From Chloroflexota bacterium (lineage in GTDB: Bacteria > Chloroflexota > Limnocylindria > Limnocylindrales > CSP1-4): a stretch of DNA of 53,201 nt. The stretch spans positions 43,099 through 96,299 of the forward strand of contig JBBDRY010000096.1 in the NCBI GenBank assembly GCA_040905225.1, given 5' to 3'. This document shows positions 1 through 53,201 of the stretch, piece after piece. Within the stretch, counting starts at the first letter, position 1; each line of letters opens with the position of its first letter. A model generated the notes under the pieces. It searched no databases. It had not been told where the DNA came from and was given only the letters and a program-made list of their open reading frames with translations. The position numbers and the translations under genes were made by a program.

Positions 1-623
1 CCGACGAAGTTCACGTCGTCGTATGTGACTCCCTCGAAGTCGAAGATCAGGGCGGTGCGGGCACGGGTCACGTCGATCGTGGAAGAGCCCTCGTTCTCGC
101 GTCCTGCCGCGCCCGTGTAGGTCGTACCGAAGCCGCTCTCGGACGTAAAGTCGAAGCTGACTGCGCCGTCACCAATGTCAAGGACCTCGCCGTCGGTCTC
201 GGGAACGCCCGTGGCCGGAACACTGACGCCGAACCGGTGGATTTGACCGTTAGGCGCGTCGTCGTACCACGCTACCGCGAGGAACTCGTCGCCTTCGAAC
301 GTGAACGAGCAATCGCTCGCGTCGGCTGCGACGCCGATGACGTCGTATGTGCCATCGCGGCCTCCACGCGTGTCGTTGCTCACGGTGACTCGCGCCACAA
401 TCCCGGCGTCACTGAGAGTCGGGTCGAGACTGGCACTTGGTCCCGTGGTCGGCTGCACCGAGGGCGCAGAGTTCCCGGGCGCGGCGCTGCCCGGAGCGGC
501 GGTTCCTGGAGCCACGCTCGGAGCGGACTGACTGGCGGGCGGATTGGTTGGCTGACCGCCGACACACGCCACGGGGAAGATAGCGACGGTCATCACGAGG
601 CTGACGCGACGAATCAGGGACAT
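1..623 (-). CDS. putative secreted lipoprotein, unknown function (C-terminal part cut by window edge)
   Basis: My own minus-strand translation from ATG (complement of cat 621-623) gives MSLIRRVSLVMTVAIFPVACVGGQPTNPPASQSAPS... This is a signal peptide with a lipobox Cys followed by a Pro/Ala/Ser linker. The frame was hand-translated without stops down to about base 181 and assumed open to base 1. The ORF is absent from the supplied track because it has no in-window stop. Confidence 0.55.
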   Translation of the reverse strand, partial: MSLIRRVSLVMTVAIFPVACVGGQPTNPPASQSAPSVAPGTAAPGSAAPGNSAPSVQPTTGPSASLDPTLSDAGIVARVTVSNDTRGGRDGTYDVIGVAADASDCSFTFEGDEFLAVAWYDDAPNGQIHRFGVSVPATGVPETDGEVLDIGDGAVSFDFTSESGFGTTYTGAAGRENEGSSTIDVTRARTALIFDFEGVTYDDVNFV

Positions 624-721
624 GGTTCTCCTGGTGCTTGGCGCGGCGGGAGAAGGCTGCCGGCGGCGCGATGTCTGACGTGTTGCCCCGATTGTAGGTC
701 GGATCAGTAGGCTTCCCCGCA

Positions 722-2311
722 ATGGACTCCTGCGACCTGCTGATCGAGGGCGGCACAATCGTCGACGGCAGCGGCGCCCTGGGCCGAATCGGCTCCATAG
801 CCGTGCGTGGCGATCGCATGACAGTCCATCCACCCGAGTGGGACCGCCCGGGGCAGGTGGGACGACTGATCGACGCCAGTGGCAAGGTAGTTGCCCCGGG
901 CTTCATCGATCTCCATTCGCACGCCGGCCTGATGATCCTGGCCGACCCGCTCCACGAGCCCAAGGTCCGCCAGGGCGTCACCACCGAGGTAATCGGGGTC
1001 GACGGGCTGTCGTACGCACCGCTGCCATCGCAGACAGACCTCGACGCCCTGATCGAGATGAATGCCGGACTGGATGGGGCGCCGGACATCGCCGCCAACT
1101 GGCAAACGGTCGAAAGCTACCTGGACAGGTTCGACGGTCGGGTGAGCGTCAACATCGGCCTGCTCATCGGGAACAGCGCGCTTCGGATCAGCCGGCTTGG
1201 CTGGGATGACGTGCCTGCAGACGAGTCCGCCATTGCGGACATGAGGGCGATGCTGCGCGACGCGATGGCCGCGGGCGCCCTGGGCCTCTCGTCGGGGCTC
1301 GACTATCCGCCCGGTGCCTTCGCCACGACCGACGAGCTCGCCGCCCTGACCGCCGAGGCCGCGCGGAATGGCGGCTTCTATCACACCCACGTGCGGTATC
1401 CGCTCGGAGATCGCTACCTGGATCCGTTCCGTGAGGCGATCGAGATCGGCCGGCGCGGCGGCGGCCCCGTGCACATCACCCACTTCTATCACCGCCAGAC
1501 CCATCCGGGCGGGCCCGAGCCACTGCTCGCGCTGGTTGACGACGCACGCGCGGGAGGCCTCGACGTGACGTTCGACACCTACCCCTACGAATGGGCCTCG
1601 ACCCGGCTTCTCATCCAGTTGCCGCAGTGGATCCAGGCCGGCGGCCCAGGACCGCTCAAGGAGCGGCTGGCCGACCAGGGCGCGCGCGATCGTGTCCGGG
1701 CCGAGTTACGCGAACGGGGCGCGGCGTACACATCTCCCGCCGGCTGGGGGGACGTTCGTCTCGGTTATTTCGCGACACCGGGCAACCTGCGCTGGGAGGG
1801 GCTGACGCTCGCCGACGTGATGGCCGAGCGGGGGGTCGACGCGGTCGACGCGATATGCGACCTGCTCCTCGAGGAAGACCTGCGTATCAACCAGGTCACG
1901 TCCGGTCCATGGACGGAGACGATGCACCACTTCGTCGTCCATCCGGTAGGGATGTTCGGGACCGACTCGACGTTCATCGGCGCCAAGCCCTCCCCGCGCA
2001 CGTACGGGTCGTATCCGCGCGTGCTGGGCGAGTTCGTGCGGGAGCGCGCGCTCCTCGGGCTCGAGGAGGCAGTGCGAAAGATGACATCGGCGCCCGCGGC
2101 GCGGCTCGGACTGCGCGACCGCGGCCTGCTGCGCGACGGCTACCTGGCAGACGTCGTGGTTTTCGACCCCGAGACAGTCAGATCAAACGCCACGTACGAC
2201 GAGCCGCGCCGCTACCCGGATGGGATCGAACACGTCGTGGTCAACGGTGTTCTCGTCGTGGATCACGGCGAGCACACGGGCGCGTTGCCGGGGCGGGCAA
2301 TCCGCCGCTAG
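722..2311 (+). CDS. N-acyl-D-amino-acid deacylase (D-aminoacylase) family amidohydrolase
   Basis: 529-aa ORF. The N-terminus DLLIEGGTIVDGSG...GKVVAPGFIDLHSHAG carries the HxH metal site of the amidohydrolase superfamily. Length and the C-terminal DVVVFDP...V segment are typical of D-aminoacylases. Confidence 0.8.
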   Translation: MDSCDLLIEGGTIVDGSGALGRIGSIAVRGDRMTVHPPEWDRPGQVGRLIDASGKVVAPGFIDLHSHAGLMILADPLHEPKVRQGVTTEVIGVDGLSYAPLPSQTDLDALIEMNAGLDGAPDIAANWQTVESYLDRFDGRVSVNIGLLIGNSALRISRLGWDDVPADESAIADMRAMLRDAMAAGALGLSSGLDYPPGAFATTDELAALTAEAARNGGFYHTHVRYPLGDRYLDPFREAIEIGRRGGGPVHITHFYHRQTHPGGPEPLLALVDDARAGGLDVTFDTYPYEWASTRLLIQLPQWIQAGGPGPLKERLADQGARDRVRAELRERGAAYTSPAGWGDVRLGYFATPGNLRWEGLTLADVMAERGVDAVDAICDLLLEEDLRINQVTSGPWTETMHHFVVHPVGMFGTDSTFIGAKPSPRTYGSYPRVLGEFVRERALLGLEEAVRKMTSAPAARLGLRDRGLLRDGYLADVVVFDPETVRSNATYDEPRRYPDGIEHVVVNGVLVVDHGEHTGALPGRAIRR

Positions 2312-2808
2312 AACGGCTTGGTCACCATCAGGAAGACGATCGCGACGATCAGCGCCGTCTGGATCATGCCAATCTGGCGACCGCGCTTCACGAGCGCCGC
2401 GATGTGCGGCGGCGGCCCCGACGGAGGCGGCGAGCCGGGCGGCGGCGCAGGCGGAGGAGCCGACGTGAGCTCGATCAGCCTTCGGAGGGTGGGCAGGCCG
2501 ATGGCGAGCGAAGTGCCAACCAAGAAGACGTACAGCGCGATCGCCAGCAGTAGCCAGCCATGCGTGAGGATCTCGAAACCGATCTTCCAGACGAGCAGGA
2601 GCCCGGTTATCCCCTGGAACAGCGCCAGCGGAACGATCAACGTCGTCGCCACTCGCTTCTGGAAGCGGAGCGCAAAGTTGACGTGTTGGGGCTCATGACC
2701 CGCCATCGGGCCCAGGATCGGGAACGCGAAAGTCGGCCCAAAGGCGACGATCGCCCCACCAACGTGCAGGAACAGCAGCAGCAGGAATATCCAGTCCATC
2801 GCCCTCAC
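2308..2808 (-). CDS. DUF2269-like integral membrane protein with a proline-rich C-terminal loop
   Basis: 166-aa ORF with 4 predicted TM helices (MDWIFLLLLFLHVGGAIVAF...). A PPPAPPPGSPPPSGPPP insert precedes the last TM. Its 3' end overlaps the stop of the upstream convergent gene by 4 nt. Confidence 0.5.
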   Translation of the reverse strand: MRAMDWIFLLLLFLHVGGAIVAFGPTFAFPILGPMAGHEPQHVNFALRFQKRVATTLIVPLALFQGITGLLLVWKIGFEILTHGWLLLAIALYVFLVGTSLAIGLPTLRRLIELTSAPPPAPPPGSPPPSGPPPHIAALVKRGRQIGMIQTALIVAIVFLMVTKPF

Positions 2809-2903
2809 CCTCTGTCGGCCAATTTGCGGCCTATCCCGCCGTTGACGCTAGCACAGCCGAGTGTTGCGTTGAGGGCACCTTGGGCAGGTACCATCGCCGG
2901 CAA

Positions 2904-5360
2904 ATGACCGTCACCACGCGGCCACCGCGCGTCGCCCCGCGTCCTGACGCGCCTGTTGCGCCGGTCCGCGCGCCGCTCGACGGTGACATCGGCATCGGCC
3001 GCGCTCGCGCTTATCCGCTGCGTCGCGAGGGCCCCGAGAAGCTCACCGGCACGGCTCTATACACCGACGATCTCGTGTTCCCCGGCGCCTGGTACGGCCA
3101 CACGATCCGCTCGACCGAGCCACACGCACGGCTGCTCGGGATCGACCTGGATCCGGACTTCGATTGGTCGACCGTGGTCTTGCTCACCGCCCGAGACATT
3201 CCGGGCGAGAACTTCGTGAGCCTGATCACCGACGACCAGCCGATCCTGGTCGACGACGAGATACGTCATCACGCCGAACCCGTCGCGCTTCTCGCCGCTC
3301 CGGATCGGGAGATGCTGCGCGCGGCGAAGGGTCGCGTCCGGCTGCGGACAGAACCGTTGCCTCCCGTATTCGACCCGCTCGAAGCGACCCAGGAATTCGC
3401 CCATTTTGGTCTCGCGAAGGGCGACATCGAAGCGGGCTTCGCCGAGGCGGAGCTGGTCATCGAGGGCACATACCGAGTGGGCCACCAGGAGCAGCTGTAC
3501 ATCGAGAACAACGCGATGATCGCCGTCCCACGGGCGGACGGCGGCGTGACGATCCACGGCTCGATGCAATGCCCGTACTACATCCACAAGGCGCTTAAGC
3601 GGGCGTTGCTCCTGACCGATGCGCAGGCCGTCGTGATCCAGGCCGAAACGGGTGGCGGGTTTGGCGGCAAGGAGGAGTACCCGTCGATCATCGCGATCCA
3701 CGCGGCGCTACTGGCCCAGCGGCTGGGCAAGCCCGTGCGCATGATCTACGACCGGCACGAGGATCTTGCCGCTACCACCAAGCGCCATCCGGCGATCGTG
3801 AAGCACCGTACCGGCGTCACTCGCGACGGACGCCTGGTGGCGCAGGACATCGACGTGGTGATGGACGGCGGTGCGTATTGCACGCTCACGCCAGTGGTGC
3901 TGTCGCGCGGGACGCTCCACGCCGGCGGGCCGTACGACTGCCCGAACGTGCGCATCAACGGCCGCGCGGTCGCGACCAACACACCGCCCAACGGCGCCTT
4001 CCGCGGCTTTGGAGCGCCGCAGACCGAGTTCGCGGTGGAGATGCAGGTCAATCGGATCGCCGAGGCTCTCGGTATCTCGCCGCTCGAACTCCGACGCAGA
4101 TGGGTCTACCAGATTGGGGACGAGACGCCGAGCGGGCAGATCCTGCGCGAGAGCGTTGCTGGCGAGGAGGTGCTGGAGCGCGCCGCCGAAGCGGCTGAGT
4201 TCGAACGCGTGAGTGCGCTGACCGGAAGCGCCCGCTCGGAACGTGCCGCCCGACCGCCTAATCCGAGCGTCGCGCAGCTAACGACAGCGTCGGATAGGAC
4301 CGCGCGCGGAATCGGCCTGGCGCTTGCCTGGCACGGAGCCGGTTTCACGGGCAGCGGCGAGGTGAAGCTCGCCAGCGTGGCCAGCCTCGAACTCATGCCG
4401 GACGGCCGGATCCGTGTCCTGACCGGCTCGACCGAGATGGGCCAGGGCACGAAGACGATCTTTCCGCAGCTGGCTGCCGAGCAGCTCGGCATCGACGAGG
4501 CTGACGTCGAGATGGCTCCGCAGGACACCTCGATCGTCCCCGACAGCGGCCCAACCGTCGCCTCGCGCACGGCCATGGTCGTCGGCGGGCTGGTCATCGC
4601 TGCGAGTGCGCGCATGAGGGCTATGGTCGAAGCATCCACTGGGCGCTCCTTCGCCGAGTCGTACGTCGAATACGCCCGCGAGCACGGCGGCCTGCGCGTC
4701 GACCAGCAGTTCGAGCCGTATCCGAACGTTAACTTCGACGACGAGACCTATCGTGGCGACGCCTACCCGGCGTATGGCTGGGCATGCGCCGTGGCCGAGG
4801 TCGAGGTGGACCTGGACACTGGCGAGACCCACGTGCGCAGCGTCGTGTCTGCCGACGACATCGGTAAGGCCATCCATCCGGTCATGGCCGAGGGCCAGGT
4901 CGAAGGCGGCACGCTCCAGGGGGTTGGCTACGCGACGATCGAAGAGATCAAGCTCGTGGACGGTCGATACCTCAACGACCGGCTGGCGACCTACCTGATC
5001 CCGACTGCCCTGGATGCTCCGCGAATCGAAACGATCCTCGTGGAGAACCCCTATTCTGGCGCGCCGCACGGCGCGAAGGGCGTCGGCGAGCTGCCCATGG
5101 ACGTGCCCGCAGCGGCCGTCGTGGCAGCGATCCACGACGCCACGGGCGTCTGGGTCCACGATCTGCCGGCCACGCCGGAGCGAGTCCTCGCGGCGCTCCA
5201 CGGCATCACGCCACCGCCGCTTCCCGGCATCAGCACGGTCAGCGAGCGATCCTCAACGCCCGCACCGTCCGCGGAGGACGCGGGAGCTCCTGAGGAGGGG
5301 TTGGATCCACAGCCGGACGCTCCGACCGATCCTCAGCCACTGCGCGGGCCACAACCGTGA
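2904..5360 (+). CDS. xanthine dehydrogenase / aldehyde oxidase family molybdopterin-binding large subunit
   Basis: Long ORF with an a/b-hammerhead and MoCo-binding domains (GGGFGGKE, GAFRGFGAPQ, EMGQG, GVGE motifs). I chose the ATG at 2904 (MTVTTRPP) over the TTG at 2880. About 60 aa of Pro-rich C-terminal tail. Confidence 0.9.
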   Translation: MTVTTRPPRVAPRPDAPVAPVRAPLDGDIGIGRARAYPLRREGPEKLTGTALYTDDLVFPGAWYGHTIRSTEPHARLLGIDLDPDFDWSTVVLLTARDIPGENFVSLITDDQPILVDDEIRHHAEPVALLAAPDREMLRAAKGRVRLRTEPLPPVFDPLEATQEFAHFGLAKGDIEAGFAEAELVIEGTYRVGHQEQLYIENNAMIAVPRADGGVTIHGSMQCPYYIHKALKRALLLTDAQAVVIQAETGGGFGGKEEYPSIIAIHAALLAQRLGKPVRMIYDRHEDLAATTKRHPAIVKHRTGVTRDGRLVAQDIDVVMDGGAYCTLTPVVLSRGTLHAGGPYDCPNVRINGRAVATNTPPNGAFRGFGAPQTEFAVEMQVNRIAEALGISPLELRRRWVYQIGDETPSGQILRESVAGEEVLERAAEAAEFERVSALTGSARSERAARPPNPSVAQLTTASDRTARGIGLALAWHGAGFTGSGEVKLASVASLELMPDGRIRVLTGSTEMGQGTKTIFPQLAAEQLGIDEADVEMAPQDTSIVPDSGPTVASRTAMVVGGLVIAASARMRAMVEASTGRSFAESYVEYAREHGGLRVDQQFEPYPNVNFDDETYRGDAYPAYGWACAVAEVEVDLDTGETHVRSVVSADDIGKAIHPVMAEGQVEGGTLQGVGYATIEEIKLVDGRYLNDRLATYLIPTALDAPRIETILVENPYSGAPHGAKGVGELPMDVPAAAVVAAIHDATGVWVHDLPATPERVLAALHGITPPPLPGISTVSERSSTPAPSAEDAGAPEEGLDPQPDAPTDPQPLRGPQP

Positions 5361-5385
5361 GGGCCGCCGCCATGAGGTTTGGAGC

Positions 5386-5856
5386 GTGACCTACCGATTC
5401 GCGGTCAACGGCGAGGAGGTGTCACTGGAAGTGCCCGGCATGCGCAGGTTGCTCGACGCACTGCGCGAGGATCTCGGGCTGACAGGCACGAAGGAGGGCT
5501 GTGGCGAGGGCGAGTGCGGGGCGTGTTCGGTACTGGTCGACGGAGAGGTGGTCGACAGCTGCCTCGTGCCGGTCAGCCAGGTGGAGGGCACCTCGGTAAT
5601 GACCGTAGAGGGCCTCGCGCCGGCCGGCGGCATGGACGGGCTCCAACAGGCGTTTCTCGAACGAGGCGGCGCGCAATGCGGCATCTGCACGCCAGGCATG
5701 CTCATGGCGGCGCGCGCTTACATCGACTCGGGCGGCGCGCCGGTCGACGAGGACATCCGCGAGGCAATCGCCGGTAACCTGTGTCGCTGCACGGGCTACA
5801 CCAAGATCATCGAGGCGATCGCCGTCGCCGCGAGGGGCTCCGCTGATGCCCGCTGA
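5386..5856 (+). CDS. xanthine dehydrogenase family (2Fe-2S)-binding small subunit
   Basis: GTG at 5386 gives VTYRFAVNGEEV... It carries CGEGECGACSV (plant-type 2Fe-2S) and CGICTPGM...CRCTGY (second cluster). The ORF-track N-terminal extension overlaps the large subunit and is rejected. Confidence 0.9.
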   Translation: MTYRFAVNGEEVSLEVPGMRRLLDALREDLGLTGTKEGCGEGECGACSVLVDGEVVDSCLVPVSQVEGTSVMTVEGLAPAGGMDGLQQAFLERGGAQCGICTPGMLMAARAYIDSGGAPVDEDIREAIAGNLCRCTGYTKIIEAIAVAARGSADAR

Positions 5857-6700
5857 GCCGCCGATCGAATCGCCGAGCGACCTCGGGCAGGCATACAGCC
5901 TGCTGGCCAGCGGTGACGGCTGGCGGCCGATCGCGGGCGGAACAGACCTAATGGTCCAGATAACGGGCGAGTTGTCGCCACCGCCCGACCGCGTCCTCGA
6001 CCTGTGGCGGCTCGACGAGCTGCGCGGCATCTCCCTGGACGGCGACGTATTGGTGCTCGGCGCGCTGACGACGTACACCGACATCCGCCTGTCCGACCTC
6101 TGCCGAGAGCATCTGCCTGCGCTCGTCGAGGCGGCAGCGACCATCGGCGCGGCACAGATCCAGAACCGCGGGACGATCGGCGGCAACATCGTCAATGCCT
6201 CGCCTGCCGGCGACACGCTGCCGGTGTTGCTCGCGACGGACGCGGAGATCGTGCTCGGCAGCGCGACGGGCGAGCGGACCGTGCCGGCGGCCGACTTCTG
6301 GATTGGATATCGGCAGACGGCGCGGCGGCCTGATGAGCTCGTCGTGCGCGTGCGGATCCCAGTCCCGGGCGGCCGCCAGGTTCGATTCCGCAAGGTCGGG
6401 ACTCGGCGCGCCCAGGCAATCTCGAAGGTCGTGATGGCCCTTTCCTGGCGCCCAGACGCCGGTGTGTGGCGTGACGTGAGGGTGGCGCTCGGGTCAATCG
6501 CCGCCACTCCCGTCCGGGCGCCCGAGACGGAGCGTGTCCTCGAAGGCGCAGCGCCACGGAGCGAGACCGCCGATCACGCCGCAGTGACTATTGCCGGAGA
6601 GATAAGCCCCATAGACGACGTGCGCTCGACAGCCGACTATCGGCGTGTCGTGACCGCGCGGATATTGCATCGCCTGCTGCGCGAGGCAGGCGGCTGGTAG
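5846..6700 (+). CDS. xanthine dehydrogenase family FAD-binding medium subunit (CoxM-like)
   Basis: 284 aa with a PIAGGTDLMV FAD-binding motif and GTIGGNIVNASPAGD. The start overlaps the small-subunit stop by 11 nt, suggesting translational coupling. Confidence 0.85.
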   Translation: MPAEPPIESPSDLGQAYSLLASGDGWRPIAGGTDLMVQITGELSPPPDRVLDLWRLDELRGISLDGDVLVLGALTTYTDIRLSDLCREHLPALVEAAATIGAAQIQNRGTIGGNIVNASPAGDTLPVLLATDAEIVLGSATGERTVPAADFWIGYRQTARRPDELVVRVRIPVPGGRQVRFRKVGTRRAQAISKVVMALSWRPDAGVWRDVRVALGSIAATPVRAPETERVLEGAAPRSETADHAAVTIAGEISPIDDVRSTADYRRVVTARILHRLLREAGGW

Positions 6701-6738
6701 AGGTGGATCGCTCGACACCCGATCGGTGGAGCGGGGGC

Positions 6739-9700
6739 ATGACCTCATGCCCCAATTGCAGCGCGGCCGTCGCGGCTGATGCGCGGTTCTGTGCGAGCTG
6801 CGGCACGGCACTCGAGGCGACAACGGCCGAGGAGCGCAAGGTCGCGACCATCCTCTTCGCCGACGTCACCGGCTCGACCGACCTGGGCGAGCAACTCGAT
6901 CCCGAGCGAGTCCGCGCAATGCTCCAGGACTACTTCAGACAGATGTCCCGCGTCATCGAGGAATGGGCGGGAACGGTCGAGAAGTACATCGGCGACGCGG
7001 TCCTGGCCGTGTTCGGGGTTCCCACGGCGCGCGAGGATGACCCGATCCGCGCACTCAACGCGGCGACCGACATGCTCGCCCAGATCGACCGGATGAACGA
7101 CGACTTCGAGTCACGACACGGCGTTCGGCTGGCGGTCCGAATCGGAGTCAACACGGGCGAGGTCCTCGCGCCGGCCGGTGCCCGGACTGGAGGTCAGTTC
7201 CTCGTCTCGGGCGATCCGGTCAACGTCGCCTCGCGACTCCAGGAGGCTGCCGAGCCGGGCTCGGTCATGGTCGGTGAGCGGACCTGGGCAGTCGCCCGAA
7301 ACGCCTTCTCCTTCACCGAGCCGATCTCGTTGCAGGTCAAGGGAAAGCGCGAGCCCGTGCTTGCCCGGCGCCTCGGTGCGCCAACTGGCGAGGAGGGACG
7401 GGGTGTCCGCTTCCAGGCGCCGATGGTCGGGCGTGAGCGCGAGCTTGAGACCCTCGTCGGGCTGCTCGACGAGGCGATCGAGACCGAGCAACCCAGGCTC
7501 GTCGTGGTGAGCGGCTCCGCCGGCATAGGCAAGAGCCGGATGCTGCGCGAGTTCATCAGCGCCGCGACCGAACGCCACGAGGGTCTGGTCGCTCTGCGCG
7601 GCAGGTGCCTCGCCGCCGGCCACGGGATTACCTTCTGGGCACTCGGCGAGATCCTGCGCGCCGCCTGCGGGATCTCGCTCGACGAGCCGGTCGAGACCGC
7701 GGTCGAGAAGCTCCGCCGCACGGTCAGTTCCGTTCTCGAGCCTCTGGGCATGCACCAGAACGAGCTCGACGAAACATTCTTCGCGCTTGCGACGGGGGCG
7801 AGCCTGCCGGTCCCGGGCAATCCGCTGGAACGGATCGAACCGGAAGGCGTGGGCGAAGAGATGGCACGGGCATGGCCGCGCTTCCTCACCGGCCTTGCCG
7901 CTCGCTCGCCGACGACGATCGTGCTCGAGGACCTGCATTGGGCCGATGAGCGGATGGTGGCGATGATCGATTCACTGGCCGGGCGGTCGAAAGGCAGGCT
8001 GATGCTGATCGGCACCGCGCGGCCGGAGTTCCTCGAAACGCATGCGGGCTTCGCGCCCAGTGGGGAGTTGACGGTGATCCCGCTCCGTCCATTGACCGAG
8101 GCGCAGAGCGAGCGGCTGGTCACAGAGCTCCTGGGCGACAGTGACCCGCTCCAGGCACTGCTGATGGACGTGCGCCAGAAGGCGGAGGGAAATCCGTTCT
8201 TCCTCGAGGAGATCCTGCAGAGGTTGATCGATGAAGGCGCGATCGTTCGCCAGGACGGCCGCTGGGTCGCGACCGAACGCGCCCAGACCGTGCGCCTGCC
8301 GGACACCATCCACGCACTGCTTGCCGCGCGGATCGACGCGCTGCCGACCGCGGAGAAGGCGCTGCTGCAGCAGGCCGCAGTCGTCGGCCGGATCTTCTGG
8401 CCGGGATCACTGGCTGCGGCCGCGAACGGCCGGGATCCGGTCGACCTGTTGCGCGCACTGGAGCGCCGCGGGCTCGTCTCGGCGCGCACAAGCTCCACGA
8501 TCGAGGGGCAACCCGAATACATCTTTCGCCACGTCCTGATCAGGGACGTTGCATACGCGAGCGTGCCGAAGGCTCGCCGCGCGCGGGCTCACGCCGAAAC
8601 CGGGCGCTGGATCGAGACATTGGCCGCCGACCGGCTCGACGAATTCGGTGAGCTGCTCGCGTACCACTACGCCGCAGCCGCCGCGGGGGAGGATGCGGAC
8701 CTGGCCTGGGCGGACGCGCCAGCCGAACGGGACGACCTTCGCAAGCGCGCCTTCGATGCGCTCGTGAGCGCTGGCAACGCGGCCCTCCGGAAGTTCTCCG
8801 TCGACAGGGCGATCGCGCTCCACGAGGAGGCGCTGGCACTAGCGAGCGAGGAGGCGGAACGCCGCGACGCGAACGAGGCTCTCGGCGACGATCACGAGGC
8901 TCTGTTCCACATGGATGAGGCCCTCGCGGCATATCTCGCGGCGGTCGAGATCGAGCAGCGCGGCGACAACGATTCTGACCGCTTCGGGCAGCTCGTCGCC
9001 AAGATCGCGTCGCTTGCCAGGCGGTGGGGCGCATTCCGTGAGACCCCGCCCCATGCGCTGATCCACGATCTGATCAAACAGAGTCTGGCCCGCGATGTCA
9101 GCGATCGGGTTAGGGCGGAGTTGTTGATCGGCTCAGGGATGATCTCGCCCTCGGGCGCCCGCACGAGCAGCCGAACGCCGCTGGCAAGCGAGGATCGCGA
9201 TGCGCTCCCCGGACACATCAGGGACGTGGAGGCTGGCCTCGTTCTCGCCAAGAAGCTCGACGATCCGGCCATGATGTACCGCGCCTACGAGGTGCTGTCA
9301 CTGCTCTATTGGCACACTGGCGACATTGATAACTACCGGGAAATGACCGAGCGCGAAGCTGGCCTGCTCGAGCGCCTTCCATCGCGGCGCGAGCGCGTCG
9401 ACGTCCTCGTCGGCATGTCGGCGGTGCGAATGGACGTGGGCGATTTCTCGGGTTCGCTCGCAGCAGCCGAGCAAGCGTTCCAGCTGGCCGATGGCCTCAG
9501 CCTCCACGAACGGATGCACGCAAGCTTCCATGTCATGTGGGTGGCGATCACGATGGGCGATTGGGATCGCGCGCTGGAGATCTGGCCGTGGCACCTGGAC
9601 GCGGCCGCGCGCGAGCCGGACGTCAACTGTCCTAACGTGCGCGGCGGCCCGCCTCTGGGCGCGATGCTCCTCGGATGGCGCGGTGAGCTGGATCGGGCGT

Positions 9701-10233
9701 TGGAGCTTGTTCCGATCGGCGATGCGCCGCCCGATCGAGACACAATGTTCGACCGCGCAATCCTGGCGCGTTACGCCATCCTCGCTGGCCGCGAAGAGAT
9801 AGCCGCCGCGATTGTCGACTCGATGGCGTCGGATCCCGATCGGCTCACGCTGCCCGACGGGATTGAGTACTACCTTGAAACGCTCGCTGATCTCAATCGC
9901 TTCGACGCCCTCGAAAGGATGCTGCCACAGGTGCGCCGTATGGCCGGACCTGTGGTCATGCTCGGGCCGATCACCGATCGCGCCGAAGCGACAGTCGCGC
10001 TAAGGCGCGGCGACCGGGATGAGGCGTGCAGGCTGCTGGAGGTCGCATTGGCTCGATTCGAGGAACTCTCGGTGCCATTCGAGGTAGCGCGAACACGGGA
10101 GCTGTTGGCCGGGCTGGTCGATGAACAGCGATCTTCGGAGCTGCTCCGTGGGGCACTCCAAACGTACGACAGGCTTGGCGCAAAGCCGTTCGCGGACCGC
10201 GTCCGCACCACGCTCGAGGAGCATTCCCGATGA
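6739..10233 (+). CDS. zinc-ribbon / class III adenylate-guanylate cyclase / P-loop ATPase / TPR signal-transduction protein
   Basis: Domains in order: [19 protein letters not shown] zinc ribbon; [17 protein letters not shown]...GVNTGEV cyclase homology domain; canonical Walker [12 protein letters not shown]; and a long helical/TPR-like C-terminus with no HTH. The ATG at 6739 is preceded by GGAGCGGGGG. The stop overlaps the aceB start (ATGA). Confidence 0.85.
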
Positions 10234-11762
10234 TCCCTGAGGGAGCCCACATCAAAGGACCGGCCGTGCCCGGGATCGAACGCGTGCTGACCCCGGACGC
10301 GCTCGAGTTCCTCGGCCGCTTACATCGCGAGTTCGAGCCACGGCGGCAGGAGATCCTTGCCGCACGTCGTGACCGAGCGGCGCGCGTTGCTGCTGGCGAA
10401 AACCTGGACTTCCTGCCCGACACTGCCTCGGTTCGAGAATCGGAGTGGTCGGTCGCGCCAGCCCCCGTGGACCTCGACGACCGACGGGTAGAGATCACCG
10501 GGCCCGCTGAGGCCAAGATGACGATCAACGCCCTCAACTCGGGCGCCAAGGTGTTCATGGCCGACTTCGAGGACGCCCTGTCGCCGACCTGGGCGAACGT
10601 AGTCGGTGGCCAGGCGGCGCTGATGGACGCGGTGCGTCATTCGCTGGCGTTCACCTCCCCGGAAGGGAAGGAATATCGGCTGGGGGACCACGTGGCCACC
10701 CTGGTCGTTCGGCCACGCGGCTGGCACCTCGTCGAGCGCCATCTCGAGGTCGACGGCCAACGGATATCGGGCTCCCTGTTCGACTTCGGGCTCTACCTGC
10801 TGCACAACGGTGCCGAGTTACTGGCGCACGGCAGCGGCCCGTACTTCTATTTGCCCAAGTTGCAGAGCCACCTCGAGGCGCGACTGTGGAACGACGTGTT
10901 CCTGTGGGCCCAGGACGTCGTCGGCGTGCCGCGCGGCTCAATCCGCGCCACCGTGCTGATCGAGACGATCTGGGCCGCGTTCGAGATGGACGAGATCCTG
11001 CACGAGCTGCGCGAGCACGCCGCGGGACTGAACGCCGGCCGCTGGGACTACATCTTCAGCATCATCAAAGTCTTCAACGCGAGACGCGACCTGGTCCTGC
11101 CCGATCGAGCGCAGATCACGATGGCAGTGCCGTTCATGCGCGCCTATGCGCAGCTCCTGGTGAAGACATGCCATCGCCGCGGCGCACACGCGATGGGTGG
11201 CATGTCGGCGTTCATCCCCAACCGGCGCGAACCGGAGGTCACGGCGAACGCGCTGGCCAAGGTGACCGAGGACAAGGAGCGCGAGGCGACCGACGGCTTC
11301 GACGGCACCTGGGTCGCCCATCCCGACCTCGTGCCGGTGGCGATGGGGGTCTTCGACAAGGCGCTCGGCGACCACCCGAACCAGAAATACCGCCAACGCC
11401 ACGACGTGCACGTGACTGCCGCGGATTTGTTGAATTTCGAGGTGTCCGGCGGACAGGTGACCGAAGCGGGGCTGGCAACCAACGTATCGGTCGGAGTGCG
11501 CTACATCGCGTCGTGGCTGGCTGGCACCGGTGCGGCGGCTATCGACAATTTGATGGAGGACGCCGCGACAGCCGAAATTTCGCGCTCGCAAGTGTGGCAA
11601 TGGGTGAGGGACGGCCGATTTGATGGCGGTCGAGTTCGCGCGGAGGTGGACCAACTCCGAGCTGAGCACGCTGAGGCGGCCGAACTATTCGAGCAGGTTG
11701 CGCTCAGTGACGAGTTCGTGGAATTCCTGACGCTCGCCGCCTACGAGCGCCTGACCGGCTGA
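10230..11762 (+). CDS. aceB: malate synthase A
   Basis: 510 aa with the motifs [36 protein letters not shown] and [12 protein letters not shown], all characteristic of malate synthase A. Confidence 0.9.
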
Positions 11763-13183
11763 CCGTTCAGGCTCAAGCGGCGCTCCTGGAATTGGCCGTA
11801 GCCACGGCGGCCAACGAAGTGGCTTTCGCGGATGACGAACTCGCCGCGCACGAGGACGGAGCGGACCCAACCGGTGATCGCCATCCCCTCGTATGGCGTG
11901 TAGTCGCTCGTGTGGTGCAGCTCTGTCGCGCTCAGGGTTCGCCGCTCTGTGGGATCGAAAAGGACCAGGTCCGCGTCCCGGCCCACCTCGATCGCACCCT
12001 TGCGGGGCAGCCCAAATAGGCGCGCCGGCGTCGTGGACAACAGATCGACCATGCGCCCGATGCTGATGCGCCCGCGGGCAACGCCCTCGCTGTAAACGAT
12101 CGCCAGCAGCGTCTCGATGCCCGGCCCGCCATTGCTTATGCGATCGAACGACTCACGCCACGACTGCTTCTCCACCGCGACGCGATCCGGAACGTGATCA
12201 GTGGCAACCAGGGCGAGCGAGCCTGTGGCCAGCCCGCTCCACAGCGCGTCACGGTCAGCGGGCGCGCGGAGCGGCGGCGATATCACGTAACGGGCGCAAT
12301 CCTCGTCCGGCAGCGCGTAGCGCGACTCGTCGAGGGCCAGGTAATGCGGGCAGGTCTCCGCGAAAACGGCCTGGCCGGCGGCGTGCGCCTCACGCACTGC
12401 GGCAAGTGCCGCGGCGCTCGACAGATGGACGATGTAGAGCGGCGCGCCGGCGATCCGCGCGAGCTCGATCGCCGTGCGCGCGCCCGCTTCTTCGACCGCC
12501 GGTGGCCGCGATGCGGCGTGGAAACGCGGAGCGACGTTGCCAGCGGCGAGCAGGTCCTGTGTCGTCGCTTCGAGCATCGCCCGGTTCTCGCAATGGACCT
12601 CGAGCATCCCGCCGTTGCGCGCCGCCGCGCCCAGCATCTCCAGCAAAACAGCGTCTGTAACGCCAAAGTCGTAGACCATGAAGGCCTTGAGCGTCGGCAC
12701 GCCTGCGCCGATCACGCTGGGCAACTCCGAGACAGGATCGGAATGGGCGGACGTCACGACAAGGCTGAGCCCGTAGTCGACGGCCGAGTCGCCGTTCGTC
12801 GCCGATTGCCACGATTGCAGATCAGCGACCAGTGAACCGGTCGTCGCGGCACCGGTGCCAGGGTTGTTGAACGAGAGGAACGTCGTGGTCCCGCCGAACG
12901 CCGCGGCGACCGAATCCTGGAAGAAACGGTCCGGCTCGGCGTCGCTGGCGACGCGCGTATGGGTATGGACGTCGACGACGCCGGGGAGGACGAGCAACCC
13001 ACTCGCATCTACCTCGCGGGCGTCGGCCGACCCAGGCAGCCGCTGTTCGATCGCGGCGATCCTGCCGCCCTCGATTGCTACGTCCGCGCGCCGCGTACCC
13101 TCGGGCGTGACAACCGTCCCGCCGCGGACGATCAGCTCAGCTACGGCAATTCCTCGATCGTGATCTCCTGAGCGCCGTCCCAC
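11741..13183 (-). CDS. dihydropyrimidinase/D-hydantoinase-type cyclic amidohydrolase (candidate allantoinase by context)
   Basis: [14 protein letters not shown]...[12 protein letters not shown] carries the HxH site, and the length fits once the start is trimmed. I placed the start at the GTG (complement of 13181-13183), the only ATG/GTG/TTG close upstream of the conserved N-terminus. This gives a 43-nt overlap with the upstream DUF3830 gene. Confidence 0.8.
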
Positions 13184-13554
13184 AGGACGCGGCGGCCCAT
13201 CTCCTTCAACTGATCGCGACCGTCGACGATCGTCGCGAAGTGGTTGCCCGCCAACTGGCCGAGCTTCGACGAGAAATCCACGGCCCCGTAGGCAATCAGG
13301 ATCTCGCACTCCGATATATCGCCGGTGTAGATGATGATGTCGCCCGGTGCGGGGTGGCTGGTGTGGTTCTCGTAGTGAACGGCGACCTTCTTGTCACCGA
13401 ACGGGATCCAGCACCCCTCCCCGCTCCAACGGCAGTGGATGAGCTTGTTGCGTATGGGAAGCAGCTCCCGGATTGCGGCCTGCGTCCAGGGTGCCTCGGC
13501 CACCCAGCGGGCAGTAAAGTTCAGGTCGCCGACTCTGATCGACAGGTCACCCAT
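13141..13554 (-). CDS. DUF3830 family (cyclophilin-like fold) protein
   Basis: 137 aa from the ATG at 13554 (MGDLSIRVGDLNFTARW...). HCRWSGEGCWIPFGD, SECEILIAYG, SKLGQLAGNHFATIV and [13 protein letters not shown] match my recollection of the DUF3830 consensus. Confidence 0.7.
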   Translation of the reverse strand: MGDLSIRVGDLNFTARWVAEAPWTQAAIRELLPIRNKLIHCRWSGEGCWIPFGDKKVAVHYENHTSHPAPGDIIIYTGDISECEILIAYGAVDFSSKLGQLAGNHFATIVDGRDQLKEMGRRVLWDGAQEITIEELP

Positions 13555-13567
13555 GCAGAGGAAGGGT

Positions 13568-13582
13568 AGCGCGAGCCGCGCT
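13568..13582. promoter_or_regulatory. perfect palindrome AGCGCG-AGC-CGCGCT in the 41-bp divergent intergenic region
   Basis: Read directly from the sequence. It sits between the DUF3830 start (13554) and the uraH start (13596). An AAAGGAGGG Shine-Dalgarno follows at 13586-13594. Confidence 0.25.
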
Positions 13583-13595
13583 CCAAAGGAGGGCA

Positions 13596-13916
13596 ATGGA
13601 CGACGGGCCGACCATTTCGACGCACGTGCTGGACATCGGCGGTGGCGACCCGGGTGTCGGCTACCACGTGTCTCTGTTCCGGGTTGAGGGAGAGAGCGAG
13701 ACATGGGCCGGGCATGGCACAACCGATGACGACGGGCGCATCCATAGGTTGCTGGATGGACCGCTGACAGCGGGCGAGTATCGGATGGACGTTGAGGTGG
13801 GAGCGGTATTTCTGCGCCGCGCGTCGATCACGTTCGCCGTTGAGGACACGAGCCGCAGCTATCACGTGCCGTTCCTGGTGTCCGCGTTCTCGCTGACGAC
13901 ATATCGCGGGAGCTGA
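13596..13916 (+). CDS. uraH: 5-hydroxyisourate hydrolase (transthyretin-like)
   Basis: 106 aa. ISTHVLD near the N-terminus and the diagnostic C-terminal tetrapeptide YRGS. Strong Shine-Dalgarno site. Confidence 0.9.
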   Translation: MDDGPTISTHVLDIGGGDPGVGYHVSLFRVEGESETWAGHGTTDDDGRIHRLLDGPLTAGEYRMDVEVGAVFLRRASITFAVEDTSRSYHVPFLVSAFSLTTYRGS

Positions 13917-14392
13917 TGCTGCCCTCTCGGGAGGTCCTTGTGGCGCTGTTCGAGAACGTCCCGCGTTTCACCGCGCGACTGGCCGACGAAGAGGTGGAAT
14001 CCTATAGCGAGCTCCTGGACCGAGCCGAGCAGATCGCAGCACAGATGCCCGAGGACGAGCAGCTCGAGCTGATCGACGGCCATCCGCGCATCGGCGCGGC
14101 GCCCCAGACAGTCTCGGCCACCTCGTTTCGCGAACAGGGCTACGACCGAGACCCCGGCACGGCAGAGCTACAGGCACGCCTCGACCGCCTCAACGAGGCC
14201 TACGAAGCGGAGTTCGGCTTTCGTTTCGTTATTTTCGTGGCCGGTAGGCCGCGGACGGAGATCGCTGACGCTATGGAAGGTCGCATGCTTGCCTCACGCG
14301 AGGAGGAACTGGAGCGTGCTTTGTCGGACGTCTTCCTGATCGCCCGTAGCCGCTTGGACAAGCTCTCCAGACCACTTGAGGAGGCTCGATGA
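13916..14392 (+). CDS. uraD: 2-oxo-4-hydroxy-4-carboxy-5-ureidoimidazoline (OHCU) decarboxylase
   Basis: 158 aa with LIDGHPRIG and FGFRFVIFVAGR motifs. The start overlaps the uraH stop (TGATG). Confidence 0.85.
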   Translation: MLPSREVLVALFENVPRFTARLADEEVESYSELLDRAEQIAAQMPEDEQLELIDGHPRIGAAPQTVSATSFREQGYDRDPGTAELQARLDRLNEAYEAEFGFRFVIFVAGRPRTEIADAMEGRMLASREEELERALSDVFLIARSRLDKLSRPLEEAR

Positions 14393-15318
14393 AGGCCGAG
14401 ATCAGCTACGGCAAGGCGGACGTCTCGACATATCGGACCTACGGGACGCCGCTGGAGGGACTCACTGCCATCCCCGAGTCGAGCTTCACGGGCCGATCAA
14501 ACGTTCTGCTGGCCGCGAGCATCGAGGTGCAGGTCCTGGGCACAGCCTTCATGGCTGCCTACACCGAGGGCGACAACCGTCTCGTCGTCGCCACGGACAC
14601 GATGAAGAACTTCATCCATCGCGAGTCGCTCGCCTTCGACGGCGCGACGCTGGAGGAGTGGCTGTTTTTCGTCGGACGCCGCTTTCTCGAGACCTACCCG
14701 CACATGGAGAGCCTCCGCGTCAGCGGCGTGGAGATCCCGTTCGAGCCCGCACTCGTTCCCTCGTCAGACGACGACGGCTTCGGCGCCAGCGAAGTGCTCT
14801 TTGCGCGAGGGCACGGTGACCGATCGACCGCCTGGATCGAGCTCCAGCGCTCGACCGACAGCAACGTACAGGCAACCGACCACGGCAGTGGGCGTCAGGG
14901 CCTCCAGCTCATGAAAGTCACCGGATCATCCTTCGCGGACTTCGCGCGCGACGAGTACACGACGCTGCCCGAACGCCTCGACCGCCCGCTGTACGTCCAC
15001 ATGGACGTGGGCTGGAAATACGCTCAACCGGAGACCGCCTTTGCCCCCGACCACACGGAGTACGTCGCCGGCGAGCAGGTGGCCGACCTGTGCGCCGCGG
15101 TCTTCCATCGATTCGTGAGCCTGTCGATACAGCACCTGGTGAACGAGATCGGAGGGGCCATGCTGGACCGCTGGCCGCAGCTCGCCGAGGTCTCGTTCGA
15201 GTCTCAGAACCGTCTGTGGGACCTGTCCATCACGTCGGAGCAGGACGACCGGGTCAAGGTCTACACCGATCCGCGTCCGCCCTACGGCAAGATCGGCCTC
15301 ATCCTCCGTCGCGACTGA
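14389..15318 (+). CDS. uox: factor-independent urate oxidase (uricase)
   Basis: 309 aa with the YGK...V N-terminus, VVATDTMKNF and two T-fold halves. The start overlaps the uraD stop (ATGA). Confidence 0.9.
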   Translation: MKAEISYGKADVSTYRTYGTPLEGLTAIPESSFTGRSNVLLAASIEVQVLGTAFMAAYTEGDNRLVVATDTMKNFIHRESLAFDGATLEEWLFFVGRRFLETYPHMESLRVSGVEIPFEPALVPSSDDDGFGASEVLFARGHGDRSTAWIELQRSTDSNVQATDHGSGRQGLQLMKVTGSSFADFARDEYTTLPERLDRPLYVHMDVGWKYAQPETAFAPDHTEYVAGEQVADLCAAVFHRFVSLSIQHLVNEIGGAMLDRWPQLAEVSFESQNRLWDLSITSEQDDRVKVYTDPRPPYGKIGLILRRD

Positions 15319-15874
15319 GAGCCGCCAAGTCTGCTTCCGTGTCGACGTCGGGGTTGTCGCCGTCGACGTCGACGTACCAGACGAGCGGCGAGTTGGCCGA
15401 GAACAGCTGCGACATACCTCGATCTCCATCGAGGGCCCCGGCCATCGACCAGACGCTGCGTTCGAGTAAAACTGGATTTCCCGGGCGGCCCCGATAACGC
15501 GGAACGGTGATGGGCCGAGATGCGCGTCCTGCGTCGACGATCTGGCGAAGCTGCCCGACGGTGAGATTGGGCTGGTCGCCCAGCAGGATCAACACCCGGT
15601 CTGAATCGCCCAAGGCTTCCAGGCCCAGCTTGAGCGAGCTCGAGATCCCGCGGCCTGGATCGTCGTTGCGCACACGTAGCTCGCGGCGCCACGCGGTGGC
15701 TGCCTCAATGGCATCGGCGTCTTCGCCGAGCACGACCACCACCGGGTCGAGCTCAGTATGGGCGGCAAGGTCGAGGACGTGCTGGAGCATCGGCCGTCCG
15801 TTTATCTCCGCCAACATCTTGCCGCCGCCGAACCGGGTTCCGCGGCCTGCGGCCAGAACGATCGCCGCGGTCAC
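15299..15874 (-). CDS. mocA: MobA/MocA-like nucleotidyltransferase (molybdenum cofactor cytidylyltransferase candidate)
   Basis: 191 aa with AAIVLAAGRGTRFGGGKML, the NTP-transferase signature. It is adjacent to and overlaps xdhC. Confidence 0.7.
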   Translation of the reverse strand: MTAAIVLAAGRGTRFGGGKMLAEINGRPMLQHVLDLAAHTELDPVVVVLGEDADAIEAATAWRRELRVRNDDPGRGISSSLKLGLEALGDSDRVLILLGDQPNLTVGQLRQIVDAGRASRPITVPRYRGRPGNPVLLERSVWSMAGALDGDRGMSQLFSANSPLVWYVDVDGDNPDVDTEADLAALSRDGG

Positions 15875-16902
15875 CGCCTGCTGAGCGGCGCGGCGCTGGC
15901 TCCGTTGCGCTCGGCCACTATCTCGGCCAGGATCGCCAGCGCCATCTCACCTGGCTCGCGGCCGCCGAGATCGAGCCCGATGGGTCCATGCAACCGATCC
16001 AGGTCCGCCTCGGTCAGGCCGTCAGCGAGCAGCCGTTCGCGTCGCCCGGCCTGCGTTCGGCGGCTGCCCATCGCACCTATGTAGCGACAGCCGGCCCGCA
16101 TGGCCGCGACGATTGCCGGCTCGTCGAGCTTTGGATCGTGGCTCATCACGACGACTGCATCGTCGGCGGAAAGGCCGATCTTCTCGGCCACCTCGTCGGG
16201 CCAGCCGACCAACACCTCGTCGGCCTCCGGGAAACGCTCATGCGAGGCGAATGCAGCGCGGGCATCCGCGACGGCGGTGCGATAACCGAGCTCGCGCGCC
16301 ATGCGCACCAGTGGGATCGCAGCTTGAACCGCGCCAAAGATCACGATCCGCGGAGGCGGGGCAAAAGTCTGGATGAAGAACTGTTCCTGACCCAGTGTCA
16401 CAGTGCCAGATCGACCCGTGGCGACCAGGGAGGCGGCTGCAGCGGACAAGTCGCCGTCGATGGCGACAGGCTCGGCCATGGGAGCTGTGACGATTAAGTG
16501 TGGCTTGCCGTCCGCGGCTGGCGCGTCGGTCGGCAGAGGTATCGCGATCGCGGTACCGGACGCGGCTCGGGCGGCGGCCTCGACCTCGGGCCGCAGGACG
16601 GGCTCGATGAGCACATCGATCGTGCTGCCGCAGGCCAGCCCAACGCCCCACGCCTGTTCGTCGCTGATACCGAAGCGGACGACACGCACGCGGCCATCTC
16701 TTCGTGCGCGGGCAATCTCCTGGGCCGCGGCACCCTCGACACAGCCGCCGCTGACCGAGCCTGCAACGGAGCCATCGTCCGCAACGAGGAGCGTGGCGCC
16801 TTCTGGTCGGGGACCGTTCCCGAAGACCCGGATCAGGACGGCGCGGCCGAAGTCACGGCCCTCGGAGCGCCAGGCATCGATCGTGGGGAGTAACTCCCTC
16901 AT
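15871..16902 (-). CDS. xdhC: XdhC/CoxI family xanthine dehydrogenase maturation factor
   Basis: 343 aa. N-terminal XdhC_CoxI-like segment (AVLIRVFGNGPRPEGATLLV..DGSVAGSVSGGCVE) plus a Rossmann-like C-terminal half (IVIFGAVQAAIPLV). Confidence 0.85.
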   Translation of the reverse strand: MRELLPTIDAWRSEGRDFGRAVLIRVFGNGPRPEGATLLVADDGSVAGSVSGGCVEGAAAQEIARARRDGRVRVVRFGISDEQAWGVGLACGSTIDVLIEPVLRPEVEAAARAASGTAIAIPLPTDAPAADGKPHLIVTAPMAEPVAIDGDLSAAAASLVATGRSGTVTLGQEQFFIQTFAPPPRIVIFGAVQAAIPLVRMARELGYRTAVADARAAFASHERFPEADEVLVGWPDEVAEKIGLSADDAVVVMSHDPKLDEPAIVAAMRAGCRYIGAMGSRRTQAGRRERLLADGLTEADLDRLHGPIGLDLGGREPGEMALAILAEIVAERNGASAAPLSRR

Positions 16903-16918
16903 GGCTCGATCGTACAGG

Positions 16919-16961
16919 GCAAAAGGGAGCGGCCCCCGAGCCGGTCATCTCAGGGGCCGCT
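16919..16961 (-). terminator. candidate intrinsic terminator downstream of the S8 protease gene
   Basis: 9-bp stem AGCGGCCCC/GGGGCCGCT (16928-16936 and 16953-16961) with a 16-nt loop (16937-16952). On the minus strand it is followed by CCCTTTTGCC. Confidence 0.45.
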
Positions 16962-17067
16962 TCACTGCGACCGGAACCCGTCCTTACCGGTCGCGTATGT
17001 GGTGCTGGCGGCTCCCCCCGCGGAGGGAGCGGGCTGCTTTAACGCGTGAGCAGCCAGCTCGGGTTTG

Positions 17068-18918
17068 CTACTCCATGTACTCCGGGCAGAAAGGCGTCCT
17101 CAGGTACTTGTAAGAGGTGTCGTTCCGTACCGCGCGGTAGGCATCGATGCGGCCATAGCCGAAGCACTTGTCCTTGACGCCGACGCCCTTCTTGCCGATG
17201 TCGATGGCCGTCTTGACGAGCTTGTTCGTGACCGCGTCGGGCGACATGGCCCACCGGCCATTGCCAGCAGCCTTGCCGAACTGGCTGATGATCAGAGCCG
17301 CGACGCCAGTGGTGTGCGGTGAGGCCATTGACGTGCCCTGGAAGCAGCCCCAGCCGCCAGGAATGGTCGACAGGATCTCGTTGACGCATCCGGCGCCGAT
17401 CTCGTCATTTCCACCCGGGGCAGACACGTCGGCGAATCCGGCGCCCCAGCTCGAGTAGAACGACTTCTCGCTCTGCTGGCCGAGCGCGACCGTGCCTATG
17501 ACGCCTCGGCTCATTGCCGGCACTGTCTTGCAGTTGGCGCCACCGGGCGGCTTGGCGAGGTTCGTGTCCGAGTTGCCGAGGGCGGCGATGAGGCTGACGC
17601 CCTGGCGCCGCGCGTACGCGAGCGCTCGCTCGACGGACTCGCGGTATGCCTGCTGTGTCCTGTCGCTCAGGCACTTGAACTCGGTGGATTGCTGGAATTC
17701 AGCGTCATCGACGAAGAAGCTCATGTTGATCGCGTTGAGCTTGAGGTCCCCGGCATAGGTGATGCCCTGAACGGCGTCGCTGACATAGCAGTGACCGTCG
17801 GCGTCGCAGACCTTGATCGGCACGAGCGTCACGTTGGGCGCGACACCGACGACGCCGATGCCGTTCCGGCGGGCGGCGACGATCCCGGCCACGTGGGTAC
17901 CGTGGAAGTTGTTGTCCACGCACGCCAGCGGGCTGCCGATGCCCGGGCCGTCAGCTGTGAAGTCGGCGCCATGCTGGCAGTCGACATTCGACACGCCGTT
18001 CTTCTTGAAGTCCTGGTGGTTTCCGTCGACCCCGGAGTCCACGATTCCGATGCGGACCTTCGCCCGGCCGGCCTGGCGGGCCTGGGCCTGGCGAGCACGG
18101 ATCTGCGCCATGCCCCATTGCTGATCCTCGAGCGGATCGAAGCCGGCCGGAGGATCGTCCGACGACTGGGAGAGAGTCAGCTGGCCGCTGTGGAGCGCCT
18201 CTGTGAGGCTGGGGAACTGCTTGGAGCCGAAGTCGTTGCCGACCTCATTCACCAGCGCGTAGCTGCCCAGCGTCTGGGCGAACAGAGTGTTCGTGGACTC
18301 GACGATCATCACGCCGATCTGGCGGGTCAGGTCGGCAGTGATCACGCCGCCGGCCTCGCTGATGATGAACAGCGCGTAGTCGCGCGCGAGGGCGTAGTTC
18401 TTGTCCAGTGCGTATGCGTCGAGCAAAGCGTAGTTACCGCTGAGCGCGTAGCCAGCGCCATCGTCAGCGAGGGCATAGCTCTCATCGAGCGCGTACGTAG
18501 CCGTTTCAGATGCCAGAGCGTAGCCCTGGCCAAGGGCATAGTTGCTGTCCAGGGCGTATCTGGAGTCGAGCGCGTACTGGCCAAAGGCGCGGTAGTCGTC
18601 GGTCTGCTTGTACTTATTGGTCAGCGCGTACTGGTCGACCAACGCATAGGTCCGGTTGAGCGCATAGAGCGCGTAGTTCCGGCCGAGGGCGTAGGTGCCA
18701 TCGAGCGCGTAGCTCGACGCCTGACCAACCAGGGCATAGCCCTGGCCCAGCGCGTAGCTCCCGTCGAGCGCGTAGCCGCCCTTCAGGACAACGACGTAAC
18801 TCTTGTTGGCGCCCTGCGCGGCCATCGCGGCCGTGGGAAGAAGGCTTGCGAGGAGCACGAGGGCGCCGACAGTCGACAGGGCGAACCTCGTACGCAAAGC
18901 GGACCGGCTATGCGTCAT
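17068..18918 (-). CDS. secreted subtilisin-like S8 serine protease with a repeat-expanded I9-type propeptide
   Basis: The catalytic triad contexts are present: IGIVDSGVD (Asp), HGTHVAGIVAA (His) and GTSMASPHTTG (Ser). Signal peptide MTHSRSALRTRFALSTVGALVLLASLLPTAAMA from the ATG at 18918. I9-like strands YVVVLKGG and GGVITADLTRQIGVMIVES flank the repeats. Confidence 0.9.
   Translation of the reverse strand: MTHSRSALRTRFALSTVGALVLLASLLPTAAMAAQGANKSYVVVLKGGYALDGSYALGQGYALVGQASSYALDGTYALGRNYALYALNRTYALVDQYALTNKYKQTDDYRAFGQYALDSRYALDSNYALGQGYALASETATYALDESYALADDGAGYALSGNYALLDAYALDKNYALARDYALFIISEAGGVITADLTRQIGVMIVESTNTLFAQTLGSYALVNEVGNDFGSKQFPSLTEALHSGQLTLSQSSDDPPAGFDPLEDQQWGMAQIRARQAQARQAGRAKVRIGIVDSGVDGNHQDFKKNGVSNVDCQHGADFTADGPGIGSPLACVDNNFHGTHVAGIVAARRNGIGVVGVAPNVTLVPIKVCDADGHCYVSDAVQGITYAGDLKLNAINMSFFVDDAEFQQSTEFKCLSDRTQQAYRESVERALAYARRQGVSLIAALGNSDTNLAKPPGGANCKTVPAMSRGVIGTVALGQQSEKSFYSSWGAGFADVSAPGGNDEIGAGCVNEILSTIPGGWGCFQGTSMASPHTTGVAALIISQFGKAAGNGRWAMSPDAVTNKLVKTAIDIGKKGVGVKDKCFGYGRIDAYRAVRNDTSYKYLRTPFCPEYME
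18370..18774 (-). repeat. in-frame array of about 22 YAL-type hexapeptide units (18-nt DNA period) inside the protease propeptide
   Basis: 135 aa read directly: YALDGS YALGQG YALVGQASS YALDGT YALGRN YAL YALNRT YALVDQ YALTNK YKQTDD YRAFGQ YALDSR YALDSN YALGQG YALASETAT YALDES YALADDGAG YALSGN YALLDA YALDKN YALARD YAL. Confidence 0.85.
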
Positions 18919-19087
18919 GCGGACGGGACCTCCAAAGGAGCACGACACCACGTGTAGTGGTTCCACTGTACGACAGGATGGGCACCACCGGCAAGGGTGT
19001 CACGTTTCAGAATCATGACAATTGGCCAACGAGGCGCGAAGCGGAGCTCCCGAGGCGATGGCCTCGACACAAGCCTCCCGTGGAGGG

Positions 19088-19918
19088 TTAGGCGGTTGCG
19101 GCCTTTCGGGCGACCAGCAGGTCGTGCGCCTGATCGAACGTCAGCCCGGTCTCCCAGATCGCGTTGAAGGCCGTCTTCAGGACCTTGGCCAGAGACTTGT
19201 GCTCGACCACGACGATGGTCAGCTCCGAGCTCCCGGCCACTGGATCTTCCATGCCGAACATCACGATCGTCTCGTCGATGATCACCAGCTTCAACGGCAG
19301 CTCGGGCACGAAACGTGCGTCCTCGCCTGCCTCGACAAAGCGCTGGACGCCGCGCATGACGGCCGGCTCGTCGAAGACCGAGAACTCGTACAGCGACCGC
19401 GCCTCGTGCGTCTGGATCACCTCGAGGCCCTCGATGTTCTCCTGTGGCGGCGTCGCGTAGGGCGGCTTGGTGAACACCAGGATCTCTTTCTTGACCGCGC
19501 TCTGGAGCTCGGCGAAGCGCTCGTTGATCGCGCGCCGGTCGCGCAGGACCTCGATGTATTCGAGCGGGTCGGTATGCGCCTGCCCGGCTTCGAACGCTGG
19601 CTTGAGGTCCGTGACCATGCCGCGCGCATCGCGCTCCATGCGCGAAAGCTCATCGCGGTGCGCCGTGAGCAGCAGGTCGATGGCAAGCTCCGGCGCCGTC
19701 GCTGCGTACTTGACGACGTTGCCCGGCCGCGAAACGGCGAGGCCCTTCTGGACGAGGCTGCCGAGCACGTCATAGATACGCTGGCGGGGCAGGCCCGATT
19801 GGCGCGCGACCTGCGCGGCCGTAAACGAATCGCGCCTGATGAGCGTCAGGTAGGCCTTCGCCTCGTAGCTGGTCAGGCCGAGCCGAGTGAGCTGTGCGAC
19901 AAGTTCACCGCTTTCCAC
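19088..19918 (-). CDS. TrmB family transcriptional regulator
   Basis: 276 aa. The N-terminal winged [49 protein letters not shown] is typical of TrmB, and it has a C-terminal sensor-like domain. Confidence 0.8.
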
Positions 19919-20059
19919 GTTCTCACTATAGCGTCACTACCCACTGGTGGTGGTGGCACTTTGGCGCTACGGCCCGCCGCTTTGAGATGGGATCGGTCCC
20001 CGAGACCTATCACTGGGCGCAGTGGCGCGGCTCCTCCGAGGCGCCTGTACGATCGAAAC

Positions 20060-22117
20060 ATGGTCAAGGCAGAGTCGGCGCACACGAATCGACTCGCTCA
20101 GGAGACGAGCCCCTACCTCCTCCAGCACGCACACAACCCGGTCGACTGGTACCCATGGGGCCCAGAGGCACTGGCCCGGGCCAAGCAGGAGGACCGGCCG
20201 ATCTTCCTGTCCATCGGCTACGCGGCATGCCACTGGTGCCACGTGATGGAGCGCGAATCCTTCGAGACCGACGAGACGGCTATTCTTCTGAATGAGGGTT
20301 TCGTGGCTATCAAGGTGGACCGCGAGGAGCGCCCTGATCTCGACGCGATCTACATGGACGCGGTCCAGCAGATGACCGGGCAGGGCGGCTGGCCAATGAG
20401 CGTCTTTCTTACCCCTGAGGGCAAGCCCTTCTACGGCGGCACGTACTTCCCCGATCGGCCGCGACACGGACTGCCCTCATTCAATGATGTGCTACGCGGA
20501 GTCGCCGAGGCCTGGCGCGAGCGGCGCGGCGAAGTCGAGCAGGCGGGGGCCGCAATTGCCAGCTCGATCGCCCGGCAGGTGGCCTCGGCGCCGGCGGCGG
20601 CCGATGTCGGCAGGCAGGGCACAGGAGCGCAGGGGTGGATGCTGGACGCGGCTCTCGTGGCGCTGGAACGCGAGTTCGACTCACGCAACGGCGGCTGGGG
20701 CGGAGCGCCCAAGTTTCCGCAGCCGATGACGATCGAGTTCCTGCTTCGGATGCACCTCCGGACGGGCGACCAGAGGCCTCTGGCCATGGCGCGCCGAAGT
20801 CTCGACGCGATGGCTGCGGGAGGCATCTACGACCACCTCGGCGGCGGGTTCGCTCGATACGCGACGGACTCGGTCTGGCTCGTGCCCCACTTCGAGAAAA
20901 TGCTCTACGACAACGCCCAACTGGCGCGCGTGTACCTCCACGCCTGGCAGCTCACGTCTGACGCCCGATATCGCGAGGTCGTCGAGGAAACCTTGGAATT
21001 CGTCCAGCGCGAGCTCCGAACCGCGGACGGCGGCTTCGCCTCGAGCCTGGATGCCGACACCGAAGGCGAGGAAGGGGCCACCTACGTCTGGTCAAAGGCC
21101 GAGATCGACGCCGTGCTGGGCGCGGATGCCCATGACTTCGCGGCGTCCTATGACGTGACCGAGAACGGCAACTGGGAGGGGCAGAACATCCTGCGTCGAG
21201 TCGGCGGTGAGCCAGCGAGCGAGGAGAGGCTGACTTTGGCGCGCAGGCTGCTTCTCGACCGGCGCGAAGGTCGCCCACAGCCCGCGCGTGACGACAAGGT
21301 CCTGACCGCCTGGAACGGCTTGGTGATCGCCGCGTTCGCCGAGGCTGGCGCCGTATTGGAGCGACGCAATCTCGTTGTCATCGCTGAGGAGGCGGCCAAA
21401 TTGCTGCTCAACGAGGCGCGCAATGAGAAAGGGCGCCTACACCGGTCGTTCAAGGACGGCCGAGCGCTTCATGCGGGAGTCCTCGAGGACTATGCGAACC
21501 TGGCCGAAGGGTTGCTCGCGCTCTATTCAGCCACGTTCGCAGAGCGCTGGTTCGTGGCCGCGCGCGAGCTGGCAGACCAGATCCTCGCCCACTTCGCGGA
21601 TCCTGCCGGCGGCTTCTTCGATACGGCCGACGATCACGAGGCGCTCATCACGCGACCCAAGAGCCTCCAGGACAACGCAATGCCATCAGGCAACGCGATG
21701 GCGGTCACGGTGCTGCTCAAGCTCGCCGCGCTGACGGGCGAAGGCAGTTACGCGGACGCTGCCGAACGCGCACTGGCGCAGGTGACGTCGTACGCGCACC
21801 GGTACCCGACCGCGTTTGGCCAGTGGCTGGGCGCGCTCGCGTTTTCACTCTCGGACGTGACGGAGGTCGCGATCGTGGGCGATCCGGCCGCGGACGACAC
21901 TCGAGCGCTGCTCGACGTGATGCGCGGCGAGTACCGGCCCTTCAGCGTCGTCGCCCTGGCCGGGGGGAGGCGGGCTAACGAGAAGGCAGTACCACTCCTG
22001 CACGACCGCGAAAAGCGCGACGGAAAGGCGACTGCCTATGTGTGCCGCGGCTTCGCCTGCCGCGCCCCGACGACAGAGCCCGCCGAGCTTGCGGCGCAGT
22101 TAGCATCCCCGCAATGA
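20060..22117 (+). CDS. thioredoxin-domain (DUF255) protein, YyaL/SSP411-like
   Basis: The ATG at 20060 gives [34 protein letters not shown]...[13 protein letters not shown] followed by a six-hairpin-like C-terminus. The 346-aa upstream extension in the ORF track is antisense to trmB and is rejected. Confidence 0.85.
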
Positions 22118-22737
22118 CACGTCGCTTTATCAGCGCCCTCGTCGCCGTCAGCCTGCTCACGCTCCTGTTCACTGTTTCGGCCCTTGGCCATGCCCACCTT
22201 GTCGAGTCGGATCCGGCGGATGGCGACACGATCGAGACGCCCTACACGCTAACCGCAACGTTCAGCGCGGAGTTCGATCCGAATCCGCAGCGCAGTTTCG
22301 TGCGCGTCGTCGACCCGTCAGGTGCCGAGGTTGCCCGCGGTGGAGTCAGCGATGACGACCCCACGGTCATGACCGTCGAGCTGCCGGCACTCGAACCCGG
22401 TGAGTACACCGTCCAATGGCAGACGACCACCGCCGACGACAACGGAGTCGAGCGCGGGACTTTCACGTTCGACGTCGCTGCGTCTCCGACGCCAGGACCG
22501 ACGGCAACTCCGACGCCCGTGCCACCCACAACTCCGCCATCCAGCCCAGTCGCGACTGCGACACCGGCCGCGACGGCGACACCTGCCGCGACGGCGACGC
22601 CTGTTCCTGTGGCCACGCCGACCCCTGTTGATCCCGCCCCGAGCGGCACCGGTTCCGACGCCCTTCTGGCGTTGCTCATCGGGGCCGTCGCGATCGGCGC
22701 AATCGCTCTATTCCTCTTCGCCCGCTCACGACGCTGA
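22114..22737 (+). CDS. copC: CopC-domain copper-binding protein with Pro/Thr linker and C-terminal TM anchor
   Basis: The ATG at 22114 overlaps the upstream stop (ATGA). Signal peptide, then a mature N-terminus [13 protein letters not shown] (CopC His brace) and a C-terminal hydrophobic helix. Confidence 0.8.
22552..22605 (+). repeat. 3 x 18-nt tandem repeat encoding [18 protein letters not shown] in the CopC linker
   Basis: gcgactgcgacaccggcc / gcgacggcgacacctgcc / gcgacggcgacgcctgtt read directly from the sequence. Confidence 0.7.
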
Positions 22738-23426
22738 CCGGCCTCGCCGCGCTGCCCGATCCGGGCGCTCTGATATTCGATCTCGACGGCACCCTGGTTG
22801 ACACCGTCGAGGTCCGCATCCGCGCCTGGATGCAGGTCTTCGCCGAGATCGGGATCCCAGCTGATCGGGAGCATGTCGCGCGGCTGATCGGCGCCGACGG
22901 CAAACGGCTGGCCAAGGAGGTCGCGAACGTCGCCAACCGGCACATCGACGACGACCGTGCGGAGGCCATAGACAAGCGCTCCGGCGCGATCTACGACGAG
23001 CTGAACACGGACCCACGCCCCATCGCCGGCGCCCGGGCCCTCCTACTTGCCCTGTGCCGCTCCGCGCTGCCGTGGGCGATCGCTACCTCCAGCCGCTCGG
23101 AGCAGGTGCGCGCGTCAGTCGATGCCCTGAAACTCCCGGAACGCCCGCGGATCGTGGACGGTAGTCACGTCGAGCACGCCAAACCAGCGCCCGATCTGCT
23201 GCTTCTCGCTGCGGAACAGCTGCGCACCCCGCCAAGCAGGTGCTGGTATGTCGGCGATGCGACGTGGGACATGCTCGCGGCCCGCGCAGCGGGGATGATC
23301 GGGATCGGCGTCCCTTACGGTGTCGCCTCCAAGTCGGATCTGCTGAATGCCGGTGCGCGAACCGTCACGATGTTTCGCAGCCTCCAGGCTGAGCTGAACC
23401 GGCGAGGCCTCCTCGCGCCGACCTAG
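22734..23426 (+). CDS. HAD-superfamily hydrolase (phosphoglycolate phosphatase-like); start codon uncertain and non-canonical
   Basis: HAD motif I LIFDLDGTLVDT (22770-22805) lies upstream of the first ATG/GTG/TTG (22830). The frame is open back to a stop at 22629-22631. In-frame CTG codons lie at 22734 (overlapping the copC stop as CTGA), 22752 and 22770. Later motifs (ATSS.., GDATWD) are present. Confidence 0.65.
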   Translation: MTGLAALPDPGALIFDLDGTLVDTVEVRIRAWMQVFAEIGIPADREHVARLIGADGKRLAKEVANVANRHIDDDRAEAIDKRSGAIYDELNTDPRPIAGARALLLALCRSALPWAIATSSRSEQVRASVDALKLPERPRIVDGSHVEHAKPAPDLLLLAAEQLRTPPSRCWYVGDATWDMLAARAAGMIGIGVPYGVASKSDLLNAGARTVTMFRSLQAELNRRGLLAPT

Positions 23427-25087
23427 TTGCGCGGTGGGCAGGGCGGCGCGTTGGGCCGCGTGTCGGGCTCCGGCTCGGGCTCCTCGAAGATGTTCTGCAC
23501 CTTTTGGCGGATGCCGCTCATGCTCCCGAGGCTCGACAACCTGCCGGGCGCGAAGTCGTACCTGTAAATCCGGTCGGCATCAATGCGCGACGCGGCCTCG
23601 GCCAAATAGGGAATGTCCCCGTCGCTCCACGTGAGGTACAGGTTCTCCTGCGCAACCTGGAGCAAGGCTGGGATGTGCGGCAGCAGGCCGAGCGGGTCGA
23701 GTTGCTTCCTTACCTGCGTCAGCACGTACTGCTGGCGGCGGGCTCGGTCGTAATCGGAGCTCTCATGCCGTGAGCGCGAGTAGGCCAGCGCCATCTCACC
23801 GTCGAAGAACTGGCAGCCCTTGGCGATGTCGAGTTGGATCCGCTGTTGGGTAGACGTGAAATAGGTCTCGTCGCGCAGCCGGTCAGGAACATCGAGCCAG
23901 ACGCCGCCGTAGCAGTCCGCGTTGGTCAGCGCCACTCGGGCGGCACGCGCCGGGCAAGTTGGCGGAAGGTTGTCCACCACCGACACGAACCCCTTCAGGT
24001 TGACCGAGACGATGCCGTCGATCGGGACCGCGGTCATCTCCTGGATCGTGCCGACCAGCGCCTGCCATGCTCGCGTGCACGTGTACTGCTGGGCGCAATC
24101 CTGGCCGCTGACACCCTCTGAACCGGGGAACTCGGGGCGCTCGGCGGCCCGGCGCCACAGGGCGTTGAGCATGTCGGGGAATGTCCCATTCGGATAGATC
24201 CCGGCGCTCTCGGCGGGGAGCGGTATGCGCAGCCAGTCCGGGTAGCGTGAGTCGCTGCCGGCGGGTCCGCAGCTGCGATCGATCGAGGGCGTGCACATGT
24301 TGCGCGGGAAGCTGAACATCGCCGCCTTGCCGGCCTGGATGTCGATCGTCATCAGCAGCATCGTGTCGGTGCGCAGGCTGTTGTCGCCGACGCCCTCGTC
24401 CGAGCGCGAGTCCGTGCCGACGATGAGGATGTTCAGCCGGTTGTCCTGGGCCCAGCTTGGCCAGGTCGCGAGGTCGATGGGAGGCAGAGGCGAGCGCGTT
24501 GGCTGTGGCGTCTGGCGTCCGGGCGAGCCGCTCGGACCAGGCGTACCCGTCCCCGGGGTGAGGCTGGGAACGGGCGTCGGACTGGGTACCGGAGTGGGTG
24601 TCTGCGGACCGGGGGTGGTCGGCGCAATCGACTGGACACTGAATGATTGGATCGGGTTCGGGCGGTTCGGGTCGAAGATCGACGACATCGTGTTGTGGAC
24701 CTGGACGCCGTACACCTCGGGCAGGCCGTGCAGCACCAGCGTGAGCGAGACGAGCGCGGCGAGCACGATCGGTGCCGCTCCACGGAACCCGGGCCCCCGA
24801 TAGCGATCGCGCTGGGCAACCCCATAGGCATCGAACATGGCCGCGAGGTGGTAGAGGAAGAAGGCGACGTTCAGGGTCAGCAGCGCGAGCCGCTTCTGAG
24901 GGCTGCTGATCAGTCCGAGCATCGCGTTCTGGCCGCCCAGAAGGATGCCCACGACCGCGACCACGAATACGAACATCGGGATCGCCCACAGGAGGCCCCT
25001 GCGTGGCTGGCCGGCGTAGACCTGGCCGGCACCCGGAAACAGGAACGAGAGAAGCGCGGCGACGGCCGGCGACGGATTAGAAGTCAT
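23423..25087 (-). CDS. LytR-CpsA-Psr (LCP) family protein with N-terminal multi-TM domain and Pro/Thr linker
   Basis: 554 aa. LNILIVGTDSRSDEG...SLRTDTMLLMTID is the LCP core signature. There are 3-4 N-terminal TM helices. Confidence 0.85.
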   Translation of the reverse strand: MTSNPSPAVAALLSFLFPGAGQVYAGQPRRGLLWAIPMFVFVVAVVGILLGGQNAMLGLISSPQKRLALLTLNVAFFLYHLAAMFDAYGVAQRDRYRGPGFRGAAPIVLAALVSLTLVLHGLPEVYGVQVHNTMSSIFDPNRPNPIQSFSVQSIAPTTPGPQTPTPVPSPTPVPSLTPGTGTPGPSGSPGRQTPQPTRSPLPPIDLATWPSWAQDNRLNILIVGTDSRSDEGVGDNSLRTDTMLLMTIDIQAGKAAMFSFPRNMCTPSIDRSCGPAGSDSRYPDWLRIPLPAESAGIYPNGTFPDMLNALWRRAAERPEFPGSEGVSGQDCAQQYTCTRAWQALVGTIQEMTAVPIDGIVSVNLKGFVSVVDNLPPTCPARAARVALTNADCYGGVWLDVPDRLRDETYFTSTQQRIQLDIAKGCQFFDGEMALAYSRSRHESSDYDRARRQQYVLTQVRKQLDPLGLLPHIPALLQVAQENLYLTWSDGDIPYLAEAASRIDADRIYRYDFAPGRLSSLGSMSGIRQKVQNIFEEPEPEPDTRPNAPPCPPRN

Positions 25088-25242
25088 CTAGAAGGTCAGA
25101 TCCCCAGCGGAGAGTTGTCGAGCGAATCTTCCGACTGTGTCGGAGCGCCGGTTGTTCCCGCTTTCCTTGGGCACGACCGCGGGAGGGAGGCGAAGTCTAC
25201 GTCAGAACGACGAACGGACCGGTTGGCGTGCTACGCCGGACG

Positions 25243-25719
25243 CTATTGGGCGATGTGCAGGGTGCCGACCATCGTCGTCGCGTGGACGTCACACCAGAAG
25301 AAGTAATCGCCCGGATTTGCCGGCGTCGTGAAGGTCACGGAGCGGAGCTGGTTTGGTCCTGTGATCTTCTCCGTGGCGCCCAGCGACGGCGCGTTCTGGT
25401 CCGGCCCATTGAAGAAGTTGATGTTGTGCTCGAGTGAGCTATTGTTGTTGTACTGGACGGTCACGAGCGTGTTCGGCGTCGCGTTCAATGTGGCGGGCAC
25501 GAACGCCAGCGGGTTGTCGTTGTTCGTCGCGACCTCGATCAACGTGCCTGCGGGCGACCCACCCGGGGTCGGCGCGGACGAGGCGCCTGCGGATGGAGTC
25601 GGCCCGAGCGGCGCGTAGGTCCAGCCCGGACCTGTGCCGGAAGCGCAGGCGACGACGGCGAGCGCGGCGATCGTCGCGCACGCGGCGCGCGCGAGGACGG
25701 ACAGAGGGCGTCTATTCAT
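25243..25719 (-). CDS. cupredoxin (plastocyanin/azurin-like type-1 copper) lipoprotein
   Basis: Signal peptide with lipobox (ALAVVACASG). Copper ligand pattern: His in LEHNINF, and Cys, His and Met in FWCDVHATTM. Confidence 0.8.
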   Translation of the reverse strand: MNRRPLSVLARAACATIAALAVVACASGTGPGWTYAPLGPTPSAGASSAPTPGGSPAGTLIEVATNNDNPLAFVPATLNATPNTLVTVQYNNNSSLEHNINFFNGPDQNAPSLGATEKITGPNQLRSVTFTTPANPGDYFFWCDVHATTMVGTLHIAQ

Positions 25720-25764
25720 GGCCGCATTCTTGCCGATTGCGAGCGCAGCCGTCGGATCTCCTGG

Positions 25765-28700
25765 TCAGGCGCGGGCTGATCGCGGAGAGGCTGCGATGGC
25801 GCCCGGGTCCTCGGGCACGAGCCCCAGCCTGATCGCCATGCCAGCGGCCTCGGTACGTCCACCGACCCCGAGCTTCGACAGGATCCGCCGAACATGAACC
25901 GCCACGGTTCGCTCGCTGATGAAGAGTCGCTCGGCGATCTCGCGATTCGTACGTCCTTCGGTCAGAACGAGGAGCACCGAGTTCTCGCGTGGGCTGAGCC
26001 CGAAACGAGCCTCGGCAGGCGATAGGCCGCCGCTTCCACCGCCGACACGCACACCGAAGTCGACCGGCTTGGGTCGGCCCGGCCCGACCGCGACCAACTC
26101 CTTGGCCTCGGTCTCGATGGGGATCGCCACGACATTCGTGTCAGGCAGCGTGATCCGGCCGCGGACCGAAAGGTCGCGCAGCGCACGCTGAAGGGGCGCC
26201 GCTGGAAGGTTGCTACAGATACGCCACGCCTCGGTCAGGGCCTTGCGCGCCTCTGCACGCTTCGCACGTACCGGCAGCGCCGCCTGTGCCTGCCACCAGC
26301 GCGCCTTGGCTGCCTGGTACGGGATGGGCACCTTCAACCATGCCTCGGCGAGCTCGGCCCATCTCTCCGGCTTTGCCTTGCCTCGGACCCTGTCGGCGTG
26401 CGCCCGCGCCATGGCGAGATGAAGCTCCGCCTCGCGCCGCGCACCGACGGTTACGGGCAGGTCCCAATCGTTGAGCGCTCCTTCCGCGACGGCCATGACG
26501 CGCCCGGCGAGCTCGCCCGCGTCCGCAACTTCCGACCAGTCGCGCTTCAGGCGGCCACGTTCAGACGAGGCGGCGCACGCCTCGAGAACGGTCGAGGCGG
26601 CGTACGCGATCTGCGCTGGGTCAGCCGTTTCCTGGACGCGTTGCCAGCCTTGCTCCGCGGAGTTGCGCGCATCGCCAAGCTCACCGCGCCACAGCGCATC
26701 GCTGACTGCCGTGCGCAGGACGAGCGCCGACCACTGGCCGGCGGGCACGGTGTCGAGCTGCAACAGCGTCTGCCCGACGAGCCGTCGAGCCTCTTCGTCG
26801 GCGCGCGATTCGATCAGCACGAGACCCAGATAGAGGGTCGGGCTGAACCACGCCACGCCGGCCGGCGGGAACTCCATCGCCGCCCTGCATTCGGCCTCGG
26901 ACTCTGACCAGCGGCCGAGCTGGAAGAGGATGTCCGCGGCGTTTCCGCGCAGAAAGGCGCCATACGTCAAGCCGAGGCCGCTGCGACTCGCCTCCGCTAT
27001 GCCCTCCTTGACCACCGCCAGCGCCTCCTCCCGCCGTGAGTCGAGGTCGAGCAGCGTCGTGCGGTTGGCGTAGCAGCGCATCACCTCGTCGAGCCTGCCG
27101 ACGTCTCGGGCAGTCGCCATCGCCTCGTCGAGCAGGGCCAGGCCGGTATCGATATCGCCCATCCAGCCCAAGTCGACCGCGAGCGTGTCGCTGGCATGAG
27201 CCAGTGCAGCCAGGCCTTCGGGACCAGCGGCTCTGGCGGTCAAACGAGCATCCTCGGCGACCCGCGCGCTGTCCGCGAAGCGCCCGTCGAGCATGAGGCC
27301 CTGTGCGAGAGACGCGAGCGCCTGTGCGCGCAATGCCGGCGCCGACTCTGGCGCGAGTTCGACCGCCCGCTCGAAGGCTTCCTGAGCACCTACCGGATCG
27401 CCGCCGCCACGCCGATAGTGGCCCAGCTGCTCGCTCAACTCGGCCGCGGTCGACCGTGCCACGAGCCGAGCCGCCGCTTCCTTCTCTGGAACTGTTCGAG
27501 TCAACAGGCGCTCGACACGCCCGCCCGCGACCCTCTGGAGCGCCTGCTCGACATACGCCGCGGCACGACGAAAGGCGACGGCCGCAGCTGCCGCGGAGGC
27601 AGCGGCGGTGAGCAGATCGACGTCGGCTTCTTCATCGCTCTCGCCCAGCTCCAGGGCAGCGGAGTAGTGGCTGAAGGCCGTTTCGCCCGGCTCGAGCTCC
27701 TCGGCCGATTCCGCCGCGGCTATGTGTGCCTCGCGAGCCTTCGCGGGACGACCGGCGCGCCGCCAGTGCCATGCCGCTTCGGCTGGTTCGTCCGCCAACA
27801 GGTCGGCCAGGGCCGCGTGCAGGCCACGGCGCTCAGCAGGCAGTGTCGAGGCCTCGATTGCCTCGGCGCACAGATCGTGGACCAACGACAGGCCAGCATC
27901 CGTGGAAAGGGCCAATCCACTCGCCACGGCCGCTCCACCCGCATTCCGGGGCAGGTGGCCGTCGGGCAATCGCAACAGGCCCATGCTGGCTTCCGAGATC
28001 GGCCGACGCGCAGCCGCAAGGACCTTCAGGCCGCGCACAGCGGCTGCGTCGAGCTGGCTGACGCGCGCGTGCAGGATCTCGTCGAAGGGGTCTGACAGTC
28101 TGAGGCCGGCAAGCTCGGCTTCGGCGGCCACCAGCTGACCCGCGAGTAGCGGGTTGCCGCGCGCGCCCTCGGTCACGGCGGCCACGAAACCGAGGGTAGG
28201 CCGTTCGCCCTGGAGGCTCTCTACCAGCGCGGATGTTTCGTCACGTGACAGCGGCTCGAGCGTCAGCCGCTCAACAGCCGGGCTGTCATTGATCTCCTGG
28301 ATCAGGCCAAGTGCGGGATGCCCGCGCGGCAGCTCGTCCGTGTGGTAGCCAACGATCAACATCATCGGCAGGCGCCGTCTGACGCGCAGCATTGCGCTCA
28401 CGAAGCCGCGCGTGGCCGGATCGCTGTGTTCCAGGTCCTCCACGACCAGGACCAGCAGGTTCTGGGCGGCAAGCCTGGCGAAGACCGCAAAGAGGCTCTC
28501 GCGGACCCGTGCCCCGCGCTGGTCTGGCGCGTCCAGGCGCGGCGACCTTGCCTCAACATCCAGTCCCTCGAGCCGATCCGCGAGTTCGGGGATGAACCTC
28601 ACCAGGTCGTGAACGCCAGAGCCAAGGAGAGGCGCGAGGCGGTCTGTGGGCACGCCGACCAGCGTCGTTGCCAGCGCGTCGCGCAGAGCGCCATAGGGCA

Positions 28701-28905
28701 CACCGGAAGTCGGCGCGTAGCAGCGCGCGCGGCAGATCGTCACGCCGGCTGATCGGCCGAGACGCTCCGACACCTCGTCGATCAGGCGCGAAATACCGAT
28801 GCCGAGCGGCCCGGAAAGCGCCACGCGGGTTGGCTCCCCCTCTGCGGCGCGCTGGAGGGCCGAGCCCAGCACGTCCAACTCGCGTTCACGACCAATGAAC
28901 GCCAT
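25765..28905 (-). CDS. large ATP-binding LuxR-family (LAL/MalT-like) transcriptional regulator
   Basis: The ATG at 28905 gives MAFIGRERELDVLG... An N-terminal P-loop-like region, a long TPR/helical middle, and a C-terminal LuxR HTH (LSPRENSVLLVLTEGRTNREIAERLFISERTVAVHVRRILSKLGV). Confidence 0.85.
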   Translation of the reverse strand: MAFIGRERELDVLGSALQRAAEGEPTRVALSGPLGIGISRLIDEVSERLGRSAGVTICRARCYAPTSGVPYGALRDALATTLVGVPTDRLAPLLGSGVHDLVRFIPELADRLEGLDVEARSPRLDAPDQRGARVRESLFAVFARLAAQNLLVLVVEDLEHSDPATRGFVSAMLRVRRRLPMMLIVGYHTDELPRGHPALGLIQEINDSPAVERLTLEPLSRDETSALVESLQGERPTLGFVAAVTEGARGNPLLAGQLVAAEAELAGLRLSDPFDEILHARVSQLDAAAVRGLKVLAAARRPISEASMGLLRLPDGHLPRNAGGAAVASGLALSTDAGLSLVHDLCAEAIEASTLPAERRGLHAALADLLADEPAEAAWHWRRAGRPAKAREAHIAAAESAEELEPGETAFSHYSAALELGESDEEADVDLLTAAASAAAAAVAFRRAAAYVEQALQRVAGGRVERLLTRTVPEKEAAARLVARSTAAELSEQLGHYRRGGGDPVGAQEAFERAVELAPESAPALRAQALASLAQGLMLDGRFADSARVAEDARLTARAAGPEGLAALAHASDTLAVDLGWMGDIDTGLALLDEAMATARDVGRLDEVMRCYANRTTLLDLDSRREEALAVVKEGIAEASRSGLGLTYGAFLRGNAADILFQLGRWSESEAECRAAMEFPPAGVAWFSPTLYLGLVLIESRADEEARRLVGQTLLQLDTVPAGQWSALVLRTAVSDALWRGELGDARNSAEQGWQRVQETADPAQIAYAASTVLEACAASSERGRLKRDWSEVADAGELAGRVMAVAEGALNDWDLPVTVGARREAELHLAMARAHADRVRGKAKPERWAELAEAWLKVPIPYQAAKARWWQAQAALPVRAKRAEARKALTEAWRICSNLPAAPLQRALRDLSVRGRITLPDTNVVAIPIETEAKELVAVGPGRPKPVDFGVRVGGGSGGLSPAEARFGLSPRENSVLLVLTEGRTNREIAERLFISERTVAVHVRRILSKLGVGGRTEAAGMAIRLGLVPEDPGAIAASPRSARA

Positions 28906-29002
28906 GCCCGAAGGATACGGTGGTCTGGTGGATACTTGTGAGGTGCGGGAAGGTACCGAGCGGCCGCGAACGCAGGCTGCGGTGCGCGCGGACAACGGGC
29001 AC

Positions 29003-29890
29003 GTGCATCCCGACAACTCGCTGAACGAGCTCTCCGGCGAGGAGTGGCTCTACTTCACCAAGTCGCTCTGGACGACGGCGTATCCGTCCGAGCTGGGCCA
29101 CGCGGCGCGCAAAGCGCACGGCGCGAACAAGCCGCCGCGGTTGATGGCCAAGCTGATCGAGTTCTTCACCAAGCCAGGCGAGCTGGTCCTGGACCCGTTC
29201 GCAGGCGTCGGCGGCACGCTGCTTGGCGCATCCATCTGTCGGTCGCCCCGGCGCGCGCTGGGGTTCGAGATCGAGCCGCGTTGGGCGGAGGTCTACGACG
29301 GCGTCGTGAGCTCCGCGCTGGCGGCGCAGAACGGCGACGCGTCGCTTCTGGCGGACCTGGGCCAGTCCGACCCCGGCGGCGGGCGGCGTTTCGATCCTTC
29401 AGGAGCGCGACTCGTCATCGGTGACGCGATCCGGCTGCTGGCTGAGCTAGAACCGGCGTCGGTCGACTTCGTTGCGACCGATCCGCCCTACAACCCCCAG
29501 CTGCGACTGACGATGGCCGGCGGGAAGCTGGCCGAGCGGTTCGCCAACCGACGAACCGACTACGCCATGGTGACCGCGGATCCGGCCGATCTGGCGAACA
29601 GCGCGACCTACGAGGAGTATCTCGACCGCATGCAGGGCGTGCTTGCGGAACTGCACCGCGTCCTACGGCCGAAGCGCTATGCCACGGTCATCGTCCGCGA
29701 CGCATACCAGAACGGCCACTACCGCTTCACGGGCGCGGACCTGGCCGCGCGTGCCGAACGAGTCGGGTTCGTGACCAAAGGTGACCTGGTCTGGTATCAG
29801 GCCGGTTCGCGGCTACGGCCGTACGGCTACCCGCGCGGTTTCGTCCCGAACATCGTCCATCAGCACATCTTGGTCTTACGCGCGGAGTAG
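29003..29890 (+). CDS. SAM-dependent DPPY-motif (N4/N6-type) methyltransferase; start uncertain (28895-29003)
   Basis: HGANKPPRLMAKLIEFFTKPGELVLDPFAGVGGT (SAM-binding motif I region) is followed about 90 aa later by FVATDPPYN (motif IV). No adjacent restriction endonuclease is recognisable. Confidence 0.7.
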   Translation: MHPDNSLNELSGEEWLYFTKSLWTTAYPSELGHAARKAHGANKPPRLMAKLIEFFTKPGELVLDPFAGVGGTLLGASICRSPRRALGFEIEPRWAEVYDGVVSSALAAQNGDASLLADLGQSDPGGGRRFDPSGARLVIGDAIRLLAELEPASVDFVATDPPYNPQLRLTMAGGKLAERFANRRTDYAMVTADPADLANSATYEEYLDRMQGVLAELHRVLRPKRYATVIVRDAYQNGHYRFTGADLAARAERVGFVTKGDLVWYQAGSRLRPYGYPRGFVPNIVHQHILVLRAE

Positions 29891-29894
29891 TCCA

Positions 29895-30317
29895 GTGCGA
29901 TCGTCAGGTTCGTTGGAGGTGTCAGTACCACTCGCGCGGGTGTTTTCGTATCTCAGCGATCCGCGCAACCTAATTGCCGCCAACCACAAGCGGCCGATCG
30001 TCGAGCAATCCGATCCGCCGCTCGGAGCCGGATCGTGGTTCGTCCTGTCCCTGGACCAGCTCCGTGCTCGCGTGGAATACACGGTGTACGAGCCAACGCG
30101 CAGGATTGCCGCCACGGTTACATGGTGGGGTCGTGGCAGTGGCGGGGCCTCAAGCGAGCACGAGTTCGAGTTGTCCGAACTGGACGGAGGGAGCCGGACG
30201 CGTATCGACGCTCACATGGATGGTCACGGTGGCCTCATCCGTTGGGCGCCGCTCCGGCGCGTGACGGATGCTCTGCTGCGCTGGCGGATGCGTCGTCGAA
30301 TCGAGAGATCTGCCTAA
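29895..30317 (+). CDS. SRPBCC (polyketide cyclase/START-like) family protein
   Basis: A GTG at 29895, just after the methyltransferase stop, gives VRSSGSLEVSVPLARVFSYLSDPRNL... This is a typical SRPBCC N-terminus and the protein is about 140 aa. Confidence 0.5.
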   Translation: MRSSGSLEVSVPLARVFSYLSDPRNLIAANHKRPIVEQSDPPLGAGSWFVLSLDQLRARVEYTVYEPTRRIAATVTWWGRGSGGASSEHEFELSELDGGSRTRIDAHMDGHGGLIRWAPLRRVTDALLRWRMRRRIERSA

Positions 30318-31489
30318 GACGCGCCCAATAACTTCGTCCTAACCTGCTGGTCCGTGGCGGCGTCGATGGCCGTCCAGGCGAGCGCGACCGCGCCGTCGAA
30401 GATCGCTCTGTCCGCGGCGGGCGAGGCGGCGGCCGCGGTGAATTCGGGCTGATGGTTGACCGCCGGCGCCGACTCGATGCCGATGATCGGATGGATCGAA
30501 GGCACAACGTAGGAGACGTTGCCCATGTCGGTCGAGAAGCGCGTCATCAGGAGTCGCGATGGATCTGGCGGCAGGTCGTCTATGAACCGCCGGCCGAGCG
30601 CCTCGGCGTTGGTGCGGTAGAGGTACGCCAGGTCCGGGTTGTGGATCATGTCGGCGTAAACCGTGTGCTGCTCCAGGGTGAGTGCGGCTCCGCTGGCCGT
30701 GGCTCCAGCCTCGAAACAGCGCAGGACCTTCTCGCGCAGCTCGTCCATCCGCGCTACCGACGCGGCACGGACCATCCAGCGCCCCTGGACCTTGGCGGGA
30801 ATGATGTTCGGCGCCTCGCCGCCGACCGTGACGATGCCGTGAACGCGATCCGTGGGCAGCAACGCCTGACGCAGCAATCCGATGGCGACCTGGGCGACGA
30901 CCATTCCGTCGGCGGCGTTGATGCCACGCTCGGGAAAGGCGCCGGCGTGCGAGGGCAGCCCCGTGTAGGTCACATCGATCGACTGCGCGGCGAGGACCTC
31001 GGGCAGCAACTGGTCGTTCGGACCCGGGTGAACCATCAGTGCGCAGTGGACGCCCCCGAAAGCGCCCGCGTCGATGAGCTGCTGCTTGCCGGCGCCGCCC
31101 TCCTCTGCCGGCGTGCCGATCACGGTCACGCGCATACCGAGCTGATCCGCCACGGCCGTTAGTCCGACCGCTGCCCCAACGGACGAGGCGGCGATGACGT
31201 TATGTCCGCACGCGTGGCCAACCTCGGGAAGGGCGTCGTATTCGACCAGCAAAGCGACGTTGAGTGGCCCGGGGCCGTATGTGCCAATGACCGCGGTCTC
31301 GAGCCCGCCGGCGCCCCTGGTGACGGCAAAGCCGGCCTTCTCGAGCCACTCGGCAACCCAACCCGCGGCCATGCGCTCCTCGTAGCCGAGCTCCGGGTTG
31401 GCGTGGATCCAGTGGCTGAGGCCGATCAGCGCCTCATTGGCCCGCTCTACTTGCTGTCGGGCAGCCGCCTTTGCATCGGTCGTATCCAT
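30314..31489 (-). CDS. M20D-family amidohydrolase (AbgB/aminoacylase-like)
   Basis: The ATG at 31489 gives MDTTDAKAAARQQVE... The motifs HANPELGYEE and EVGHACGHN are metal ligands typical of M20D. Confidence 0.85.
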   Translation of the reverse strand: MDTTDAKAAARQQVERANEALIGLSHWIHANPELGYEERMAAGWVAEWLEKAGFAVTRGAGGLETAVIGTYGPGPLNVALLVEYDALPEVGHACGHNVIAASSVGAAVGLTAVADQLGMRVTVIGTPAEEGGAGKQQLIDAGAFGGVHCALMVHPGPNDQLLPEVLAAQSIDVTYTGLPSHAGAFPERGINAADGMVVAQVAIGLLRQALLPTDRVHGIVTVGGEAPNIIPAKVQGRWMVRAASVARMDELREKVLRCFEAGATASGAALTLEQHTVYADMIHNPDLAYLYRTNAEALGRRFIDDLPPDPSRLLMTRFSTDMGNVSYVVPSIHPIIGIESAPAVNHQPEFTAAAASPAADRAIFDGAVALAWTAIDAATDQQVRTKLLGAS

Positions 31490-31850
31490 CGGGTGGAATG
31501 GTAGAGAAGAGTAGCCGGAATGCGAACCAGGCGATCGGATCGATCCGGCGGTCGCTGACAGTGGCTCGCCCCCGCCGGCGTACTTGAACTGGTCGGGGCG
31601 CATGGAGTAGAGCCGAGGCTTTACGGGTAGACGTCCGGATTAGGTCCCGGCACGATGTTTCCGGCCATCGGCCGCTCGGCCTAATCGAAATCCGGTGCTC
31701 GGACTCCTCTCGCTGATCACGAAGTAGCCCAGGCGCGACCTAAAGGCAGCGCTGCTCACTGCTTGACATCTTGGTCCATCAAGACCATACCAGTCGAGCG
31801 CAGGGGGAGCGCTTGACAGGTCCAGACTCAAGAGTCACGAGAGGGCCCGA

Positions 31851-32228
31851 ATGCCAGACAACGCATGGCCGATAGCCGCCATCGCGGGAGCCCTAACCGT
31901 TGGCCTTCTCGCGATCCTTGGGTACCTAGTTACCGTGCTTGGGCTTGCGCGGCTGCGGAACATCGATGAAGCGGTTAGCAATGTCGTGCGCCAGCTACGC
32001 CTCCGGCAGGACGCTACCATCGCGGACGTTCGAGCTGAGACCGAACGGGCGAAAGCCGAGCTGTCCACTTTCGTCGACAAGGAACTGAGTACGTTGACTG
32101 CCCGGCGCGATGAACTTGAGCAGCTGTCCGCGAGTCTCGCTTGGGCGAAAGAGGCCACACGAGGCGGCGCGGATGTCCAGATACCAGCGACAGTTCACGA
32201 AGCGTATTTGCTCGCGAAGGCAGCCTAA
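31851..32228 (+). CDS. hypothetical membrane-anchored coiled-coil protein
   Basis: 125 aa with a GAGAGGG Shine-Dalgarno site 5 nt upstream of the ATG. N-terminal TM (WPIAAIAGALTVGLLAILGYLVTVLGL) followed by a heptad-like charged region. Confidence 0.5.
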   Translation: MPDNAWPIAAIAGALTVGLLAILGYLVTVLGLARLRNIDEAVSNVVRQLRLRQDATIADVRAETERAKAELSTFVDKELSTLTARRDELEQLSASLAWAKEATRGGADVQIPATVHEAYLLAKAA

Positions 32229-33256
32229 GGGTGCGGGTCCTGCGGATGAACCGTCTCGTCCGGACTCGGGCCTACTGCGCTCGCGAAGTCTTTAGACGCC
32301 GTCAGAACTCGCAATTCCGGGAGGGACATCTCGATGCCGAGTGACTCATTGACGGCGAAACCGTCCGCAACAGACCACTTATACGACAGGTCATGAGCGG
32401 GCATCAGCCGGTAGATGTACCCGAACTTCGTTCCCTGTTTGGCATACAACCCATCCAGTTTCTCATTGTCGAGGAAAAGGACGACCGGCTCGCCGATCGC
32501 AAGGTCGACACGCGGCTCACTTGCGATCACATACGTTCCAAGAGGGAGGGGGTGATCGTCCGCGTCGGCATTCGATGTGTCCGCGATCGTGACGACGACT
32601 TGACCACCCCTGATGGTGAATTCGATGACGTCGCCCGGCGACACGGAGTCGGTTACGTCGGCCAGTACATCGTCGACCTCGAATAGGACATCGCGAAGGA
32701 GCTCACTGGCTACGTCGCGCCCTGCCCTGCTTCCGACAAGAGACGAGTCCCAGTACGACCCGTCGAGAGAGTTGAAGTACGGACGACCGAACGCCAACAC
32801 GCGACCCTGCACCGCGAGCCGTGCCATTGAAGCGAGATGCTCGGGAGTACGAATTCCAAAGTACGAGTATTCATCGATAAATCGGGCGTTGATCGTGGAG
32901 TCCACGGCGGGCTGGTCTGATAGCGTGTCGAGTGAACCGTCATACGCTGACGTGTCGGTCGTGGCATATTGTCCTGTGACTACAGGAGGGCGACGCGCGA
33001 TCCAGTTCGCGATCATCGCCTGGTCGCCAGGCCGGGGCGTACTACTCGGGCCCTGCGGAGCCGTCGTACTGGTTGCGCCGACACTAGGTGTTGCTGGGGG
33101 CCGAGCGATGGACCGCAGCGGGGTAGCGGTGGCGGTGGCGTCAGTAGTGCTCGGTGGCGCACTCGGCACATTGGGGGACCGAGGTGGTGCGGCGGTACAT
33201 GCGACCGCCACCACAAGTATCACTGCGGCCAAGCCGGTGCGAATCACTAGAAGCAT
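32225..33256 (-). CDS. hypothetical lipoprotein
   Basis: 343 aa. Signal peptide plus lipobox (AVILVVAVACTAAP), a Pro/Thr/Ser linker, then a globular region with no motif I recognise. The start overlaps the upstream gene's stop by 10 nt. Confidence 0.6.
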   Translation of the reverse strand: MLLVIRTGLAAVILVVAVACTAAPPRSPNVPSAPPSTTDATATATPLRSIARPPATPSVGATSTTAPQGPSSTPRPGDQAMIANWIARRPPVVTGQYATTDTSAYDGSLDTLSDQPAVDSTINARFIDEYSYFGIRTPEHLASMARLAVQGRVLAFGRPYFNSLDGSYWDSSLVGSRAGRDVASELLRDVLFEVDDVLADVTDSVSPGDVIEFTIRGGQVVVTIADTSNADADDHPLPLGTYVIASEPRVDLAIGEPVVLFLDNEKLDGLYAKQGTKFGYIYRLMPAHDLSYKWSVADGFAVNESLGIEMSLPELRVLTASKDFASAVGPSPDETVHPQDPHP

Positions 33257-34185
33257 TGGTAACCGTGGCTAACCTGGTACCCGTAGCACGCATGCTCGTT
33301 TTCGTGTTGGAGCGGGTCGCGCTTCGTGATTTCTCCGGGCACGACGGTGCCGCTCATCGTGTGCTGATGCGTATGAGTGTCGTGGCCCGTGGGAGGGTCG
33401 TGGTGGGAAACGTTCTGTGCGTGGCCGAGTTCTTCCTGCCAAACACTCCACTCGTCGATCTGAAGGCCGCCCGGTGTTCCCGTTCCATTGTACCAGCTGC
33501 AAGCTTGAAAGCCTGGTTGGTCTCCGCAATCGATCTCTTCAACATCGTGCCGGACCCATAGCTCGGCCACGCGAGGGATATGATTGCTCGCGTCCTCCTG
33601 GAGAATGCGACCCATCCCAAGAACTCCCCCGGAGGCGAACTTCATGTTCGGGTGCGTGATTCCATCGAGGTCTTTCGTGGCGTTCCACGGACTGTTCGGG
33701 TTTGTCTCGCCCTCCCATTGCGCCACGGCCCGTTTGTACGAGTCGCGGTCGGCCAGATGATGGCCGTCGTCGAGCTCGTTTCCGAAGTGCCACAACATTG
33801 TGTTCGCGTTCCAATGCGCGGCGCACGTCGGGTCACTGCCATACGCCACCTGCGTCAGGCACTGAAGGAAGCTGTGGCCGGCGGCCACGGGTAGAAGCCC
33901 GGGTAGAGCGGCGATCGCAAGTTGCATCGCAGCGGCGAGGGCGAAAGCAGCTCTCCAGTGAGGCACGGGCAGCCGACCCTGACGGTGATGTATCGCGAAC
34001 AGAGTACGCCCGATCAAGGCAATGTCAAGCCGCGACCGGCTCTGTGAACGGCCAGCGCATCTGGCACGGGGGCGAGAGGATTTGAGCCGCCAAGTCCCAC
34101 GCCGCGAATAGTGGTGCCGAAATTGCTGTTCGACGCCCTCTGGAACACCGCGTGATCCGACCGAGGCGAGGGGCCAGCGAACCAC
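33247..34185 (-). CDS. hypothetical secreted protein with a degenerate metzincin-like motif (start uncertain)
   Basis: Hydrophobic leader AAFALAAAMQLAIAALPGLLPVAAG. EELGHAQNVSHHD resembles HExxHxxGxxH with H1->E and G->N. His-rich tail HDTHTHQH and several Cys residues. Confidence 0.5.
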   Translation of the reverse strand: MVRWPLASVGSRGVPEGVEQQFRHHYSRRGTWRLKSSRPRARCAGRSQSRSRLDIALIGRTLFAIHHRQGRLPVPHWRAAFALAAAMQLAIAALPGLLPVAAGHSFLQCLTQVAYGSDPTCAAHWNANTMLWHFGNELDDGHHLADRDSYKRAVAQWEGETNPNSPWNATKDLDGITHPNMKFASGGVLGMGRILQEDASNHIPRVAELWVRHDVEEIDCGDQPGFQACSWYNGTGTPGGLQIDEWSVWQEELGHAQNVSHHDPPTGHDTHTHQHTMSGTVVPGEITKRDPLQHENEHACYGYQVSHGYQCF

Positions 34186-34250
34186 GGGCCTGCTTTATAG
34201 CCGGGCGGGACTAGGCCGGTCGTCTCAAAGAACCTGGGCGCGAGCCGCGG

Positions 34251-34408
34251 TCAGCCGGGGCGACGCCTCGGAGTGGGCAGATCGACGTCTGCTTTTCGGA
34301 TCGTCACGATCGTCGGGACACGCTGCGGTTCAATTGGGGGCCCGCGCCGCTCGGGAGGGACGGTCGGGGGGCGCTCCGGCGGGGCCGGAGCCTTCGGCTC
34401 ACTCGTCA
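34251..34408 (-). CDS. proline-rich micro-ORF (paralogue 2)
   Basis: The GTG at 34408 gives VTSEPKAPAPPERPPTVPPERRGPPIEPQRVPTIVTIRKADVDLPTPRRRPG. It is clearly paralogous to the upstream micro-ORF. It could alternatively be the 3' half of one frameshifted gene. Confidence 0.35.
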
Positions 34409-34578
34409 CGCGAGCGCCTCTCGATCTCCGCCTCTTGTGCTGTAAAGATGGTCGGCGCACGCTCGGGCTCCGTGGGCGGTTGCGGGTGCTCGATGCGTTC
34501 TCTGGGAATCGTCGGCGGCCGGTCCGGTTCGGGCGGCGGTTCCGGCGATCGAGGCTGGTCGATTTCCCTATCAGTCAT
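34399..34578 (-). CDS. proline-rich micro-ORF (paralogue 1)
   Basis: The ATG at 34578 shares ATGA with the stop of the TM-protein gene. Product: MTDREIDQPRSPEPPPEPDRPPTIPRERIEHPQPPTEPERAPTIFTAQEAEIERRSRDE. Confidence 0.4.
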   Translation of the reverse strand: MTDREIDQPRSPEPPPEPDRPPTIPRERIEHPQPPTEPERAPTIFTAQEAEIERRSRDE

Positions 34579-35165
34579 GCCAGTAGCTCCGCAATCCACG
34601 CGATGATTGTCAGTCCAATCAGGATAACCGCCCACGTGAGGCCGTCGAACATGCCATTCAGTTGCTTCCTGTTCTCAATCTGCGCCTTCTCCATCTCGAC
34701 GGCGAGCCCGTAGTGCGTTTGCGCGATCGACGCTGTCGGCTCGCTTCTCACGTACGAGCCGACCACCTCCTTCGCATTCGGCAGAAACCGCCACCCGGAG
34801 CGCGGCCGGATGATGTTCAGTGTCGTCACGACCGTAAGCCCGAACAGGACCACGGCGATCCACCCAGGGATGCCCAGGGCCGCCTTCTGGCCACTTGGCA
34901 GCGCCGCGCCGCCGAGGAAGCTTGTCACGATCGCGGCCGCGGCGAGCAGCGTCGACGCTCGCTCGCGCAGACCGTCGAGCGTTTCCTGCTGCTGGTCGAG
35001 CGCTTTCAGAGCAAGGTCGTATGCGAGCCGGTAGTGCTCGCCGAACGGCGTGTAGGCGTCCTCGAACGGATCGCGTCCGGTGCGATCCGCAGCGCTCAAC
35101 GCGTCGAACTCTGGCGTTCCGATCTCCGGCAGGTCGCTCGATGTGATCCCAGGGTCGCTGTCCAT
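34575..35165 (-). CDS. 3-TM membrane protein, candidate membrane effector
   Basis: The ATG at 35165 lies 4 nt after the upstream stop and gives a 196-aa product. Soluble acidic N-terminus, then ASTLLAAAAIVTSFLGG, IPGWIAVVLFGLTVVTTLNII and the C-terminal LTWAVILIGLTIIAWIAELL. Confidence 0.6.
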   Translation of the reverse strand: MDSDPGITSSDLPEIGTPEFDALSAADRTGRDPFEDAYTPFGEHYRLAYDLALKALDQQQETLDGLRERASTLLAAAAIVTSFLGGAALPSGQKAALGIPGWIAVVLFGLTVVTTLNIIRPRSGWRFLPNAKEVVGSYVRSEPTASIAQTHYGLAVEMEKAQIENRKQLNGMFDGLTWAVILIGLTIIAWIAELLA

Positions 35166-35169
35166 GGTG

Positions 35170-35991
35170 CTATGGCCGGGGCTTGGCGCGGGCCGTTGGT
35201 ATCGCCATATCAAGGCGACGATGTAGGTACGAGACCGTCGTGAGAAGATCCATTGCGTCCTGTTCGGTGATGGTGCTGTAGACGCGCGGTAGGTGGGCCG
35301 GGACATTCCGAAAGACCTTGAAGATCCCGCGCATGATCGCCGCGACGCCGTCATGGTCATCCCAATCGCTCGGGTCCTTCAAATCGTTCACGAGAAGGTA
35401 CGGGCCGGATCCGCCCCGCTCGAACGCGGTTTGCACGAGCGTTACCGCGTCAGACGTCAAGCCAGTGATCGAGCGGAGCTTGTCCGCGACCGACTTGGCC
35501 GCTTCAAACACCGCGTGGAAGTAATCCTTTGCCACCAACTCGGCTCGACAGAACCGAATCACGTCCGGGTGGACCCGGCGCCGGTCCAGCTCATCGCGCA
35601 TCCTGTCTGCTCGCCGCTGAGCCTCGCTGACGGTCGACGCTTTGGGCGCCTGGAACATCCTCCCGTCAAGCATCAGCTTGTAGCCCGCCAGCGCCGACGG
35701 AACATTGAGGGCTTGGACCAGCCGCTCGTGCGCCTCGGCATCACCGCTTGAGTTCGACGGTGAGGCCGCTTCCTTAATGAACGTCACGACACGCGTTCCC
35801 GAACCGGACCCATCCTGGGCCGTGGCCAACGCTGCGTAGATTCGTCTCCACTTCGTCGACAGGTCGATGGGATCGTTCAGTCCCGTCGTCGCCAGCATGC
35901 GACTGATCACCTGTCCGGTGAAGGCCGCTCCGATGACCCGGCTAATCCTTTCGAGCGTTCCGGGCGCGAACGGATCAAGTTTCGGCGCCAT
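35170..35991 (-). CDS. TIGR02391 (hypoth_ymh)-like protein with HEPN-type R-x4-H motif
   Basis: The ATG at 35991 gives MAPKLDPF... The C-terminal part reads HPDVIRFCRAELVAKDYFHAVFEAAKSVADKLR...LVQTAF...GIFKVFRNVPAHL...EQDAMDLLTTVSYLHRRLD, matching my recollection of the TIGR02391 pattern. RNVPAH is an Rx4H motif. Confidence 0.6.
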   Translation of the reverse strand: MAPKLDPFAPGTLERISRVIGAAFTGQVISRMLATTGLNDPIDLSTKWRRIYAALATAQDGSGSGTRVVTFIKEAASPSNSSGDAEAHERLVQALNVPSALAGYKLMLDGRMFQAPKASTVSEAQRRADRMRDELDRRRVHPDVIRFCRAELVAKDYFHAVFEAAKSVADKLRSITGLTSDAVTLVQTAFERGGSGPYLLVNDLKDPSDWDDHDGVAAIMRGIFKVFRNVPAHLPRVYSTITEQDAMDLLTTVSYLHRRLDMAIPTARAKPRP

Positions 35992-36036
35992 TGGCGTGCG
36001 GATGCCTCCACGCGGGCAGAATGGACAATCTCCACA

Positions 36037-36462
36037 ATGACAGAATATCGACCAGGGTGGGACCACTTCCTCGAGGCCCAGGCGCCGCCATGGCTACGGG
36101 AGTTCGTGCGCAATGAGACTTCAGCCGTAGACGCCGATCTAGCGCTCCCGATGGGCGGAAAAGGGGTATGCCTTCCGACGGTGATTGCCTGGAGGAGACA
36201 CTTCGAAGCTGCCGGGATTCGCGTTGAGCAACAAGGCCGCGGTCTCGACAATCGCGCCGGGCGGTGGACGGGCGGTTATCTCGCCGTCGATGGGGAAGAG
36301 CCGAGAGACCATCACTGGCTCGCAGTGTGGCCGGAACTCACCCTGTTCGATCCGACCTGGGGCGACCAGGACTTCGGTCAGGAGGAACTGCCGAATCTGG
36401 ACCGCTATTTGGTCGGCGGCATGGCATTTCCGGACTGGCGGGCCGCGATCTTCGCTGGGTGA
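36037..36462 (+). CDS. minimal transglutaminase-like (papain-fold) cysteine protease domain protein
   Basis: 141 aa. GKGVCLPTVIAWRRHFEAAGI (Cys), DHHWLAVW (His) and LFDPTWG (Asp) occur in the order and spacing of the transglutaminase-core triad. Divergent from the HEPN-like gene. Confidence 0.45.
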   Translation: MTEYRPGWDHFLEAQAPPWLREFVRNETSAVDADLALPMGGKGVCLPTVIAWRRHFEAAGIRVEQQGRGLDNRAGRWTGGYLAVDGEEPRDHHWLAVWPELTLFDPTWGDQDFGQEELPNLDRYLVGGMAFPDWRAAIFAG

Positions 36463-36690
36463 GCGGCCCGTCTCTGCGCGACAGCATCCACCAAAGGCGG
36501 AGGTCTCGGCCAATCCACGCCATTCGACGATGTCACAGCTCCGGGCATCCGCCCGCTGCTGGCCCTCTCGCTCGCGCCGGCGTCGGCGCTAGCAATGCCG
36601 ATCAGGGGTAGTCGAGTGTGGCCACGGACTTGCGGTTGGCGTAGGCTCACGTCCGGGAGCGGCTGACGCAACACGGAGGCCAGAATCGCC

Positions 36691-37234
36691 ATGGGCCTAG
36701 AACTTGTGAACCTTGACGCACGAACGCGTGAATTGGCGCTGTCGGAAGTGGACTCGGATGTCCAACAGGGCCGCCTCTACATGAGTACACGAGTACACGC
36801 TTCACACCACGTGGATTGGAACGGTATCCAGACCTGCTTCGGGATGCTGTTCGCGGAGGTGACGACGATAGTCTGGCCCGGGGGCTCAGGACCGAGGATG
36901 CTTCTCGGAATGGGAAGAGGGCCGGCGGGGAGCCAAGAGGTTCCCGAAGCGCGTCCCAGTAACCGCGGCCGGGACCTTTGCAGAGGGCGAATTCAACAGA
37001 TTCTACTTGAGGGGCCTTTGCCTCAGGGCGATTGCCGCTGGAGTACCGGCGCTCGAAGTCTATCGGGCAAAACAGGTGGCAGAGCCCCATCCGGAGTCCG
37101 AAGCGAAGGTCGGTAGCATGGTGAACGCAGCCTCGATGCTCAATGATCTGCGAGCGAACATCGGGGTGGACACAGCCCTGGGCCTCCCGCCAGGTCCCAA
37201 TTCGGGCATGAGCGCTCGGCTGCCGGGCACGTAG
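36691..37234 (+). pseudogene. disrupted gene of unknown function (at least 2 frameshifts, one caused by an 8-bp tandem duplication)
   Basis: ATG at 36691 with an ACGGAGG Shine-Dalgarno site. GAGTACAC is duplicated in tandem at 36783-36790 and 36791-36798. Protein-like sequence continues in frame 0 (FTPRGLERYPDLLRDAVRGGDDDSLARGL) and then in a third frame (FAEGEFNRFYLRGLCLRAIAAGVPALEVYRAK...) to the stop at 37234. Confidence 0.6.
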
Positions 37235-37530
37235 CCTCGGCCAATGCCCGGAATTGCCCTGTGCCGCATCGGCCGTGGCCGAGCGGCGGGTAGCTCCGAG
37301 ACTCGGAACGAGTCAGCGGATGGCCAACTCAGGCGGACTGTCGAACCGGTCGATGACGTTCACGGTCCCGCTGGCCACGATGAAGCATCGCAGTAGCGGC
37401 GGTTCCGGTGTCGTGGGAATGTCCGTTCGGAGCCGTCCACGACACGCCGCCGCGTCGGTCTCTACACCCGCAGCCGAACGAGAACGCGTGGCTGCTCGGC
37501 CTCGTGGCCCACACGGAAGACGTGAGAATG

Positions 37531-37561
37531 TCGGGGCGAGGGGATTTGAACCTCCGATTCC
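37531..37561 (-). other. tRNA 3'-half remnant (T-arm plus acceptor strand, tRNA-Pro-like)
   Basis: The minus strand reads GGAATCGGAGGTTCAAATCCCCTCGCCCCGA. This contains a GGTTCAAATCC T-loop box and a CGCCCCGA acceptor/discriminator. No matching 5' half, D-arm or anticodon arm could be folded. Confidence 0.4.
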
Positions 37562-37959
37562 CACACCTAGCGTCGTCGTGCCAGCGTTGGTGATGGCCAC
37601 GCTTCGCCGCGTCGTGTAAGTGCTCCCTCATCGCCTCCGCCGGCTTGTGGGCACAACCGGAGCCTACGTGCCTTACGAGTCGCCGGCCCTTGAGCGGTCA
37701 GGTGTGCGGCCGTTTGATCGTGCGCGAACGAAGGGGCAGTCGGGGATTTGGCGGTCGGATACACGGCGTGGCGGCACGACTTGATTATGGGTCCGTGCGC
37801 AGTTGGTAGCATCCAGTCGCGGCATCGTCGCGGTCTTGCTCCATGGCGTCCGCCCGAACAGCGAAGCCAGTCTTCTCGTTGCCGCCGCCCAAGGGCAACT
37901 CGGCCCACGAGGGCCGCCAAGGCCTTGCATCCCGCGCTAATGTATGTTACATAGTCGGC

Positions 37960-38565
37960 ATGGATCTGCCGGACATCGGCCGCTATCGACGGCGCTTCAT
38001 CGTGGAGTTCGGCCCGGAAGACTCCGGTCTCGTGGACCGCGTGGGCGAGGTCTACAAGACCAAGCGAGCCGCCATCATCGCGGGGCTGCGCCTACTCGAC
38101 AGCGGCGAGACCGAGCAGATGCGGGCGCGGCTGGCCGCGCTTGAGGCGGAGCTGTCGTCTGCCCGCGAGGCCCTGGAGGAAAAGGCAAAGGCCGTCCGCG
38201 CCGCGAAGCCGGCCGCGGCGCTGGCCAAGGTCGATCTGCGAGAAAAGAGCGAGGAACTCGCGGCGGCCCGTGCCGAGGTGCGACGGGCCAAGACCGCCAA
38301 CGCGGAGGTCCGCCGCGCCATGGTCGAGCTGACTGCAGAACGGAATCGACTCCGCGATCAGGTCCCGCACCATGCCTACTGTGGCCACTGCGACAAGCTC
38401 GCGCCCGATTCTGAATGGGCCGAGGAGGCCGCCGAACGCGGCTATTACGTCTATCACAGGGGCGACGGCTTTCGGCCCAAGCGCAGCATCGTGGGCGGGC
38501 CGGCCACCGTCCTCTTCTGGCGCGCGAAGTCGCTCTTGGCACCGCGCGACGGCTCGTCAGCATGA
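37960..38565 (+). CDS. ribbon-helix-helix-like / coiled-coil / Cys-His cluster protein (integrase operon gene 1)
   Basis: 201 aa. RRRFIVEFGPEDSGLVDRVGEVYKTKRAAIIAGLRLL has a strand-helix-helix pattern, followed by a long Ala/Glu/Arg coiled coil and HHAYCGHCDK. An AT-rich palindrome ATGTA-TGT-TACAT lies 6-18 nt upstream. Confidence 0.6.
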   Translation: MDLPDIGRYRRRFIVEFGPEDSGLVDRVGEVYKTKRAAIIAGLRLLDSGETEQMRARLAALEAELSSAREALEEKAKAVRAAKPAAALAKVDLREKSEELAAARAEVRRAKTANAEVRRAMVELTAERNRLRDQVPHHAYCGHCDKLAPDSEWAEEAAERGYYVYHRGDGFRPKRSIVGGPATVLFWRAKSLLAPRDGSSA

Positions 38566-38801
38566 GCGCCATGACCGACGCCAACCCGTTGTCCGCAGGG
38601 CCGCTAGATCTCTTCACGATCCTGGTCTTGGTCATTCTCGGCTTCCTGCTTCTCTCGATGCCGAAGCCAGCCGCGGTCCGGGCCACGATCGCTCTCGGAA
38701 CGCCCCGCCTCGTCGCCCTCGGTCCGGGCGAGGCAGTTTCCGCGAGCCGGCTTCTCGGCAGCGTGGCAGCAGACGCGATGGCCGAGATTGAGCGCTGGTA
38801 A
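38562..38801 (+). CDS. small single-TM protein (integrase operon gene 2)
   Basis: 79 aa. The ATG overlaps the upstream stop (ATGA) and its own stop overlaps the integrase ATG (TAATG). TM helix LDLFTILVLVILGFLLL. Confidence 0.45.
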   Translation: MSAMTDANPLSAGPLDLFTILVLVILGFLLLSMPKPAAVRATIALGTPRLVALGPGEAVSASRLLGSVAADAMAEIERW

Positions 38802-40330
38802 TGACAGCAACGGTCCGCGTCGCGCTCTATACCCGGATCAGTACCGACGAGACCAACCAGCCGTACTCGCTCGGCGCCCAGCGCGATCGTCTCGAAGCGT
38901 TCGTGGCATCTCAGCCGGATTGGGCGATTATCGAGGTCTACACCGACCAGGCCTCTGGCAAGAACCTCGATCGGCCGGCGCTTACGGCGGCTCGGGCGGC
39001 AGCTGCGGCCGGCCAGTTCGAACTTCTGCTCGTGTATCGAATTGATCGTCTCAGCCGCAACCTTGGAGAGTTGATCAGTCTCGGCGATGAGTTGGCGCGC
39101 CACGGTGTGGCCTTCAGAAGCGCGACCGAGTCATTCGATACCGGCAACCCGGCAGGCCGGATGCTCGTCCAGCTCCTTGGCTCGTTTGCCGAGTTCGAGC
39201 GGGCCACCATGCTCGATCGAATCAGGGCGGGCATGGAGCGCAAGGCCTCCCGCGGCGAGTGGACTGGCGGAGTACCGCCGTTCGGATACCAGAAGGCCCG
39301 CGGCGAGTCGCTCTTGCGGCCTGACCCGGATGCCGCTCCGATCGTGCGCTCGATCTTCGCCCGATACATTCAGACGCGCGACGGCGCGCGTTCGATCGCT
39401 GTCTGGCTCGACGCTCAGGGCGTGCGAACCCGGTCCGGCGTCCCGTGGTCGACCTCGGGCGTGCTTGCCCTGCTGCGCAACCGGGCCTACATCGGCGAGG
39501 TGAGCTTTCGCGGGGTGTGGCGTCCCAGCGCTCACGAGCCGATCGTTGAGCGCGAGATATTCGACGCAGCCCAGTCGATCCTGGATCAGCGTGCCGGATC
39601 GCCGGGCCTGCGCCGGGCCAACCCCACCGACTACCTATTGAGCACCTTGCCGCTCGTGTGCGACCGCTGCGGCCATCCCATCGTCGGCGCGAGCGCTCGG
39701 GGCCGCGGCGGCAAGATCTACGCTTACTACACCTGTTCTACCCGCGCGCGCAGAGGACCTAGCGGCTGCGATCAGGAACGCCTACCCAAAGACGAACTGG
39801 AGGCGGCAGTCCTCTCGCAGATGACTCAGGTCTACGCCGACACCAGCCTCGTCGCCGCGGCGCTGGAGGAAGCTCAAGCGGAGACTCGGGCCAGAGACGC
39901 CGAACGTAGCGCGGAGCACGATCGACTCCAATCCCACGCGGCCGAGCTGCGACGCAAGGTCGATCGCTACGTCGCGGGCTTCGAAGCTGGGGAACTGCGC
40001 GCGGCCCTATTCCAGAGCCGCGTCACTGCGCTGCAGACCGAGCTTGCCGCCGTGGAAGCAGCGCTGGCGCAGCAACCTGGCGGCGGCCCAGCCGAGGGCA
40101 CGGTCGACGTTGGCCTCGTGTCCTGGGGCCTCAGCAAGGCGCTGGGAGAAGTTCTAGCGAGCACCTCTCCACGTCTGACCAAGGAACTCCTCAGAGTCCT
40201 GATCCAGGAGATCCGGGTGGTGTCGCCAATGGACATCCGGCCCACCTACCGGGTGCCGGCGTCCGAGGTTCGCATACTGGAGGGTCTGGTAGGGGAGCCT
40301 GGATTCGAACCAGGGACCGGGCGGATATAA
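38801..40330 (+). CDS. large serine recombinase (integrase)
   Basis: 509 aa. Resolvase-type catalytic domain (VALYTRISTDE with the catalytic Ser context, LLVYRIDRLSRN). Recombinase domain (GGVPPFGY, LRNRAYIGE), Cys-rich zinc ribbon (CDRCGHP...YYTCSTR...GCD) and a coiled coil. The last 44 nt are antisense to the tRNA. Confidence 0.9.
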   Translation: MTATVRVALYTRISTDETNQPYSLGAQRDRLEAFVASQPDWAIIEVYTDQASGKNLDRPALTAARAAAAAGQFELLLVYRIDRLSRNLGELISLGDELARHGVAFRSATESFDTGNPAGRMLVQLLGSFAEFERATMLDRIRAGMERKASRGEWTGGVPPFGYQKARGESLLRPDPDAAPIVRSIFARYIQTRDGARSIAVWLDAQGVRTRSGVPWSTSGVLALLRNRAYIGEVSFRGVWRPSAHEPIVEREIFDAAQSILDQRAGSPGLRRANPTDYLLSTLPLVCDRCGHPIVGASARGRGGKIYAYYTCSTRARRGPSGCDQERLPKDELEAAVLSQMTQVYADTSLVAAALEEAQAETRARDAERSAEHDRLQSHAAELRRKVDRYVAGFEAGELRAALFQSRVTALQTELAAVEAALAQQPGGGPAEGTVDVGLVSWGLSKALGEVLASTSPRLTKELLRVLIQEIRVVSPMDIRPTYRVPASEVRILEGLVGEPGFEPGTGRI

Positions 40331-40362
40331 GCCGCCTGCTCTAACCACTGAGCTACTCCCCC
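40287..40362 (-). tRNA. tRNA-Ile, anticodon UAU, CCA encoded
   Basis: Hand-folded cloverleaf, 76 nt: GGGGGAG TA GCTC AGTGGTTA GAGC A GGCGG CTTATAT CCGCC CGGTC CCTGG TTCGAAT CCAGG CTCCCCT A CCA. There is one G1-U72 wobble and all other stem pairs are Watson-Crick. Confidence 0.85.
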
Positions 40363-40630
40363 GCCCCGAAATCGTACACCGGCCCGTTGCGCAGCTCGTG
40401 GCCGGAGGAGTTCTGAACTGCGTGACACCGTGGTCGTCACCGATGGGGCTAAACCCTCTGCACGTCCACATTTGGGCGCTCTCGAGTCCCTGGGCGAGCC
40501 GCGCCACGTGCGCCGACCGAATGCGACCAAAAGCCTTCCCTTGCTCCACGACCGACGATTAGTGGGCGGCGTGACGATCCGAGTGTCACGGACGGCCCCT
40601 GCGCGTGCACTGAAGGCCGACGCTGGGCCA

Positions 40631-40996
40631 TCAGCCGCTGGGCAGCACCTGGAAAACGACTACCAGCACCAGGTATGCGATGGGCACGGATGCGAAGAAC
40701 CCAAGAATCGCGGCCCATGCCGACCGACGTCGGACGCCCGACGCACCCGTGGGCAGCTCGACCCACAGGTAGGTCAGCGCGCTTCCAGCCACCACAACGA
40801 GAGCGATAAACAGCACGATCAGCGGCGCCATGGACGCCCCGGGGTTGAGCTTCGCATAAGCGAACAGGAACGCCCCACCGAGTGCGGCGATGGCGAGGTT
40901 GGCCAGCACAGCGCGCAGAACCGGTGGCGGCGGGTTGCGCAACTGACGCCAGCGAACGGCGAGCCACGAACGCGACTGCGGGTTCCGGCCGCTCAT
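40631..40996 (-). CDS. small integral membrane protein
   Basis: The ATG at 40996 shares ATGA with the upstream stop. 121 aa with 3 TM helices (VLANLAIAALGGAFLFAY, LIVLFIALVVVAGSALTYLWV, AAILGFFASVPIAYLVLVVVF). Confidence 0.55.
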   Translation of the reverse strand: MSGRNPQSRSWLAVRWRQLRNPPPPVLRAVLANLAIAALGGAFLFAYAKLNPGASMAPLIVLFIALVVVAGSALTYLWVELPTGASGVRRRSAWAAILGFFASVPIAYLVLVVVFQVLPSG

Positions 40997-41973
40997 CGCA
41001 CGATCAGCGGCGGCCGGTGCGGCAGAGATTCGGGCGTGTGGCTGGCGATCTCGGCCACGGCCGCAGCAAATCGGTCGAGCTCCTCCTCCGTGTTGAACCA
41101 CGCGACGCTGGCGCGCACCCATGCGCCGTCCGGCGAACCTCCAATGATCGCGAACACGCGTCGCCGCAATACATCCAGCGTTTGGTCCACCGTCCACCGC
41201 GCCACGCTGAAGGAGACGACGCCCGCCAACATCTCCCGCGGTGTGGCGACGGTGATGCCGTCAATCGCCGACAGCGCATCGTGCAGCCACTCGGCCAGCA
41301 TACGAGTGCGTTCGTACACCCAGTCGGACCCCACGTACATTTCGAGCCAACCGACGCTTCGCGCGAGCCCCAGCACTGACGTGCGGCCGAGACCGGAGGC
41401 CGCCTGCGGATTCCAGCGACCGAGCTCACGCGCCTTTGGGCTGATCCACAGCGCGGCGGTCTGCTCCGGCCCCAGCAGCCAGCGATCCGCCGCGAACGCC
41501 ACGAACTCGGCGCCGAGAGCGGCCGGCTCGAGCGGACTGACACCGATCAATAGCGACGCTTCGGCGGCAAACCACAGATCGTGCTCCTCCGACTTCACGC
41601 GTCCGAGCGATGACAGGCCCGTGTCAGGGTCGACGGCGTGGACGACCGTCAAACGGTCGACCGGGGCCATCTGCGCCGCGAGGGCCAGCGCGTGCTCCAC
41701 GCCCGGCGTCAGCACGATCTCCGACGGGTCGGCGATCAGCAGCGCGGCGAGTACGGCGCGGGCCTCCTCGACCCGCTGCTCCATGTCCTCCGCGCGGCCC
41801 TCCGTCGCGCGTCCGACGCGCAGCTCCCAGTCGTCCGCCTCGCGCATCGCGGCAGCGGTTTCCGCGGGAAGTGGGCCCCGATATGCCGTGTCGAGGTAGA
41901 TGCCGGCACCCGTGGCCGGCAGGAGCTCGCGCAGAGCCACGACCCTCGCCGTCTCGGAAGCGTCCTGTGCCAC
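40993..41973 (-). CDS. aminotransferase class V-fold protein, probably non-catalytic (PLP lysine replaced)
   Basis: 326 aa. GIYLDTAYRGPLP and DPSEIVLTPG match the class V N-terminus. The position of the SxHK(W/L)LxGP motif reads FAADRWLLGPEQTAALWIS, so HK is replaced by DR. The protein is shorter than typical family members. Confidence 0.65.
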   Translation of the reverse strand: MAQDASETARVVALRELLPATGAGIYLDTAYRGPLPAETAAAMREADDWELRVGRATEGRAEDMEQRVEEARAVLAALLIADPSEIVLTPGVEHALALAAQMAPVDRLTVVHAVDPDTGLSSLGRVKSEEHDLWFAAEASLLIGVSPLEPAALGAEFVAFAADRWLLGPEQTAALWISPKARELGRWNPQAASGLGRTSVLGLARSVGWLEMYVGSDWVYERTRMLAEWLHDALSAIDGITVATPREMLAGVVSFSVARWTVDQTLDVLRRRVFAIIGGSPDGAWVRASVAWFNTEEELDRFAAAVAEIASHTPESLPHRPPLIVR

Positions 41974-41999
41974 AGCAGGGCGATGTTATCGGTGAAGGC

Positions 42000-43706
42000 T
42001 CAGTCAGCTTCCTCGAGGCGGTACCCGTCAGGCAACCCAGCCCGCAGCCGCTCGAGCGCGGCGGGCACATCCGTCCCCGCGGGCACTGTCAGAACGAGCG
42101 CCCGCTCGACGGCCGCCTCAGCCGAGGCCACGGCCAGACCGAGCGGCTCCTGGGTTACGGGGATGGCCGGCTCAGCCGTCTCGCCAGCCTCGGCAGCCAC
42201 GACTCGCTGATCGCGCCGCAGCCACCAGAAGTGCAGGCCGCCGAGCAGGATCGCAACGATCAGGACGCCCAAGGGTGTGCTGAGCTCTGATGTCAGGTTG
42301 CGCTGCACGTCCGCCCCAATCAGTGAGCCGATGAAGCGGTTGAGGATCAGCAGCAGGCCGCTCAGGCCCGCCAGGACTGAGCCCGCGATCGTCAGCAGCA
42401 GGTAAGCGCGGCGCGCGGTCGAGCGCGATTCGGCCACCTCGTCCGCCGTTCGCCCGGCGTGGACCTGCCGCAGGTCCAGGAGCCAGATCACGCTGCCGAT
42501 GATCACCAACGCGAGGAACGACGCGAGCTGGGCACGCCAGTCATCCGATCCTGCGAGTGTGCGCTGGCCGCGGCCGAGGACATCGATGGCCAGGCCGAGC
42601 AACCATGCCAACGCGGTTGCCCCTGACGAGACCGCGATCAGCGCCACCGTGTAGGCGTCCACACGTCGCGCGCTCCTCGCTTGATCTACGCCCATGTGTC
42701 CACGCTCACGGATCATCGCCAACCGGTGTGCCCACCAGACGCCGGCAAACACGAGGCCGATCAGGACTGATCCGATGATCTCGCGCGCGACATCACCGCG
42801 CTGGGCGACGGTTTCGGCCCCGAGGACGGCGCGCAGGATCGTCGCCAGCGCGAGCGCCAGTTCGGAGACAGCCACGGTTAGGCCGATGAAGAGGACCACG
42901 ACGTAATAGCCGGCCCGTGTGCGCGACTCGCGCTCTGCCGGCGCGCGCCAATCGGACGCATCGAGCATTCGGATCGAGTAGGCCCAGTGGCCGATCCACA
43001 CGAGCAAGCCGACGCCGATGTTCGCCATCACGTCGGCAAGCGCCGACGGGCGGACGGCAGTTCCCCCGATGAGCCCGCCGCCAGTGAGTCCAAGGGAGTC
43101 GCCGGCCAGCTCGATGAGGCGGACTATGCCGTACAGCATGATGAGCAGCCCGATCAGCGTTGCCAGGTAGCGGTAGGTGCGGGGCATCCACGCCGCGGCG
43201 CGAACCATGGGTGTGCGGAGATCCCGCCAGCGGACCAACGCGTGATATCCCCAGAAGGCACCAACGACGGCAAGGGTTGCTGCGGCGGATATGGGACCGA
43301 GCTCGTCAGAGGGAGCGGCCCCCAGGGCAAGGCTCAGGAGGTATCTGAGTAGCTGAGTGCCGCTGGTGATCAGCGCGATGAGAAGCGCCAGCAGCACGAT
43401 CGTGAGATAGAGGGCCCGAACGGCCGAGCTCCGTTCGGCGGCGCCGCCCGCGGCTACGGCACGCACGGAACGCTCCGCAACTCCCCAGTGGAACGCCCAG
43501 ACCGGGAGTGCCACGGCGATGGTCGCCAGGACGAGGCTCAACTGGCCGCGAAGCGCTCCCTGGCTGCTACCGCCGAAAACCAGGTCCGCATTGCTGCCCA
43601 GGCTGATCTCCATAGCCAGGTTGATCAGCGTTATCAGCGCGCCGATGAGCATCGCCAGCGTCACGCCGGCGATGACGTAGAGGTAGAGACGCCGCGCTAT
43701 CGCCAC
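42000..43706 (-). CDS. polytopic membrane protein (DUF5671-like repeats) with a small C-terminal soluble domain
   Basis: 568 aa with 12 or more predicted TM helices in repeating pairs. The N-terminus MAIARRLYLYVIAGVTLAMLIGALITLINL resembles DUF5671. Confidence 0.6.
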   Translation of the reverse strand: MAIARRLYLYVIAGVTLAMLIGALITLINLAMEISLGSNADLVFGGSSQGALRGQLSLVLATIAVALPVWAFHWGVAERSVRAVAAGGAAERSSAVRALYLTIVLLALLIALITSGTQLLRYLLSLALGAAPSDELGPISAAATLAVVGAFWGYHALVRWRDLRTPMVRAAAWMPRTYRYLATLIGLLIMLYGIVRLIELAGDSLGLTGGGLIGGTAVRPSALADVMANIGVGLLVWIGHWAYSIRMLDASDWRAPAERESRTRAGYYVVVLFIGLTVAVSELALALATILRAVLGAETVAQRGDVAREIIGSVLIGLVFAGVWWAHRLAMIRERGHMGVDQARSARRVDAYTVALIAVSSGATALAWLLGLAIDVLGRGQRTLAGSDDWRAQLASFLALVIIGSVIWLLDLRQVHAGRTADEVAESRSTARRAYLLLTIAGSVLAGLSGLLLILNRFIGSLIGADVQRNLTSELSTPLGVLIVAILLGGLHFWWLRRDQRVVAAEAGETAEPAIPVTQEPLGLAVASAEAAVERALVLTVPAGTDVPAALERLRAGLPDGYRLEEAD

Positions 43707-43712
43707 GGGCGA

Positions 43713-44321
43713 TCAGAACTCAGAGAAGTCGTAGTGCTCCTGCATGCCGAGCAGGGCTCGATCGATTCGCCAACCGTCTGGCTCGAGAACCATGGGCACG
43801 CTTTCGGTACGCGAATAGCCTTCGCCGCCGAAGCCGAAGTAGTCGATAACTGTCAGCCGGAGGTTTTTTCGCTCGTCGGTGCCGGTCACGCTGTCGAGCT
43901 CGACCGACTGGTTATCTGGGCCGTACCCGTACTCGGAATCCTGTCGGTATTGGGCAAGCGACATCTGCGCCTTGATGCGTGCCGAGAAATACGTGTGTGC
44001 CGTGTCGTAATCCTCGTCGTACCAGGCCCCGAGATAGCGCTGGAAAGCGCCCTCCGCGGAATCGGCGGGGTAGGCCGCGGCAGGCGGATTACCGGCCAGC
44101 AGGATCACAAGCGTGGCAACGACAACCACGGCGGTGATTGCCAGTGCAATGAGCGCGGTTCCGCCGAGTCGCAACGACACTCTCGGGGGCCTTGACTGGC
44201 GCGGCGCAGCTCCCTCCGGCTGCGGCGCGCCACTCGCCGCAAGTTCCATCGGTATTTCCCCTCGTGTACTGCCCGCCGCGACCGTAGACCCGTCATTGGG
44301 GCCGGTCAAGCGAAATATCAC
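43713..44321 (-). CDS. hypothetical single-pass membrane protein (start uncertain)
   Basis: One TM (LIALAITAVVVVATLVILLAG) followed by a roughly 130-aa extracytoplasmic domain. Same strand as, and 8 nt downstream of, the ligase gene. Confidence 0.5.
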   Translation of the reverse strand: MIFRLTGPNDGSTVAAGSTRGEIPMELAASGAPQPEGAAPRQSRPPRVSLRLGGTALIALAITAVVVVATLVILLAGNPPAAAYPADSAEGAFQRYLGAWYDEDYDTAHTYFSARIKAQMSLAQYRQDSEYGYGPDNQSVELDSVTGTDERKNLRLTVIDYFGFGGEGYSRTESVPMVLEPDGWRIDRALLGMQEHYDFSEF

Positions 44322-44329
44322 CGGCCCGA

Positions 44330-46033
44330 TCAGGCCGGCGGCGCGGCACCGGCCGTGGTCTGCACGCTGAACCGCCTGCCGGACTCGAGCCGGCGATACA
44401 GCGTCTCGACGTTGGAGAGCGTGTCGATCTCGCGGACGTCCTTGTCCGGGCGCAAGCGGAAGATGCGCGGGAAACGCAGGGCGTAACCAGAGTCGTGACG
44501 GTTCGAGCGGTGGATCACGTCGAAGGCAATCTCGACAACGAAGGTGGGCTCGACCACGTGGTAGCGCCCGAGTTGCTTCAGTGTGTGGGCCTGGAACCAG
44601 GCGGTCATCTCGGCGATCTCCGCGTCCGTCAGGCCGCTGTACGCCTTGCCGATGGTCACCAGGCGGTCCTCCGCGCCGGGCCGATCATCGCGCACGGCAA
44701 ACGTGTAGTCCGACAGCACGCCGTGTCGCTTGCCGTGCCCGACCTCCACACCAACGACGACGCAGTCGAGCGTCGCTAGCGGCCTCTTGAGCTTCAGCCA
44801 GCCGTAACCGCGTCGCCCGGGCGTATAGGTGGAATCGGGGTCCTTGACCATCAGCCCCTCGTTGCCGCGCTCCTGGGCACCATCGAAGATCTTCTCCAGC
44901 TCGTCGGTCGTTGAAGCGGTGATCAGATTTGCCGTGGCCATGCCCGGCACTTCTGGCAGTCCCAGTGCGTCTAATCGCTGGCGCCGCTCGCGCAACGGCA
45001 GACGCAGAGTCGGTTCCACGGCGGCGCCGCCACCCGGACCGTGGGCCAGGATGTCGAAGGCCACGTAGATGACGGGCACCTGGAGCTGCATCTCCGCCGA
45101 CGGATTCTTGCGTCCGAGGCGCGCCTGGAGCTGTATGAAGGGCAGCGCCATGCCATCACGAAAGGCGAGCAGCTCGCCGTCGAGGACACCGTCCCAGGCA
45201 ACTGTGGCGGCGGTGGCGACAACTTCCGGGTAGCCGCCGCTGACGTCGTGCAGGTCGCGGCTGTACAGCCTCACGACGTCGCCCTGCTTGTGCAACTGGG
45301 CGCGGATGCCGTCGTATTTGTCCTCGACCCAGACCGGTGTGCCCAGCCGGGTCAGCACCTCGTTCTCGTCCGCGACCGGCGAGGCGAGCATCGACTTCAG
45401 CGGCCGGAATAGCGCAAGCTCGGCCTGGCCAAGCTGGTCGTCGCGCGCCAGCTCGGCGGTGTGGCCCAGATCACCGGTGAGCATGCCAGCCCACTGAACA
45501 TCGACCAGCTGCCGATCGAAGGCCTGCGCGATCGCCGCCTCGAGGTGCCCTTCCCGAAGACCGATGCGCAGCTCCCCGCTGAGCACCTTGACGACGGACT
45601 TTGCGGTCAATGGGTCGGATCGCTCGAGCAGCTCGCGCAACGGCACCTGCTTGGCCTGACCGCGCGCCGCTGCCATTGCGGTGAAGGCTTGGTCCGCGTC
45701 AACGAGCGATGGCGGTGCCCCTTCCGGAACGTGGTCGTGGGCCGCGAACAGATCGCCAACGGCCTGCCCGAGGTCGGACGATTCGTTGTACGACGCGCCG
45801 AGCGCCCCAGGACCAGCTTCGACGACCTGCTCAGCGGCCGCGGCGATAGCCGCCCAACCGATCCCGGTGCTGCGCGGATCACGCTCAGGAAACGGCCGGC
45901 CGGTGAGGTACCAAACGGCAAGCGGCAGTTCGGCGGGTGTGAGCGAGCGCAAGTACTCGGCCAGCGTCGAGACCTTCTCTGTCGTGCGTGACGTGGCCGC
46001 GATTCGTGCGGCGACCTCGCTCCAGCGGCGCAT
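44330..46033 (-). CDS. ATP-dependent DNA ligase (three-domain, LigB-like)
   Basis: The ATG at 46033 gives MRRWSEVAARIAATSRTTEKV... Adenylation motif I VEDKYDGIR, plus motif IV EGLMVK, motif V LKLK and an OB domain. The 271-aa upstream extension in the ORF track is rejected. Confidence 0.85.
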   Translation of the reverse strand: MRRWSEVAARIAATSRTTEKVSTLAEYLRSLTPAELPLAVWYLTGRPFPERDPRSTGIGWAAIAAAAEQVVEAGPGALGASYNESSDLGQAVGDLFAAHDHVPEGAPPSLVDADQAFTAMAAARGQAKQVPLRELLERSDPLTAKSVVKVLSGELRIGLREGHLEAAIAQAFDRQLVDVQWAGMLTGDLGHTAELARDDQLGQAELALFRPLKSMLASPVADENEVLTRLGTPVWVEDKYDGIRAQLHKQGDVVRLYSRDLHDVSGGYPEVVATAATVAWDGVLDGELLAFRDGMALPFIQLQARLGRKNPSAEMQLQVPVIYVAFDILAHGPGGGAAVEPTLRLPLRERRQRLDALGLPEVPGMATANLITASTTDELEKIFDGAQERGNEGLMVKDPDSTYTPGRRGYGWLKLKRPLATLDCVVVGVEVGHGKRHGVLSDYTFAVRDDRPGAEDRLVTIGKAYSGLTDAEIAEMTAWFQAHTLKQLGRYHVVEPTFVVEIAFDVIHRSNRHDSGYALRFPRIFRLRPDKDVREIDTLSNVETLYRRLESGRRFSVQTTAGAAPPA

Positions 46034-46069
46034 CCGGGCCGATGGTAGTCGTGGTATAGGATCGCGGCC

Positions 46070-46699
46070 GTGTCCGCACAGGAGCCTGACGGCGGGTATC
46101 TGGACCGAGACCTGTGGCACCCGCCCCAGTTGGTCGGGCGGCTTGTCGCGCTCCGCCGGCCGCACCAGGACGACCTCTCCGCGGTCGTGCGCTGGTATCG
46201 CGATCGTGAGATCGCCCGTCTGACCCGATACCAGGCCCGACCGATGAGTGTGGCCGAGGTGGAGCGCTTCTTCCAGCACCGCATGCTGGCCCCCGACGCG
46301 TTGGCCTATTCGATAGTCGAGCTGCCGGACTGGCGGTTGATCGGCTTCACGACGTTCAGCTCGCTCGACGGGGACAACGGCTCTGTCATGTTCCACATCA
46401 CGATCGGAGAACCCGACGCATGGGGCCGCGGCCTGGGGACCGAGGTGACCGAGTTGATGCTCGGGCACGCCTTCGAGCGGCTGGGTCTGCATCGCGTGGG
46501 CTTGAGCGTGTTCTCGTACAACGTGCGCGCCATCAGTGCATACGAGAAGGCCGGTTTCCGGACCGAGGGCCGCCAGCGGGAGGCGATCCTGCGCGACGGC
46601 CGTTACTGGGACGAGATCCAGATGGGCGTGCTCGCCGGGGAGTGGCTCGAGCATCACTACGGACGCGCGGGAGTGGCCGACGAAGTGCTGGTTCCTTGA
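46070..46699 (+). CDS. GNAT family N-acetyltransferase (RimJ/RimL-like)
   Basis: 209 aa. IGEPDAWGRGLGTEVTELMLGHAFERLGLHRV is the acetyl-CoA-binding Q/RxxGxG/A motif region. Confidence 0.8.
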   Translation: MSAQEPDGGYLDRDLWHPPQLVGRLVALRRPHQDDLSAVVRWYRDREIARLTRYQARPMSVAEVERFFQHRMLAPDALAYSIVELPDWRLIGFTTFSSLDGDNGSVMFHITIGEPDAWGRGLGTEVTELMLGHAFERLGLHRVGLSVFSYNVRAISAYEKAGFRTEGRQREAILRDGRYWDEIQMGVLAGEWLEHHYGRAGVADEVLVP

Positions 46700-46974
46700 G
46701 GAGTAGCGGCCCGGCCGCAGACGCCGCGCGGCGCGACTTCCGCGAGCTGATCGATGCGAAGGGCCACGCGGTGGACAACGCCCGCGCCGCGGTAGAACGA
46801 CTCGAGGCGGCGTTCGCCGAGGGCGCGCTGATACGTACTCCCGCAATCGATCAGACGCTCGCCGATCTGCGCCTCGCCCTCGAGCAGGACGAAGGTCAGA
46901 AGCTCGGCGGTAAGAGCGCCGAGGCCGCCCGGTTCATCACCCGTGCGCTGGCACGGCTGATCGAGGACGCATGA
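46696..46974 (+). CDS. hypothetical small helical protein
   Basis: The TTG at 46696 overlaps the GNAT stop (TTGA). 92 aa, helical and charged. No motif I recognise. Confidence 0.3.
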   Translation: MRSSGPAADAARRDFRELIDAKGHAVDNARAAVERLEAAFAEGALIRTPAIDQTLADLRLALEQDEGQKLGGKSAEAARFITRALARLIEDA

Positions 46975-46981
46975 GGTCGGC

Positions 46982-47437
46982 TTAGTCGCACAGGAAGTAG
47001 GCCCGCGGGCCGTCGTGCCGCGTGAGCGTGATCACGGCACCGAGCGGCGTGCGCAGCTCGATCGAGTTCGGGTCGATCAGGACGACGACAGTGGGCGTCG
47101 CGTTGATCAGCTCCCCGGTGTGTTCTTCTGTGAGCGCTCCCCCTGCGCCGTTGTGCGCGGCCGTCGGGTCCCACAGGCTGCCATCCATATCAATCGGCGA
47201 CATGAGCCCGCAATGCCCGAGCGTGAAGGTGCGTGCGACTCCCACCTCAAGCTCGCCACGCGGCGTGTGCGCAGCAATAACGGCGGTGTTCGGATTGCCC
47301 TGCTCGGGGATTCCTGACACGTTCTGTGGCAGCGGCAGCGTCGCCGGCGTCGGCGTTGGGAAGGCCGTGGGGGCCGGTACGACCGATCCGCAGCCGACTA
47401 ACAGGAACGCGGCGAAGGCAGCCAGGATGAAGCGCAT
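46982..47437 (-). CDS. hypothetical lipoprotein
   Basis: The ATG at 47437 gives MRFILAAFAAFLLVGCGSVV, a signal peptide plus lipobox. 151 aa. Confidence 0.6.
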   Translation of the reverse strand: MRFILAAFAAFLLVGCGSVVPAPTAFPTPTPATLPLPQNVSGIPEQGNPNTAVIAAHTPRGELEVGVARTFTLGHCGLMSPIDMDGSLWDPTAAHNGAGGALTEEHTGELINATPTVVVLIDPNSIELRTPLGAVITLTRHDGPRAYFLCD

Positions 47438-47490
47438 GCCACCCAGAGGCGCCGCGTCGAACTGGTTCCTGGCCGCGCATACACTCGGCC

Positions 47491-48099
47491 GTGATGAGCA
47501 GCTTTCTGGGCCGCGGCCCGCGCGTGAGCGAGGCACAGAAGAAACGCATCCCGCCAGGCCAATACTTCACCGAGAAGTGGCCGGTGCTCCACTACGGGTC
47601 CGTGCCACGTGTTGACCTGAAGACCTGGGACTTCAAGGTCTGGGGCGAGGTCGACAACCCGTTCGAGTTCGGCTGGGCCGAGTTCAAGGAGATGCCGCGC
47701 AAGCAGATCCACACCGACATCCATTGCGTCACGCGCTGGTCGCGACTCGACATGGACTTCGAGGGCGTGCCCATCCAGCACATCCTCGAGCGCGCACGAA
47801 TTCGTGCGTCGGCCAAGTTCGTAGTCGTCCACGCGGAGCAGGGCTACACGACCAATCTGCCTCTAGCAGTGCTGGACGACGACGACGTCCTGCTGGCCGA
47901 TATCGCCGATGGCGCCCCGCTGACGCCCGACCACGGCTACCCGCTCCGGCTAGTCGTCCCCAAGCGCTATTTCTGGAAGAGCGCCAAGTGGGTCCGCGGG
48001 CTTCAGTTCACGGCGGCCGATAAGCCGGGCTTCTGGGAGCGCTACGGCTACAACAACAATGCCGATCCGTGGAAGGAAGAGCGCTTCAGCGACGACTGA
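47491..48099 (+). CDS. sulfite oxidase-like molybdopterin-binding oxidoreductase
   Basis: 202 aa. The motifs HTDIHCVTRWSRLD and GYPLRLVVPKRYFWKSAKWV are typical of the small bacterial sulfite-oxidase-fold family. Confidence 0.8.
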   Translation: MMSSFLGRGPRVSEAQKKRIPPGQYFTEKWPVLHYGSVPRVDLKTWDFKVWGEVDNPFEFGWAEFKEMPRKQIHTDIHCVTRWSRLDMDFEGVPIQHILERARIRASAKFVVVHAEQGYTTNLPLAVLDDDDVLLADIADGAPLTPDHGYPLRLVVPKRYFWKSAKWVRGLQFTAADKPGFWERYGYNNNADPWKEERFSDD

Positions 48100-48104
48100 G
48101 CACC

Positions 48105-48404
48105 ATGCCCGCGCCAGAGCCAACGTTGCTGGTCGAGGACGAGTTCCGCGCCGAGCCGCAGGCCTGGTTCTCGACGTTCGAGGATGCGCTTGAGGAGTTA
48201 CGGCGCAGAGCCGACCTGCCATGGTACGGAGTGCCAAACAAAGCACCGTGCACGAGCTGGCGAACGTGCGGAAGGGACTACGACATCGTCGAGTACGACA
48301 CCTCCGCGGTGCCGTGGCGCGAGATATGGCGCGTCGCTGTGCTACGGATCGATGCCGCCGGCACACGTTGGTCCGCGCTCGGTCGCGCCACGGACTCTGG
48401 CTGA
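48105..48404 (+). CDS. hypothetical protein
   Basis: 99 aa from the ATG at 48105, 5 nt after the upstream stop. No motif I recognise. Confidence 0.4.
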   Translation: MPAPEPTLLVEDEFRAEPQAWFSTFEDALEELRRRADLPWYGVPNKAPCTSWRTCGRDYDIVEYDTSAVPWREIWRVAVLRIDAAGTRWSALGRATDSG

Positions 48405-48603
48405 CGGCAATGCATGGCGTTTGACACGCATAGCGCGTCAAACGACAGCTGAGCCGACCTGGGCGAGTGAGAGAACGCCCTCACGTGCCGATTTGATACG
48501 TCTAGGGGGTCGACTGACGTCTGAGGGCGCTTAGGAACTTGCCCACATGGGCTTCGGGCGTCCGTTGACACGCCCAGGGTGTCAAACAGGTCCGGGCGGC
48601 GGA

Positions 48604-48631
48604 ATCAAAACGGCGAGCCTTGCGGCTCGCC
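48604..48631 (-). terminator. intrinsic terminator downstream of the IscA/ErpA-type gene
   Basis: Perfect 8-bp stem GGCGAGCC/GGCTCGCC with a 4-nt loop. On the minus strand it is followed by GTTTTGATT. Confidence 0.65.
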
Positions 48632-48656
48632 GTCGATCGTCAGGTCGAGTGGGAGA

Positions 48657-49070
48657 TCAGTGGGAGCAACCGCCGGGGCTTCCCTCTGAATCGGCGGTTC
48701 GGAAGGAGCTTCCGCAGCCGCACGCTGAAACCGCGTTGGGGTTGTTGACCGTGAAGCCGGCACCCATGAGCGTGTCGAGGTAGTCGATCTCTGAGCCGAG
48801 CAGGTGCTGCGTGCTCTGGCGGTCGATGTACACGTTGATGCCCTTGCTCTGGACGGTGACGTCCTCAGAGCTGGGCTGGTCCTCCAGCATCATGCCGTAG
48901 CGGAAACCGGAGCAACCGCCGCTGTAAACGTAGACGCGCAGGCCCATCTGGGGGTTCTGCTCCGCCGTGACGAGCTCCTGGAGCTTGCCGGCAGCGGCGT
49001 CGCTGAGCACGACGAGCGGCTCAGAGGTCATGGGAATCTCGGGCGCGACCTGAGGTTCGGTGTTCAGCAT
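48657..49070 (-). CDS. erpA: IscA/HesB/ErpA-type iron-sulfur cluster insertion protein
   Basis: 137 aa with GGCSGFRYGM and the C-terminal CGCGSSF cluster-ligand motifs. The start may instead be the internal Met 13 codons downstream. Confidence 0.85.
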   Translation of the reverse strand: MLNTEPQVAPEIPMTSEPLVVLSDAAAGKLQELVTAEQNPQMGLRVYVYSGGCSGFRYGMMLEDQPSSEDVTVQSKGINVYIDRQSTQHLLGSEIDYLDTLMGAGFTVNNPNAVSACGCGSSFRTADSEGSPGGCSH

Positions 49071-49080
49071 GGATCAGAGT

Positions 49081-51140
49081 CTACCGCAGAAGAGAAGTCA
49101 TGAGCTGAATGAAGACGAGGACCAGCACGATGACCAGGATGGCCATGCCGATCGTCAGGATGGCGGTCAGGATCTGCGAGGGTTCCTTTCCCTCGGAGAT
49201 GGCGTCCTCGTTGCCATCGTTGACATCGTCCGGCTCAGTGGCGAGGAACCACAGATCCGACTGATCCTGGGCTGACACGGCAGGAAGAGCGGCGCTCGCG
49301 ACCATGCGCGGGCTGGCAGCTGGCAGGGGCTGGCTGCGCTCGGGCTCGACGTAAGGCGGCGGGGCGAACGCGGGCGCAGCGACAGATGCGTGCGGGATGA
49401 GTTGCTGCGTCACTGGGCTCGCCATCGCGGCTGGACCGAGCGGCGCATAAGGCATCGGCTCTTGCGGCGCGGCGTATGCAGGCGGTGGCGCGAACACGGG
49501 TCGTGACGCGGTCGGCGCGGCGGGAAGTCCCGCCAGCGGGTCACCCGCCGATGCCGGCTGCGCCCAGGGCGGGGCTGCCGCTGGAGCTGGCTCGACGACG
49601 GGTGGCGGAGCAAACGACGGGGCGCCGGCCTGGGTGGGCGCAACGGTCGGCACGGACATGCTGTCCACGTTGGGCCACGCTGCCTGAGCGAAGGATGCCG
49701 GCGCGGGTCCCCATGGCGGCATGGGCGCGGTTGCGGGTTGGAACGCAGCCGGCATTTCTGTGGGCTGGACGAATTGCGGCTGCTGCCAGTCGGGCGGGGA
49801 CACGGGAGCTTGCTGAGGGTTTTGCCACGGCGCCGGGGCGACCGCTTGGACCGGAGCAACGGGCGCGGTCGGCTGCGGCGCGGTCGGCTCGATCCACTGG
49901 GCAGGAGCTTCGGGCACAAATGGCGACAGCTCAACGGGCGCCGCGTCGTGGACGCCGCCGTTATTTCCGCGCGGCTCGAAAGCCGGATGGCGCGGTGTCA
50001 CGTGCGCAACTTCCGCCCTGGCCGGCTCAGGTGTAGCTGGCGGGAAGTCGAGCTCGTTGACTCTCCGGGCGGCTTCGGCTGCGCTTACTAGACGGTGCGA
50101 ATCATCGAGGATGGCGAGCTCAATCCGAACGACGAGTGGCGCCTGCGGGGCTGGCGCGGTCGAATAGGGCTGCGCGGGCTGTGGCATCTGCTGCGGGGTT
50201 TCCGGTTGTGGCTGCTCCACGGCTGCGGCAGGCACAGGTTCGGGAGCTGGATCGATCGGCGCGAAGGGCTCGGGTTCCGAAGGCAGGGGTTCCGTAGCTG
50301 CGGGCTCGGGCGGGTCAGCGTGGGCGAATGTCGCAACACCGTTACCGAATAGACCCGCGGGCGGCGTGGGGCCAAATCCGGTCTGTGCGAAGCCGGTTGG
50401 CTCCACGGCGGCTGGCGGCGAATCATTCTGAATTGCGGTGGATTCGGGCCAGCTCATCGCAGGCTCGGCCGGCTCATGCCAGTCGGCAGTCGCGGCCAAT
50501 GGTGCGCCGACCGGCTCTGAAGAGGCGCCAGACACCGGGGCCTGGGCGATCCGCTCAGCCGAGATGGTTGGGTCGTTGCGGCCTGAGTCGTGGCCATTCG
50601 GTTCCGGCCATGCATGAGCGACAGGCTGGGATACGTCGCCGAGCACGGGGGCATAAGCGTCGTCCGGGTCCGTGGCAACGGACTGGCCGACAAACTCGTT
50701 GCTTGCCACACTCGCGCTGACGACCGTGGCCACGGGAGCCGCGTGCATCGGCCATGCGGGCATTTGACCTGCCGGGCTGTCGGGGTTCGCATCGAACATG
50801 TCGGGCGTGCGATCGTCCACGGGATCAGGATCGACCCAGTCGTCCGCGGTCGGCCGGTCCCAGGCCGGCTCGTCTGGCGCGGCTGTGTCGAGGGTGGCCG
50901 TGTCGGTCGGCGGGTCGAAGTCGGTTGGGCGATCCCACGGAACGTCGTCGCGCACCGGAGGGGTCCACACTGGCGCGTCGTCCGGAGCGGGCGTCCACGC
51001 GGGTGCGCCCTCGGCTGACTGTTGTGTGGGCGGTGTCCAGTCCTCGGTCGGATCGGCCGGATGCATCGATGGCGGCTGATTAGTCGTCTGCATTGGCTCT
51101 GACGGAGGTCGAAGCCGCCGGGCCATCAGGTCGTTGTCCA

Positions 51141-51141
<1 letters not shown>
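49081..51141 (-). CDS. proline/alanine-rich, acidic, C-terminally tail-anchored protein
   Basis: The ATG at 51141 shares one base with the thiolase stop (TGATG). About 686 aa of low complexity with W-x-P-P-type motifs. It ends in a single C-terminal TM helix (ILTAILTIGMAILVIVLVLVFIQLM). Confidence 0.6.
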
Positions 51142-52382
<1,241 letters not shown>

Positions 52383-52478
52383 GCGCAGATTGTAGGAGCG
52401 GTGCCCATATGCACCGGCATAGCCCAAAGGTCACGCCGCTGGGCGCCATTGCAGTACCCGAACGGCAGCGCGGGCTTC

Positions 52479-53201
52479 CTAGATCGACGCCACCTGCCAC
52501 AGGGATCGCGCCACGCGGAAACGTTCGCCGTGGCGTGATTCAAGCCGCGCCAATCCCTGGATGACGTTCCTCAAACCTATCTGTCCAGCGCGCTCAAACG
52601 GACCGTGCGGGTGATTGGCGCCGAGCTTCAACGCGCGATCTATGTCAGGTGGGTGAGCGACCCCCTCGCCAGCCGCGTGATAAGCCTCGTTGATGATCGC
52701 CAGCTCGATGCGCTCGACGATTTCAATGTCCGTCAAATCGGAGTCGGCAGGCGCGTGGACGCCGACTTCCGCCAGACTGGTCGACAGTCCGGTAGATCGG
52801 CCGTCCTCATATCGGTAGAAGCCCTCGCCGGTCTTTCGCCCCAGCCGTCCGCTCGCGACCAGGCCGCGCTGGATATCCGAAGGCGTGAATCGGACGGCCT
52901 CTTCGAAGCCCTGCCAGAGCGCTGTCGCCACGGCGAGGTTCACGTCGATGCCGACGAGATCCATCAGGGCCATCGGGCCCATCGGATAACCGGCCGACTG
53001 GACTGCCCGATCGATCTGCTCCACGCCTGCCTCGCCCGCCTCGAGCATGCGCAGCGCCTCGAGCGTGAACGGCCGATTGACCCTGTTCACGATGAACCCG
53101 GGGGCGTCTGCGCTGACGATAGGCTGCTTCCCGAGTCCCTCGACGAAGGCGACGGCGCGGTCGAGGGTCTCTTGGCCGGTCTTCGGAGTGGCGACTACCT
53201 C
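52479..53201 (-). CDS. 3-hydroxyacyl-CoA dehydrogenase (N-terminal part lies outside the window)
   Basis: The frame stays open to the window edge: upstream of the track's Met the sequence continues ...APGFIVNRVNRPF. The C-terminal dimerisation domain motifs (GYPMGPMALMDLVGIDV, LKLGANHPHGPFE) are present. Confidence 0.85.
   Translation of the reverse strand, partial: EVVATPKTGQETLDRAVAFVEGLGKQPIVSADAPGFIVNRVNRPFTLEALRMLEAGEAGVEQIDRAVQSAGYPMGPMALMDLVGIDVNLAVATALWQGFEEAVRFTPSDIQRGLVASGRLGRKTGEGFYRYEDGRSTGLSTSLAEVGVHAPADSDLTDIEIVERIELAIINEAYHAAGEGVAHPPDIDRALKLGANHPHGPFERAGQIGLRNVIQGLARLESRHGERFRVARSLWQVASI

Follow-up and report, generated by a model that had tools for sequence, protein, structure and literature searches.

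The PD-lambda-3 system of Escherichia coli ECOR28 is an abortive-infection system against phage lambda (Vassallo et al., 2022, PMC9519451; PMC13190303). The tested E. coli clone comprised components A, B, and C together, and protection has been shown for this clone only (PMC9519451); in the authors' HHpred table, the N-terminal region of PD-lambda-3B matches AbiJ_NTD3 at 97.8% (PMC9519451). Ymh is recognised as one of the HEPN families, has its Rx4-6H motif conserved, and occurs both as solos and near restriction-modification systems (PMC3710099). Stand-alone Ymh/TIGR02391 proteins (for the Ymh family, see Anantharaman et al., 2013, PMC3710099) are found on mobile elements, often beside defence genes. 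Examples are phrog_6297, orf5 of Lactococcus phage TP712, and the 'protein Ymh' of the Streptococcus Javan prophage. To our knowledge, none of these proteins has been studied by experiment in its stand-alone form. Among membrane proteins, the SLATT/PycTM families (PF18184, DUF4231, PF18967) are effectors of Pycsar, CBASS, and DRT, and RexA/RexB of lambda is an abortive-infection pair made up of a sensor and a membrane effector.

The locus described here lies in a stretch of 53,201 nucleotides from a Chloroflexota bacterium that was analysed as a whole (hereafter the window), and consists of four packed minus-strand ORFs: genes 1 and 2, and micro-ORFs 3 and 4. Gene 1 aligns with PD-lambda-3 component B over its full length, sharing its two-domain build and its invariant R...H. 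Unlike PD-lambda-3, however, the whole 53-kb window lacks both the restriction-endonuclease-like component A (159 aa) and the third gene, which encodes an Mrr_cat nuclease plus beta-propeller, and the genes downstream of gene 1 are unrelated to any PD-lambda-3 part. The best-fitting category for gene 1 is that of the Ymh/TIGR02391 HEPN proteins that occur solo in prophages and on plasmids; these belong to the same full-length family, although the gene 2 cassette accompanies none of them. Gene 2 is like the SLATT/PycTM proteins in having an N-terminal cytoplasmic helix that leads into a transmembrane (TM) hairpin, the region covered by repeated weak matches of gene 2 and its relatives; nevertheless, every match within the gene 2 family falls below the curated cut-offs, and gene 2 differs by a third, C-terminal hydrophobic helix and by a proline-rich tail or micro-ORF. 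The likeness to RexA/RexB concerns only the pairing logic invoked in the original prediction (a cytoplasmic component with a small multi-pass membrane protein); no sequence relationship was found, and the pairing of genes 1 and 2 is not conserved.

With moderate confidence, we interpret the four genes as two independent units, both cargo of a small island with a recombinase, that were joined by lineage-specific recombination and are probably read as one transcript. Unit 1 would be a solo PD-lambda-3B/Ymh RNase, and unit 2 a membrane cassette.

Gene organization and island context

The features of the locus are as follows (positions within the window).

35991 to 35170, minus strand: gene 1 (ATG to TAG, 273 aa), a stand-alone PD-lambda-3 component B homologue (TIGR02391/Ymh-type HEPN)
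35581 to 35991, minus strand: gene 1 N-terminal domain (residues 1 to about 137), alpha+beta, presumed sensor or regulatory domain
35203 to 35580, minus strand: gene 1 C-terminal Ymh/HEPN domain (residues 138-263)
35293 to 35310, minus strand: RNVPAH, the Rx4H motif of gene 1 (R228...H233), read in the sequence
35165 to 34575, minus strand: gene 2 (ATG to TGA, 196 aa), a membrane protein with three hydrophobic helices
34578 to 34399, minus strand: micro-ORF 3 (ATG to TGA, 59 aa), acidic and proline-rich (14 P)
34409 to 34251, minus strand: micro-ORF 4 (GTG to TGA, 52 aa), basic and proline-rich (15 P)
35065 to 35185, minus strand: lineage-specific junction, extending from the final 5 codons of gene 1 across the 4-nt spacer and through the opening ~33 codons of gene 2
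36037 to 36462, plus strand: divergent 141-aa gene without a family match, its synteny with gene 1 being shared by one close relative
38801 to 40330, plus strand: large serine recombinase of the island (Resolvase 2.3e-38, Recombinase 1e-18, Zn_ribbon_recom 1.2e-11)

The original prediction of four packed minus-strand ORFs between 35991 and 34251 needs a single correction. Genes 1 and 2 are separated by a 4-nt spacer (CACC), and the stop codon of gene 2 and the start codon of micro-ORF 3 share the predicted ATGA; micro-ORFs 3 and 4, by contrast, overlap by 11 nt rather than 4. The genes share a strand, and a 4-nt gap together with stops that overlap the following starts allows no space for internal promoters; the four are therefore probably co-expressed here from one transcript and may be functionally linked. 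Promoter and terminator scans of 33900-36400 found none, such scans being uninformative for a high-GC organism.

The lower-GC, integrase-bearing island that had been proposed for this region is apparent as a dip to 59.5-63% GC at 32-37 kb, compared with 65-70% in the flanks, and its 'integrase' is the large serine recombinase, overlapped at its 3' end by a tRNA at 40290-40362. No att-type direct repeats of the tRNA end turned up in a search, as is expected given that the recombinase is of the serine type. The divergent 141-aa gene had been labelled transglutaminase-like, a label that we drop, since the protein has no match in Pfam, NCBIfam, PADLOC, or PHROG; it has 75% amino acid identity to the equivalent divergent ORF of locus L001, which carries the closest relative of gene 1.

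Gene 1 and the PD-lambda-3B family

The assignment of gene 1 to TIGR02391/Hypoth_Ymh, made originally from the sequence alone, agrees with matches above the curated cut-offs to both Pfam PF09509 (Hypoth_Ymh; E 1.1e-34, 119.3 bits against a cut-off of 25, residues 138-260) and TIGR02391 (E 1.5e-28, 99.4 bits against a cut-off of 39.45). The PADLOC model PD-Lambda-3_B (PDLC03987) matches almost the entire protein (E 8.5e-57; residues 5-265 to profile positions 4-265 of 270), phrog_6297 matches at E 2e-46, and the C-terminal domain also matches PADLOC Aga_HEPN (E 1.2e-13, residues 141-263). The proposed R-x4-H signature is present as RNVPAH at residues 228-233, and among 58 homologues that include phage and plasmid copies, R228, A232, and H233 show no variation, with N229 conserved in at least 90%; in total, 529 gene 1 homologues were found.

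An AF2 model of gene 1 (mean pLDDT 90.8) predicts an all-alpha C-terminal domain with pLDDT mostly above 90 and an N-terminal domain of helices with a beta-hairpin at residues 104-114. No direct Pfam match was obtained for the N-terminal domain, a region that is covered by the full-length PD-Lambda-3_B match. Foldseek comparison of gene 1 with the PDB gave matches to HEPN structures at non-significant scores throughout (best 4nqf, E 0.94; LsoA 5hy3, E 1.9; Cas13d; Csm6), and a profile search of PDB sequences gave no solved relative and spurious calmodulin matches only. A literature search on TIGR02391 found nothing.

Judged by these profile matches, gene 1 is an ordinary solo representative of a known abortive-infection family of putative RNases, the PD-lambda-3 B proteins, for which an abortive-infection role is plausible. 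As far as gene 1 is concerned, the suggestion of an undescribed system does not hold, the protein being already catalogued in PADLOC through its full-length PD-Lambda-3_B match and its family being a published component of an abortive-infection system.

Partners of the PD-lambda-3 type are lacking around gene 1: the PD-Lambda-3_A profile has no match among nine neighbouring ORFs, and tblastn of the E. coli A protein (used as query after its identity was verified at 2.3e-100) and of the third gene gave none in the 53-kb window. The E. coli PD-lambda-3 locus was reached via plasmid matches; a DNA search for it with a Shewanella homologue found nothing. Gene 1 is 37% identical to the E. coli plasmid copy of B, and it is only in the E. 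coli plasmid pX14-3-NDM that the A and C partners were found, being absent from 90-odd other loci by single-sequence tblastn at E<=1e-3, a search that very divergent partners could escape. A Shedu gene beside the pMOL28 homologue was considered as a PD-lambda-3 A and rejected as a bona fide SduA. Stand-alone occurrence is the usual state of the PD-lambda-3B family. Solo relatives of gene 1 reside in the lysogeny modules of Lactococcus and Streptococcus prophages, and others adjoin defence genes (Shedu and SIR2; an AbiD/PD-T4-5-like gene; AbiEi/AbiEii).

Gene 2 and the proline-rich micro-ORFs

Gene 2 has the acidic N-terminus attributed to it, and the three proposed TM helices are matched by three hydrophobic segments in the hydropathy profile (residues 70-91, 94-121, and 171-196), and the AF2 model (pLDDT 82) places helices at residues 40-88, 99-119, and 147-195. 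Residues 1-40 are modelled at pLDDT 55-64; the first ~33 codons of gene 2 are lineage-specific and predicted to encode a disordered segment. At E<=1e-3 the family numbers 2349 cluster representatives, of which 1033 remain at E<=1e-10; most members are 155-170 aa long, matching profile positions ~30-183, with Q59, R69, F83, F108, P121, W125, and N165 conserved. From these alignments, gene 2 is taken as a member of a large unnamed family of ~160-aa three-helix membrane proteins, mainly in high-GC bacteria, and its dN/dS relative to locus L011 is 0.18.

No Pfam family matches gene 2 above threshold, and PADLOC gives no match. Below threshold, gene 2 matches SLATT_3 (PF18184) at E 0.098 (13.3 bits, below the cut-off of 26.3) and PycTM at E 1.8. 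Comparable weak signals recur across the family: SLATT_3 matches at a sub-threshold E of 0.012-0.098 in four of nine members, weak PADLOC matches to PycTM models in up to 10 of 50 and to RTasSLATT in one, and, among 25 relatives, PF18967 (PycTM) as the precomputed Pfam annotation of 8. Remote homology of gene 2 to SLATT/PycTM is therefore possible on the strength of these repeated matches. Foldseek against the PDB and BFVD returned generic helical matches only, a literature search on SLATT/PycTM found nothing relevant, and no nucleotide cyclase, SMODS, SLOG, or reverse transcriptase (RT) partner is present among the ORFs neighbouring gene 2.

The micro-ORFs had been described as two paralogous proline-rich reading frames, and they are indeed paralogous beyond any compositional effect: their Smith-Waterman score is 110, compared with 50 +/- 7.5 for shuffled sequences, and none of 5000 shuffles reached 110. 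GC3 frame analysis gave no frame discrimination in this proline-rich region, and comparative dN/dS was used instead. At a DNA identity of 73-80%, locus L006 retains both micro-ORFs and L011 retains micro-ORF 3. For micro-ORF 3, dN/dS is 0.085-0.20 (relative to L011 and L006). For micro-ORF 4 it is 0.24, and the L006 copy starts with ATG at the corresponding position, ends at the same stop, and differs by a 6-nt in-frame indel. Third codon positions account for 26-30 of the 40-53 differences. GGAG-type ribosome-binding sites can be read 7-9 nt upstream of both starts, that of micro-ORF 3 (8-9 nt upstream) being conserved in three of three loci. Micro-ORFs 3 and 4 are thus genuine coding genes under purifying selection; the options that they are non-coding, or one frameshifted gene, were rejected, as both ORFs, their overlap, and their stops are kept in L006. 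Gene 2 and the proline-rich ORFs travel together and are fused in some relatives: in P0178, P0210, P0244, and P0260, a proline-rich tail follows the third helix of the gene 2 homologue in frame.

The genomic settings of gene 2 relatives were taken from metagenome contigs; a three-sequence alignment matched nothing in reference genomes. These settings bear on the view that gene 2 and its proline-rich partners form a membrane module of envelope or housekeeping type in high-GC bacteria and play no part in conflict, so that gene 1 would be the sole defence gene and its adjacency accidental. Such a module would suit the relatives that lie among housekeeping and metabolic genes (L109, L112, L113), as well as the great size of the family and the lack of any significant defence HMM for gene 2. 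Proline-rich tails, moreover, are common in actinobacterial envelope proteins. We nevertheless regard this view as rather unlikely, because many relatives occupy mobile contexts (L023 has integrase and capsid genes, L020 an excisionase-like gene, L006 a Rep-like gene, and L110 transposases, while L024 lies on a Streptomyces plasmid and L063 in a defence island), because the SLATT/PycTM matches are repeated, if weak, and because the separate micro-ORF products have no signal peptide.

Synteny and the junction between genes 1 and 2

Approximately 94 gene 1 loci and 16 gene 2 loci were examined, and the two families are adjacent in the window alone: adjacency was found in 0 of ~93 other gene 1 loci and 0 of 15 other gene 2 loci. 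The gene 1 relatives nearest in sequence (88%, 79%, and 65% identity; L001, at 88%, with L002 and L003) have no gene 2, and the gene 2 relatives of L011, L006, L012, L017, L020, L022, L023, L024, and L108-L114 have no gene 1. Beyond the closest relatives, 80 genome loci show no case of adjacency. A multi-TM protein is encoded directly downstream of gene 1 relatives in just 2 of 78 cases. By blastn, homology to the gene 1 block of L001 stops at 35185, and homology to the gene 2 block of L011 begins at 35065; the 120-bp junction between these positions, which holds the tight 4-nt coupling, is unique to this lineage. The four packed genes are thus real, yet they are two separately travelling units, and neither the conserved four-gene module nor the co-occurrence of the HEPN-like and TM genes envisaged in the original prediction is borne out.

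These results weigh against a single integrated abortive-infection system, the idea behind the original prediction, in which the HEPN protein would sense infection and/or cut RNA, the membrane protein would be a second pore-forming effector or an anchor, and the micro-proteins would be regulators or antitoxins. Operon-like packing, the membership of gene 1 in an abortive-infection family, and the weak matches of gene 2 relatives to membrane effectors of Pycsar, CBASS, and DRT are what such a system would lead one to expect, and in one actinomycete MAG the two families do lie within 1.7 kb of each other in a defence island. Set against the general lack of adjacency, the occurrence of the closest relatives of each gene without the other, and a junction in which the 4-nt spacing is created by 33 initial gene 2 codons that are non-conserved and predicted to be disordered, these points leave an integrated system improbable. 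A HEPN-style toxin-antitoxin pair, with gene 1 as toxin and gene 2 or a micro-protein as an antitoxin that stabilises the island, is very unlikely: HEPN domains are frequent as toxins of such pairs, and small overlapping ORFs in a mobile-island setting would suit one, but no known antitoxin family is present (including the minimal nucleotidyltransferase, MNT, of HEPN-MNT pairs, which has no match in the ORFs neighbouring gene 1), most gene 1 relatives are solo without a conserved small neighbour, and in other loci the micro-ORFs follow gene 2, not gene 1.

Proposed functions of the two units

For the two-unit arrangement that we favour, functions can be proposed by analogy. As a member of the HEPN superfamily, gene 1 may encode a latent, metal-independent RNase, in which two copies would pair their R-N-x-x-A-H motifs into a single active site. 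The N-terminal domain would hold the enzyme silent until a cue, presumably from a phage, is received; RNA cleavage would then halt growth of the infected cell, resulting in abortive infection. Unit 2 would comprise gene 2 and micro-ORFs 3 and 4, the proline-rich tail of gene 2 having apparently been split off as two small proteins. Its role may be a membrane-acting function in conflict or for the mobile element, possibly that of a SLATT/PycTM-like pore former that is modulated by the micro-proteins and would disrupt the membrane. There is no sign that unit 2 needs unit 1. A bolder version, which we consider quite unlikely, is that gene 2 and the micro-proteins represent an undescribed, widespread family (>2000 clusters) of SLATT/PycTM-like effectors, gated by a detachable proline-rich tail or micro-protein and newly wired behind a PD-lambda-3B-type HEPN sensor-nuclease as a composite two-effector abortive-infection operon.

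Implications

The locus serves as a caution that operon-tight spacing on an island can be the product of one recombination junction and need not reflect a conserved system. The membrane family to which gene 2 belongs is very large, has a recurrent proline-rich tail or micro-ORF, and faintly resembles pore-forming immune effectors. In the prophages, plasmids, and defence islands of many phyla, PD-lambda-3 B usually occurs without A and C; the frequency of solo B proteins means either that B alone is the functional core, or that current two-gene definitions miss most of the family.

Layout of the four ORFs and their island

The four ORFs originally reported as packed on the minus strand (gene 1, gene 2 and two proline-rich micro-ORFs) are all present with the features described. 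They lie as follows, together with neighbouring features.

35991–35170, minus: gene 1, ATG to TAG, 273 aa
35165–34575, minus: gene 2, ATG to TGA, 196 aa, after a 4-nt spacer behind gene 1
35185–35065, minus: junction, running from the final five codons of gene 1 through the spacer and into gene 2 as far as about codon 33
34578–34399, minus: micro-ORF 3, 59 aa, its ATG within the ATGA of the gene 2 stop
34409–34251, minus: micro-ORF 4, GTG start, 52 aa, starting 11 nt ahead of the micro-ORF 3 stop
36037–36462, plus: divergent 141-aa ORF, 75% identical in comparison locus L001 (about 1513–1902, minus)
38801–40330, plus: large serine recombinase, on the same island
40290–40362, minus: tRNA, overlapped by the 3' end of the recombinase ORF

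The reading of this region as a lower-GC, integrase-bearing island holds: GC content is 65–70% in the window and dips to 59.5–63% at about 32–37 kb, and the integrase is the serine recombinase. The final ~40 nt of the recombinase ORF overlap the 3' end of the tRNA, which ARAGORN assigns to Ile (anticodon TAT, UAU in the RNA), an isoacceptor uncommon in bacteria. This overlap would fit insertion of the island into the tRNA gene; a search for flanking att-like direct repeats found none. Given their close spacing, the four ORFs are likely co-transcribed in this genome; a promoter and terminator scan of the block was uninformative.

Immediately downstream of micro-ORF 4, two overlapping minus-strand ORFs (32225–34185) encode a 312-aa protein with no family match in any library and a 343-aa protein with a lipoprotein-like signal (…VAVAC) and a Pro/Thr/Ser-rich linker, also lacking a family match. 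The ~1.3 kb between the 141-aa gene and a coiled-coil ORF (37843–38565) contains, at 36500–37800, only overlapping ORFs with no clear coding GC3 signal and no Rfam match. An N6/N4 DNA methylase ORF (28799–29890, plus) lies just beyond the low-GC stretch, with no restriction partner identified among the ORFs scanned.

Gene 1 and its relation to PD-lambda-3

Profile searches bear out the TIGR02391/Ymh reading of gene 1, which matches Pfam Hypoth_Ymh (1.1e-34), TIGR02391 (1.5e-28), phrog_6297 (2e-46) and, over its whole length, PADLOC PD-Lambda-3_B (8.5e-57). Ymh is a HEPN family of Anantharaman et al. (2013) with a conserved Rx4-6H motif, and its proteins occur as solos and close to restriction-modification genes (PMC3710099). 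RNVPAH (residues 228–233) is a conserved R-x4-H, as predicted: an alignment of 58 relatives, drawn from plasmids, phages and many phyla, shows no variation at R228, A232 or H233 and almost none at N229. The AF2 model is confident (pLDDT 90.8), with an alpha+beta N-terminal and an all-helical C-terminal domain. The top PDB entries by Foldseek include the HEPN proteins 4nqf, LsoA, Cas13d and Csm6 (E 0.9–6), none of them a significant match, and no solved relative was found by sequence; the assignment to HEPN is therefore founded on the sequence profiles and the motif, not on the structure search.

PD-lambda-3 was recovered by functional selection from E. coli ECOR28 and is entered as "Nuclease, HEPN" with three proteins, given in the authors' HHpred table as a small restriction-endonuclease-like protein (A), AbiJ_NTD3 plus Hypoth_Ymh (B) and a beta-propeller protein (C) (PMC9519451); in a later paper it serves as a control for abortive infection (PMC13190303). 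The same A–B–third gene cassette was recovered on the E. coli plasmid pX14-3-NDM (L025 3482–6240), where A (159 aa) matches PD-Lambda-3_A at 2.3e-100, B scores 1.2e-179, and the 477-aa third gene product has an N-terminal Mrr_cat restriction-endonuclease domain (2.6e-11) followed by a propeller-like region. PADLOC offers no model for this Mrr_cat-bearing third gene, so PD-lambda-3 as now defined by two genes may omit a nuclease component.

Gene 1 resembles the B component over its full length, whereas the A and third genes of the E. coli cassette have no counterparts in the 53-kb window. Both are also absent from 80 reference-genome B loci spanning many phyla and, pX14-3-NDM aside, from the other metagenome, phage and plasmid B loci fetched. 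Solo B genes occur in lysogeny modules of Lactococcus phage TP712 and Streptococcus prophages, and adjoin an IS element in Shewanella, Shedu and SIR2 on pMOL28, an AbiD/PD-T4-5-like gene in Mycolicibacterium, a PIN-HTH pair in Rhodococcus and, elsewhere, an RmrA-like HTH-peptidase or AbiEi/AbiEii. Gene 1 is thus typical of the solo proteins in a known family associated with defence, and not a complete PD-lambda-3; it was proposed as part of an undescribed system, but is a new member of a catalogued kind.

Of the neighbours of gene 1, the 141-aa ORF alone accompanies it at a second locus (L001), where the Cys (GVC), HHW and FD of this ORF are kept. Its transglutaminase-like reading, with these residues as a triad, found no backing in family matches (none in Pfam, NCBIfam, PADLOC or PHROG). 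In locus L002, a 184-aa protein (856–1410, minus) is encoded beside the gene 1 homologue and divergently from it. This protein carries a TM helix at its N-terminus, contains an R-x4-H motif of its own (LRNLSAHGR) and matches nothing in Pfam or PADLOC; it may be a second, membrane-anchored HEPN-like protein. The gene 1 homologue of L014–L016 (78% identity; about 460–1420) is split in two overlapping frames, and the same split in three independent contigs points to a true pseudogene, frameshifted in that lineage.

Gene 1 and gene 2 as neighbouring units

The L001 gene 1 is 88% identical, and the DNA common to the window (36440–35185) covers the divergent 141-aa gene and ends 15 nt before the gene 1 stop, after which unrelated genes follow. 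Gene 2 is absent from the gene 1 loci L002 (79%), L003–L005 (65%) and L013–L016, and a gene 2 relative adjoins the gene 1 homologue in 0 of 80 genome loci. By a crude ORF call, a multi-TM protein lies directly downstream in two of the 78 loci with enough flank, one of them a 14-TM transporter. At the gene 2 loci L012, L017, L020, L022, L023, L024 and L108–L114, the Ymh gene is absent; the L011 gene 2 (83% identity) is preceded by 94 nt of unrelated sequence, and L006 has a Rep-like gene, its gene 2 being recombined and frameshifted. The junction is unique to the window, and the stretch of gene 2 within it is not conserved and is predicted to be disordered; the tight spacing therefore looks like the outcome of one recombination event and not a conserved design.

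Both families co-occur in only one other locus among those examined, L063 of an actinomycete MAG, where a distant gene 2 relative lies 1.7 kb upstream of a gene 1 homologue in a defence island. Within 5 kb (1446–6627), L063 contains the gene 2 relative, a 129-aa protein with a C-terminal TM, the gene 1 homologue and an AbiEi/AbiEii pair. In the loci examined, the four-gene module is not syntenic elsewhere, and gene 1 is shown to be independent of the gene 2 unit; the proposed system is most likely two neighbouring units, and the original prediction as a whole is partly supported.

Gene 2 and the proline-rich micro-ORFs

The three TM helices ascribed to gene 2 correspond to hydrophobic segments at residues 70–91, 94–121 and 171–196. 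The AF2 model (pLDDT 82) has long helices at 40–88, 99–119 and 147–195 and a disordered stretch in the first 40 residues; Foldseek against PDB and BFVD was uninformative. A word-indexed search returned three relatives only, and an exhaustive profile search, used as well, recovered 2349 cluster representatives at E<=1e-3 (1033 at E<=1e-10), most of them 155–170 aa and aligned across the whole core. No Pfam, NCBIfam or PADLOC model reached threshold for gene 2, nor any Pfam or PADLOC model for 50 relatives. Weak matches were to SLATT_3 (four of nine members, E 0.012–0.098, across the N-terminal helix and hairpin), DUF4231 (also four of nine) and PycTM (E about 1); among the 50 relatives, to PADLOC PycTM models (up to 10, best 0.005), RT-associated SLATT (0.0011, below threshold) and CBASS 2TM/4TM effector models. 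Among 25 relatives, 8 carry PF18967 (PycTM) as their precomputed Pfam entry. The family matches one kind of domain repeatedly but weakly, and this coherent set offers a lead, not membership.

The micro-ORFs share the pattern PPE.RPPT[IV]P.ER ... PP.EP.R.PTI.T, and their predicted paralogy is upheld by a local alignment score of 110 (shuffles 50 +/- 7.5; 0 of 5000 reach 110). GC3 was undecided for the proline-rich stretch, so coding status was judged from relatives. In L011 (80% DNA identity), gene 2 and micro-ORF 3 are both retained and again overlap at ATGA, and L006 (73%) retains both micro-ORFs, with micro-ORF 4 starting at ATG in place of GTG, the same 11-nt overlap and stop position, and one indel of 6 nt, in frame. 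Against L011/L006, dN/dS is 0.085–0.20 for micro-ORF 3 and 0.24 for micro-ORF 4, similar to gene 2 (0.18 and 0.08); 26–30 of 40–53 differences fall at third positions, and GGAG-type sites 7–9 nt upstream of both starts are conserved. Micro-ORFs 3 and 4 are thus genes that are, or were until very recently, translated, and all four ORFs are shown to be coding. In L006 (1314–2230), the 5' half of gene 2 is replaced and a 1-nt insertion shifts its frame into micro-ORF 3, with both micro-ORFs intact and conserved; the micro-ORFs may still work when gene 2 is broken, unless the insertion is an error of assembly.

A proline-rich, hydrophilic element accompanies gene 2. The micro-ORF family in the strict sense is confined to the closest relatives (window, L011 and L006); in L012 a different proline-rich ORF overlaps the stop of the gene 2 relative, and in L023 and L111 small charged ORFs lie just 3' of the respective gene 2 relatives. 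In the relatives P0178, P0210, P0244 and P0260, a proline-rich tail is fused in frame behind the third helix, that of P0244 starting MTMDRSTPEVEPEE, much like micro-ORF 3. These fusions tie the micro-ORFs functionally to gene 2, not gene 1. Contexts of gene 2 relatives are mixed, housekeeping in some and mobile in others (integrase and capsid, excisionase-like gene, transposases, Streptomyces plasmid, defence island). In L111 (128–2005), a charged micro-ORF of 53 aa begins 11 nt after the gene 2 relative, and next comes a 417-aa protein that weakly matches caspase (Peptidase_C14, E 0.0065); this membrane family may thus have some connection with a protease effector.

Proposed functions

On established HEPN knowledge, the gene 1 product would be a dimeric, metal-independent RNase kept inactive by its N-terminal domain until infection, and its cleavage of RNA would then abort the infection. 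Gene 2 might act at the membrane, possibly as a pore former of the SLATT/PycTM kind, and the proline-rich micro-proteins would perhaps serve as its detachable regulatory tail. Two points merit follow-up: that PD-lambda-3 B is usually found alone, and that a large unnamed family of gene 2 membrane proteins has proline-rich partners.
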